A stretch of 64,000 nt of DNA. Origin: Curvularia clavata (taxonomy: Eukaryota). This document shows, piece after piece, positions 1 to 64,000 of this stretch. The number at the start of each line of letters is the position of its first letter. The stretch's first letter is position 1. Where the stretch lies: assembly GCA_023920165.1 (NCBI GenBank), contig CP089280.1, positions 496,001-560,000 of the forward strand. The letters are read 5' to 3'. The notes under the pieces are model-generated. The model did no database searches. It saw only the letters and a list, made by a program, of their open reading frames with translations, and was not told the DNA's origin. The position numbers and the translations under genes are program-made.

Positions 1-712
1 GCTAAAATCTATAAAGCTAGAAACGTTCTAGACTGGTTTAGGCGCCATCACATCAAGATTTTTGAACATCCAGCGTATAGTCCGGATTTAAATCCAATAG
101 AAAACGTATGGAGCTTGCTTAAAAATCAGCTTACTAAGCTGCCAGCTAGTAGTCTTGGCACGGGTAATAACCAGCAAAGTATTAATACTTTTATTAATAC
201 TATATTAGAAGAGTGGCATGAAATACCGCAAAAAGATATAGATAACTGTATTTTATCTATGCCAAAACGCTATAATAGAGTAGTAGAAGCTAAGGGCTGG
301 TATACTAAATATTAGATAGTAATTTACAGTTATTATCTAATATAGATACTAAAATATAACTTATGTATGTATCTAATAGTTATGATAGATAACTATAGCT
401 ATATAAAATATATACTATATATATATATATATGGTTATAATATATATATGTATATACTAAAAGCAATAAATACTTAAAGATTTAAGCGCGAAAAAACAGT
501 TTTTATTTTGCTTTTGTTCTTCACTCTACTTTGACAATTTACTGTATTTTATATATGCTGACTAAGCTCAATTTAAAATACTAAATCATCATAACTAGCT
601 AAAATCTATACAAAATAGCAACTTTTATATCTTTAGCTAATTTATTGGCCGAGTTATACTAATTCTAAAACTACTACCTTTATTAGTACTTTTTTTTCGT
701 GAACCCCCACTA
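1..712 (+). mobile_element. Tc1-like transposon subfamily B, 3' part (cut by window start)
   Basis: Last exon with HPAYSPDLNPIENVW...GWYTKY* (stop at 315), near-identical to exon 3 of the 39360 element; right TIR ends gaacccccacta followed by TA. Confidence 0.9.
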
Positions 713-714
713 TA

Positions 715-1600
715 GTTATATAACTATCTTAGTACTATTTATATATCTATATTCTTGTAATTTATATAGTTTTTTAATAGGATTCTTCTTTATATATATA
801 GATATATAAGATTATTTTTTATTTCTAGACTTATTTTGGTCTAGTAGTCTACTAAAATCTTTCTATCTATTTAGTGGAATCTCCTTTTTTACTTTCTATT
901 ACTATTTCTGTTATACCTTTTTCTTTACTTAGCTATTTTAGCTATTTAGGCTAGGTCTAGCTAGTTCTAATTTAGACTACTATTAGCTATTTTTTTAAAT
1001 ACTATATGATATAGCTTTTTATAGCTCTTTTTATATAAATTAGAGTTTTAGCTTTGAATATCTATAACCTTATTAAGTAATTCTACATACAATAGGATTT
1101 TAAAGTTAAACTAAATTGATATTCAAGTATATTAACTCATTCTTAATTAAGTTTCTTTATTATTATAAAACGAATTTCAATCTAGTAATTAGTAAAGATT
1201 TTGATCATATATAGAAGTTCAAATAAATATATTTTCTATTATTCAAAAGTATTTACTACTCTAAGCAGTTTCTTATTATAGATATTATAGTTTAAATCTA
1301 TTTAATTAAACTTTGATAATTAATAAAAATACTAATTTTAATTATCTATCTAGATACAACTATAAAACTATAGCTCTAGGTATATAGGTAGATATATTAG
1401 TGTTAAGTTTAGTTAGCTATTAAGAAATATAAATTTCTAGTACTAGCACTTCTAGCAAAATTTGTTTAAACTTATTAAAAGCTTTTTATCATTTCCAGTT
1501 TTGTTTAAAATTTACTGTTTTTTTAAATTTCTATAAAAGATATTATAATCTATAAATAACTTTTTATGAACTTCTAGTGATAGTTTATTTATTTACTGAT
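715..1600 (-). pseudogene. Heavily decayed Gypsy pol (RNase H/integrase-like) relic
   Basis: TpA-rich sequence with faint remnants resembling RNase H/integrase coding motifs; no ORF. Confidence 0.35.
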
Positions 1601-2828
1601 ATTTTTACTCCTATACGTGGCTCCTCTATAGCGATTGGCCGAAAATACATATTATATAAACGAGCAGTAGACTTTCTTTTAGTCTACAAAAAATCAAAAA
1701 GTTAAAATAAAGAATGCTATCTTAATAGAGATTTAAATCTGAGATCTCAGACTCGAGATCTTAAGTACTAAATATTTTAGATACTAAAGTTTTATAACTT
1801 ATATTCTGAGAATTTACATAATACTAGTTAAAATCAAACTAAATTATAGAATAATAATAACTACTCTATGAGACGTCTAATAATATATAGTAAAATGTAA
1901 AAGAAAGTTGTAGTTGGATACAAATATAACTTTCTTAATTAACTAAAATAGCTTATTAGGAGGCAAGTAATAGATATAAAATATCTAATGAATAATCAAA
2001 ATATAGGTAGTAAATAGATATAGACAGCCAGCGTCTTTTATAGATAGCTGATAGAGATAGACGCTACATCTATCTCCTATCTTGATTAAAAATCAACTAC
2101 TAGACTAGAGTAACATTAGATTAGTTTTTTGTCTTTTCAATAATTTAAAAGATTTTATTACAAACTAAAATCTTTATGATATAGTTTACTTAGCAATTTA
2201 ATACTAAAATTGAAAATAATAACGTTTTATTTATAGATCAGAAAGTAAGAAAATACTAGAAATATAGAGCAGTTAATAGCTAAGTTAAAATTAGAACTAT
2301 TAGAATAAGATAAACTATTTTATGGTTTTTATAATTTATATAATTTTATAATATAATTATTATATGATGATCTATGTATCTCTTCAATCATTAAATTATA
2401 TTATATTTATTTTTCATTAACTATTACTAGATTAATATACCAGTCATCTAATTATAACATATCTAATAGGATTAATATTCATTATAGATAGTATCTAATA
2501 GACTAAATTTACTCTAAATAATAGCTGAATATATATGTTATCTAAGCTCTGAAACGGTCCATTTATATATCCTTACCTATATATTTCATATTTAAAAAAG
2601 TAATATTATTTATAGAGCTTCGAGTTACTATTATAAACCTAGAATATATTAGTTATTGTAACTAATATTTAACGCATTTAGAGGTTAAAAATCTAAATAC
2701 AAATATTTACATATTTTATATAAATATATATTTATTCTAGATTAACTAGATTTACTCTACTAGTAAAGTCTTGAAATTTTTTAATACTAGTTGGTTTTGT
2801 TAAAATATTAGCTAGTATTATTTTAGTA

Positions 2829-2950
2829 CAGTTGGGGGACACAGAAAAAAAAAGAACTTAAAAAAATAGTAGTTTTAGGATTACTATAGCTCAGCTAATA
2901 AAATAGCTAAAAATAAAAAAGATACTATTTTATATAGAGATTTGTCTATA
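2829..2950 (+). repeat. Isolated Tc1-B terminal inverted repeat fragment
   Basis: cagttgggggacacagaaaaaaaagaac... matches the TIR at 39360. Confidence 0.75.
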
Positions 2951-2952
2951 GT

Positions 2953-3395
2953 ATTACAAACCTAACAGAGAGGACAGCGCAAGATATAGAAAGAAGGCAG
3001 AATAAAGCCTATATCAAAACCTCTTTAAAAGAGTAGAACCTATCTAGCTAATAACGTATAAACAATTATATATCTTATAAGCTTAGTAGAATACTACTAT
3101 AGAATATATTATATATATTCTATAGATTTTATATCATCTTATAACATTTTACGTATAAGATATAAACAATACTATAGAATAGTATAGAATATAGAATATT
3201 TTTCTAATATATAGTAATAAGTTTTAAATCCCTATAGCTTGATATATTTATTCTAAGTTATAAATATAAGTATAATATATAAGTCACTCATTAAACTATT
3301 TATAATATACTATTTTTTTATCTATAAAATCTAATCTAAGAAGATTTTAATATTAGAAGTTTTATATTGCTTCTATTTAAAGTTCTACTTCTAAT
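2953..3395 (+). mobile_element. Decayed solo LTR related to Gypsy family 2
   Basis: Starts tattacaaacct; 3' part aagaagattttaatattagaagttttatattgcttct resembles the end of the LTR at 7618-8042. Confidence 0.6.
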
Positions 3396-3544
3396 ACTTT
3401 AAATACTCTTATAATTAGTAATATTACTAAAAATATTTCTAATACTTTCTAGACTAAACAATCTACTATTGATAGCTATCAGTCTAACTTATAGTATAAA
3501 GAATATAAAAAGCTTAAAGCTTAGCTTCTCTGAGTTGACTAATA

Positions 3545-3780
3545 ACGTCAAAGATCAGTAAGCTGCGCGGATCAGTAAGCTGCGCACCCCACCTAACCTG
3601 ACGCGACTCTCCACACAATCACTACAATGCCGCGACAACAACGTTTTATATAGACTTCACGTGAAGGTAGACTCTATCTTGCTATAGTTTTATATTAAAA
3701 TAACTAAAAATAATTTTTCTATGTACTTACAGTAGTATACGATATGCTAGAATCAACGCTACGAACGCGTCTCTATAGTA
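3545..3780 (+). mobile_element. Fot1/Pot2-like family A, 5' end (rest lies inverted at ~8820-10129)
   Basis: TA then TIR acgtcaaagatcagtaagctgcgcgg as at 60150; transposase start atgccgcgacaa. Confidence 0.9.
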
Positions 3781-5214
3781 ACGTGCGCCACCAGTGAGCT
3801 GGCCACACCAGTGAGCTGGCCGCCCCACCAAACCTGACCTGCCGCGACACACAATAGATCCATAATAACGTAATAAAATTAGATAGAATATAGAAGTAAC
3901 ATTCACTATCTAGTTTTATAGATAGTCTAAATATATCCTTAAACGTGGCACTTCGTGCACGTTAGCGGCGCGCGTTAACATCGCTGACTGCCCTCACTCT
4001 GCCCAACCTCCGCGACCACCCTTTCTACCTCTATAGCAAGCTGCTAAGCCTACTACACCTAAAGAACTCTACCAAAAGCAATATATTGACGCCGCTAATC
4101 TTACTTCTATCTTAGCCGCTCACTACCTCAACGTAGCTTCTTATTTTCTTTAGCAAGTATTGTTGCTAATTATATTACAATCTAATAGCCTTTAATAACT
4201 TAATAGAGAAGTTAGCTTATTAGACTCTAAGATTCCTAATAAAGCCTATCTTAAAAATATTTTACTTGCTACTAAAGCTAAGCTACTATATAGGGCGTCT
4301 CTACTTACTAGACGCTATTAGTAGTCTTACTATCTACAATTATCTGTAGTGGAGATGGCGTCCGGATAATAGTTAGTAATAAGAGAACACGATCTAGACA
4401 AAAAGAAATAAAACCTGTCGCCTAGAAGCCTACCTAAATATTCTACTACGTAAATATTATTAATCAGATCTACGTATAGGCTATAAGAAAGTCTATCTTA
4501 TTAATATAGTAGACGTCTTAATGGGCGAGCTTATCAACCTTATATCTATACGCGCGCTTAAGAGGAGAGTAGCAGCCTACGTCTAGAGGCTAGAGAAGAT
4601 AGAAGATATAAAATAGCATGCAGAGGGTAATAATCTTATTCTCGGCGCAGTATTAGTCGAACTCTAGCGTAGTATGGCTACTATAGCCGTCTATAATAAA
4701 AAGCTGATAGTCTCTAGCTATACAAGCAGCTGTATATTAGTTGAAGTGCTTCACCCACTCTATACCGAGCTCATCTATCGTCCAGCCGTTATCTAAGACG
4801 CCAACAGTCTAGTCAAGTAGGAGATCGCGATACTAGATGTTCTAATAGACTTTACCAGACAGAATTACTAAAAGTAGTAGAGACTAACTAAACGCGTTAA
4901 CGCACTTAATTGCTATAACCTACTCGCGATTACCTAGCTCTATAACAGCTAGCCGTCCAATTCTTTTAGAGCTTATAACTACTTTTAACGATACAGCAAC
5001 GTCTATTATAAATTTAGTCTTATTAAAGTTATAGATATCTTAATTAAGAACGCTATACGTCTAGCGTATCTCCTCTACTAGCTTAAACTACACTATAATT
5101 ACTCTAGGATTTTTATAGTAGGCGCGCTAGCTATTAAGTTTTCTACTCTACTTTATCTAAAGCTTAGGCTAGCTCTGGATAAAGCGCAATACCTAGTTCT
5201 TACCAACTAGCTAT
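3781..5214 (-). mobile_element. Fot1/Pot2-like family B, 3' part with RIP-decayed transposase
   Basis: TIR acgtgcgccaccagtgagctggcc after TA; minus-strand homology to the transposase at 60232-61866. Confidence 0.88.
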
Positions 5215-6160
5215 TGTAACCATGCATAGACCAAAACATACCCCAGCCAGGGCAGCTTATCAAGATCCGATTGAGAGCCGGGTCAGACCTAATGAAGACC
5301 CGCACCTAGGTATAAGTACTAGGTACCTTCTATAAATATTCGGTAGATTTTTAATATCCTTTTATACTAGGCCTATAAGTATCTACTAAATCTAAAGTAT
5401 TTCTACTATCCTACGCACTTCTATATACATTTAAGTGACACTTTCTACTAGAACTAATTCGACTAGTCTTACTTACACTATTATATTATATTAAAAATCT
5501 CGTTCTAGCTAATAACAGCCTTTAAAATAATATCGTAGCTTATTTATTAAGACTACGTCTAAGCTTAAGTCTCTCTAGAACCACTCTAAATACTTTATAC
5601 TATTACATTCTATATTTATATACAGGCGGGATCCCTTCGATCTCCTACTAACCAAAGCTTTTAGATTTAGATCTCCTATACTAATTATAGTTAGATTAAT
5701 TTTAGAGAAATCGCGTAGATTACGCTAAAGTAGAGACTTAGAGACTACTAAAAATCTATTAGCTATAAAGATAACTATTAATAGCTAACCTAACCTTATC
5801 TAGCTTAGAAGAGCTTTCTAGAAAATCGCCGCGCTTCTAAAATTTAAAGTTAAGAGAGAAGACGCCTAGCAAACCGCCAGCCGTCGAAAAGGAAGAGAAT
5901 TTAGAAGAGAATAAGACTAGCCTCTTTTAGGCAGAGATTAATAGGCTAAATAAATAAATCGCACGGCTATCCTACTAAAACACTATAGCTCTAGATTAAT
6001 CTCTCCTCTCTACTAAATTACTACTAACTATTACTAAACTAACTAAAACTTAATTTAGAAGGTACTAGTTAGTAACTCTAGACCTACTATATATTAAACT
6101 TATAGAACGTACCTCTTCTATTAATAATTTTAGTAATAGAATAGAATCTATATTCTACTA
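5215..6160 (+). mobile_element. Old RIP-decayed Gypsy-1 copy: 5' LTR (5215-5485), leader and start of gag
   Basis: Reverse complement of the intact element ~18530-19473 with C>T/G>A changes; preceded by GCTAT. Confidence 0.93.
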
Positions 6161-6617
6161 CAGTGGGGTGACACGAAAAAAGATCACAAGGAAAAATAGC
6201 ATTTTTCACTAGGCTATATCTTAGCTAATGAAATAGCTAAAAATATAAAAGCTTGAGATTTGTATAGAAAATTACCAGCTCTTCTAGTCTATAATCTAAA
6301 AAGAAGCTCAGTAAGTATATAGCTCTTAGAAAGAAATGCTGAACTAGAGAGAAAAAAAAACGTCAACTTTGCACGTATTTTTCGCGCTGATATTTGTTAT
6401 TTTATATAGCTATCTATATATAGATATATACTATTAGTATTTATATATAATATATATAGTTTTAAGCTATAGTTGTCTATCTAGTTAAATAGCTATATGA
6501 GATTTGAAATTTTGGCACTAGCTTACATAAGCACTAGCTTAGTCAGCTATTAGTAATCAACTAGTATATAACTATAGCTTTTCATTTCTAGCAACTTAAA
6601 ACTGTATTCCCCACACA

Positions 6618-8321
6618 ATGGAGCCACAACTGTCGAATTTCGAACGCCAAATCAAAGCGTTTTTAGACGCTAATACACCTATAAAAAATATAATAAATTA
6701 CTTTCAAAAAAATCCACGGTCTATATATAACGCTATAGCTCGAATAAAACGAAAATATAAAGCTATTAGTGAGCCAAAAAGAGCTAGTTTAGGCGGAATT
6801 TCTAAGACAACTTCTAGAGCAATAAGAGCTCTAAATAGAGATATACTACGCAGTCCAAAAAAACCAAAAAATAGATTATTAAACGAAAATAATCTAGAAA
6901 TATCTAGTAGAACTCTTCAAAGAGTTTTAAAAGCAGAGGGCTGGACTATAACAACTAGTCAAAAAAAGCCAATTTTAAACGAGAAAAAAGCTAAAAAACG
7001 GCTACTCTACGCTAAAAATAAGCTTAAAAAGCTTAGTAATATTAACTTTGAAAAAGTTATATTTTCTGACGAGTCTGGAATCCAGCGTGGATATGGATCT
7101 CGAGCCGAATTTTCTCGAAATAGGCCAAAATACCACCAAAATCCAAAAATATACTCTACTAAAAATACAAGTACGTTTAAAAATATTTCTAATTGGCTAA
7201 AATATAGTTATATATATATATAACTATATATATATATTATATTTTATATATCTAGCTGACTAAGCCAATTTTTAGCCCAAGATATAACTATCCAAGTTTG
7301 GGGAGCTATTTGGATAGGTGGCAGATCCAATCTAGTGGTTATTAAGACGCCAAATAGCGTAGTTAAACATCGAAATCACCACTATATTAGAAAATGTCTA
7401 ATACCATATATAAAACCGAATATAAAACGCGGTAGGTTTTACCATATATTTTTACTTATATATAATTATATATATATAGTTATATATATATATTTACTTA
7501 TATATATATATTTCTAACTAGTATATAATACTTACTAATATATAGCTATCTAGGGTGGAAATTCTAATAGAATAACGTAATGATCTATAAAGCTAGAAAC
7601 GTTTTAGACTAGTTTAATATTACGAACCTAGGAGGAAGAGACACGGCGGTTAAGTTAAAAAGCATCGACGACCAGTCGACCCAGCCATATATAACGCGGG
7701 GGCACGCATTATATAACCTCTTTAGTAGCGCATATCTAAAGAAGGGTCTTAGTAGACTTCTCGTATATAAGCTATAGAGGAATGCTCCTCGTATATAAAC
7801 CACTAAGGGTTACTCGGACTCTTCTAACTAAGAGTTGCGAACACCACAAGTATATAGAAATAAATATTAAGCTCTTATAGCTCGATATATTTAACTTAAA
7901 TTACGAGTACAGTACCTATAATATAATAGTTACTACAGACTCTATTCATAACACACTATTACTTCATCCGCGAAAACCAACCTAAGAAGGTCTTGACACC
8001 AGAAGTCTTATATTACTTCCACTCGAGATCATACTCTTAACATTTAAGCGCCATAAAATTACACTTTTTAACTATCTAGTGTATAGCCTAGATCGAAATC
8101 TAATAGAAAACGTATAGAGCTTGCTTAAAAATCGGCTTACTAAGCTGCCAAGCTCTAGTCTTGGCACTGGCGCTAGTGAGACTAGTATAAATACGTTTAT
8201 TACAGCTATTCACCAAGAGTGGCATAAAATACCACAAAAAGACATAGATAGCTGTATTTTATCTATGCCCAAACGCTATAATAGAGTAGTGGAAGCTAAG
8301 GGCTGGTATACAAAATATTAG
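6618..8321 (+). pseudogene. DD34E Tc1-like transposase; exons 6618-7170, 7276-7431, 7554-8321; exon 3 disrupted
   Basis: FSDESG motif; GT..AG introns at the same positions as in the intact copy; solo LTR and stop codons in exon 3. Confidence 0.9.
7618..8042 (+). mobile_element. Solo LTR of Gypsy family 2
   Basis: 425 bp; TSD TTTAA at 7613-7617 and 8043-8047; reverse complement of LTRs 41018-41443 and 47684-48109. Confidence 0.95.
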
Positions 8322-8819
8322 ATAGTAATTTACTATTATTATCTTATATATTTACTAAAATATAAGTTATAAATATATCTTCTAATTTAGATAAATAACT
8401 ATAGCTATACAAAATATATATTATATATATATACTAATAGTATATATCTATATATAGATAGCTATATAAATTGCAAGATCTCAGCGCGAAAAATACGTGT
8501 AAAGTTGACGTTTTTTTTTCTCACTAGTTTAGCTTTGTTTTATAAGAGCTATTTACTTACTAAACTTTTTTTTAGATTATAGACTAGAAGAGCTGGTAAT
8601 TCTCTATATAAAGATTAAACTTTCTTATTATTAGTTATTATATAAGCTGAGATATAGCTATTTGAAATTAGCTATTTTTTCTTGTACTCTTTCTTTTTGT
8701 CACCCCACTGTAATATATTAAATAGAAGTCATAAACGTAACTAGTCTAGTAGATCTATTTATACTTATAGTTATTTATATAGTATTAATAAAAACTAAGT
8801 TAGTACCAATTATTATACA

Positions 8820-10129
8820 TAATATATTAATACTATCTATTCTACTTTTATTTTTAATATTAGTTAGCTATACGTAGCTTCTTATTTTCTTTTATAAGTA
8901 TTATTACCAATTATATTATAAGCTAAGCGCTTTTTATAAGCTAGTGTATAGCGACGCTTATTAGGCTATCTAACTACTAGTATTACTAGCGTAGCTACTT
9001 TTAGAGATAGAGTATCTACTACTAAAGCTGCTCTACTATATGCGGCGTTTCTATCTATATTATAGTAGTACTGCCTACGTCTATCTATAGTAGAGATGGC
9101 GTTTAGATAACTATTAGTAATAATAAAATATACTCTAGATAGAGAGGGATAAGATCCATTGTTTAGAAGTCTACTTAGATATTCTATTATATAAAAACTA
9201 TCTATTAGATCTATATATATACTATAAAAAAGTTAATCTTATTAATATAGTAGATATCTTATTAAGCGAGTTTTTTAATTTTATAACCGTATACGCGTTT
9301 AAGTGGGGAAAAACAGCCTATATTAAGTAGTTAGAGTAGTTATCATATATATGGCGGTATATAGAGAGTAATAATCTTGTTACTAGCGTAGTACTCGTCG
9401 AACTCTAGCGTGATATAGCTACTATAGCTGTTAAAGATAAGAAGCTAATAAACTCTAGCTATTTAAACTGTTATATAATAATTAAAGTGCTTTATCTACT
9501 TTATACTAAGCTTATCTATTATCCAGCTATTATCTAATATACTAATAGTCTAGTTAAGCAGAAGCTTATTATACTAGCTAGTCTAGTAGACTTTACTAGA
9601 TAGAATTATATATAGTAGGATAGACTAGCTAGATATATTGATATACTTAATAGCTATAACCTACTCGCGATTATCTAGCTGTATAATAACTACTTTACTA
9701 ACTGTATTAGAGCTAGTAACTACTTTTAATGTTATAATAACGCCTATTATAAATCTAGTCTTATTAAAGTTATAGATATTCTAGTTAAGAATACTATATA
9801 TTTAGCGCGTCTCTTCTATTAGCTTAAACTAGGCTATAATTATAATAGAATCTTTATAGAAAGTATACTAACTATATAATTTTCTAGTCTATTTTATCTA
9901 AAGCTCTATCTAGCTTTAGATAAAGCGTGATATTAACTTCTTACTAATAGGTTATAGAGGTAGATTTTAACTATATATAGTAAGTAGAGCGTCTACTATC
10001 TATTATACGTTAATAATATAGGGTAGGAAACTATACTAATTAAGAGCTAGAATCTATTTTATAAGAGACTGCTCTTTAATTAGTAATAGCTTATAGTTAA
10101 TAAAGACTATCTCTACTTAAAGCTAGATA
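8820..10129 (-). mobile_element. Fot1/Pot2-like family A, inverted continuation of 3545-3780
   Basis: Reverse complement aligns with 60379-61692 and resumes at the TA where 3780 stops. Confidence 0.85.
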
Positions 10130-10525
10130 ACGTGCGCCACCAGTGAGCTGGCCGCCCCACCAAACCTGACCCAACTCTCTCCACAACCACCACAATGCCG
10201 CGACAACCACGCGCTCAATTAACTTCTCGTAAAGATAGAACTAGTCTTGCTATAGCTTCTTATTATAATAATCTAAATTAATCTATCTACGCTCTCGCAA
10301 AAGTGTACGATATGCTAAAATTAACTCTTTAGATATGCCTCTGTGGTGTCCAGCCGCGATTAGAGACAGCCTCTACTAAATGAAAGCTATCGTCTATTAA
10401 AGAGCAGTCTCTCGTATAGTAGATTCTAAAGCTAGATAAACGAGGCTTTCCGCCTTATATTATCGACGTGCGACGAATAGCAGACGTTCTGCTTGCCGCG
10501 CGTGGCTAAAATCCACCTCTATAGC
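10130..10525 (+). mobile_element. Fot1/Pot2-like family B, 5' end
   Basis: TA then TIR acgtgcgccaccagtgagctggccgcccc; transposase start atgccgcgacaacc; ends at ATAGC. Confidence 0.9.
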
Positions 10526-12277
10526 TGTAACGGCGCGAGCAAGACTAGTCGAATCGGTTCCGGTGGGAAGTGTCACTCAAATGCATATGGAAGTGCGTGG
10601 GACAGTAGAAACACCTTAAATTCGGTAGACACTCATAGGCCTGGTACGAAAGGATATTAAAAATCTACCAAACATCTATAGAAGGTACCTAGTACTTATA
10701 TCTAGATGCAGGTCTTCATTAGGTCTAACCCAGCTCTTAATCAGATCTTAATAAGCTGCCCTAGCTAGGGTATATTTTAGTCTATATATAGTTATATTAC
10801 CCCCCCTTCTGGTAGACAGCTAGTCCTACAGCTATCTATTCTAGTTGTTATTCTTCTTCTCTGCACTATAGGGTCTCTCGTTCCTAATTTCTCCTAGATT
10901 TTCCCTACACTGCGCTACTCTAGATAATAGGATGCTCTAGTTCTAGTATAGCTCCCGTAGCCGTGCATATCCTTTACTTAAGCCTCTATACCTAAGCCTT
11001 AGTAACTATTCTAGTACTCACGTGGCGCTGCTACCTTACTATCTAGCCGCTAGGCTGTTTGCCTTCACCTACTAGATAGGCCTAGACGCTTTAATTAGAG
11101 CTCTAAGTCGCCGGCGATTTATTTATAGTTAGGGTCTAACAGCTATCTAGATTATATATACTAAGATTATTTACTCCTCTAGTATATATATTAATAATAA
11201 TATAGTATCGCCGCCGAGTTTTCTCCTCTACGCTTCTTAATCAAAATAAGTTAGTTATAACTTAACGCACTCGTTTTCGCTATGCCTCTTTGTTGTCCGC
11301 CTGGTGCGCTACTAGATGCGTATCGCTTTATCTGTCTGCGAGCTGTCCGCGCCTTAGCGCGCTGTTAGTTCAACATTACTTACGCCTACCCGTCTGATTT
11401 CTCTAAGAAGTGTCTTTATTATATCTAGTAGAAGAAGAAGTGCGATTCTATAAGTTTGTTTCTCTTTTCCTTTACTATTTATAGCTTAGCTAACCTAGAT
11501 AGATTTCTAAGTACGTCTTTAAGGAGTTTTACAATTTAATTAATACTATCGAGTTATATACTATTGCTTGGTATAGCCCTATAGTTAATACTAATATAGA
11601 AGTATTACTTAATTAAATTGCTGCCGCTACTTTAGATATCGCCTGTAAGGTCTAAGTTATTAAATTCTAGAAGAAGGAGCTTTTAGTTAATTAGCTTCTT
11701 ATCGTCTAGAACTAGGTCCTAAGAGACATCTAAGACAGCATTTTGGAGTTAGTTGATATAGTTAATAGCATAGAAAGACGCCTTTCGCGTCTTAAGGCTA
11801 GGTCGGCTTAAGATAGCGCCTGGGTCAGCCCTTAGGTTAAGAAGTCAGAGGAATAGTCTAGTTTATCCTCCTTCTTAGAGAAGGATAAGGGTGCGGTTAA
11901 CTAGAAAATAGCCAACGCTAAGCTAGAGCGCTCTAATATTAAGCTTTAAGTAAGATAATATTTAGAGGGTTTACTAGTAGTTATAGAGTTTAAATCTAAG
12001 TTTTCTTTATTACTAATACCTAATAAAGTTTCTATTTTTCCTTTTCTCTAAATTTTATTATTCTATAGTAAAATTATATCCTCTATATCTTATTTCTATA
12101 CTATAATCTACTTACTAAGAGAACGTAGGGGTCCTAGTTTAGTAGAATATTATTTATAGAAGAGTTTAAGCTTGTATAGGGCTCTTATAAAGTTTAAGAC
12201 TAGATACTAGATAGAATCTAGGTTATGTCCAACCTACTATACTTAGTATTTTAGATTTGAGTAGTATAACTTACTTA
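10526..12277 (-). mobile_element. Old RIP-decayed Gypsy-1 copy: 3' LTR (10526-10796), accessory-gene relic (~11282-11949, + strand) and end of pol
   Basis: Colinear with intact 12278-14029 but with dense C>T/G>A changes. Confidence 0.95.
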
Positions 12278-12548
12278 TGTAACGGCGCGAGCAAGACTAG
12301 TCGAATCGGTTCCGGTGGGAAGTGTCACTCAAATGCATATGGAAGTGCGTGGGACAGCAGAAACACCTTGGATTCGGTAGACACTCATAGGCCTGGTACG
12401 AAAGGATATCAAAAATCTACCGAACATCTATGGAAGGTACCTGGTACTTATACCTGGGTGCGGGTCTTCATCGGGTCTGACCCGGCTCTCAATCGGATCT
12501 TGATAAGCTGCCCTGGCTGGGGTATGTTTTGGTCTATGCATGGTTACA
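12278..12548 (-). repeat. Gypsy-1 3' LTR (271 bp)
   Basis: tgtaac...gttaca termini; adjacent to the PPT. Confidence 0.97.
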
Positions 12549-12562
12549 TTACCCCCCCTCCC
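12549..12562 (-). promoter_or_regulatory. Polypurine tract (second copy 19474-19487)
   Basis: Minus strand reads a G-rich purine run then TAA directly before the 3' LTR. Confidence 0.9.
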
Positions 12563-13033
12563 GGTAGACAGCTGGTCCCACAGCTGTCTGTTCCGGTTGT
12601 CATTCTTCTTCCCTGCACCATGGGGTCCCTCGTTCCTGATTTCCCCCAGATTTTCCCCACACTGCGCCACTTCGGGCAATAGGATGCTCCGGTTCCGGTG
12701 TGGCTCCCGTGGCCGTGCATGTCCTTCACTTGAGCCTCTGTGCCTGAGCCTCAGTGACCATTCCGGTACTCACGTGGCGCTGCTGCCTTGCTGCCTGGCC
12801 GCTAGGCCGTTTGCCTTCACCTGCCAGACAGGCCTGGACGCTTCGATCGGAGCTCCGAGTCGCCGGCGATTCGTTTGTAGTCAGGGTCCAACGGCTATCC
12901 AGGTCACGTGTGCCAAGACTGTTTGCTCCCCCAGTGTGTATATCAACAACAACACAGTGTCGCCGCCGAGTTTTCTCCTCCACGCTTCTCAATCAAAACA
13001 AGTCAATTACAACTCAACGCACTCGTTTTCGCT

Positions 13034-13701
13034 ATGCCTCTTCGTTGTCCGCCCGGTGCGCTGCCGGATGCGTATCGCTTCATCTGTCTGCGAGCTGTCC
13101 GCGCCTTGGCGCGCCGTCAGTTCGACATTGCTTACGCCTACCCGTCCGATTCCTCCAAGAAGTGTCTTTATTGCACCCAGCAGAAGGAGAAGTGCGATCC
13201 TGTAAGTTTGCTTCTCTTTTCCTTCACTGTTTGCAGCTTGGCTAACCCGGATAGGTTCCCGAGTACGTCTTCGAGGAGTTTCACGATTTGATCGATGCCA
13301 TCGAGTTGTGTGCCATCGCTCGGTATGGCCCTGCAGTTGATGCCGATACGGAGGTATTGCTTGATCGAATCGCTGCCGCCGCTTTGGACATCGCCCGCAA
13401 GGTCCAAGTTGTCAGGTCCCAGGAGAAGGAGCTTTCAGTCAATCAGCTCCTCGTCGCCCAGAACCAGGTCCTGAGGGACATCCGAGACAGCATCTCGGAG
13501 TTGGTCGATACAGTCAATGGCATGGAAAGGCGCCTTTCGCGTCTTGAGGCCAGGTCGGCTCGGGGTGGCGCCCGGGTCGGCCCTCGGGTCGAGGAGTCGG
13601 AGGAATGGTCTGGTTTGTCCTCCTCCTCAGAGGAGGACAAGGGTGCGGTTGACCAGGAGATGGCCGACGCTGAGCAGGAGCGCTCTGATGTTGAACTTTG
13701 A
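13034..13701 (+). CDS. Antisense accessory protein, 204 aa; exons 13034-13201 and 13255-13701; CxxC-x6-C motif, coiled-coil-like region, acidic tail
   Basis: ATG at 13034; 53-nt intron GTAAGT..GCTAAC..TAG joins two ORF-track frames in phase: MPLRCPPG...KKCLYCTQQKEKCDP|VPEYVFEEFHDLIDAIEL...SDVEL*. Confidence 0.82.
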
Positions 13702-13799
13702 GTGAGGTGACATTTTGGGGGTTTGTTGGTGGTTGTGGGGTTCGGGTCCGAGTTTCCTTTGTTACTGATACCCAATGAAGTTTCTGTTTTTCCTTTTCT

Positions 13800-16700
13800 T
13801 TAAATTTTGTCATCCTGCAGTGAAGTCATATCCTCTGTGCCTTGTTCCCATGCCGTGATCCACTTGCCAAGGGAACGTGGGGGTCCCGGTTTGGTGGGAT
13901 GTTGTTCATGGAAGAGTTTGAGCTTGTGTGGGGCTCCCATGAAGTTTGAGGCTGGGTACCAGGTAGGATCCGGGTCATGTCCGACCCACCGTACTTGGTA
14001 TTTTAGGTTTGAGCGGTACAACTTGCTTGCTAGGATTTCTTCTACCTCCCATTCTTCCACGCCTTGGATGGGAGTTGCTGGGGGCTTTGGAGGTTCTTGT
14101 CCTGGGAGGGGGTCTTGAGGATCTTTGCATAATAGATCCGGGGCGAAGACATCATGGATCCGGGACCTTTTCGGAAGGTCCAAGCGGTATGAATGTCCTA
14201 CCTTCTCAAGTACCCTGAAGGGTCCCTCCCATTTGGAGGATAGCTTCCTACTCGGACGGTCTGACGCGAGGTTCCGGGTACTTAGGAAGACCATGTCTCC
14301 CACATCCCAGTCAACAGAACGACGATGGCGGTTGACTGTGGTTCGCATCCTGTCCTGGGCTTTCTCCATTTGTTCCTTAGCTACCTTCCATGCGTCGTGC
14401 ATGCGGGTAGCCATTTCCAATGCATCCTTATGGTTGAGTTTGTCAGTGGGGGTGAGAAGGCTGGTGGAATGTTTCCAGTCCCAACTCTGCCGGGGTTCGG
14501 AACCATATAGGATGTGGTACGGGGACATGCCAATGGAAGAATGTGGTAGGGAAATTTGAGCACGATCGATCAAAGGTAGAAGTCCACTCCAGTTGTCTTG
14601 GTAGTAGGATACGAATGGGCGCAACCTCTGATCGATGTACTTATTCATAATCTCTGTCTGACCATCCGTTTCTTTGTGGTAGGCGGTTGACAGCTTGACC
14701 TTAACGCCTAGGATTCGGCAGAATTCCGACCAGAAGCTTGAAATGAACTGTGGTCCTCGGTCAGAGACTATGGTTTCAGGTGTGTGGCCAAATCGGTACA
14801 CCCATTGAACGAATAGGTCGGCCATTCCCCTTGCATCAATAGTCTTGTGGCAGGGGATGGAGATGGCCTGCTTAGATAACCGGTCGATCACGACCATGAT
14901 CATGTCGTAACCGGATCGGTCTCGGGGAAATTCCTTAAAGTCGATGCACAGGTGCTGCATCGGCCGGTCAGGAATTGGCAAAGGATGAATCATCCCTGGA
15001 ATTCGGGTCTGTCTAGGATGGGCCTTCCTACAGGCTATGCAATTCCGCACATACCTTTTACAGGTGGATTCCATACCCTTCCAGTGGTACTTCTGGGACA
15101 GTAGTTGGTAGGTCTTCTTTGCACTGGGGTGCGCTGAGGATACCTGGTCGTGTACTTCCCGAATGAGGCGAGTCACAAGGGTAGAGGTGGAAGGAATGCA
15201 TAGGCGGTTGGAATAGAGCAGGAGTCCGTTTTCGATCCGGTATCTGTCCGGAAGGGACCTTCGCTCTGCCCCAAACGAGGCTCGGTTCTCTTGTAGGATA
15301 GACTCGATCAGCTCCAGCGAATCGAGGGACATCGGCTCCGATATGGGCTCAACTACAAGTAAGGAGAAAGATTCCGCTTGGAGTTGGGCTACATAGGTCT
15401 TAGCAAGTTCGGAGTTGATTCGGTTGTCAAGTCGGTGCGGTCCCAGGAGGACCCGCGAACGGTTGTCAATTTGGGCTGTCTTCAGATTCCCCACATCTTG
15501 CTCCCGTCGGGAGAGGATGTCAGCACGAGCATTATCCTTTCCGGGGGTGTATCGGATGTGGAAATTGAAGGATGCCAACTCTTCCGCCCATCGCACCTGG
15601 CGGGCATTCAGAACTTTGGTAGTCATGAAGTATTCAAGGGAACGGTGGTCTGAGTACACGTCGACACGAGAGCGTACCGACAGCAGTTCAGGTCGCCACT
15701 TGCTAAACGCCGTTACGATGGCGAATAGTTCTTTGTCGTGTATTTCCCAGTTCAGCTCAGACCCGGATAGGACCTTGCTGAAGAATGCTACAGGACACCA
15801 ATTTCCATTTGGCTGCTTTTGGGAAAGAACGCCTGCCACAACGCCATCGGACGCGTCGGTCTCCACCTTGGTATCATACTCTGGATGGTAGTGGTACAAG
15901 GTGGGAATTGCCAGCAGTGCAGATTTTAACCTTTCAAAGGCTTGGTCGCACTCCGAATCCCATACGAATGGTCTTGAGGGGCTCTGGAGGGCGAGGAGAG
16001 GTTTCGCAATTCGCGAGTATTCAGGAACGAACTGCCTGTAGAACCCAGTGAACCCTAGGAACGACTTCACACCAGTAACGGTGGTAGGTCGGACCCAATC
16101 TTGAAGGGCTTCCACCTTGTCAGGGTCCACCTCTAGACCTTGGTTGGTCAAAATGTACCCTAGGTATTTGGTCCGAGTGACATGGAATTCGCTTTTCTTG
16201 ATGTCAACTTGGAGACCGGCTTGCCTAAGCCTTTCCAAGACCTGTTGTACGTGGCGGGGGTGGTCCGGTTCCGATTCGGAGTAGATCAAAATGTCGTCTA
16301 GGTAGACTATGCAGAAGCTGTCTAGATAATCAATCAACACATCATTCATGTAGCGTTGATATGTTGCAGGGCCGTTGCATAATCCAAAAGGCAACACTTT
16401 GGACTTGTAGGTTCCGTATCTAGTGCGGAACGTGGTGTACTCCTCCGAGTCGGGGTGCATTCGGATCTTGTTGAATGCCGCACGTATGTCGAGCTTGGTG
16501 AAGATTTTCGCCTTGTGGGTGCGGGCTAGAAGCTCGTCAATGCGTGGTATCGAATACGCATCCTTTCTGGTGATTGCGTTGAGTCGGCGGTAATCTACAC
16601 AGATGCGAATGTCTCCGTTTGGCTTCCGAACACAAAGGACTGGGGAGGCGAAGGGGCAGTGGCTTGGGTCAATGTGTCCTTTCCTAAGGTTTTCCATTAC

Positions 16701-17822
16701 GAACGTCTTGGTGGCTTCGAGTTCTTCAGTGCTCTGCTTGTACAGAGGACTGAATTGATTCGGAAGAGGTTCGGTCAGCACAATCTTATGATCGTATGGG
16801 CGATGTTCGGGCAGTAGCTCTGCCGCTGTCTTGCTGAAGACATCGCGGTACGAATGGTAAGCGGATGGAAGTCGGTCCCGAACAAGTTTGGCGTTTTCGG
16901 GATCGTCTGGCTTCATGCGCTCTTCTAAGATGCGATCGATCTCATAGATACTTGTCGTGAAGAACTCGTTTTCCTTACGCTTCATAGAATAATGGAAAGC
17001 ATTTGCCGAAATGATGGCGATACGGGGTGAAGATGTTGGTCGGATAGGGTCCGGAGTAGGGTCGGGAACAGGTAGTGGTAGACGAACCTTGGGAAGTTTG
17101 AGGCATCCTCTAATTCTTCGCATGAGAGCTTTGCGAGGACTGTTTTGCCTACGGTAGTTGTCCTTTTCCCATAGTGCGTCTCGCCTCTGTATGTCCCGTT
17201 CCACATCAGCATCGATGGAAGGTTGTTTCAACTGTACAAGGATAGGTGGCGCGGGATCATATGTTGGAGGGTACTTGGCCGGCCATACGATCCGGTTCCG
17301 GCTCGTATCAAGCCTAAGCTGGAAACGTCTTAACCACTTGATTCCAATTATGCAGTCCTGTGTCCCTAGATCCATGATCACGAAGGGACAGTTGTAAATC
17401 TTTCTTCCATCGATTCGGATATGTAACCGAATATATTTGTCTACCCTAGTTTGGACTTGGTCCTGAAATCCTTTGACTGTGATCTTGAAGGGAAGTCTTC
17501 GGATGGGGACCTGAAGGGAGCCGGAGAGGGTACGAGCAATAGCAGAATTTAAGAATAAAAAGCCTTGGGCTCCAGTGTCAACTAAGGAGTGCAAGCTGAC
17601 ACCAAACCCTTTCGAACAAAGAACGGTGGGTACTAGGAAGTGTTTTCCTCCGAACAAGTGGGATAAATCAATTTTAGCTAGATCGTACTTGTTCATGCCT
17701 AGGGCGGAGAGTTTTCCTAGGCCTGGTGGTTTCCCGCCCGGTCCTCCTCCGATAAGTATTCGTGTGCTTCTTCGAATTCTTCCTTCTCTGCTTCGATTTC
17801 TCGAACCCGAGGAATGGGGCAC
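13800..17822 (-). CDS. pol: Pol polyprotein: protease, RT, RNase H, integrase, chromodomain (probably expressed by -1 frameshift from gag)
   Basis: LVDTGA, YLDDILIYS, ETDASD, H..H..CxxC, SDRGPQF, WEGPF, WEVEEIL..YQVRWVG..TWYP. Confidence 0.98.
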   Translation of the reverse strand: MPHSSGSRNRSREGRIRRSTRILIGGGPGGKPPGLGKLSALGMNKYDLAKIDLSHLFGGKHFLVPTVLCSKGFGVSLHSLVDTGAQGFLFLNSAIARTLSGSLQVPIRRLPFKITVKGFQDQVQTRVDKYIRLHIRIDGRKIYNCPFVIMDLGTQDCIIGIKWLRRFQLRLDTSRNRIVWPAKYPPTYDPAPPILVQLKQPSIDADVERDIQRRDALWEKDNYRRQNSPRKALMRRIRGCLKLPKVRLPLPVPDPTPDPIRPTSSPRIAIISANAFHYSMKRKENEFFTTSIYEIDRILEERMKPDDPENAKLVRDRLPSAYHSYRDVFSKTAAELLPEHRPYDHKIVLTEPLPNQFSPLYKQSTEELEATKTFVMENLRKGHIDPSHCPFASPVLCVRKPNGDIRICVDYRRLNAITRKDAYSIPRIDELLARTHKAKIFTKLDIRAAFNKIRMHPDSEEYTTFRTRYGTYKSKVLPFGLCNGPATYQRYMNDVLIDYLDSFCIVYLDDILIYSESEPDHPRHVQQVLERLRQAGLQVDIKKSEFHVTRTKYLGYILTNQGLEVDPDKVEALQDWVRPTTVTGVKSFLGFTGFYRQFVPEYSRIAKPLLALQSPSRPFVWDSECDQAFERLKSALLAIPTLYHYHPEYDTKVETDASDGVVAGVLSQKQPNGNWCPVAFFSKVLSGSELNWEIHDKELFAIVTAFSKWRPELLSVRSRVDVYSDHRSLEYFMTTKVLNARQVRWAEELASFNFHIRYTPGKDNARADILSRREQDVGNLKTAQIDNRSRVLLGPHRLDNRINSELAKTYVAQLQAESFSLLVVEPISEPMSLDSLELIESILQENRASFGAERRSLPDRYRIENGLLLYSNRLCIPSTSTLVTRLIREVHDQVSSAHPSAKKTYQLLSQKYHWKGMESTCKRYVRNCIACRKAHPRQTRIPGMIHPLPIPDRPMQHLCIDFKEFPRDRSGYDMIMVVIDRLSKQAISIPCHKTIDARGMADLFVQWVYRFGHTPETIVSDRGPQFISSFWSEFCRILGVKVKLSTAYHKETDGQTEIMNKYIDQRLRPFVSYYQDNWSGLLPLIDRAQISLPHSSIGMSPYHILYGSEPRQSWDWKHSTSLLTPTDKLNHKDALEMATRMHDAWKVAKEQMEKAQDRMRTTVNRHRRSVDWDVGDMVFLSTRNLASDRPSRKLSSKWEGPFRVLEKVGHSYRLDLPKRSRIHDVFAPDLLCKDPQDPLPGQEPPKPPATPIQGVEEWEVEEILASKLYRSNLKYQVRWVGHDPDPTWYPASNFMGAPHKLKLFHEQHPTKPGPPRSLGKWITAWEQGTEDMTSLQDDKI

Positions 17823-18907
17823 TCATTCGCATAATGTCCAGGTTTTCCGCAGTTATAGCAATTGCTAGTAGTCGGTTTGCTATCCAGTGCGGGGGTCTTT
17901 GAAGGGAACCTGGGGGTATTAGAATGAGCGCGAGATTGGGTCGGAGCTGGTTCGGATCGGACTCCATAAGTGTTTGGGCGGTAGTCCCGGTATTGACTGA
18001 CGCGGGGCTTCGTTGGTGGAGTACGAGAATTATTGGAAGTGGGTTCCGAACCGTGTCCGAAAGGAGTGTTCCTTCTTTCGGTATCGAAGGCAGTAAGGTG
18101 TTGTATCATCTTGTCAAAGGAGTTGTTCCACTGGTGTTTAAATCCCAAGTTTGGAACACGCAAGGCGGGGGTAATTTTTTCCCATAAGTAGAAAAACCAC
18201 TCCGACTTCGATACGGATCCTTTGACGGCAGCACTTATAAATTTTGCCTTAAATTCAGCGAAGGTTTCCTTTTTGTCCATGAGCAAGCGGTGGAAAGCAG
18301 CGCGGCTTTCCGCTTGCTCGTTGCCGGATACGAAGTATGATTTTAGAGTAGCTATCATATCTTCGGCGTTTTGGAACCGGTCCTCCACCGAATCGGCTAG
18401 GTACTGTGGTTCCAGGTATCCCTTGGCGATACCTGTAGTATGTCCCCAGACTAGAGCCATGCGTGCGCGTTCACTCCGATAATGGTCCGCGTTGATTGTT
18501 AAGCGGTCCTCTATTGACGCTTGCCATTGGCGGAACGTAGGTTCTGTTCCATCACTAAGGTTATCAATGGAAGGGGTACGTTCTGTGAGTTTGACACGTA
18601 GCAGGTCCGGGGTTGCTGACTGGTACCTTCCGAATTGAGTTTCGGTTGGTTCAGCGATAGTCGGTGGTGATTCGGTGGAGGGGAGAGGTTGATCTGGGGC
18701 TGCGGTGTTTTGGCGGGACAGCCGTGCGATTTGTTCGTTTAGCCTGTCGATCTCTGCCCGAAGGAGGCTAGTCTCATCCTCTTCCGAATCCTCTTCCTCT
18801 TCGACGGCTGGCGGTTTGCCAGGCGTCTTCTCTCTTGACTTCGAATCTTGGAAGCGCGGCGACTTCCTGGAAAGCTCTCCTGAGCCGGATGGGGTTCGGT
18901 CAGCCAT
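17717..18907 (-). CDS. gag: Gag with CCHC zinc knuckle
   Basis: 396-aa ORF containing CYNCGKPGHYANEC, upstream of and overlapping pol. Confidence 0.96.
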   Translation of the reverse strand: MADRTPSGSGELSRKSPRFQDSKSREKTPGKPPAVEEEEDSEEDETSLLRAEIDRLNEQIARLSRQNTAAPDQPLPSTESPPTIAEPTETQFGRYQSATPDLLRVKLTERTPSIDNLSDGTEPTFRQWQASIEDRLTINADHYRSERARMALVWGHTTGIAKGYLEPQYLADSVEDRFQNAEDMIATLKSYFVSGNEQAESRAAFHRLLMDKKETFAEFKAKFISAAVKGSVSKSEWFFYLWEKITPALRVPNLGFKHQWNNSFDKMIQHLTAFDTERRNTPFGHGSEPTSNNSRTPPTKPRVSQYRDYRPNTYGVRSEPAPTQSRAHSNTPRFPSKTPALDSKPTTSNCYNCGKPGHYANECPIPRVREIEAEKEEFEEAHEYLSEEDRAGNHQA

Positions 18908-19202
18908 CGACGGTTGTCTTCGTGGCTGATGGGTTTTTGGTAGTCTCCGAGTCTCTACCTTGGCGCAATCTACGCGACTTCTCCGAAGTTAACCTGACTG
19001 CAATCAGTACAGGAGGTCCAAACCCAAAGGCTTCGGTCGGCGGGAGATCGAAGGGATCCCGCCTGTGTGTGAATGTGGGACGTAACGGTGTGAAGTATCC
19101 GGAGCGGTTCCGGAGGGACTTGGGCTTGGGCGCGGTCTCAACAAACAAGCTGCGATATTGTTTTGAAGGCCGTCACCGGCTGGGACGAGATTTTTGATAT
19201 AA

Positions 19203-19473
19203 TGTAACGGCGCGAGCAAGACTAGTCGAATCGGTTCCGGTGGGAAGTGTCACTCAAATGCATATGGAAGTGCGTGGGACAGCAGAAACACCTTGGATTC
19301 GGTAGACACTCATAGGCCTGGTACGAAAGGATATCAAAAATCTACCGAACATCTATGGAAGGTACCTGGTACTTATACCTGGGTGCGGGTCTTCATCGGG
19401 TCTGACCCGGCTCTCAATCGGATCTTGATAAGCTGCCCTGGCTGGGGTATGTTTTGGTCTATGCATGGTTACA
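19203..19473 (-). repeat. Gypsy-1 shared middle LTR
   Basis: Same sequence as 12278-12548; PBS-like site on one side, PPT on the other. Confidence 0.97.
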
Positions 19474-19958
19474 TTACCCCCCCTCCCGGTAGACAGCTGG
19501 TCCCACAGCTGTCTGTTCCGGTTGTCATTCTTCTTCCCTGCACCATGGGGTCCCTCGTTCCTGATTTCCCCCAGATTTTCCCCACACTGCGCCACTTCGG
19601 GCAATAGGATGCTCCGGTTCCGGTGTGGCTCCCGTGGCCGTGCATGTCCTTCACTTGAGCCTCTGTGCCTGAGCCTCAGTGACCATTCCGGTACTCACGT
19701 GGCGCTGCTGCCTTGCTGCCTGGCCGCTAGGCCGTTTGCCTTCACCTGCCAGACAGGCCTGGACGCTTCGATCGGAGCTCCGAGTCGCCGGCGATTCGTT
19801 TGTAGTCAGGGTCCAACGGCTATCCAGGTCACGTGTGCCAAGACTGTTTGCTCCCCCAGTGTGTATATCAACAACAACACAGTGTCGCCGCCGAGTTTTC
19901 TCCTCCACGCTTCTCAATCAAAACAAGTCAATTACAACTCAACGCACTCGTTTTCGCT

Positions 19959-20626
19959 ATGCCTCTTCGTTGTCCGCCCGGTGCGCTGCCGGATGCGTAT
20001 CGCTTCATCTGTCTGCGAGCTGTCCGCGCCTTGGCGCGCCGTCAGTTCGACATTGCTTACGCCTACCCGTCCGATTCCTCCAAGAAGTGTCTTTATTGCA
20101 CCCAGCAGAAGGAGAAGTGCGATCCTGTAAGTTTGCTTCTCTTTTCCTTCACTGTTTGCAGCTTGGCTAACCCGGATAGGTTCCCGAGTACGTCTTCGAG
20201 GAGTTTCACGATTTGATCGATGCCATCGAGTTGTGTGCCATCGCTCGGTATGGCCCTGCAGTTGATGCCGATACGGAGGTATTGCTTGATCGAATCGCTG
20301 CCGCCGCTTTGGACATCGCCCGCAAGGTCCAAGTTGTCAGGTCCCAGGAGAAGGAGCTTTCAGTCAATCAGCTCCTCGTCGCCCAGAACCAGGTCCTGAG
20401 GGACATCCGAGACAGCATCTCGGAGTTGGTCGATACAGTCAATGGCATGGAAAGGCGCCTTTCGCGTCTTGAGGCCAGGTCGGCTCGGGGTGGCGCCCGG
20501 GTCGGCCCTCGGGTCGAGGAGTCGGAGGAATGGTCTGGTTTGTCCTCCTCCTCAGAGGAGGACAAGGGTGCGGTTGACCAGGAGATGGCCGACGCTGAGC
20601 AGGAGCGCTCTGATGTTGAACTTTGA
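19959..20626 (+). CDS. Antisense accessory protein copy 2; exons 19959-20126 and 20180-20626
   Basis: Same as 13034-13701 at offset 6925. Confidence 0.82.
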
Positions 20627-20724
20627 GTGAGGTGACATTTTGGGGGTTTGTTGGTGGTTGTGGGGTTCGGGTCCGAGTTTCCTTTGTTACTGATACCCAA
20701 TGAAGTTTCTGTTTTTCCTTTTCT

Positions 20725-23700
20725 TTAAATTTTGTCATCCTGCAGTGAAGTCATATCCTCTGTGCCTTGTTCCCATGCCGTGATCCACTTGCCAAGGGAA
20801 CGTGGGGGTCCCGGTTTGGTGGGATGTTGTTCATGGAAGAGTTTGAGCTTGTGTGGGGCTCCCATGAAGTTTGAGGCTGGGTACCAGGTAGGATCCGGGT
20901 CATGTCCGACCCACCGTACTTGGTATTTTAGGTTTGAGCGGTACAACTTGCTTGCTAGGATTTCTTCTACCTCCCATTCTTCCACGCCTTGGATGGGAGT
21001 TGCTGGGGGCTTTGGAGGTTCTTGTCCTGGGAGGGGGTCTTGAGGATCTTTGCATAATAGATCCGGGGCGAAGACATCATGGATCCGGGACCTTTTCGGA
21101 AGGTCCAAGCGGTATGAATGTCCTACCTTCTCAAGTACCCTGAAGGGTCCCTCCCATTTGGAGGATAGCTTCCTACTCGGACGGTCTGACGCGAGGTTCC
21201 GGGTACTTAGGAAGACCATGTCTCCCACATCCCAGTCAACAGAACGACGATGGCGGTTGACTGTGGTTCGCATCCTGTCCTGGGCTTTCTCCATTTGTTC
21301 CTTAGCTACCTTCCATGCGTCGTGCATGCGGGTAGCCATTTCCAATGCATCCTTATGGTTGAGTTTGTCAGTGGGGGTGAGAAGGCTGGTGGAATGTTTC
21401 CAGTCCCAACTCTGCCGGGGTTCGGAACCATATAGGATGTGGTACGGGGACATGCCAATGGAAGAATGTGGTAGGGAAATTTGAGCACGATCGATCAAAG
21501 GTAGAAGTCCACTCCAGTTGTCTTGGTAGTAGGATACGAATGGGCGCAACCTCTGATCGATGTACTTATTCATAATCTCTGTCTGACCATCCGTTTCTTT
21601 GTGGTAGGCGGTTGACAGCTTGACCTTAACGCCTAGGATTCGGCAGAATTCCGACCAGAAGCTTGAAATGAACTGTGGTCCTCGGTCAGAGACTATGGTT
21701 TCAGGTGTGTGGCCAAATCGGTACACCCATTGAACGAATAGGTCGGCCATTCCCCTTGCATCAATAGTCTTGTGGCAGGGGATGGAGATGGCCTGCTTAG
21801 ATAACCGGTCGATCACGACCATGATCATGTCGTAACCGGATCGGTCTCGGGGAAATTCCTTAAAGTCGATGCACAGGTGCTGCATCGGCCGGTCAGGAAT
21901 TGGCAAAGGATGAATCATCCCTGGAATTCGGGTCTGTCTAGGATGGGCCTTCCTACAGGCTATGCAATTCCGCACATACCTTTTACAGGTGGATTCCATA
22001 CCCTTCCAGTGGTACTTCTGGGACAGTAGTTGGTAGGTCTTCTTTGCACTGGGGTGCGCTGAGGATACCTGGTCGTGTACTTCCCGAATGAGGCGAGTCA
22101 CAAGGGTAGAGGTGGAAGGAATGCATAGGCGGTTGGAATAGAGCAGGAGTCCGTTTTCGATCCGGTATCTGTCCGGAAGGGACCTTCGCTCTGCCCCAAA
22201 CGAGGCTCGGTTCTCTTGTAGGATAGACTCGATCAGCTCCAGCGAATCGAGGGACATCGGCTCCGATATGGGCTCAACTACAAGTAAGGAGAAAGATTCC
22301 GCTTGGAGTTGGGCTACATAGGTCTTAGCAAGTTCGGAGTTGATTCGGTTGTCAAGTCGGTGCGGTCCCAGGAGGACCCGCGAACGGTTGTCAATTTGGG
22401 CTGTCTTCAGATTCCCCACATCTTGCTCCCGTCGGGAGAGGATGTCAGCACGAGCATTATCCTTTCCGGGGGTGTATCGGATGTGGAAATTGAAGGATGC
22501 CAACTCTTCCGCCCATCGCACCTGGCGGGCATTCAGAACTTTGGTAGTCATGAAGTATTCAAGGGAACGGTGGTCTGAGTACACGTCGACACGAGAGCGT
22601 ACCGACAGCAGTTCAGGTCGCCACTTGCTAAACGCCGTTACGATGGCGAATAGTTCTTTGTCGTGTATTTCCCAGTTCAGCTCAGACCCGGATAGGACCT
22701 TGCTGAAGAATGCTACAGGACACCAATTTCCATTTGGCTGCTTTTGGGAAAGAACGCCTGCCACAACGCCATCGGACGCGTCGGTCTCCACCTTGGTATC
22801 ATACTCTGGATGGTAGTGGTACAAGGTGGGAATTGCCAGCAGTGCAGATTTTAACCTTTCAAAGGCTTGGTCGCACTCCGAATCCCATACGAATGGTCTT
22901 GAGGGGCTCTGGAGGGCGAGGAGAGGTTTCGCAATTCGCGAGTATTCAGGAACGAACTGCCTGTAGAACCCAGTGAACCCTAGGAACGACTTCACACCAG
23001 TAACGGTGGTAGGTCGGACCCAATCTTGAAGGGCTTCCACCTTGTCAGGGTCCACCTCTAGACCTTGGTTGGTCAAAATGTACCCTAGGTATTTGGTCCG
23101 AGTGACATGGAATTCGCTTTTCTTGATGTCAACTTGGAGACCGGCTTGCCTAAGCCTTTCCAAGACCTGTTGTACGTGGCGGGGGTGGTCCGGTTCCGAT
23201 TCGGAGTAGATCAAAATGTCGTCTAGGTAGACTATGCAGAAGCTGTCTAGATAATCAATCAACACATCATTCATGTAGCGTTGATATGTTGCAGGGCCGT
23301 TGCATAATCCAAAAGGCAACACTTTGGACTTGTAGGTTCCGTATCTAGTGCGGAACGTGGTGTACTCCTCCGAGTCGGGGTGCATTCGGATCTTGTTGAA
23401 TGCCGCACGTATGTCGAGCTTGGTGAAGATTTTCGCCTTGTGGGTGCGGGCTAGAAGCTCGTCAATGCGTGGTATCGAATACGCATCCTTTCTGGTGATT
23501 GCGTTGAGTCGGCGGTAATCTACACAGATGCGAATGTCTCCGTTTGGCTTCCGAACACAAAGGACTGGGGAGGCGAAGGGGCAGTGGCTTGGGTCAATGT
23601 GTCCTTTCCTAAGGTTTTCCATTACGAACGTCTTGGTGGCTTCGAGTTCTTCAGTGCTCTGCTTGTACAGAGGACTGAATTGATTCGGAAGAGGTTCGGT

Positions 23701-24747
23701 CAGCACAATCTTATGATCGTATGGGCGATGTTCGGGCAGTAGCTCTGCCGCTGTCTTGCTGAAGACATCGCGGTACGAATGGTAAGCGGATGGAAGTCGG
23801 TCCCGAACAAGTTTGGCGTTTTCGGGATCGTCTGGCTTCATGCGCTCTTCTAAGATGCGATCGATCTCATAGATACTTGTCGTGAAGAACTCGTTTTCCT
23901 TACGCTTCATAGAATAATGGAAAGCATTTGCCGAAATGATGGCGATACGGGGTGAAGATGTTGGTCGGATAGGGTCCGGAGTAGGGTCGGGAACAGGTAG
24001 TGGTAGACGAACCTTGGGAAGTTTGAGGCATCCTCTAATTCTTCGCATGAGAGCTTTGCGAGGACTGTTTTGCCTACGGTAGTTGTCCTTTTCCCATAGT
24101 GCGTCTCGCCTCTGTATGTCCCGTTCCACATCAGCATCGATGGAAGGTTGTTTCAACTGTACAAGGATAGGTGGCGCGGGATCATATGTTGGAGGGTACT
24201 TGGCCGGCCATACGATCCGGTTCCGGCTCGTATCAAGCCTAAGCTGGAAACGTCTTAACCACTTGATTCCAATTATGCAGTCCTGTGTCCCTAGATCCAT
24301 GATCACGAAGGGACAGTTGTAAATCTTTCTTCCATCGATTCGGATATGTAACCGAATATATTTGTCTACCCTAGTTTGGACTTGGTCCTGAAATCCTTTG
24401 ACTGTGATCTTGAAGGGAAGTCTTCGGATGGGGACCTGAAGGGAGCCGGAGAGGGTACGAGCAATAGCAGAATTTAAGAATAAAAAGCCTTGGGCTCCAG
24501 TGTCAACTAAGGAGTGCAAGCTGACACCAAACCCTTTCGAACAAAGAACGGTGGGTACTAGGAAGTGTTTTCCTCCGAACAAGTGGGATAAATCAATTTT
24601 AGCTAGATCGTACTTGTTCATGCCTAGGGCGGAGAGTTTTCCTAGGCCTGGTGGTTTCCCGCCCGGTCCTCCTCCGATAAGTATTCGTGTGCTTCTTCGA
24701 ATTCTTCCTTCTCTGCTTCGATTTCTCGAACCCGAGGAATGGGGCAC
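20725..24747 (-). CDS. pol: Pol polyprotein copy 2
   Basis: Translation identical to 13800-17822. Confidence 0.98.
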   Translation of the reverse strand: MPHSSGSRNRSREGRIRRSTRILIGGGPGGKPPGLGKLSALGMNKYDLAKIDLSHLFGGKHFLVPTVLCSKGFGVSLHSLVDTGAQGFLFLNSAIARTLSGSLQVPIRRLPFKITVKGFQDQVQTRVDKYIRLHIRIDGRKIYNCPFVIMDLGTQDCIIGIKWLRRFQLRLDTSRNRIVWPAKYPPTYDPAPPILVQLKQPSIDADVERDIQRRDALWEKDNYRRQNSPRKALMRRIRGCLKLPKVRLPLPVPDPTPDPIRPTSSPRIAIISANAFHYSMKRKENEFFTTSIYEIDRILEERMKPDDPENAKLVRDRLPSAYHSYRDVFSKTAAELLPEHRPYDHKIVLTEPLPNQFSPLYKQSTEELEATKTFVMENLRKGHIDPSHCPFASPVLCVRKPNGDIRICVDYRRLNAITRKDAYSIPRIDELLARTHKAKIFTKLDIRAAFNKIRMHPDSEEYTTFRTRYGTYKSKVLPFGLCNGPATYQRYMNDVLIDYLDSFCIVYLDDILIYSESEPDHPRHVQQVLERLRQAGLQVDIKKSEFHVTRTKYLGYILTNQGLEVDPDKVEALQDWVRPTTVTGVKSFLGFTGFYRQFVPEYSRIAKPLLALQSPSRPFVWDSECDQAFERLKSALLAIPTLYHYHPEYDTKVETDASDGVVAGVLSQKQPNGNWCPVAFFSKVLSGSELNWEIHDKELFAIVTAFSKWRPELLSVRSRVDVYSDHRSLEYFMTTKVLNARQVRWAEELASFNFHIRYTPGKDNARADILSRREQDVGNLKTAQIDNRSRVLLGPHRLDNRINSELAKTYVAQLQAESFSLLVVEPISEPMSLDSLELIESILQENRASFGAERRSLPDRYRIENGLLLYSNRLCIPSTSTLVTRLIREVHDQVSSAHPSAKKTYQLLSQKYHWKGMESTCKRYVRNCIACRKAHPRQTRIPGMIHPLPIPDRPMQHLCIDFKEFPRDRSGYDMIMVVIDRLSKQAISIPCHKTIDARGMADLFVQWVYRFGHTPETIVSDRGPQFISSFWSEFCRILGVKVKLSTAYHKETDGQTEIMNKYIDQRLRPFVSYYQDNWSGLLPLIDRAQISLPHSSIGMSPYHILYGSEPRQSWDWKHSTSLLTPTDKLNHKDALEMATRMHDAWKVAKEQMEKAQDRMRTTVNRHRRSVDWDVGDMVFLSTRNLASDRPSRKLSSKWEGPFRVLEKVGHSYRLDLPKRSRIHDVFAPDLLCKDPQDPLPGQEPPKPPATPIQGVEEWEVEEILASKLYRSNLKYQVRWVGHDPDPTWYPASNFMGAPHKLKLFHEQHPTKPGPPRSLGKWITAWEQGTEDMTSLQDDKI

Positions 24748-25832
24748 TCATTCGCATAATGTCCAGGTTTTCCGCAGTTATAGCAATTGCTAGTAGTCGG
24801 TTTGCTATCCAGTGCGGGGGTCTTTGAAGGGAACCTGGGGGTATTAGAATGAGCGCGAGATTGGGTCGGAGCTGGTTCGGATCGGACTCCATAAGTGTTT
24901 GGGCGGTAGTCCCGGTATTGACTGACGCGGGGCTTCGTTGGTGGAGTACGAGAATTATTGGAAGTGGGTTCCGAACCGTGTCCGAAAGGAGTGTTCCTTC
25001 TTTCGGTATCGAAGGCAGTAAGGTGTTGTATCATCTTGTCAAAGGAGTTGTTCCACTGGTGTTTAAATCCCAAGTTTGGAACACGCAAGGCGGGGGTAAT
25101 TTTTTCCCATAAGTAGAAAAACCACTCCGACTTCGATACGGATCCTTTGACGGCAGCACTTATAAATTTTGCCTTAAATTCAGCGAAGGTTTCCTTTTTG
25201 TCCATGAGCAAGCGGTGGAAAGCAGCGCGGCTTTCCGCTTGCTCGTTGCCGGATACGAAGTATGATTTTAGAGTAGCTATCATATCTTCGGCGTTTTGGA
25301 ACCGGTCCTCCACCGAATCGGCTAGGTACTGTGGTTCCAGGTATCCCTTGGCGATACCTGTAGTATGTCCCCAGACTAGAGCCATGCGTGCGCGTTCACT
25401 CCGATAATGGTCCGCGTTGATTGTTAAGCGGTCCTCTATTGACGCTTGCCATTGGCGGAACGTAGGTTCTGTTCCATCACTAAGGTTATCAATGGAAGGG
25501 GTACGTTCTGTGAGTTTGACACGTAGCAGGTCCGGGGTTGCTGACTGGTACCTTCCGAATTGAGTTTCGGTTGGTTCAGCGATAGTCGGTGGTGATTCGG
25601 TGGAGGGGAGAGGTTGATCTGGGGCTGCGGTGTTTTGGCGGGACAGCCGTGCGATTTGTTCGTTTAGCCTGTCGATCTCTGCCCGAAGGAGGCTAGTCTC
25701 ATCCTCTTCCGAATCCTCTTCCTCTTCGACGGCTGGCGGTTTGCCAGGCGTCTTCTCTCTTGACTTCGAATCTTGGAAGCGCGGCGACTTCCTGGAAAGC
25801 TCTCCTGAGCCGGATGGGGTTCGGTCAGCCAT
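24642..25832 (-). CDS. gag: Gag copy 2
   Basis: Translation identical to 17717-18907. Confidence 0.96.
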   Translation of the reverse strand: MADRTPSGSGELSRKSPRFQDSKSREKTPGKPPAVEEEEDSEEDETSLLRAEIDRLNEQIARLSRQNTAAPDQPLPSTESPPTIAEPTETQFGRYQSATPDLLRVKLTERTPSIDNLSDGTEPTFRQWQASIEDRLTINADHYRSERARMALVWGHTTGIAKGYLEPQYLADSVEDRFQNAEDMIATLKSYFVSGNEQAESRAAFHRLLMDKKETFAEFKAKFISAAVKGSVSKSEWFFYLWEKITPALRVPNLGFKHQWNNSFDKMIQHLTAFDTERRNTPFGHGSEPTSNNSRTPPTKPRVSQYRDYRPNTYGVRSEPAPTQSRAHSNTPRFPSKTPALDSKPTTSNCYNCGKPGHYANECPIPRVREIEAEKEEFEEAHEYLSEEDRAGNHQA

Positions 25833-26127
25833 CGACGGTTGTCTTCGTGGCTGATGGGTTTTTGGTAGTCTCCGAGTCTCTACCTTGGCGCAATCTACGC
25901 GACTTCTCCGAAGTTAACCTGACTGCAATCAGTACAGGAGGTCCAAACCCAAAGGCTTCGGTCGGCGGGAGATCGAAGGGATCCCGCCTGTGTGTGAATG
26001 TGGGACGTAACGGTGTGAAGTATCCGGAGCGGTTCCGGAGGGACTTGGGCTTGGGCGCGGTCTCAACAAACAAGCTGCGATATTGTTTTGAAGGCCGTCA
26101 CCGGCTGGGACGAGATTTTTGATATAA

Positions 26128-26398
26128 TGTAACGGCGCGAGCAAGACTAGTCGAATCGGTTCCGGTGGGAAGTGTCACTCAAATGCATATGGAAGTGCGT
26201 GGGACAGCAGAAACACCTTGGATTCGGTAGACACTCATAGGCCTGGTACGAAAGGATATCAAAAATCTACCGAACATCTATGGAAGGTACCTGGTACTTA
26301 TACCTGGGTGCGGGTCTTCATCGGGTCTGACCCGGCTCTCAATCGGATCTTGATAAGCTGCCCTGGCTGGGGTATGTTTTGGTCTATGCATGGTTACA
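26128..26398 (-). repeat. Gypsy-1 5' LTR
   Basis: Same sequence as the other two LTRs; flanked by GAAAC. Confidence 0.97.
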
Positions 26399-27606
26399 GA
26401 AACGTTTTAACTACTTAATTCTAATTATACAGTCCTATATCTCTAGATCTATAATTACAAAGAAATAGTTATAAATCTTTCTTCTATCAATTTAGATATA
26501 TAACTAAATATATTTATCTATTCTAGTTTAGACTTAGTTCTAAAATCCTTTAACTATAATTCTAAAAGAAAATTTTTAGATAGAGACCTAAAGAGAGCTA
26601 GAAAAAGTACGAGTAATAGTAGAATTTAAAAATAAAAAACCTTAGGCTCTAGTATTAACTAAAGAATATAAGCTGACGCCAAAGCTTTTTAAACAAAAAA
26701 TAGTAGAGACTAGAAAGTATTTTCCTCTAAATAAGTAGAATAAATTAATTTTAGCTAAATTATACTTATTTATATCTAGAGTAGAGAGTTTTTCTAAGTC
26801 TAGTAGTTTTCTATCTAGTCCTCTTCCGATAAGTATTCGTATACTTCTTTAAATTCTTCCTTCTCTACTTCAATTTCTTAAATCTAAGGAATAGGGCACT
26901 TATTCGTATAATATCTAGATTTTCTACAGTTATAGCAATTACTAGTAGTTAGTTTACTATCTAGTACGGGGGTCTTTGAAAAGAATCTAGAGATATTAAA
27001 ATAAGCGCGAGATTAGGTTAGAGCTAGTTTAAATCAGACTCTATAAGTATTTAGATAGTAGTTTTAGTATTAACTAACGCGGGGCTTTATTAGTAGAGTA
27101 TAAGAATTATTAGAAGTAGATTCTAAACTATATCTAAAAAGAGTGTTCCTTTTTTTAGTATTAAAAGTAGTAAAGTATTATATTATCTTATAAAAGAAGT
27201 TATTTTACTAGTATTTAAATCCTAAGTTTAGAATATATAAAGTAGAGGTAATTTTTTCCTATAAATAGAAAAACTACTCTAACTTTAATATAGATTCTTT
27301 AATAGTAGTACTTATAAATTTTACTTTAAATTTAATAAAAGTTTTCTTTTTATCTATAAGTAAGTGGTGGAAAGTAGCGCGGCTTTCTACTTACTTATTA
27401 CTAGATATAAAGTATAATTTTAGAATAGCTATTATATCTTTAGTATTTTAGAACCAGTCTTTTACTAAATCAGCTAGATACTATAGTTCTAGGTATCTCT
27501 TAGCGATACCTATAGTATGTCTCTAGACTAGAGCTATACGTGCGCGTTTACTCTAATAATAGTCTGTATTAATTATTAAGCGGTCCTCTATTAACGCTTA
27601 CTATTA
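26399..27606 (-). mobile_element. Old RIP-decayed Gypsy-1 copy: gag 3' part and protease
   Basis: Colinear with intact 17322-~18529 with transition mutations. Confidence 0.95.
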
Positions 27607-29713
27607 CAGTGGGGTGACACGAAAAAAGATCACAAGGAAAAATAGCATTTTTCACTAGGCTATATCTTAGCTAATAAAATAGCTAAAAATATAAAAGCTT
27701 AAGATTTGTATAGAGAATTACCAGCTCTTCTAGTCTATAATCTAAAAAAAAGTTTAGTAAGTAAATAGCTCTTATAAAACAAAGCTAAACTAGTGAGAAA
27801 AAAAAACGTCAACTTTACACGTATTTTTCGCGCTGAGATCTTGCAATTTATATAGCTATCTATATATAGATATATACTATTAGTATATATATATAATATA
27901 TATTTTTTATAGCTATAGTTATTTGTCTAAATTAGAAGATATATATATAACTTATATTTTAGTAAATATATAAGATAATAATAGTAAATTACTATCTAAT
28001 ATTTTGTATACCAGCCCTTAGCTTCCACTACTCTATTATAGCGTTTGGGCATAGATAAAATACAGCTATCTATGTCTTTTTGTGGTATTTTATGCCACTC
28101 TTGGTGAATAGCTGTAATAAACGTATTTATACTAGTCTCACTAGCGCCAGTGCCAAGACTAGAGCTTGGCAGCTTAGTAAGCCGATTTTTAAGTAAGCTC
28201 CATACGTTTTCTATTGGATTTAGATCTGGGCTATACGCTGGATGGTCGAAAAGTGTAATCTTATAGCGCTTAAACCAGTCTAAAACGTTTCTAGCTTTGT
28301 GGATTGTTGCGTTATCTTGTTGGAATTTCCAGCCTAAATAGATATAGATTAGCTAACTATAACTGTATAGTTAGACTTATATATATATATTTATATATTT
28401 AGATATATATATATATAAGTAAAAATATATAGCGTAACTTACCGCGTTTTATATTCGGTTTTATATATGGTATTAGACATTTTCTAATATAGTGGTGATT
28501 TCGATGTTTTACTACGCTATTTGGCGTCTTAATAACCACTAGATTGGATCTGCCACCTATCCAAATAGCTCCCCAAACTTGGATAGTTATATCATGGGCT
28601 AAAAATTGGCTTAGTCAGCTAGATATATAAAATATAATATATATATATAGTTATATATATATATAACTATATTTTGGCTTATTAGAAATATTTTTAAACG
28701 TACTTGTATTTTTAGTAGAGTATATTTTTGGATTTTGGTGGTATTTTGGCCTATTTCGAGAAAATTCGGCTCGAGATCCATATCCACGCTGGATTCCAGA
28801 CTCGTCAGAAAATATAACTTTTTTCAAGTTAATATTACTAAGCTTTTTAAGCTTATTTTTAGCGTAGAGTAGCCGTTTTTTAGCTTTTTTCTCGTTTAAA
28901 ATTGGCTTTTTTTGACTAGTTGTTATAGTCCAGCCCTCTGCTTTTAAAACTCTTTGAAGAGTTCTACTAGATATTTCTAGATTATTTTCGTTTAATAATC
29001 TATTTATTGGTTTTTTTGGACTGCGTAGTATATCTCTATTTAGAGCTCTTATTGCTCTAGAAGTTGTCTTAGAAATTCCGCCTAAACTAGCTCTTTTTGG
29101 CTCACTAATAGCTTTATATTTTCGTTTTATTCGAGCTATAACGTTATATATAGACCGTGGATTTTTTTGAAAGTAATTTATTATATTTTTTATAGGTGTA
29201 TTAGCGTCTAAAAACGCTTTGATTTGGCGTTCGAAATTCGACAGTTGTGGCTCCATTGTGTGGGGAATACAGTTTTAAGTTGCTAGAAATGAAAAGCTAT
29301 AGTTATATACTAGTTGATTACTAATAGCTGAGTAAGCTAGTGCTTATGTAAGCTAGTGCCAAAATTTCAAATCTCATATAGCTATTTAACTAGATAGACA
29401 ACTATAGCTTAAAACTATATATATTATATATAAATACTAATAGTATATATCTATATATAGATAGCTATATAAGATAACAAATATCAGCGCGAAAAATACA
29501 TGCAAAGTTGACGTTTTTTTTTCTCTCTAGTTCAGCATTTCTTTCTAAGAGCTATATACTTACTAAGCTTCCTTTTAGATTCTAGACTAGAAGAGCTGGT
29601 AATTCTCTATACAAATCTTAAGCTTTTATATTTTTAGCTATTTTATTAGCTAAGATATAGCCTAGTGAAAAATGCTATTTTTCTTTGTGATCTTTTTTCG
29701 TGTCACCCCACTG
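27607..29713 (-). mobile_element. Complete Tc1-like transposon subfamily A (2107 bp)
   Basis: TA-cagtggggtgacacg...cgtgtcaccccactg-TA; inverted similarity over about 300 bp. Confidence 0.97.
27996..29256 (-). CDS. Intact DD34E transposase, 348 aa; exons 29256-28704, 28598-28443, 28333-27996
   Basis: Two phase-1 GT-AG introns give an open frame with FSDESG, VWG, FQQDNA and SPDLNPIE; 34 residues between the second D and E. Confidence 0.9.
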
Positions 29714-29734
29714 TATATATTCTTATCACAACTA

Positions 29735-30050
29735 TACTTTAACAACTTTAGGATTTTTTCTGCCCATTATTAGCCGTCTAATAGGCTTCTATCTATTAGA
29801 GTTATTATTATTTTTCTAATTTAGATCTATACTATATTTTAGATTTAATATATAAAGCTAAAAGTACTAAAGTCTAAAATATAGGAGCTTAAGGCCTCGC
29901 GTTTAAATCTCCCCTTAGATATAGTCCTTTTTTGAATGTTTAAATTTTAGTAGGCTAAGGGGCGGCCTACCTTTGTTTTGAGACCACGTTTTAATATTAG
30001 CTAATTGCCATAGTTAAGCCAGTTATTAGAAACAAAAACAGAAATAAATA
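29735..30050 (+). repeat. A-tailed short repeat, ~310-bp copy
   Basis: Similar to 52633-52833, 31940-32255 and 57692-58005. Confidence 0.75.
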
Positions 30051-31054
30051 CTAAATAGAAAAGATTCTAAAACTATTAAACTATAATTATCAAAAGCCTC
30101 AGTCATATATAGAATATTTTTAAAATTTAAAATAAACTTAATAGATATAGTATAGTTTTAGCTACTGTAATATTATCTTAGTATATTACTAAGTTCTTAT
30201 TATATTACTATATCTAGCTATATTATTAGTATTATAGCTATTGCTATTACTATTTATATCTTCTTCTACGTCTATATCTATAGTATTATCGAACTAGTAT
30301 TATCTTAACTGGATAAAATCGAATATTATATATATTAAAACTTTATATTCAAAATACTATTTGTTTCCATTCTTATTTCCTATAATAAGCTCGTCTATGG
30401 TAATTAGTCTAAAATATATATTATATAAATAAGTAGTAGACTATTTCTTAGTCTATTAGAATTTAAAAAATTAGAATAAAAAATACTATCTAAATAGAAA
30501 TTTAAACGTAAAGCCTTAGACTCTAAACTTTAGATACTAAAAACTATCTAATTTTTATCTTAAGAAGTTAGTACTAGTCTAGATAGAACTAAGCTTTGAA
30601 ATAATAATAACTATTTTATTAAAGATCTAATTATAGATAGTAAGATTTATACCTAATAAAATGTAGTTATAATAAGAATATGAAATACGAAATATTAGTA
30701 TAATATATAATTTCTAATTAGAAATATTCTACTTTTATATACCTAGTTTTTAGTCTAAAAGTTTTATCAATATTATTCTCTAACTAATTTCTATATACTA
30801 TATATTTAAAAATTTTAAAGTCTATTTTATTAATTAGATGTTATCTAACTACTTTTCTTATTATTCTTTTACTATGTTTACTTTATTATAATTATAAAAA
30901 TTTTTAGACTAATACTTTATATCTATCTATATTATCTTAATCTATACTTTTATCTATTTCAATCCATTATTTTTATAATAACTATAGACTTATAAATATA
31001 GCTACTTATCTAGATCTAATATATTACTTCTTATAAAAATAATATAAAGTACTA

Positions 31055-32255
31055 TAGCTTCGGCCTTTTGCAAAACATTTCAAGAAACACTTTAGATTTT
31101 ATTTTTTATATTTAAATTAAACTTAATAAATATAGTTTAAACCCAGCCTCTACAACGCTATATTAGCATATTATCTAATCTCTTCTTTATATCTACTATT
31201 TTAATATCCTCTATCTCTATATCGCCGTCCCTATCTATATTACTATTATTTTTACTATTACTATTTATATCTACTTCTACATCTATATTTATATTATTAT
31301 CTAACTAGCGTAGTCTTAACTAGATAAAATAGAGTATTATATCTATCTAAGCTACGCTTTTTAGATACTATAATGCTGCTTTTATATTTATATATCTATC
31401 TATAATAGTCTTTCTAATCTTGTAAATATTATATTCTAGCTATAACTAAATATTTAGAGTAGATAGCTTTACTATATTTTTCTTGATTAATTATATAATA
31501 ATAAGATTAATAGTTAATACGTCTTGTCTATTAATAAGCGCGATCTTCTAGCCTTATAACTATTATAGCTATATTATATCTATCTAGTATATATAGTATA
31601 GAATATAGTTATTATTATTAGATATAGTTATATCTAGAAACTTAAGCTATTTAAAGAGCTACTTCTATCGCTCTATAGTAACTTTACTTCAAAGTAGTTT
31701 ATAGAAAATAGATTAGATATCTAAAAAGAGAGTAACAAAAACTATTTATTATCTAGAAAGATTAAATATAATTAAGCTAAATTTAAAAAAACTAAAAAAA
31801 AAAATAAAATAAACTAAGTATATAATGCTACTAATAGATTTTACTAAACTAAAGATTAAATTTATAAAAATAGAAGAGTAGATATTGATAGATAGTATAT
31901 ACTACTCTAATACTATATATCTTTATTATAACTATAATTTAATGACTTTAGAATTTTTTCTATTAATTATTAGCTGTTCAATAGACTTCTATCTATTAGA
32001 GTTTTCATTATTATTCTAATTTAGATTTATACTAGATTTTAGATTGAATATATAAAGCTAAAGATACTAAAGTTTAAAATATAAAAGCTTAAGGCTTTAT
32101 ATTTAAGTCTCTCCTTAGATATAGTCCTTTTTTAAATTTTTAAACTTTAGTAGACTAAGAGGTGGCCTATTTTTATTTTAAGACTACTTTTTGATATTAG
32201 CCAATTGCTATAGGTAAGCCAGTTATAATAAATAAAAATAGAAATCAATAAATAA
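31055..32255 (+). repeat. Left arm of a ~1.2-kb inverted repeat ending in the A-tailed repeat
   Basis: Reverse complement of 32585-33438 joined to 35294-35633. Confidence 0.85.
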
Positions 32256-32584
32256 ATTATTTTTAGAGTAATATAATATTTAATATATTTGAGTGAAAAA
32301 AAAATAATACATTAGGGTAATACATAAAAAGAAAGAGTTTAAGAAAAAATAGCTATTTTCAAACAGCTATATCTTAGCTTATAAAATAGCTAATAATACA
32401 TATTTTAATCTCTATATAGAGATTTACTAGATCTTTAAATATAATATATTAAATACTACATGGTAAGCATATAGAATATATAAACAAATACTAAAGTAGA
32501 GAGAGAAAATAATACTAACTTTAAGCTAGTTTCTTACGCTTATTTTTTAGATTTTATATATATATCTATATATGAATATATTTA

Positions 32585-35500
32585 TTTCTATTTTCATTTC
32601 TTATAACTAGCTCGCCTATAGCGATTAACCAATATTAAAAAGTAGTCTTAAAATAAAAGTAGGCTGTCTCTTAGCCTACTAAAATTTGAAGATTTTAAAA
32701 AAAGACTATATCTAAAAGGAGGTTTAAACGCGAGACTTTAAACTTCTATACTTTAGGCTCTAGTATTTTTAGCTTTATATATTCAATCTAAAATATAGTA
32801 AAAATCTAAGTTAAAATAATAATAATAATTCTAATAAATAGAAGCTTATTAAGCGGCTAATGATAGATAGAGAAAATTCTAAAGTTATTAAATTTTAGCT
32901 ATAATAAAAATATATAGTATTAGAGTAGTATATACTATCTATAAATATCTACTCTTCTACTCTTACAAATTTTATCTTTAGCTTAGTAAAATCTATTAGT
33001 AGTATTATATACTTAGCTTATTCTATTTTCTTTTTTAATCTTTTTTAAATTTAGATTAATTATATCTAATCTCTCTAGATAATAAGTAGTCTTTATTACT
33101 TTCTTTTTAGATATCTAATCTATTTTCTATAAACTACTTTGAAGTAAAGTTACTATAGAGCTATAGAAGTAGCTCTTTAAATAGCTTAAGTTTCTAGATA
33201 TAACTATATCTAATAATAATAACTATATTCTATACTATATATACTAGATAGATATAATATAGCTATAATAGTTATAAGGCTAGAAGATCGCGCTTATTAA
33301 TAGATAACATATATTAACTATTAATCTTATTATTATATAATTAATTAAGAAAAATATAGTAAAGCTATCTACTTTAAATATATAGTTATAGCTAGAATAT
33401 AATATTCATAAGATTAGAAAGACTATTATAGATAGATAACGTAGTTTATAAGCGAGTCGGTCATACAAGCGAGTTGGTCACCCTACTAACTTTGCGCACC
33501 TTTACAAGCGTGTAGCTCTATTATATATAGATAGTTTTGACAGATATTAAGATAGTAGATTAATTACTATCTAGAGTATCTTTCTTACATATACGCGAGT
33601 TATAGCTAGTCTTTTTGCATCTACTATAGCGCGCAAGAGCCCGGCTGCTAACATCTAATCGCTCTCCTCTCTAACGCTCTTTATAAGCAATCTGCTCATT
33701 AGTATCGCGTTAAGCGATAATATCCTCGCCAGCTCCCTTTATAAGTATTTCTTACTTCTATATTCGCTTTCTTTTACGCTATCTACACTTTAATACTAGC
33801 TTATTAGTTTTCTAAAAACTAGTAATCTAATCGCGTATTAGCTTAGCTAATAGTATTATTACTTGCGCGCCTTTCTTAAGCTAATTAATTACTATAATAA
33901 TTAAAGCTGGCGAAGAGCTCTTATACTGTCGAACGCGATTACTTATTAGTATTAATTAAGCTTTAAGCTCGCGTACATTGCTTGGCGTATAGGGCTGCTA
34001 GAGAGCTTCCGCGAGAGCAGCTGGAGGAGTAGGTGTATATAGCTGTACGTCAAGCTTTGATAGAATAGTATCTGGCTGGAGAGGAATAAGATCTACGCCT
34101 CGGAAAGCTGAGTAGATATTGGCTGGTGTAAAAGATTGATCGAACGCTGCCTTAAATGCTGGTAGAAACTTAAGCTTAGTAATGTGGTTAATATAGTTGT
34201 ATATTAGACTCTCTACCTCACAGCTATACGCGCGCTTTAATAGGGAGAAGCAGCTAACGTTAAGAGGCTGGAGTAGGTGAGACGAGTAAGGCGGCATATA
34301 GAGCGTGTAGATATTGTTCTTCTTATAGAGCTCTTAGAACTTAAATAACTAGTAGCTCTTATAGCTATTAAGGATAAGTAGCTAGCGTACTCTAACAACC
34401 TTACTATCTATATACTTAATAAAATACTTTAGCTATTTAAGTCTAAGCTTATTAGTCGTCTAGCCGTTTTTACTTACTACAATTGCCCAGTCGCGTGGGA
34501 TTTCTACCTCCTCGTACTAAGCAGACAGGTGATACTTGCTAGTAAAGATTAGAAATAGTAGGATAGACTAGCTAGCTATATTAATTATAGTAATAAATAT
34601 TACCTACTCGCGACCACCTAGCTAGATAGTCTTTAGATAGCCTCTTCTCTCTAACGCTATAAAAATAAGCTAAGTAGTAATCTTACCTATTAAAAAGCCA
34701 GCTTCGTTAAAGTTATAGACGTCCTTGTCGTAGATACTATACTTGGCCTTCGTCTACTCTATAAGCTTAAACTAGCTCTTAATTAAGACCAGATCTTCAT
34801 ATAGGGCTCTCTACCTATTATACGCTCAATTGAAACGCGTCGTAAGACTGTCTGTATGCTTGATAAAGTTGCGCGGCCAGTAAACGCCAACCTGGCTAGC
34901 GTCGCGTGCAGCTAGCAGCTTATTAGCTATATCTTGTATAGTAGTATAGATAGGCGTAAATCTACGTAGATTAAGATTAATTATATAGCTAGTAATCACT
35001 TGCTTTTCTAGCTGCAATAGCTTCTTTAAATTAGGCTAGCAATTGTGCCGCGCATGCCTTCTAGCGCGTTAGTCGATTAGTATTAATTTCAGAATATTAA
35101 AAGCTATAGCAGCACGTTAGGTACTCTAGATTTAATTACTATCTAGAGAAGAAAAAGCAAGTTGAATATCTTCTTCGTAAGAAGTTAATTTAGAAGCGTA
35201 GTGTGGAGATATTACGCGTAAAGTTAAGGTAGGTAATTAAAGCTAGAGGGGTGACCGACTTGCTTGTATGACCGACTCGCTTATAAACTACGGTATATAA
35301 ATATAAAAGTAGCATTATAGTATCTAAAAAGTGTAGCTTAGATAGATATAATACTCTATTTTATCTAATTAAGACTACGCTAGTCAGATAATAATATAAA
35401 TATAGACGTAGAAGTAGATATAAATAGTAATAGTAATAATAATAGTAATATAAATAGAGATAGTAATATAGAGATGGAGAATATTAAGATAGTAGATATA

Positions 35501-35633
35501 AGAGAGAGGTTAGATAATATACTAATATAGCGTTGCAGAGGCTAGGTCTAAACTATATTTATCAAGTTTAATTTAAATATAAAAAATAAAATCTAAAGTG
35601 TTTCTTAAAATGTTTCGCAAAAGGCCGAAGCTA
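32585..35633 (-). repeat. Right arm of the inverted repeat, interrupted by a Fot1-like element
   Basis: Ends aaaaggccgaagcta, complementary to tagcttcggccttttg at 31055. Confidence 0.85.
33439..35293 (-). mobile_element. Fot1/Pot2-like family C, full length, RIP-inactivated
   Basis: TA-flanked TIRs (acgtagtttataagcgagtcggtcatacaagc); remnant ORFs MPPYSSHLLQPLNVSCF and LEKQVI..WPRNF. Confidence 0.93.
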
Positions 35634-35747
35634 GAATAAATATATACTACTAGTCTACATATATAATATATACAGTTTTAAGCTATACTTGTCTATCTAA
35701 CTTAGTAACTATATATATAAGTTATGTTTTAGTATTTATATATAATA

Positions 35748-37179
35748 TAGTGGGGTGACACGAAAAAAATCACAAGAAAAAATAGCACTTTTTACTAAGC
35801 TATATCTCAGCTAATAAGATAGCTAAAAATATAAAAAATTAAGATTCATATAGAGATTTACTAGCTCTTATAGTCTATAATTTTAAAGAAAAATTAAATA
35901 TATCTATAGCTCTTATGAGAAAATGCTAAACTAGAGAGAAAAAAAAACGTCAACTTTACATGTATTTTTCGCGCTAAAATTTTACGATTTATATAGCTAT
36001 CTATATATAAATATATACTATTAGTATATATATATAATATATATTTTTTATACCTATAGTTATCTATCTAAATTAGAAGATTTATATATAAGTTATATTT
36101 TAGTATTTATATATAATAATATTAGTAAATTTCTATCTAATATTCTATATACTAGCTCTTAGCTTCTACCACTCTATCATAGCGTTTTGGCATAGATAAA
36201 ATACAGCTATCCATGTCTTTTTGTAGTATTTTATGCCACTCTTGGTGAATAGCTGTAATAAACGTATTTATACTAGTCTCACTAGCGCTAGTACTAAGAC
36301 TAGAGCTTAGTAGCTTAGTAAGCTAATTTCTAAATAAGCTCTATACGTTTTCTATTAGATTTAGATCTAGACTATATACTAGATAGTCAAAAGTATAATT
36401 TTATAGCGCTTAAACTAGTCTAAAATATTTCTAGATTAATAGATTATTATATTATACGCTAATAATTAGTTTAGTTAGCTAGATATATAAAGTAAAATAT
36501 ATATATATTATTATATATATTTTAGCTTATTAGAAATATTTTTAAATGTACTTATATCCTTTATAGAGTATATTTTTATGATTTAGTAGTATTTTAGCCT
36601 ATTTCAAGAAAATTCAGCTCGCGAGCTATATCTATGCTAGATTCTAGACCCGTTATAAAATATAATCTTTTTACAGTTAAGATTAGTAAGCTTTTTAAGC
36701 TTAGTTCTAGTATATAATCGCTATTTTTTTATCTTTTTTAGTATTTAAAATTAGCTTTTTTCAACTAGTTATTATAGTCTAACTCTTGGTTCTTGAAATC
36801 CTTTAGAAAATTCTACTAGATAATTCTAGATTATTTTTATTTAATAATTTATCTTTCAGCTTTTTTAGACCTAGCATTATATCCCAATTAAATGCTTTTA
36901 TAGCTCTAGTATTTATCTTTAGTATTCTATCCAAGATAGCTCTTTTTTACTAACTAATAGCTTTATATTTTCATTTTATTTGAGCTATAGCATTATATAT
37001 AGACTATAGATTTTTTTAAAAGTAATTTATCCCATTTTTTATAGATATATTAGCGTCTAAAAACGCTTTAATTTAGCGTTTAAAATTCAATAGTTAAAGC
37101 TCTATTATATAGGGAATATAGTTTTAAACTACTAGAAATAGAAAGCTATAGTTATATACTAGTCAATTACTAATAGCTA
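35748..37179 (-). mobile_element. Decayed Tc1-A copy lacking exon 2 and the 5' TIR
   Basis: tagtggggtgacacg terminus; colinear with the 27607 element apart from an internal deletion. Confidence 0.88.
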
Positions 37180-37223
37180 ATATTAAGAATTAGTAAACTA
37201 GCTAGATTAGCAAGCTAGCTATC

Positions 37224-37643
37224 TATTACGATCCTAGAAAACTATAATATATACGAGCTAGTAAGTAGTTTAGAAGATTTATATATATAGGCAACTATGC
37301 TATAATCCTACAGCTATGTTATATAATAGTTATATAATATGATCTATAATCTATAAAGCTTAGTATAATATATTGATAGAGTGCTCTATATGAATTTATT
37401 AATTTATAGTACTTAGTATAATAGGGTAATAGAATACTCTATAGTATATTTTAGAATATAGTAATAGATACTAAACTCTTATAGCTTAATATATGCAATT
37501 TAAGTTATAAGTATAAGTATAACATATAAGTTATTTATAGAACTATTTATAATATACTACTACTTTATCTATAAAAACTAATCTAAGAAGATCTTAATAC
37601 TGGAAGTCTTATATTACTTCTACTTAAGATTATACTTTCAATA
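37224..37643 (+). mobile_element. Solo LTR related to Gypsy-2, inserted in the Fot1-D TIR
   Basis: TSD CTATC/CTACC; 3' end matches that of 7618-8042. Confidence 0.8.
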
Positions 37644-40600
37644 CTACCCTACTCTATCTAATCTAACTTTCTCTACAACTACTATAATACTATAATAATA
37701 ACACTCTATATAAATTTCTTATAAAAACAGAATAAATTTTACTATTATATTATATTATAATAATCTGAAATAGTCTCTCTATACTTTTATAATAGCTTTT
37801 AATATACTAAAATCTATATTCTAAACGCGTATTAGTAGTATCTAGCTATAATCTAAAAAAAATCTACTAATTATAAGCTATTATCTATTAAAAAGTATTT
37901 TTTTATATAGTAGATTTTGGACTTTAACTAGTATAGTTTTCTATTCTATATTATTAATATATAATAAATAGTAAACGCTCTACTTACTATATATAGCTAA
38001 GATCTATCTCTACTACTTATAAATAAGAAATAAATATTATACTTTATTTAAGACTAGCTAAAGCTCTAGATAAAGTAGATTAGAAAGCTTAATAGCTAGT
38101 ATACTAGTTGTAAAAATTCTATTATAATTATAGTATAATTTAAACTAGTAAAAAAGATATAATAGATATATAGTATTCTTAACTAAGATATCTATAACTT
38201 TAATAAGACTAAATTTATAATAGATATTACTATAATATTAAAAGTTATAACTAGCTCTAATAGAGTTAGCTATATAGTTATAATATAGCTAGATAATTAT
38301 AAGTAGATAATAGCTATTAGGTATATTAATATATCTAGCTAGTATCTTCTACTACTTATAATTTTATCTAGTAAAGTCTACTAAAGTAGCTAGTACTACA
38401 ATCTTCTACTTAATTAGACTATTAGTATATTAGATAATAGCTAAATAATAGATAAGCTAGACTTAGAGTAGATAAAATACTTGAATTAGTATATAATAGC
38501 TTAAATAGCTAAAGTCTATTAGCTTATCATTTTTAATAGCTATAGTAGCTATACTATCCTAGAGTTTAATTAGTACTACACTAATAATAAGATTATTACT
38601 TTCTATATACTACTATATACTTTCTATCTTCTCTAGTTTCTAGATATAAACTATTACTCCTTTTTTAAGCGCGTATATAGATATTAGACCAAGAAACTTA
38701 TCTACTAAAATATCTATTATATCAATAAGATTAACTTTCTTATAGTTTATATATAGATCTAGCTAACTATATTTATATAGTAGAATATCTAATGAGATTT
38801 TGAAATAATAGATCTTATCTTTTTTTATTTAGATTATATTCTATTATCACTAACTATTATTTAGATACTATCTCTACTATAAATAACTATAAATAATAAT
38901 AATATAGCGTAGATAATAGTATAGATAGAGATACTATATATAGTAGAGTAGCTTTAGTAGTAGGTGCGCTATCTCTAAGAGCAACTATAGTAATAGCTAG
39001 AGAGTCTAATAAGTATTATTATCTACTAACTTACTAAAAGCGCTTAGCTTATAATATAATTAGTAGTGATTTTTATAAAAAAGAATTAAAAGCTATATAA
39101 AGAAAATTAGCGCTAGTCATAAAAATAGAATTAACTATATTTATATATCGCTTCTAGTAGAGTATTCTAAATATAGTAGACTTAGTAGCTTACTTTAGAA
39201 GTAGAAAAAGTAGTTATAGAGATAGAGTAGAGTAAAGGTAGTTAGTAACGCTAGCACGCGCCACTAATATATATAAACTACTATATTTAAAGCTATACTT
39301 TTACTTTATATAAATCTAGCTACCAAATTATATCTATTAAATTTTATCTAATTTTACTACAGTGGGGGGACACAAAAAAAAAGAACTCGAAAAAGTAGTA
39401 GTTTTATAACCACTATAACTCAGCCAATAAAATAGCTAAAAATATAAAAGATGTAATTTTATATAGGGACTAGTCAGCAGTTTTAATCTAGTATTTTACA
39501 CATAGCTTAATCAGCATATATAAAATACAGAAAGCAGTTAAAGTAGAGTGAAGAAAAAAAGCAAAATACAAGCTATTTTTTCGCGCTTAAATATTTGAGT
39601 ATTTATTATTTTTAGTATATATATATAATATAACTATATATATTTATTATCTATAGCTTTTATAGCTATAGTTATCTATCTAAATTACTAGATATATAAG
39701 ATTATAAATTTTGGCACTAGCTTACATAACTAGTAGCTAAGTCAGCTATTAGTCAGCTTTTAGTATATATAGACAACTTTCAATCCCAAGTAACTTAGAT
39801 CTATATTTCCCCACTATGGATCCACATTTTTCCAAATTCGAACGTCAAATTAAAGCGTTTTTAGACGCCCAAACACCAATAAAAAATATTATAAATTATT
39901 TTGAAAAGAATCCACGATCTATATATAACGCTATTTACCGAGTTAAAAAGAAATTAAAAGATATTAGTCAGCAAGAAAGAGCTAGACCAGGCAGAGTCTC
40001 AAAGGTGTCTTCTAGAGCAAAAAGAGCTATTAATAGGGATATAACTAGAAGCCCAAAAAAGACTAAAAAAAGACTATTAAGAGAAAATAATCTTAATATT
40101 TCTTCTAGAACACTTAAAAGAGTGTTAAGAGACGAAGGCTGGGTAATCAATATTTGTTCAAAAAAACAGATATTAAACAAAGAAAAAGCTAAAAAAAGAC
40201 TAGCTTATTATAAAAAACAGCTAACTAATCTTAGTAATATAGATTTTACTAAGATTATATTCTCGGACGAGTCTGGGATTGAGCGTGGACATGGATCTAG
40301 AGTCGAATTCTCTAGAAACCGCCCAAAAAAACGACAAAATCCAAAAATATATTCTACAAAAAATACAAGTACGTTTAAGAATACTTCTAATAAGCTAAAA
40401 TATAGTACTATATATATATAACTATATATATATATTATCTTATATATATCTAGCTGACTAAGCCGATTTTTAGCCCATGATATAACTATCCATATTTGGG
40501 GAGCTATTTGGATAGGTGGAAGATCCGATCTAGTGGTTATAAAGACACCAAATAGTGTGATTAGTCATCGAAATCACCACTATATCAGAAAATGTCTAAT

Positions 40601-41017
40601 ACCCCATATAAAGCCAAAATTAAAAGCTGGTAAGTTATATGTATTATTTTACTAGTTATTTATATATATATATAACTTTATATATATATATATAACTTTA
40701 TATATATATATATAACTTTATATATATATCTAACTAGCTAGTTATATTTTGCTAATATATATATATTTAGGCTGGCAGTTCCAACAAGATAACGCTAAAA
40801 TCCATAAAGCTAGAAACGTTCTAGACTGGTTTAGGCGCCATCACATCAAGATTTTTGAACATCCAGCGTATAGTCCGGATTTAAATCCAATAGAAAACGT
40901 ATGGAGCTTGCTTAAAAATCAGCTTACTAAGCTGCCAGCTAGTAGTCTTGGCACGGGTAATAAGCAGCAAAGTATTAATACTTTTATTAATACTATATTA
41001 GAAGAGTGGCATGAAAT

Positions 41018-44000
41018 TGTTAAGAGTATGATCTCGAGTAGAAGTAATATAAGACTTCTAGTGTTAAGATCTTCTTAGGTTGGTTTTCATAGATAAAGTA
41101 ATAGTATGTTATAAATAGGGTTCTATAATAACTATTATATTATAAGTACTATACTTATAACTTAAATTAAACATATTAAGCTATAAAGGCTTGATACCTA
41201 TTCCTATATACTTATAGTATTCACAACCCTTAGTTAGAGGAGTCTAAGTAACCCTTAGTAGCTTATATACAAGGAGCATTCCTCTATAGCTTATATACAA
41301 GGAGTCTGCTAAAACCCTTTCTTAGACATACGCTACTAAAGAGATTACGTAATACGTGCCCCCGTGTTATATATAGCTAAGTCGACTAGTTATTAATACT
41401 TCTTAACTTAACCGCCATGCCTCTTCCTCCTAGATTCGTAACACCATCCTTCTCCTCCCTAAGCTTGTCCTCAAGCTTTTCCTTATACCTAGCTAATAAT
41501 ATCTGCCCCTAGGTCTAAAGAACATCTTTATCTTACTCTTAAAATTTATCGTAATAGTCTCCCCGCGCCTGTCCTCTACGATTATTATTTTGCGAACAAC
41601 TATTAGTACGTCGCAATGCCCAAAGTCGACGGTAAGCATTTAAAATACTCTAAATACACTCGTCTAGATCACCTATATATTAATATATTATAAGTATCGT
41701 TAGATAAGACTTATAAAGAGTATTAAAAGAAAGTAGATAAAGATAAGTAATTATTAGCTTAAGTAATTTCGCAGTTAATACGAAATAAAAAGATTCTAAA
41801 GTAGGCTAAAGAATATACTACGAAGAAGACTATATATTTAGCGAATTCTTTGCATAAAGGTAGTAATAACGTAGACGCGTAAGAGTCTCTAAACTACCCT
41901 ATAGTTAACGTGTTAGTAGGGTTCTCGCCTATTATATAGAGTACTTTAGATTCTCTAAACGTCTTAGCGTCGTCTTTAAATTCTAGCAATACTTTTATTT
42001 TTTCTTTCTAATAGTAAGTTCTTTTTATAGTTTCGTAGTATCTTTTAATAATTACTAAAATTATCCTCTAGTTTCTATATATTTTCGTTATTATTATATC
42101 CTAACTATTTAACTAGATACTCAGTTTTATTACGCGTAGTTTAGTATACTAAGATTTTCTCAACTTCAAATTCGTTTTCTTCTTCTAGTTCAAAATAGAA
42201 TATTTTTTATAATAGCGTTTTAGAGTCTACGGGTTTTAATAACTTAACGTAGAACTTTAGGTATATCTTTACATCTAGTAGTAAATTAAGTATATAGATA
42301 ACTAGTCTATTCTAGGCTTTAATTAAAAATAGCCTAATATAAATATTATCTAATCTCTTACTTAGTCGTGTCATACGAAAATTCTTCGTAAGTAGATATA
42401 CTTTATCCCCCTTCTTTAGCTAAGATGCTATTTTTCTTTTCTAATTAATATATAAGATGCTTTAGTGTTAAGCCTTCTCGAGTAATTCTCGTAGTTTTTT
42501 ATATATTTTCTTTATTTCTTTAGCCGTAGCAATAGCTACTTCTATTTTCAAACTTAGTAACATTCTAGTAAAGACATTCAGATATCTTCCGTAGTTTGCG
42601 TAAAATAGTATTTATTTCATTAATTCCGATAATTTATTATTATATACTAGTTATGCTATAGATAGTAGTTATATCTAATTATTTTACTAATAGTTAGCGT
42701 ATATTCGTAGGTATATTTTTATTATATAGTTTATCCTTTCTATTTATCTATTAGTTTCTAGATAGTATACTATAGATAGTTTTCGCTTAGTACCTATTTC
42801 TATTTAGAGTATAGTCTAGAAGTTAGATATAAAGAGCTTATCTCTATCGCTAATAATTAATTTTAGTATTCTATATCGTCTAATAATAACGTCTAGGAAG
42901 ATATACGCTAGTTTAACTATATTATAGTCTTTCCTAAATTTCCTAAATTCTACGTATTTTGTAAATCTGTCAATAATAACTAGTATCGCGTTATAGATTG
43001 CACTAGTAATAGGGTCTATTAATAGTAGTAATCCCGTGACAAAGTCTATAGAGATGTCTACCTAAGGGGTGCTTAGCAGTTCTAGTGCTTACATTTCTCT
43101 ATATAGTGTGTATGTGCTATGCTTATTCTTCTAATAGTATTTGCATTTAGCGATAAAGACTACGACCTTTTCTTTTATTTTACTAAATTTAAAATTTCTT
43201 TAAATTAGTTCTATTATTCTAGCGATTCTAGAATATCCGTATATAGAGTCGTCGTAATATTGCTAAATAATTACTTCCTACTAGTCTTCAGATATATTAT
43301 TTCTAATTATTATAAGTAGGTTAAGCTTATATATTAGACTTAATATTCCGTCTTTATTTATCTAGAGTATTAGTCAGTCTATAATAGTTTTTATCCCTAC
43401 AATATCTAGCCTTCTACTAAGAGCGTCTACTCTACTATTGTCTTTTCCTAGTATATATACGATCTTAAATTTATATTGCCTAAGTAGCTTAGCCTATTAG
43501 GTCTATTAGTAGTTAAGAACTTTAGTAGTAGTAAAGTGGGTTAAGTTTTTATAATCTATATATATAGTAAGTTCTAAGCAGCTATATATATAGACTCTCT
43601 AGTGTTATATACAGGCTACTATAGCTAGTAGTTCTTTATTATATATATTGTATTATTCTTCTAGTCCTAAGAGCTTTCTTAAGTAGTATACTATTAGATA
43701 CTATTTACTATTAATATAGATGCTAGCGCATCCTTCTAGAGCTAGGTCTAATGCGTTGGTTTCAAATTTTAGTAGTACTTCTAAAATGAATATCCTAAAG
43801 TATAGTAGTATGGTATATACTTTTTTAATTGTCTTAAAGGCGTTATCTACCTTTTTATCCTAATTCTATAGAGTATCTTTTCTCGTAAGCTATATTATTA
43901 GTGTTACGATTTTTAAGTAATTTTTAATAAATTCTTAGTTGAAATTTGCAAATTCTAAGAATGACTGAATGTCTATAACTGACTTTAGTGTCGGCCAATT

Positions 44001-47000
44001 CTTAATAATCTTAATTTTTTCTTCGCTTATTTGTACTTTATTAGTCCCTACTACGTAGCCTAAGAAGTTGACCTTGGTCTTATGAAATTCACACTTCTTT
44101 AGCTTAAGTCGAAGACTATACTCGTCTAGGGCTTTTAGCACCTTTCTAACGTGCTTAGTATATTATTCTTTATCTTTAGAGTAGATTAGGATATTATCTA
44201 GATAGGCGATAATGAATATATCTAGATAGAGTCTAAGTATATTATTAATAAGTTCTTGAAATATGGCTGGGGCGTTTATCAGCCTAAATAGTATAACTAT
44301 ATATTTATAGTGTCCGTATCGTATTTAGAAAGCCGTTTTCTATTCTTTACCTTTCTTAATTCTAATAAAGTAGTATCTATTTTATAGATCTAATACTATA
44401 AAAATCTCTACTTAAGATAGTCGATCTCTAAGTTTTTTGATGTTTAGTAGTAGGTATTAATTCTTAACTGTGATATTATTAAGTTGTCTGTAGTCGACGT
44501 ATAGTTAATCTGTTCTGTCCTTCTTTAGTACGAATATAATAGAGTATTCTACTAGAGATTTTGATAGTTATATATAGCCTTTCGCTAGTAACTTATCTAT
44601 ATACTTTTATAGTACTATAAGTCCTCGTTCTAATAATTAGTAAATTAGGCTAAAAGTTAGTTACTTTCTTTCCTATAGGACTATTTTATAGTTTTAGAGT
44701 TAATATTTTAATAACGCTTATTTATCTACTACTTCCTAAAATAGATACTTAAATTCTCTGTATTATTTAGGGATTTCTAGAGTTGCGCTCTTCTCTTTTT
44801 CTTCAGCTTTATAGTCTATTAGCCTAGTTTTAGTATCTGCTAAGTTTGGCTTCCTACTCTAGAAACTATCTTTCAAATACACTTATTTCTCTACATTATT
44901 ATATTATTTAGTAATATTACTTTTATCTACTATCGAACTCTACTAATACGTAGACTAGCTTATGGTTGCGCCTAGTCCGTAGTACTTGAATTTAAACACT
45001 TTCGACTTCCAGTCGATCTGCGGGTTATATTCTTATAGCTATAGAAATCCTAAAATAATATTATAGATAGCTAGTCTAAAAACGTCTAGATCTATTTCCT
45101 CTTTATACTCTTAGATACTAAGTATTACTTATCTAACCTTATCTATAATTCTGTTTTCTTTAGATATTAGTTCGCCACTAGCGATATATAGTAGGTATAG
45201 CTCTCGTTTCTGCTATACTTTAAGTCTAGCTTATTATACTGCGTGTGCTAAAACGTAGTTTATCTATAATTCTAAGTCTACTAATATCTATATCTATATT
45301 CTATTAAGCTTTACTATAAGCTTAATTAATTCTAGAGAGTTTACTAAGTTAATTTCTCTAGAGGGGCCCTACCTTCGCGGCGCTAGTTTAAAAAAGTCTA
45401 TAATTCCTTTATAAATCCATTATAGAGTTTTTCTACTTTATATTTCTCGCATTCGTCTGAGAGACAAGTGTGCCATAAGGGTTAGTTGCATGCTTATTAT
45501 ATATTGCTCTTACTTTAAATAACATAAGTAGTTTGCATATCTACCACTTCTCTTAGGCTATCTCTTCTAGGAAAGTATATCACAGTGCGCTTATCCTATA
45601 GATATCTTGCGCATCCTATATTAGTACACTCTAACCATATCTAGCTACATTTAGAATATCTAGGAACACTAGTTAGATTCCAGTCAGATCCTTACTTAGC
45701 TTGCCAATATATTAGACAGAAGTTATAGATACAACCTGTTTAGTAGATCCACGCGTGCTTATAGTTGTTTACGTGATACTAATAAAGACTTAGTTAGTAC
45801 TAATTATTGTGTGTCTAGTTAGCTTATGCCTTTTTAGCCTATTAAGGTGTTATTATAGAGTTTTTCTTATCTTTAAAGAACTCTGTATTTTCTCGTAGTC
45901 GTTAGATATTAGCCGTAATATACGTGTAGTCTAGTAGTTTCTAATTAGTTATAATAGAAAAGAAATTAATATCTAATCTAAGATTCTATATATCTTTATA
46001 TATATAAAGAAGTATATTAGGCTCGTTATAATTATATCTATAAAAAGGTTGACTTAAGAGTTGTTATAGTACGTTAGTCTATAGTTCTACATATTTTAGG
46101 TCATCCCTTACGTGTGGAATTTCTAGTGAGGCGCTATTATAGCGCGGAGTAGCTAGTTAGTATTTCTTTTTAAACTTAGCCATCTTCTTATATTTAGTCT
46201 TATACGTAGAAGTTTTTTCTTTCTTACTAGATATTTCGTACCTTTCGTTGCTGCTTAGTTTAGCTTTAGTAGTATCCTCGGACGTAGTAGGTGTAATATT
46301 CTCTAGTCTACTAATAAGTCTCTTGTCGTCTAGGTGATATTAGATCTTAGCTAGAGTAATAACATTCTATCTTTTATCGTCATCTAATTCCGATTTCCTG
46401 CGTAGTACGTTGAGTTATTATTTAACCTTATTAGTATCTTTACTTTAACAGTCTCGTACTATATAGCCTTCCTTACTATAGATATAGTAGTTAAACTTCT
46501 TCTTACCCTTAAATAGTTCCTTATTAAACTTGCTAGGCCTGTTACCTTTATTAATATTATTAAAATATATTAGTTCTATACTATATCTATAATAGGCTTC
46601 TAGAGTCTTAGACGCATAGTTTTACTATCAACTTTCGTTCGGATAAGCACGTTGATAGCTATGCTTCTTAGGTCGTTCGTTCATATATCCTTAGTTGCGC
46701 GTTCTCTTGCTAAATAGTCGTTCTTCTAATAAGAGTTTGTAGAGTTCGTTATCTAGTTAAATAGATTCTTCAATAAATTCTTCTAGTATACTAATACTAG
46801 CTCTACTTTATATAAGTTCCCTACATATAGTAGATTTAAGACTTTGCTTATATATACGCATAAGGGTATTATTATCTTATTCTATAACTATAGCGTACTG
46901 CTAAAATAGTATAGTATAGTTAGTAGCGGACTGCGTCTAGCGAAGTTCTTAGATCTTTTATTCCACAATAACTAATTCTTTAAATAGTAAGAAGTTCTAT

Positions 47001-48109
47001 CACATCTTCGTTTTAAAGGCGTCCTAGTCCTTAACTAGAGCTATATTATTAGTATTTTAGATAGAGTTATCTATATAGCGTTTAATAATAGGGTTAGCCT
47101 ACTTTTTAGCATCGCCGCGAAGGTATAAAGTAGCTACGATAACCTTATTAGTATTATTAATCTTATCTCCTTTAAGATAGAAGTATTAGTTAACCTAGAG
47201 GAGCCAAGTCTTAAGCTTCTTATATTCTCTATAGTATAAGTCGGGCTTGTTGAAGTAATAGGTGGCTGCTAGTACTACTAGTAGTAGACTTAGACAGCCT
47301 GATCGAGAGACTCTAGATAGACGAGAGATTGCTAGGGGAGAGAGTTGATGGACACGATTGACTTTGTATAAACTGCTCTGGTTTCTATCTACTAGCTATT
47401 CTACTACTATTTATATTGGCTGGAGTAGATTCTAGAAGAATCTATCTAGTAGTAGCTTGCGTAATCTTTGGCGTCATAGACAGATGTCTATAGATCGATT
47501 ATAGTCTTGATAGATCGACTATAGATTGTAGAATCCGGGTGTGACTAAGCACCTAGATTCTATCGTAGAGTAGCTGAGTAGCTTATCTACAACAGGGCTT
47601 ATATCTATAAGTAGTAGATCCTCTAGTCTAGAAAGCGTCAGAAGTATTTATAGTAATATCACTTATTATAAAGGTATTTAAAGTATTAAGAATATAATCT
47701 TAAGTAAAAGTAATATAAAACTTCTAGTATTAAGATCTTCTTAAATTAGTTTTTATAAATAAAGCAATAGTATATTATAAATAGAGTTCTATAGTAACTA
47801 TTATATTATAGATACTATACTTATAACTTAAGTTAAATATATTGAGCTATAAGAGCTTAATACCTATTCCTATATACTTATAATATTCGCAACCCTTAGT
47901 CAGAGAAGTCCAAGTAACCCTTAGTAGCTTATATACAAGGAGCATTCCTCTATAGCTTATGCACGAGGAGTCTGCCAAGACCCTTCCTTAGATATGCGCC
48001 ACTAAGGAGATTACGTAATGCGTGCCCCCGCGTTACATATAGCTGGGTCGACTGGTCGTCGATGCTTCTTAACTTAACCGCCGTGCCTCTTCCTCCTAGG
48101 TTCGTAATA
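41018..48109 (-). mobile_element. Full-length RIP-decayed Ty3/Gypsy family 2; LTRs 41018-41443 and 47684-48109
   Basis: TSD GAAAT on both sides; PPT at 41444-41460; RT remnant LKKCEFHKTKVNFLGYVV. Confidence 0.96.
41499..42010 (+). pseudogene. Antisense accessory gene relic with Zn2Cys6-like spacing and coiled-coil-like region
   Basis: Six TAC/TAT codons spaced x2-x6-x12-x2-x6 revert to Cys by G>A back-mutation; 3' end approximate. Confidence 0.72.
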
Positions 48110-48865
48110 GAAATACCGCAAAAAGATATAGATAACTGTATTTTATCTATGCCAAAACGCTATAATAGAGTAGTAGAAGCTAAGGGCTGGTATACTAAAT
48201 ATTAGATAGTAATTTACAGTTATTATCTAATATAAATACTAAAATATAACTTGTATATATATCTAGTAATTTAGATAGATAACTACGGCTATAAAAAAAA
48301 ATATTATATATATATATAGTTATAATATATATATATACTAAAAATAATAAATACTCAAATATTTAAGCGCGGAAAAATAGCTTATATTTTGCTTTTTTTT
48401 CTTCACTCTACTTTGACAACTTACTATATTTTATATATACTGATTAAGCTATGTGTAAAATACCAGATTAAAACTGCTGACTAGTCCCTATATAAAACTA
48501 CATCTTTTATATTTTTAGCTATTTTATTGGCTGAGTTATAGTGGTTCTAAAACTACTACTTTTTCGAGTTCTTTTTTTTTGTGTCCCCCCACTGTATATT
48601 ATTATGGATTAATAATAAAGAGAGTTAGATTGGGTTAGATAGGGTAGCCAGCTTGCTAATCTGGCTAGCTTGCTGATCCTTAACGTTATAGCTATAGCTT
48701 TCCATTTCTAGCAACTTAAAACTATATTTTCTACACAATAGAGCCACAACTGTCGAATTTCGAACGCCAAATTAAAGCATTTTTAGACACTAATACACCT
48801 ATAAAAAATATAATTAATAACTTTTAAAAATATCGACGGTCTGTAAATAACGCTATAGCTCGGAT

Positions 48866-51800
48866 TGTAGCTATATATAGACGAAACCATACCCTACCCA
48901 GAACTGCTTATTAAGACCCAATTAAGGGCTAGATTAGATCTAATAAAAACCTATACCTAGATATTAGTACTAGATACCTTCTAAACATATTAAGTAGATT
49001 TTTGATACTTTTCTATACTAGATTTATAAAAATGTACTAAATCTAAAATATTTTTATCATTCTACGCACTTCTATATATATTTAAATACTACTTTCTACT
49101 AAAATTAATTAAACTAGTTTTATTTATACTATCATATTATATTGATAAATTCATTCTAGCTAGTAATAACTTCTAAAATAATATTATAATTTATTTATCA
49201 AAACTTTATCTAAGTCTAATTTTATCCAGAATTACTCTAAATATTTCATACTATTATATTTGATATTTATATAAATAGAATATCTTTGATCTTCTGCTAA
49301 CTAAGGTTTTTGAATTTAGACCGTCTATACTAATTATAGTTAAATTGACCTTAAAGAAATTATATAGATTATACTAAAATAGAAACTTATAGACTATTAA
49401 AAATCTATTAGCTATAAAAATACCTATTAATAGCTGATTAGATATTATCTAGCTTAGAAGAGTCTTCTAGAAAGTTACTATAGTTCTAAAATCTCAAGTT
49501 AAAAAAACAAAATATATAGTAAATTACTAGCTATTAAAAAGAAAGAGAATTTAGAAGAAGATAAGACTAGCTTTTTTAAGATAGAAATTAATAAATTAAA
49601 TAAATAACTTATATAGCTATTCTACTACAATACTATAGCTTTAGATTAATCTATTTTTTCTGCTAAATTACTACTAACTATTACTAAACTAACAAAAACT
49701 TAATCTAGAAAGTATTAATTAGTAACTCTAAATCTACTATATATCAGATTTATAAGATATAATTTTTCTATTAATAATTTTAGTGATAGAATAAAATCTA
49801 TATTCTACTAATAGCAAGTATTAATATAAAACTATTTAATAATTTATATAGACTTTTATTTAAGTAAATATATATATAGCTTTAGTCTGAAAATATACTA
49901 TAGATATTACTAAAAGATATCTAGAACTATAGTATTTAGCTAATTTAGTAGAAGACTAGTTCTAAAACGCTAAAAATATAATAGCTATTCTAAAATTATA
50001 TTTTATATTTAGTGATAAATAAGTACAAAGCTATACTACTTCTTATCACTTACTTACAGAAAAAAAAAGATCTTACTAAATTTAAAATAAAATTTATAAA
50101 TACTACTATTAATAAGTCTATATTGAAGTAAGAGTAGTTTTTATACTAATAGAAAAAGATTATCTCTATTTTATATATTTTAAACATAGATTTTAAATAC
50201 TAGTGGTATAACTCTATTAATAGAATAATATAATATTTTACTGTCTTTAATACTGAATAAAAGAATACTCTTTTTAGAGATGGTTTAGAATCTATATCTA
50301 ATGATTTTTATATTCTACTAATAGAATTATATATTAATTGATGTTAGAACTACTATTTAAATATATATAAAGTCTAATATAAACTAACTCTAATCTAATC
50401 AAATACTTATTCTAAAACTTTCTAGTTCTTTTTAAAAATCTCTATACTAAATAGTAATCGAACTACTAGTAAATACTATAATTATAGAAAATCTAGATAT
50501 TATATAGATAAATATTCTATTTTTCAGATTTAAAAATAAAAGTAAAAAAAAGAAATTAAAAAATTATGTAAATACTTATTAGAGGAAAACTAAATAGAAA
50601 CTTATTAGATCTAGGAAAACTCTCTACTTCAGATATACTTCAATATATTTTAGCTAAAATCAATTTATTCTACTTATTTAGATAAAACTAGTTTCCAGTT
50701 TCTACTATTTTTTATTCAAAAAAGTTTAGTATTAGCTTCTACTCTTTGGTTAATAGTAAAGTCTAAAGTTTTTTATTTTTAAGTTCTACTATCACTTATA
50801 TTCTTTTGAGCTCTCTTTAGGTTTCTAACTAACAACTTTTTTTTAGAACTGTAGTTAAAGAATTCTATACTTAAATCTAAACTGAACTAAATAAATATAC
50901 TTGGTCGTATATTTGAATTAATAGAAAAAAGATTTATAACAATTTTTTTATAATTATAAATTTAGAAATATAGAACTAGATATTTGGAGATGAATAGTTG
51001 AAATATCTCTAGCTTAAATTTAATACAAACTAGAACTAAATTGTATAGCTAGCTAAACATCTTTTAATATATAATTCTATACTTTCTGATTTTATATAGC
51101 TAAAATAACTTTTAGTTAATACTAATATAAAATATAATATATAGGGATAACATAAACTATAGGAATAAAACAAAAATCAGAGATAGAATAGCTCTTATAA
51201 ATCTCTTATATCAAAGATTAGAAAATCTTTTAAACTTTCTAAAATTTATCTACTACTATCTATTCTTAACTCTACTTTAGACTTTATCTAATTAATATTT
51301 TTACTCCACATTACTATCATATCAATAAATATCTTCTATTACTTTATAAGATATAAAGAAAATAAATTCATTATAATAAATATCTATGAAATTAATTGTA
51401 TTTTAAAGATTATATGAAGCTTGATAATTCTTAAAATACTAAACTTGATTTGAACTAATTTCTATCTACTTACTATTTATATCATAATATTTTAAGTAAA
51501 ATAGCTATAGAGCTACTATCTAAATACTATCTATATAACTATAAAATTATACTAACTAAGTCTTTCCAAAATTAATTCAGCCTTCTATATAAATATAGTA
51601 TTAAAAAATTCAAAGCTACTAAAGTATATATACTAGAAAATTCTAGAAAAGGATACATTAATTTAAAGAACTACTTCTTTATCTCTCTAGTTCTCTATGT
51701 TCAAAAGCTAAATAGAGATATCTATATCTATACAGATTACTATAGACTTAATATAATTACTAGAAAAAATATGTTTAGTACTATATACTAATAAGCTTCT

Positions 51801-54800
51801 AGTCTATTTCTATGGAATAAAAATTTCTACTAAGCTTAATATATATAAAATATTTAATAAAATCTAAATATACTCTGACTTAGAAGAGTATACTATATTT
51901 TATATTAGATATAGAATCTATAAATGTGAAGTATTACTTCTTAGATTATATAATAGCTCTATGATATATTAACACTATATAAATAAGATATCAATTAATT
52001 ATTAAGATAGCTTGTATATAGTCTATCTAAATAATATTTTACTTTACTCTAAATTAAAACTAGTCTATTTCTACTTTGTGTAGCAGATTCTAGAACGGCT
52101 CAAATCAGTAAGTTTTTAAGTTAACATTAAGAAAAGTAAAATCTATTTTATTTAGAATAAATATCTAAAATATAATTTAACTAGCTAAAATTGAAAGATA
52201 GATTTTAATAGAATAGAAGCTGTTTAAAACCAGATTTGATTTACTACTATTACTAATACAAACTTACTTCTAGGATTTACTAAATTCTATTAGTAATCTA
52301 TCTCTAAAAACTTATAAATCATTAAATCTTTTCTTACTTTTTAGAACTTTTAAAAAATTAAAATCTATACTATTAATAGTTTCTATATGATACTACTACA
52401 ATTTCAAATATAGTACTAAAATAAAAATTGATATACTTAATAATATTAGAATAGATATTCTCTTCTAAAAGTAGATGAAAAGCGATTAGTAGTTTAGAGT
52501 ATTTTTCAGTAAGATTCTATTGAGATCTAAGCTAAACTAAAAAATATATGATAAAAAACTATTTGCTACTATAATAGTATCTGGAAAATAGTAATCTAAA
52601 CTACAATTAGTACACTTCTATATTAATATATAACCGAAGGCACTGAAGCCTGAGGCACGAGAGCTTGAGGCCTCGCGTTCGAACCCCCCCTCTTGGACAT
52701 AGTCCTTTTTTGGATTTTTAAATTTTGGTGGGCTGAGGGGCGGCCTGCCTTTGTTTTGAGACCACTTTTTGATGTTGGCCAATCGCCACAGGCGAGCCAG
52801 TTATGAGAAACAAAAACAGAAATAAATAAATAACTACTATAATTCTAATTATCTACTTAGTATAATAAATAGAGGAATTATTATTCTTTAATTTCTATAT
52901 CCAATATACATTTAGAAAAAATGATAGCTATACTAAACTCCTTTTCTAATAGAAATGATATATATAAGAAATTTAAATATAGCTTTAATCAATAACTATT
53001 TATAGATCATCCTAGAACTATACTAAATTAATTACTAAATTAATTTTAAATTTACTCAAATCCATATAATCTAACTCTAAATAGAATGTTTTTTTTACTT
53101 ATAGTTAAGTCTATATTAGAGCAGATATTTCTTTATTTACTAGAGCGAATCAAGTATATTCTATAAAAGAATTAAACCTTATTTAAATTAGAGTAAAAAT
53201 CCTTTTTAAATAAGTACTAGATTAAAACTAATTTTTTTTCTATTATAACTATCTATATATTTATTCTATTTCTACTTTTATAACTTACTTTATTTAGGAA
53301 GTATATAACTAGATACTCTTAGCGTACTCTAATATAAAAAAGATCTACTGACTACTATTTTGAAAGTACTACTAGAAAGATATATTTTGAATAGATTTAA
53401 ACTCTAGAGATAACTTATTCTCTACTAATTCTTAACTAGCTGATATAGTATCTATATATTAACTTTAAACTTTTTTCTAAAACAAATCTAGTTATGATAT
53501 AATTATAGTTATAATTAACTAGTTATTTAAGTAGACTATCTTTATCTTCTACTATAAAACTAGTAATATAAAAGAGATAACTAATTTATTTATTTAATAA
53601 GTATACTAACTTAGTTATATACTTAAAACTATAGTTTCTAACTAAAAACTATAGTTTATTTTAAACTTTTAATTAGAATTTTACTAAATTCTGAATATCA
53701 AAATAAAGTTATTAAGTATGTACTAGAACAAAACAAATAGTTAGATAGAAATTATAAATAAATATATTAATCAAAGATTACGTCTATTTATATCCTACTA
53801 CTATAATAACTACAGTAATCTTCTATTTTCAATTAATTATACTTAAACTTTTTTATTATGTTTCTCTATCAGTATATCTCTATATTATATTCTATATAGT
53901 TCTAAAATCTAGTAGAGCTAAAATTAGAAATATTTTACTAACTTTCTTATCTTCATAGATAAACTTAACTATAAGAATATACTGGAAATAACTATCCATA
54001 TATATGATACTTAGATGATAGCTAAAAAATAGGTATAGAAAGTCTAGAATAGAATATAAACTATAGTTAACTAGAAATATTATCTTATTAACTAAGATAT
54101 AGAAAACATGGTCTTTCTAAATATTTAGAGATTTATATCAAACTATTCAAGCAGAAAGTTATTTTCTAAATAAAAAAAACTCGTTCAAATATTTTAAAAA
54201 ATAAAATATTTTCACTATTTAGACTTTCTAAAAGAGTTCTAAATCTATAATATCTTTACTTTACATCTACTATATAAAGGTTTTTAAAACTTTCTTCTAG
54301 AATAAGAATTTCTGAAGTCTTTAGCTACTTCTAGCTAAAATATAGAAAAAGAGAAAGTAGAAGAAATTCTAGTGGGTAAAATATATAATTTAAATCTAAA
54401 ATCGTAAATATAGTAGATTAGAAATAATTTAGACTCCATCTAGTATTTAGTTTTAAATTTTATAAAAGCTCTATATAAGCTTAGACTCTTCTATAAAGGA
54501 TATTTTACTAAACTGAAATTTGTATACTTTCTTAGTAAATAGATTATAGTATAAAAATAAAATACAAAAAATATAACTTTACTATAGAACTATAAAATTT
54601 AAAGTAAAAAAAATATAGAAATTTCATTAGATATTAGTGATAAAGAAAACTTAGATGTAAATTCTATAACTACTAGTAATCTTCTAAAATATTGTCTTAC
54701 TTAAAGTATGATATTAGAGTACTCTAACTTAGTATTAGCTATCTTTTAGTTAACTATATTTTTTATTCTTCTCAGAATAGAATAAACTAGACTATTCTTC

Positions 54801-56120
54801 CAACTTTTTAATCTCAAAGTTAATCTAGATATTACTCTAAGCTAATCTTATTTTAGGATATATAATTTTTTTTTTATAATTTTAACTATATTAACTAACA
54901 CTAAAATACTATTTTAAATGTTCCATAGAATCTAGTTCCAAATAATAAAAAGCCAATTAACTAAAAGTTTTTTCTTCTAAAATCTAATTATTTAGATCTT
55001 ATAGGCAATATCGAAAAGAGAAGTAGTAATTCAATTAGTTATTACTTTTAAATTAGCTTTAGCTATAGAGCTATACTAAGTAATAGTATATAGCTTAATA
55101 GTACTAATTAAATTAAAAATTTTTCTAGAGATATATTTAGAAATCTGCTTATATTAGCTAAGCTATTAATAGTGAAGAAAAAGAGAAATAAACTTGTAAA
55201 AATATTTTTTTCTTCTACTAGATATAATGAATATATTTTTTAAAAGAATTAGATAGATAAGTATAGATAATATAAAACTAATATTATACTAAGGCGTAGA
55301 TAGCTTATAGATAGATAAGGTAATATATATCTAGTAGCGTACTAAATAGATATTTAAAAGATATAGTAAAAATAAGTACGTCAAAATTATAACTGATATA
55401 TTTTCATTTAGAAGTATAGAAAAGAAAATTTAGTGGTAATACTATATTATCATTAATATATATACTAGAGAAGTAAATAGTTTTAGTATATATAATCTAG
55501 ATAGCTATTAAACTCTAACTATAAATAAATTACTAGTAACTTAGAGCTCTAATTAGAGCGTCTAAGTCTATCTAGTAGATAAAAGTAAATAGTCTAGTAG
55601 CTGGATAGTAAGATAGTAGTATTATATAAATACTAGAATAGTCACTAAAACTTAAGTATAGAGACTTAAATAAAAGATATATATAGCTACAAGAGCTATA
55701 CTAGAACTAAAGTATTCTATAATCTAAAGTAGTATAGTATAGCTAAAATCTAGAAAAATTAAAAATAGAAAACTTTATAGTATAGAGAAGAAGAATAATA
55801 ACTAGAACTGATAGCTATAAGATTAGCTATCTACTAGAAGAAAAGATAATTCAACTATATATAGATTGAACTTTACTTTAGCTAGAATAGCTTATTAAGA
55901 TTTAAGTACATACTAAGTTAAATCTAATCAAAACTTATATCTAGATATAAGTATCAGATATCTTCTATAAATATTTATCAGATTTTTAATATCTTTTTAT
56001 ACTAGGCTTATAAGTATCTACTAATTCTAAAGTATTTCTATTATCCTACACACTTCTATATATATTTAAGTGACACTTCCTACCAGAGCCGATTCGACTA
56101 GTCTTGCTCGTGCTGTTACA
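48866..56120 (+). mobile_element. Near full-length, very heavily decayed Gypsy-1 copy
   Basis: tgtagc...gttaca ends; TSD CGGAT/CGAAT; colinear with the reverse complement of the intact element, including the accessory region ~54700-55365. Confidence 0.92.
52633..52833 (+). repeat. Unmutated 5'-truncated copy of the A-tailed short repeat (SINE/LINE-end-like)
   Basis: GC-richer island in decayed pol; GTTCGAACCC, a T-run and an aaacaaaaacagaaataaataaataa tail. Confidence 0.7.
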
Positions 56121-56616
56121 CGAATAAAATAAAAATATAAAGCTATTTGTTAGCTAAAAGAAGCTAGTTTAGGCGAAATTTATAAAATAGCTTCTAAAGC
56201 TATGAGAGCTATAAATAGGGATATACTACGCAGTCTGAAAAAACTAAAATATGTATCATCAGATAAGAATAATCTAGAAATATCTAGTAAAACTCTTCAA
56301 GGAGTTTCAAAAGCAGAGGGCTAGACTATAACAACTAGTTAAAAAAAGCCAATTTGAAATAAAAGAAAGCAGAAAAATTGCTACTCTACAGTAAAATCAG
56401 CTTAAAAAATTACTAATATTAACTTTAGAAAAGTTATATTTTCTAACGAGTCGGGAATCCAGCGTGGATATAGATCTCTAGCCGAATCCTCTCAAAATAG
56501 GTCAAAATACCACCAAAATCCCAAAATGTACTATACTAAAAATACAAGTACGTTTGAAAAAATTTCTAATAAGCCAAAACATAGTTATATATCTATATAT
56601 AACTATATATATATTA

Positions 56617-57690
56617 CAGTGGGGGTTCATAAAAAAAAAGATACTAAAAAAAAGTAGTAGTTTTGGAACAACTATAACTCGGCCAATAAGATAGCTAGAA
56701 ATATGAAAGATACTATTTTATATAGGGAATGGTCAGCTGTTCTAATCTAGTATATTAGGTATATCTTAGTAAGCATATATAAAATATAATAAATCGTTAA
56801 AGTAGAGTAAGTTGAAAATTATAAAATAAAAGCTACTTTTTCGCGCTTAAATATCTTAGTATTTATACTTTTTAGTACATATATATAATACGTCTATATA
56901 TATGTATTATATATATTTCTTATAGCTATAGTGATCTATCTAAATAATTAATTATATAGGATTATAAATTTTGGGACTAGCCTATATAACTAGTAGCTTA
57001 GTAAGCTACTAGTTAGCTTATAGTATATATAGACAACTTTCAATCCCAACTAACTTAGATCTATATTTCCCCACTATAGATCTATATTTTTCGAAATTCG
57101 AACGTCAAATTAAAGCGTTTTTAGACGCCTGAACACTAATTAAAAATATCATAAATTACTATAAAAAAAACTAACGATCTATTTATAGCGATATTGATCG
57201 AATTAAAAAAATATAAAAAGCTATTAGTTAGTAAGAAAGAGTTAGTATTAGTAGAGTTCTAAAAGTGTCTTATAGGGCTAAAAGAGCTATTAATAGAGAT
57301 ATTACTAGAAGCCTAAAAAAGACAAATAAAAGATTATTACAAGAAAACAATCTAAATATTTCTTTTAGTATACTTAAAAGAGTATTAAAAGAAGAAGGTA
57401 GGGTAATAAATATTTGTTCAAAAAAAAAAGATATTAATTAAAGAAAAAGCTAAAAAAAGACTAGCTAATTATAAAAAACAGCTGACTAATCTAAGTAATA
57501 TTCATTTTACTAAGATTGTATTTTCAGACGAGTCTAGGATTGAGCGTGGGTATAGATCTAAAGCTGAATTCTCTAGAAATCGCCCAAAAAAACGATAAAA
57601 TCTAAAAATATATTCTACAAAAAATGTAAGTACGTTGAAAAAAATGTTTCTGATAAGCTGAAATATAGTAATATATGTATTATAACTATA
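56617..57690 (+). mobile_element. Decayed Tc1-B copy, truncated in intron 1
   Basis: TA-cagtgggggttcat TIR; exon 1 homologous to 39816 with stops and frameshifts. Confidence 0.88.
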
Positions 57691-57691
57691 G

Positions 57692-58005
57692 TTTAACAAC
57701 TTTAGAGTCTTCTCTACCTATTATTAGCTATCTAATAGATTTCTATCTATTAGAGTTATTATTATTATTCTAATTTAGATCTATACTACATTTTAGATTT
57801 AATATATAAAGCTAAAGATACTAGAGTTTAAGACACAGGAGCTTAAGGTCTTATATTCAAATTCCTCCTTAGATATAGTCTTTTTTTAAATTTTTAAATT
57901 TTAGTAGGCTAAGGGGCGGCCTACCTTTATTTTAAGACCACTTTTTAATATTGGCCAATCGCTATAGGCGAGCCAGTTATGACAAACAAAAACAGAAATA
58001 AAGAA
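57692..58005 (+). repeat. A-tailed short repeat copy
   Basis: Similar to 29735-30050. Confidence 0.75.
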
Positions 58006-58010
58006 TTATA

Positions 58011-60145
58011 CAGTGGGGTGACACGAAAAAAGATCACAAGGAAAAATAGCATTTTTCACTAGGCTATATCTTAGCTAATAAAATAGCTAAAAATATAAAA
58101 GCTTAAGATTTGTATAGAGAATTACCAGCTCTTCTAGTCTATAATCTAAAAAAAAGTTTAGTAAGTAAATAGCTCTTATAAAACAAAGCTAAACTAGTGA
58201 GAAAAAAAAACGTCAACTTTACACGTATTTTTCGCGCTGAGATCTTGCAATTTATATAGCTATCTATATATAGATATATACTATTAGTATATATATATAA
58301 TATATATTTTTTATAGCTATAGTTATTTGTCTAAATTAGAAGATATATATATAACTTATATTTTAGTAAATATATAAGATAATAATAGTAAATTACTATC
58401 TAATATTTTGTATACCAGCCCTTAGCTTCCACTACTCTATTATAGCGTTTGGGCATAGATAAAATACAGCTATCTATGTCTTTTTGTGGTATTTTATGCC
58501 ACTCTTGGTGAATAGCTGTAATAAACGTATTTATACTAGTCTCACTAGCGCCAGTGCCAAGACTAGAGCTTGGCAGCTTAGTAAGCCGATTTTTAAGTAA
58601 GCTCCATACGTTTTCTATTGGATTTAGATCTGGGCTATACGCTGGATGGTCGAAAAGTGTAATCTTATAGCGCTTAAACCAGTCTAAAACGTTTCTAGCT
58701 TTGTGGATTGTTGCGTTATCTTGTTGGAATTTCCAGCCTAAATAGATATAGATTAGCTAACTATAACCGTATAGTTAGACTTATATATATATATTTATAT
58801 ATTTAGATATATATATATATATTTAGATATATATATATATATATAAGTAAAAATATATAGCAGAACTTACCGCGTTTTATATTCGGTTTTATATATGGTA
58901 TTAGACATTTTCTAATATAGTGGTGATTTCGATGTTTAACTACGCTATTTGGCGTCTTAATAACCACTAGATTGGATCTGCCACCTATCCAAATAGCTCC
59001 CCAAACTTGGATAGTTATATCTTGGGCTAAAAATTGGCTTAGTCAGCTAGATATATAAAATATAATATATATATATAGTTATATATATATATATAACTAT
59101 ATTTTAGCCAATTAGAAATGTTTTTAAACGTATTTGTATTTTTAGTAGAGTATATTTTTATATTTTCGTGGTATTTTGGCCTATTTCGAGAAAATTCGGC
59201 TCGAGAGCCATATCCACGCTGGATTCCAGACTCGTCAGAAAATATAATCTTGTTAAAGTTAATATTACTAAGCTTTTTAAGCGTAGTTTAAGCGTACAAT
59301 AGCCGTTTTTTAGCTTTTTTAGCGTTTAAAATTGGCTTTTTTTGACTAGTTGTTATAGTCCAACCCTCAGCTTTTAAAACTCTTTGAAGAGTTCTACTAG
59401 ATATTTCTAGATTATTTTCGTTTAATAATCTATTTATTGGTTTTTTTGGACTGCGTAGTATATCTCTATTTAGAGCTCTTATTGCTCTAGAAGTTGTCTT
59501 AGAAATTCCGCCTAAACTAGCTCTTTTTGGCTCACTAATAGCTTTATATTTTCGTTTTATTCGAGCTATAGCGTTATATATAGACCGTGGATTTTTTTGA
59601 AAGTAATTTATTATATTTTTTATAGGTGTATTGCCGTCTAAAAACGCTTTAATTTGGCGTTCGAAATTCGACAGTTGTGGCTCCATTGTGTGGGGAATAC
59701 AGTTTTAAGTTGCTAGGAATAGAAAGTTATAGTTATATACTAGTTGATTACTAATAGCTGACTAAGCTAGTGCTTATATAAGCTAGTGCCAAAATTTAAA
59801 ATCTTATATAGCTACTTAACTAGATAGATAACTATAGCTTAAAACTCTATATATTATATATATATAGACTAGTAGTGTCTATCTATATATAGACATATAT
59901 ATAAAATCCAAAAAACAAGCGCGAAAAAATAGCTTAAAGTTGGCGTTTTTTTTTCTCTCTACTTTAGTATTCTTTAGTATACTCTGTATGCTTAGTAAGC
60001 AGTATTTCAAATACTAGCTTTTAAGATCTAGTAAATCTCTATATAAAGATTAAACTTTCTTATTATTAGTTATTATACAAGCTGAGATATAGCTATTTGA
60101 AATTAGCTATTTTTTCTTGTACTCTTTCTTTTTGTCACCCCACTG
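58011..60145 (-). mobile_element. Complete Tc1-A copy with inactivated transposase (59686 to ~58400)
   Basis: TA-flanked TIRs; premature TAA at 59288-59290; intron-1 donor GT changed to AT. Confidence 0.95.
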
Positions 60146-60149
60146 TATA

Positions 60150-61991
60150 ACGTCAAAGATCAGTAAGCTGCGCGGATCAGTAAGCTGCGCACCCCACCCA
60201 ACCTGACGCGACACTCTCTACAACCACCACAATGCCGCGACAACAACGTTCGATATAGACTTCACGTAAAGGTAGACTTTATCTTGCTGTAGTTTTATAT
60301 TAAAATAACTAAAAATAATCTCTCCGCGCACTTACAGCAGCGTACGACGTGCTAGAATCAACGCTACGAACGCGTCTCCGTAGTACCCAGCCACGAGCAG
60401 AGACAGTCTCTGTCAACCGTAAGCTATCACTAATTGAAGAGTAGTCTCTTGTAAAATGGATCCTAGCCCTTAATTAGCGTGGTTTCCCACCCCACATTAT
60501 TAACGTATAATGAATGGCAGACGCTCTACTTGCTACGCGTGGTCAAGATCCACCTCCACAATCTGTTGGCAAGAAGTAGGTATTGCGCTTTATCTAAGGC
60601 TAGACAGAGCTTTAGACAAAATAGACTAGAAGATTATATAGTTAGTACGCTTTCTATAAAAATCCTATCGCAATTGCAGCCTAGTTCAAGCTAGTAGAAG
60701 AGACGCGCCAAACGTACGGTGTTCTTGACTAGAATATCTACAACTTTGACGAGATTAGATTCGTGATAGGCGTTGCTATAACATCAAAAGTAGTTACTAG
60801 CTCTAATAGAGTTGGTAGAGCAGTTGTTGTATAGCTAGGCAATCGCGAGTGGGTTACAGCTATTAAGTGCGTCAACGCGTCTAGCTGGTCTCTCCCACCA
60901 TTTATAATTCTATCTGGTAAAGTCTACCAGGCTAGCTGGTATGATGGGCTCCCACTTGACTGGACTGTTGGTGTGTCAGGTAACGGCTAGACGACAGACG
61001 AGCTTAGTGTAGAGTGGGTAAAGCACTTCAATCAGCATATAGCGGCTCGAACAGCTGGAGTCTATTGGCTTCTTATCCTCGACGGCTATAGTAGCTACGC
61101 CACGCCAGAGTTCGACTAGTACTGCGCTAATAATAAGATTATTACTCTCTATATGCCCCCACATACGTCGTATCTGCTCTAGCCACTTAATATAGGCTAT
61201 TTTTCCCCGCTTAAACGCGTGTACGGTCGTGAGATTGAGGAGCTCGCTCGATAAGGTGTCTACTATATCGATAAGATCGACTTTCTTACAGTCTATATAC
61301 AGATCCGACAGACAGTTTTCACGTAGTAGAATATCTAAGCAGGTTTCTAAGCAATAGGTCTAATCCCTCTCTGTCCAGAGCGTGTTTTATTATCGCTAAT
61401 AGTCGTCCGAACGCCATCTCCACTACGGATAGACGTAGGCAGTACTACTATAACGTAGGCAGAAACGCCGCATATAGTAGAGCAGCTTTAGTAGCAGGTG
61501 CTCTATCTCCAAGAGCGGCTGCGCCAGCAACGCTGGCAGTTAGATAGCCTAATAAGCGTCACTATACGCCAGCTTACAAAAAGCGCTCAGCTTGTAATGT
61601 AATTAGCAATAATACTTACAGAAGAAAATAAGAAGCTACGTATAGCTAACCAGCGTTAAAAATAAAAGCAGGATGGGCGGCATTAATATATTGCTTCTAG
61701 TAGAGCTCTCCAGGTATAACGGGCTCAGCAGCTTACTGCAGAGGCAGAAAGAGTAGTTATGGGCACTAAGCAGAGTAAGGGCAATCAGCAACGTCAGCGC
61801 GCGCCACCAACGTATTCGAAGTGCCATATTCAAAAACACACTCGCACTTTATATAGAGATAGATAATTAATTATATCTCTTTATCTTATTAAATTTTATT
61901 GCGTTATTGTAAATCAATTGCGCAAAGAGTCGCGTCAGGTTGGGTGGGGTGCGCAGCTTACTGATCCGCGCAGCTTACTGATCTTTGACGT
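60150..61991 (+). mobile_element. Fot1/Pot2-like family A, full length, lightly RIP-mutated transposase pseudogene (60232 to ~61866)
   Basis: ~60-bp TIRs with an internal gatcagtaagctgcgc repeat; TA flanks; NFDE, LILDG and MPPHTS remnants with TAA/TAG stops. Confidence 0.95.
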
Positions 61992-61993
61992 TA

Positions 61994-62159
61994 TCTTCTT
62001 TATGCTTACTAACTTATATTTTTAATATTAGATCCCAACTACTAGCTTATCTCTATATAAAATACTAATCTTTATATTTCTAGCTATTTTATCAGCTGAG
62101 TTATATTCAATCTAAAACTACTACTTTTTAGAGCACCTTTTTGTTATGAACCCCCACTA
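61994..62159. repeat. Tc1-B right TIR, possibly closing the 56617 element
   Basis: Ends atgaacccccacta, complementary to the 56617 terminus. Confidence 0.7.
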
Positions 62160-62384
62160 TAATATTTATACATAGTATCTAATATATCTTATTTTTAGAG
62201 TTTAGAATCTAAAATTCTATATTTATATCTTTACTTGGATAGTATCTTTCATTTCAACTTTCTAATTTCTAGTAGATTTAGAGGCGGTCTGCCGCTTATT
62301 TATATCATATATATTTTAGGCCAATCACTATAGACGAGCTACTTATAGGAAATAAATATAGTCAAATTATATATATATATATAT

Positions 62385-62640
62385 ACTAGAAACTATAATT
62401 ACTAAAATATTTAAGCGCGAAAAAGTCGCATTTATCTTACTTTTTTCTTTACTCTACCTTAATAATTTACTAAATTTTTTATCTACTGACTTAGGTAAAT
62501 ATAAGAGTATAGTCTAAAACTACTAGCCAATCCCTATATAAAACACTAATCTTTACATTTATAGCTATTGCATTGGTTGAGTCATAGTAATTCTAAAACT
62601 ACTACTGTTTCGAGTACTTTCTTTCTATGTCCACCCACTG
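62385..62640. repeat. Another Tc1-B-type right TIR
   Basis: Ends tgtccacccactg-TA; contains the family tttaagcgcgaaaa motif. Confidence 0.75.
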
Positions 62641-64000
62641 TAAATAATCCGGCTCTACCCTAGTTTATATACTACATAATCTTGTCCTACCCTAATGTAT
62701 ATGCTAAGTAACCCAGCTCTACCCTTAACCTACTGCGGGTGCACCCAACCCATTTACCAGCCTACATTGGAATCGCCTCTTGTGTTATCTCTTTGCCAAG
62801 CTCCATTCTGTTATCTCGACACTCATGCAGTTTATCAACATTTAGTCGGCATAAAATGTCTACATGAATCCATAGACTTAGGCACTCGCGAAATTGCTTT
62901 TGGGCACGTCCATTTACTTGAGTACATGTCATAGGCAAGCCGAGTTTGCAATAAGAATAATGATATCGGTTTCTCGAACGCCAGGAGACCCAAGTCCAAA
63001 GCACCTTTTTCCTGTCACTACGAATTGATGCGACCCAAGCTCGAAAACTTTGGTTCAGATCGCTAGCCAGAGTCTTTACTATTGACTTCAAGCTATGCGT
63101 TTCGCACAAGCAGCTTTTTAAGCACCATCTCCAGCTTTTAAGTGGAGCAATAGAATTACTCGCTACTTCTAGAGACGAAGAGTTCGCTCGATTCGTCTCG
63201 GAAGCGCTCTTGCTTGAAGACGCTGGGCGAGATCCTTCTTCACGCAAGCATCAGCCATAATGCAGACAAGGGCAACCTCACTGTTGCCGCAGCGACAAAG
63301 CGTAAGCTGTTCTTGACGTTACTTACGAAGTGGAGTCCAACACTGCTAGGTTAAGCAGCTGAACGAACATCTGAGGCTCTGGAGGTCGTTTGTTATCAAG
63401 TTGCACATGCGCACCAAACGCACAACAGTCTCTATGCGATCAACTGAATGACTACCAAAGGCCGTCGGAATTTAAAGTTACAGATACGCCGCTAAATATA
63501 GTCGACAGCGGTTGCTTCACGGGGGGCCGAGGCGCAATCCAGATGTGGGCTGCGGCTAAGTCCCAGCTTGAAACCCCGCTACCCGTGCAGTAGGCTGACC
63601 GATCTTCCAGTGTCCCAGCCTCTCAACTGGTATTGGTCCGACGGGCGTAGCCTTGCGACTGCACGCAAGTAATAGGGGGCCTGATTATGTTCCTTCGGCG
63701 CGCTCGTAGCATGCACTACAATGTGAACCGTCAGCCTGGTCGACATCTTCTCGACTTTTCTCAAACCCTCGCTGCCACACTGGGAAAGACTCGTCGCCGT
63801 CATGCATCGAGCACCCACGAGGTACCGAAGAATTGACGAAAGAAATTCTAGAGAGTACGCTGACGACATCGAACTTTTGGGGCATAGGTGAGACGGCCAT
63901 CAAATTTGGCGTTGAGATGGCATTGCTAACCGATCGTAGAAGCGACAACAAAAGCAATGTTGGTGCTGATTGTGCTTTGGAGCAGGTCGCAACCATCGAA

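Follow-up and report, generated by a model that had tools for sequence, protein, structure and literature searches.

LTR retrotransposons are usually held to need only gag and pol, and it is the possession of accessory genes that makes retroviruses "complex". To our knowledge, very few accessory genes outside animals are understood. The locus considered here, which lies in a 64,000-nucleotide stretch of contig CP089280.1 of Curvularia clavata (the window), raises the question of whether such a gene is carried by a Ty3/gypsy element on the strand opposite to gag and pol and, if so, what its product might do. A first-pass annotation of the window, made from the letters alone, had described a spliced antisense gene in this position and had read its product as a DNA-binding or dimerising regulator encoded by the element.

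The element and its antisense gene

Most of the window is AT-rich, with a GC content of 0.19-0.43, and a single island with a GC content of ~0.51 is present at ~12-26 kb. Comparison of the window with itself resolves this island into an LTR-internal-LTR-internal-LTR arrangement with a period of 6925 bp, in which two tandem units of a Ty3/gypsy element are 100% identical over 7197 bp. Both gag and pol are open (Table 1), and the element has the PR-RT-RNaseH-INT order, the flanking LTRs, and the gag zinc knuckle of a chromovirus. In the integrase region of pol, Pfam identifies the H2C2 and core portions, followed by an SH3 domain and a chromo-like end; the Chromo match at pol aa 1258-1306 (E 3.7e-5, 24.0 bits) lies slightly below the cut-off of 25.1. 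The earlier label of an intact chromovirus stands, with a chromodomain that is marginally sub-threshold. CGG-N7-CCG and similar pairs can be picked out in the LTR and were set aside as too short to be meaningful.

The accessory gene sits between the pol stop and the polypurine tract and 3' LTR, an interval that had been put at about 1.25 kb and measures ~1.24 kb. It is antisense to gag-pol and convergent with pol, and 98 nt separate the two stop codons. The gene that had been drawn here, on the + strand, with a 53-nt intron running from GTAAGT to TAG and a product of 204 aa once spliced, is present in each of these particulars. Because the two exons lie in different frames and the intron ends with an in-frame TAG, the frames can be joined by splicing only.

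All four copies of the element in the window carry the gene, which is intact in two and dead in two. The two dead copies, which belong to older elements and had been noted as decayed versions of the same module, were both located. In the copy at 11282-11949, 134 of the 136 differences are C>T or G>A changes, that is, of the RIP type, and there are no insertions or deletions.

Table 1. Features of the window discussed in the text.
Feature	Position	Strand	Details
3' LTR of unit 1	12277..12548	-	272 bp, TGTAAC...GTTACA in element sense
LTR copies identical to the unit 1 3' LTR	19202-19473, 26127-26398		272 bp
Polypurine tract GGGAGGGGGGG	12552..12562	-	11 nt; 3 nt upstream of the 3' LTR in element sense; read directly
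Presumed promoter and 5' leader of the accessory gene	12563..13033	+	CA-/CT-rich, TATATC at 12939-12944; overlapped by a 221-aa ORF
Accessory gene, exon 1	13034..13201	+	56 aa; ATG at 13034; conserved MP..P.GALP start; Cys18; C-x2-C-x6-C at aa 44-54
Accessory gene, intron	13202..13254	+	phase 0, 53 nt; GTAAGT donor, CTAAC at 13242-13246, TAG acceptor
Accessory gene, exon 2	13255..13701	+	148 aa and stop; predicted helices, conserved heptad helix at aa 118-159, acidic Ser/Glu tail
pol ORF	13800..17822	-	protease, RT, RNase H, integrase, SH3, chromo-like end; stop at 13800-13802
gag ORF	17717..18907	-	CCHC zinc knuckle; 106-nt overlap with pol, -1 frame
Second accessory gene copy, tandem unit 2	19959..20626	+	identical; exons 19959-20126 and 20180-20626
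Dead accessory gene copy, older element	11282..11949	+	136 differences, many stops
Older, heavily mutated accessory gene copy	~54700..55365 (approximate)	-	55% identical
Contigs from public runs that cover the intron	X1 12987-14020; X2 13021-13289; X4 13116-13294		only X2 on record as RNA

Coding evidence and the expectation from chance

The length of the open frame is not in itself significant. When the + strand, which is A-poor here (16% A), is shuffled with its dinucleotides preserved, 334 of 1000 shuffles contain a stop-free run of at least 148 codons, and an adjacent and longer frame of 221 aa (12540-13205) is evidently meaningless, being neither conserved nor endowed with coding periodicity; it was rejected as a gene. 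Thus, it could be argued that the accessory stretch is likewise open only by chance, owing to the scarcity of A, and no gene at all. However, the accessory CDS has a GC content of 0.65/0.43/0.68 at the three codon positions, with G at 0.42 of first positions and A at 0.06 of third positions, and the two other phases of the CDS have no such signature. This periodicity and the conservation in relatives far exceed what is expected by chance. The 55 related protein clusters, the conserved position of the intron, and the presence of the gene in diverged elements, all described below, also speak against a chance frame. Given this conservation, that reading is refuted within the limits of sequence evidence and keeps only the slimmest probability. 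The same comparisons show that the stretch truly encodes a protein and that the gene is part of the retrotransposon.

Relatives of the accessory protein and the position of the intron

A word-indexed search with exon 2 returned two Curvularia clavata proteins, one of which is a model of 204 aa that is 99% identical to the accessory protein and has the same exon junction. It should be noted that this model may be ab initio and consequently provides no evidence of expression. A phmmer search against 1.84 billion representatives yielded 55 proteins at E<=1e-3, 16 at E<=1e-10, and 2 at E<=1e-30, and many of the alignments cover both exons at 25-48% identity. The relatives that carry an organism name come from the Dothideomycetes (Bipolaris, Clathrospora, Polyplosphaeria, Plenodomus, Zopfia, and Didymella) and the Leotiomycetes (Stipitochalara, Cadophora, Diplocarpon, and Pseudogymnoascus), and all of them are annotated as "hypothetical". 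The family is present in numerous copies in several genomes; clusters from Pseudogymnoascus destructans account for 15 of the 22 matches in a profile search, which points to a multi-copy gene in that species. Among these matches, then, the accessory protein is shown by its alignments to belong to a family without a name that is distributed across the Dothideomycetes and Leotiomycetes. In the ESM Atlas, the only matches were unnamed Ascomycota clusters (scores 0.88-0.90), the viral contigs searched contained no relatives, and no longer or fused forms of the family were found, although this last result is weak evidence.

The relatives also bear on the intron. For 42 of the 55 phmmer matches, the C-x2-C-x6-C motif is present together with enough downstream sequence to judge the junction; the other 13 are fragments, mutated forms, or, in the case of P0038, probably a spurious repeat protein. 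Nineteen of the informative relatives continue over the junction as C-x-P-[VILM]-P-x-[YF], which is the spliced form. Another 22 read on from a Val (GTN) codon directly after C-x-P, as would result from an ORF caller running into the intron. Thus, 41 of the 42 break at the same position, the exception being P0006. At the nucleotide level, three metagenomic loci (L005, L006, and L002) have an intron at the same phase-0 point with canonical GT..AG ends and lengths of 47 nt (L005, GTAAGT..CAG), 48 nt (L006), and 51 nt (L002, GTCAGT..CTGAC..TAG). Outside the splice signals, the intron sequences are unrelated. The accessory gene of L006 has a second intron further downstream.

Element-borne and free-standing copies

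When the gag, pol, and accessory sequences of the window were used as tblastn queries, two of these metagenomic loci proved to be related elements. In both L005, whose pol is 78% identical to that of the window over 912 aa, and L006, whose pol is 59% identical over 1228 aa, the accessory gene is convergent with pol. Their contigs are circularly permuted; the gene adjoins the LTR-gag junction, and its place and orientation are as in the window. A different situation is found in L001-L004, which are 99.8-99.9% identical and represent one locus. Here (L002), the relative of the accessory gene is free-standing among the host genes Xrn1, DUF2293, and amidase, and nothing of an element, whether gag, pol, LTR, direct repeats, or other DNA, lies within 10 kb.

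The existence of this free-standing copy makes it conceivable that the gene is a passenger, that is, a host gene captured by an ancestral element and carried along without serving it. The rate at which the gene evolves is compatible with such a history. Between the window and L005, the accessory protein is 43% identical and pol is 78% identical; identity by codon position is 0.51/0.62/0.31 for the accessory gene and 0.79/0.89/0.45 for pol. The corresponding values for the accessory gene are 0.51/0.69/0.32 between the window and L002 and 0.72/0.78/0.48 between L005 and L002. Synonymous sites are saturated between the window and each of L005, L002, and L006, and identity by codon position and the L005-L002 pair were used instead. 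For that pair, dN/dS is 0.26 (NG86) or 0.28 (LWL85) over 156 codons. Third codon positions of the accessory gene are the most divergent. These results indicate that the gene is constrained as a protein in its own frame and that it evolves faster than pol. A comparison of dN/dS across relatives, which had been put forward as a check of the gene, returns constraint of the frame, with the value of 0.26 for L005 and L002.

The constraint on codons does not favor a passenger. Nor does the retention of the gene's place, orientation, and intron in elements so diverged that their pol is as little as 59% identical. The claim that the module is a stable part of the retrotransposon family is borne out by the same observations. 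Furthermore, in a tree of 23 rows (19 near-full-length database proteins and 4 spliced genes, with fragments and read-through forms excluded), the free-standing copy nests among the element-borne ones, with support of 86/81 and 91/90 and a midpoint root only. This topology suggests, with modest support, that the gene moved from an element into the host and not the other way round. Consequently, we consider it unlikely that the gene is only a passenger.

Architecture of the protein

Every motif that had been read in the protein can be found in it: CLRA (aa 18-21), C-x2-C-x6-C (aa 44-54), a heptad region (aa 129-156), and a Ser/Glu-rich tail. Among 15 members of the family, R20, S41, K43, C47, C54, and P58 are invariant, and C18, C44, and P56 are nearly so. 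The relatives support the reading of the first of these motifs as a degenerate half-site. In 19 relatives, including that of L006, six cysteines are arranged as C-x2-C, 9-20 residues, C, 6-10 residues, and C-x2-C-x6-C, so that Leotiomycete-type relatives have C-x2-C where the window protein has CLRA. In the Dothideomycete-type group, to which the window protein belongs, the second and third cysteines have been lost, leaving four (Cys18, 44, 47, and 54). In the six-cysteine relatives, a His is often found two residues before the third Cys.

An AlphaFold2 model built with 26 sequences has a pLDDT of 80.5 and a pTM of 0.60, with values of at least 90 over most of aa 21-80; a single-sequence model reaches 65.4. 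In the former, short helices are predicted to start at Cys18 and Cys44, and long helices are predicted at 59-80, 88-115, and 118-159. Across the family, the fraction of strong hydrophobics in the helix at 118-159 is 0.68 at the a and d positions vs 0.17 elsewhere, and the heptad-like region noted earlier is thus a conserved feature of the family. Residues 1-58 carry a net charge of +5, and residues 176-204 one of -8. In many relatives, a Lys/Arg patch precedes the acidic Ser/Asp/Glu tail.

Profile and structure searches of the spliced protein, which had been suggested as a means of identifying it, returned no Pfam family, solved structure, or informative fold. With both exons, the whole protein, and the 15 members as queries, Pfam gave no significant family and only sub-threshold rows of the coiled-coil type. 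The best match in a PDB sequence profile search (E 0.021) was a designed helical repeat, Foldseek gave no matches at E<=1e-3 against either PDB or BFVD, and the matches in a wide VIA-align search (best Z 7.8) were all generic helical hairpins. The sequence profile search matched no solved Gal4-type structure, and there was no Gal4-type chain among the Foldseek and VIA-align matches, which were obtained with the whole protein, a query in which the long helices are dominant. A model of two chains with zinc, for which the alignment was not used, scored 0.03 against a mark of 0.32, a value that speaks neither for nor against pairing.

The question of a Gal4-type domain deserves separate consideration. 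The Zn(II)2Cys6 pattern is C-x2-C-x6-C-x5-12-C-x2-C-x6-8-C, and in the Gal4 cluster the first and fourth cysteines bridge two zinc ions. As in factors of this type, the cysteine cluster of the accessory protein is basic and N-terminal, and it precedes a putative coiled coil and then an acidic region. The likeness extends to the six-cysteine relatives, with their C-x2-C...C...C-x2-C-x6-C, and to the short helices predicted at the first Cys of each half. By this analogy, the four cysteines kept in the window protein, which are the first, fourth, fifth, and sixth, would be the ligands of one Gal4-type zinc. However, the six-cysteine spacing of the pattern is found neither in the window protein, with its four cysteines, nor in the six-cysteine relatives, in which the first loop is 9-20 residues instead of 6. 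Furthermore, the window protein, at 204 aa, is short and lacks a middle homology domain, and none of the 15 members has a Pfam match of this type: Zn_clus (PF00172) and DUF3716 (PF12511) were found in 0 of 15 at E<=1, and P0005 and P0006 gave none at E<=10. The UniRef name "Zn(2)-C6 fungal-type" has been given automatically to one relative, P0059.

Antisense genes in other elements

The novelty implied for this gene at first was too high, as publications on plants and on Boty of Botrytis already describe antisense accessory ORFs in the interval from pol to the 3' LTR. In PMC7264820, such extra ORFs are described in maize Grande, rice RIRE2, Silene Retand, and Phaseolus PvRetro13; outside plants, the same source describes the antisense gene brtn, of unknown function, in Boty of Botrytis and Sclerotinia. 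brtn and Boty are also cited or briefly described in PMC8365987, PMC4227169, and PMC5987419. According to the first of these, brtn has been assigned to BcGypsy1 and is missing from the current B05.10 annotation (PMC8365987).

Boty appears to be the closest counterpart in layout: it too is described as an ascomycete chromovirus with an extra antisense gene between pol and the 3' LTR across the copies of its family. The two differ in host class (Leotiomycetes for Boty, Dothideomycetes here), and the comparison is one of described layout. Neither Botrytis nor Sclerotinia is present among those relatives of the accessory protein that carry organism names, most matches carrying none.

The plant genes, known as aORF-3R (Grande gene 23, RIRE2, the Retand TRP28 domain, and PvRetro13), resemble the present one in position, orientation, and conservation within the family, as well as in a proposed regulatory and possibly DNA-binding role (PMC7264820, PMC11963269); for the Retand antisense proteins in particular, a DNA-binding, regulatory role has been proposed (PMC11963269). 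In contrast, the plant genes belong to non-chromovirus lineages with much longer pol-LTR regions (2.9-6.6 kb in Retand), and their proteins (TRP28, PF04195) are unrelated. The word "intron" has 0 occurrences in PMC11963269, and "antisense" has 0 in the fungal LTR survey PMC3248453. No printed description of the accessory protein family was found in the literature searched, which took in few subscription journals and excluded supplements. By its layout and its relatives, the gene in the window is a known kind of retrotransposon accessory gene, present as an intact copy from an unnamed protein family.

A further parallel is offered by the antisense bZIP factor of the HTLV-1 type, which is encoded on the opposite strand to gag-pol near the 3' LTR, has a basic region and a coiled coil, is made from a spliced mRNA, and has a regulatory role. 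The accessory gene shares with it the location on the opposite strand near the 3' LTR, the basic region, and a predicted coiled coil; it differs in that the protein is unrelated and the host belongs to another kingdom. The antisense genes of complex retroviruses are also mentioned in PMC11963269.

Possible functions of the accessory protein

Taken together, these findings have led to a model for the accessory gene. In this model, the gene would have a promoter of its own, from which it is transcribed, within the ~0.5 kb that separates the polypurine tract from the ATG. The intron, being antisense, stays in the sense genomic RNA and is thus copied at each retrotransposition, a logic that is established. 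In the protein, a basic N-terminal domain would be held by one zinc through Cys18, Cys44, Cys47, and Cys54, the long heptad helix would pair chains, and the acidic, serine-rich tail would form the third part. This order of parts is that of a minimal Gal4-like regulator, and the reading of the product as a regulator, with which the locus was originally presented, is a reasonable one from the architecture. Among the possible roles of the product, that of a nuclear factor that would bind nucleic acid or chromatin and tune the expression of the element or counter its silencing appears the most probable, and we assign the proposal an even chance of being correct.

It is also possible that the protein serves the element in some other way, by binding Gag, integrase, the genomic RNA, or a component of host silencing, such as RNA silencing, heterochromatin, or the RIP machinery. 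The evidence that the gene is real and element-borne applies equally to such a role; in addition, no DNA-binding family was matched, the cysteine spacing departs from the Gal4 type, and the four-cysteine form would hold at most one zinc. However, no particular partner is indicated, and a basic cysteine domain followed by a heptad helix and an acidic tail is, by general resemblance, an order more typical of transcription regulators. We therefore regard a role outside transcription as a real but lesser possibility. If the protein acts in this manner, the cysteine domain and the coiled coil would be protein- or RNA-binding modules.

The regulator model can be carried a step further. An entire clade of ascomycete chromoviruses, spanning the Dothideomycetes and Leotiomycetes, may encode its own minimal Gal4-like factor, in which a degenerate zinc cluster is combined with a coiled coil and an acidic tail and which is expressed from an internal antisense promoter through a gene with a conserved intron. 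Such a factor would act on the LTR or on host silencing and, on one occasion or more, would have been co-opted as a free-standing host gene, at the L002 locus. This combined proposal is put forward tentatively and, as a whole, is more doubtful than its regulator component.

Unmutated and apparently active copies of the gene are present in the window, and they can be studied alongside an aligned family, a structural model of good confidence, element-borne relatives that have diverged, and one relative that is free-standing. With these materials, the role of accessory proteins in fungal retrotransposons becomes directly testable. If the protein does regulate transcription or silencing, it would shed light on the persistence of transposons where the genome mutates its repeats, and on the origin of host genes from transposon genes.

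Transcripts and overlapping transcription

Four public runs were available as contigs. No splice joint is reported in them, and the intron is retained in 3 of the 3 contigs that cover it, contigs being unstranded and prone to drop rare forms. Since sense genomic RNA or plain DNA would look alike in such contigs, those that retain the intron are neutral with regard to a spliced antisense mRNA.

Another hypothesis holds that it is the antisense RNA, rather than the protein, that matters, with convergent transcription giving rise to double-stranded RNA or to interference that regulates the element. Because the gene and pol are convergent and their stops are only 98 nt apart, the two transcripts must overlap, and small RNAs derived from retrotransposons are documented in Botrytis (PMC8365987). 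However, an action of the RNA leaves unexplained the variation at third positions, the conserved start, the cysteines, the heptad pattern, and the phase of the intron, and we judge it very improbable as the reason for the gene. Antisense RNA could nevertheless have an effect that is additional to that of the protein.

One of the contigs that retain the intron, X1, also differs from the window at a few positions. Its sole difference inside the accessory CDS is synonymous (13515, GTC>GTT). In the 98-nt spacer, one base is substituted and another is inserted, and two further changes, at 13799 and 13800, convert the pol stop from TAA to TAG.

A tandem array inside, or partly replacing, an older copy

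The intact element is present in the window as an LTR-internal-LTR-internal-LTR tandem array, the two units of which are 100% identical. Both flanks of this array are RIP-mutated fragments of the same family; consequently, an old family copy either hosts the array inside it or was partly replaced by it. The array lacks a target-site duplication. The tandem arrangement itself may have arisen by unequal recombination, or it may be an assembly artefact.

The tandem arrangement is echoed by two metagenomic loci, L005 and L006, in each of which the entire contig is a circular permutation of an element, running from the pol 3' end through the accessory gene and the LTR region to gag. Such contigs are expected when an assembler merges two LTRs into one.

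Features and coordinates (unit positions are those of unit 1 of the array)
Feature	Location	Strand	Remark
Tandem array	window 12277-26398		
Array flank	window 10526-12276		corresponds to unit positions 12278-14028
Array flank	window 26399-27605		corresponds to unit positions 17322-18528
221-aa ATG ORF	window 12540-13205	+	begins at LTR edge
201-aa ORF	window 6618-7223	+	HTH_Tnp_Tc3_2 match
201-aa ORF	window 28651-29256	-	HTH_Tnp_Tc3_2 match
201-aa ORF	window 39816-40421	+	HTH_Tnp_Tc3_2 match
Free-standing relative	L002 10001-10531 (same locus as L001, L003, L004)		intron-containing; among host genes

Relatives and leader of the accessory gene

One metagenomic relative of the accessory gene (L002) is free-standing: the 10 kb around it contain no element DNA. 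It groups inside the element-borne copies in the 23-row, midpoint-rooted tree, and is possibly a transposon gene that has been domesticated.

The 221-aa ORF, which overlaps exon 1 in a different frame, was rejected as a gene, given that it lacks coding periodicity and is not conserved among relatives; the frame is open by chance on this A-poor strand. CA repeats and TCAATCAA-like repeats abound in the leaders preceding the accessory ATG, both in the window and in L005, L006, and several database proteins; in read-through ORFs they are visible as HTHT or SINQSIN runs. These repeats may represent a shared promoter or leader feature.

Other transposons

The AT-rich flanks also hold three 201-aa ORFs that match the N-terminal HTH of Tc1/mariner transposases (E 2e-8 to 2e-6); these are copies of a DNA transposon.
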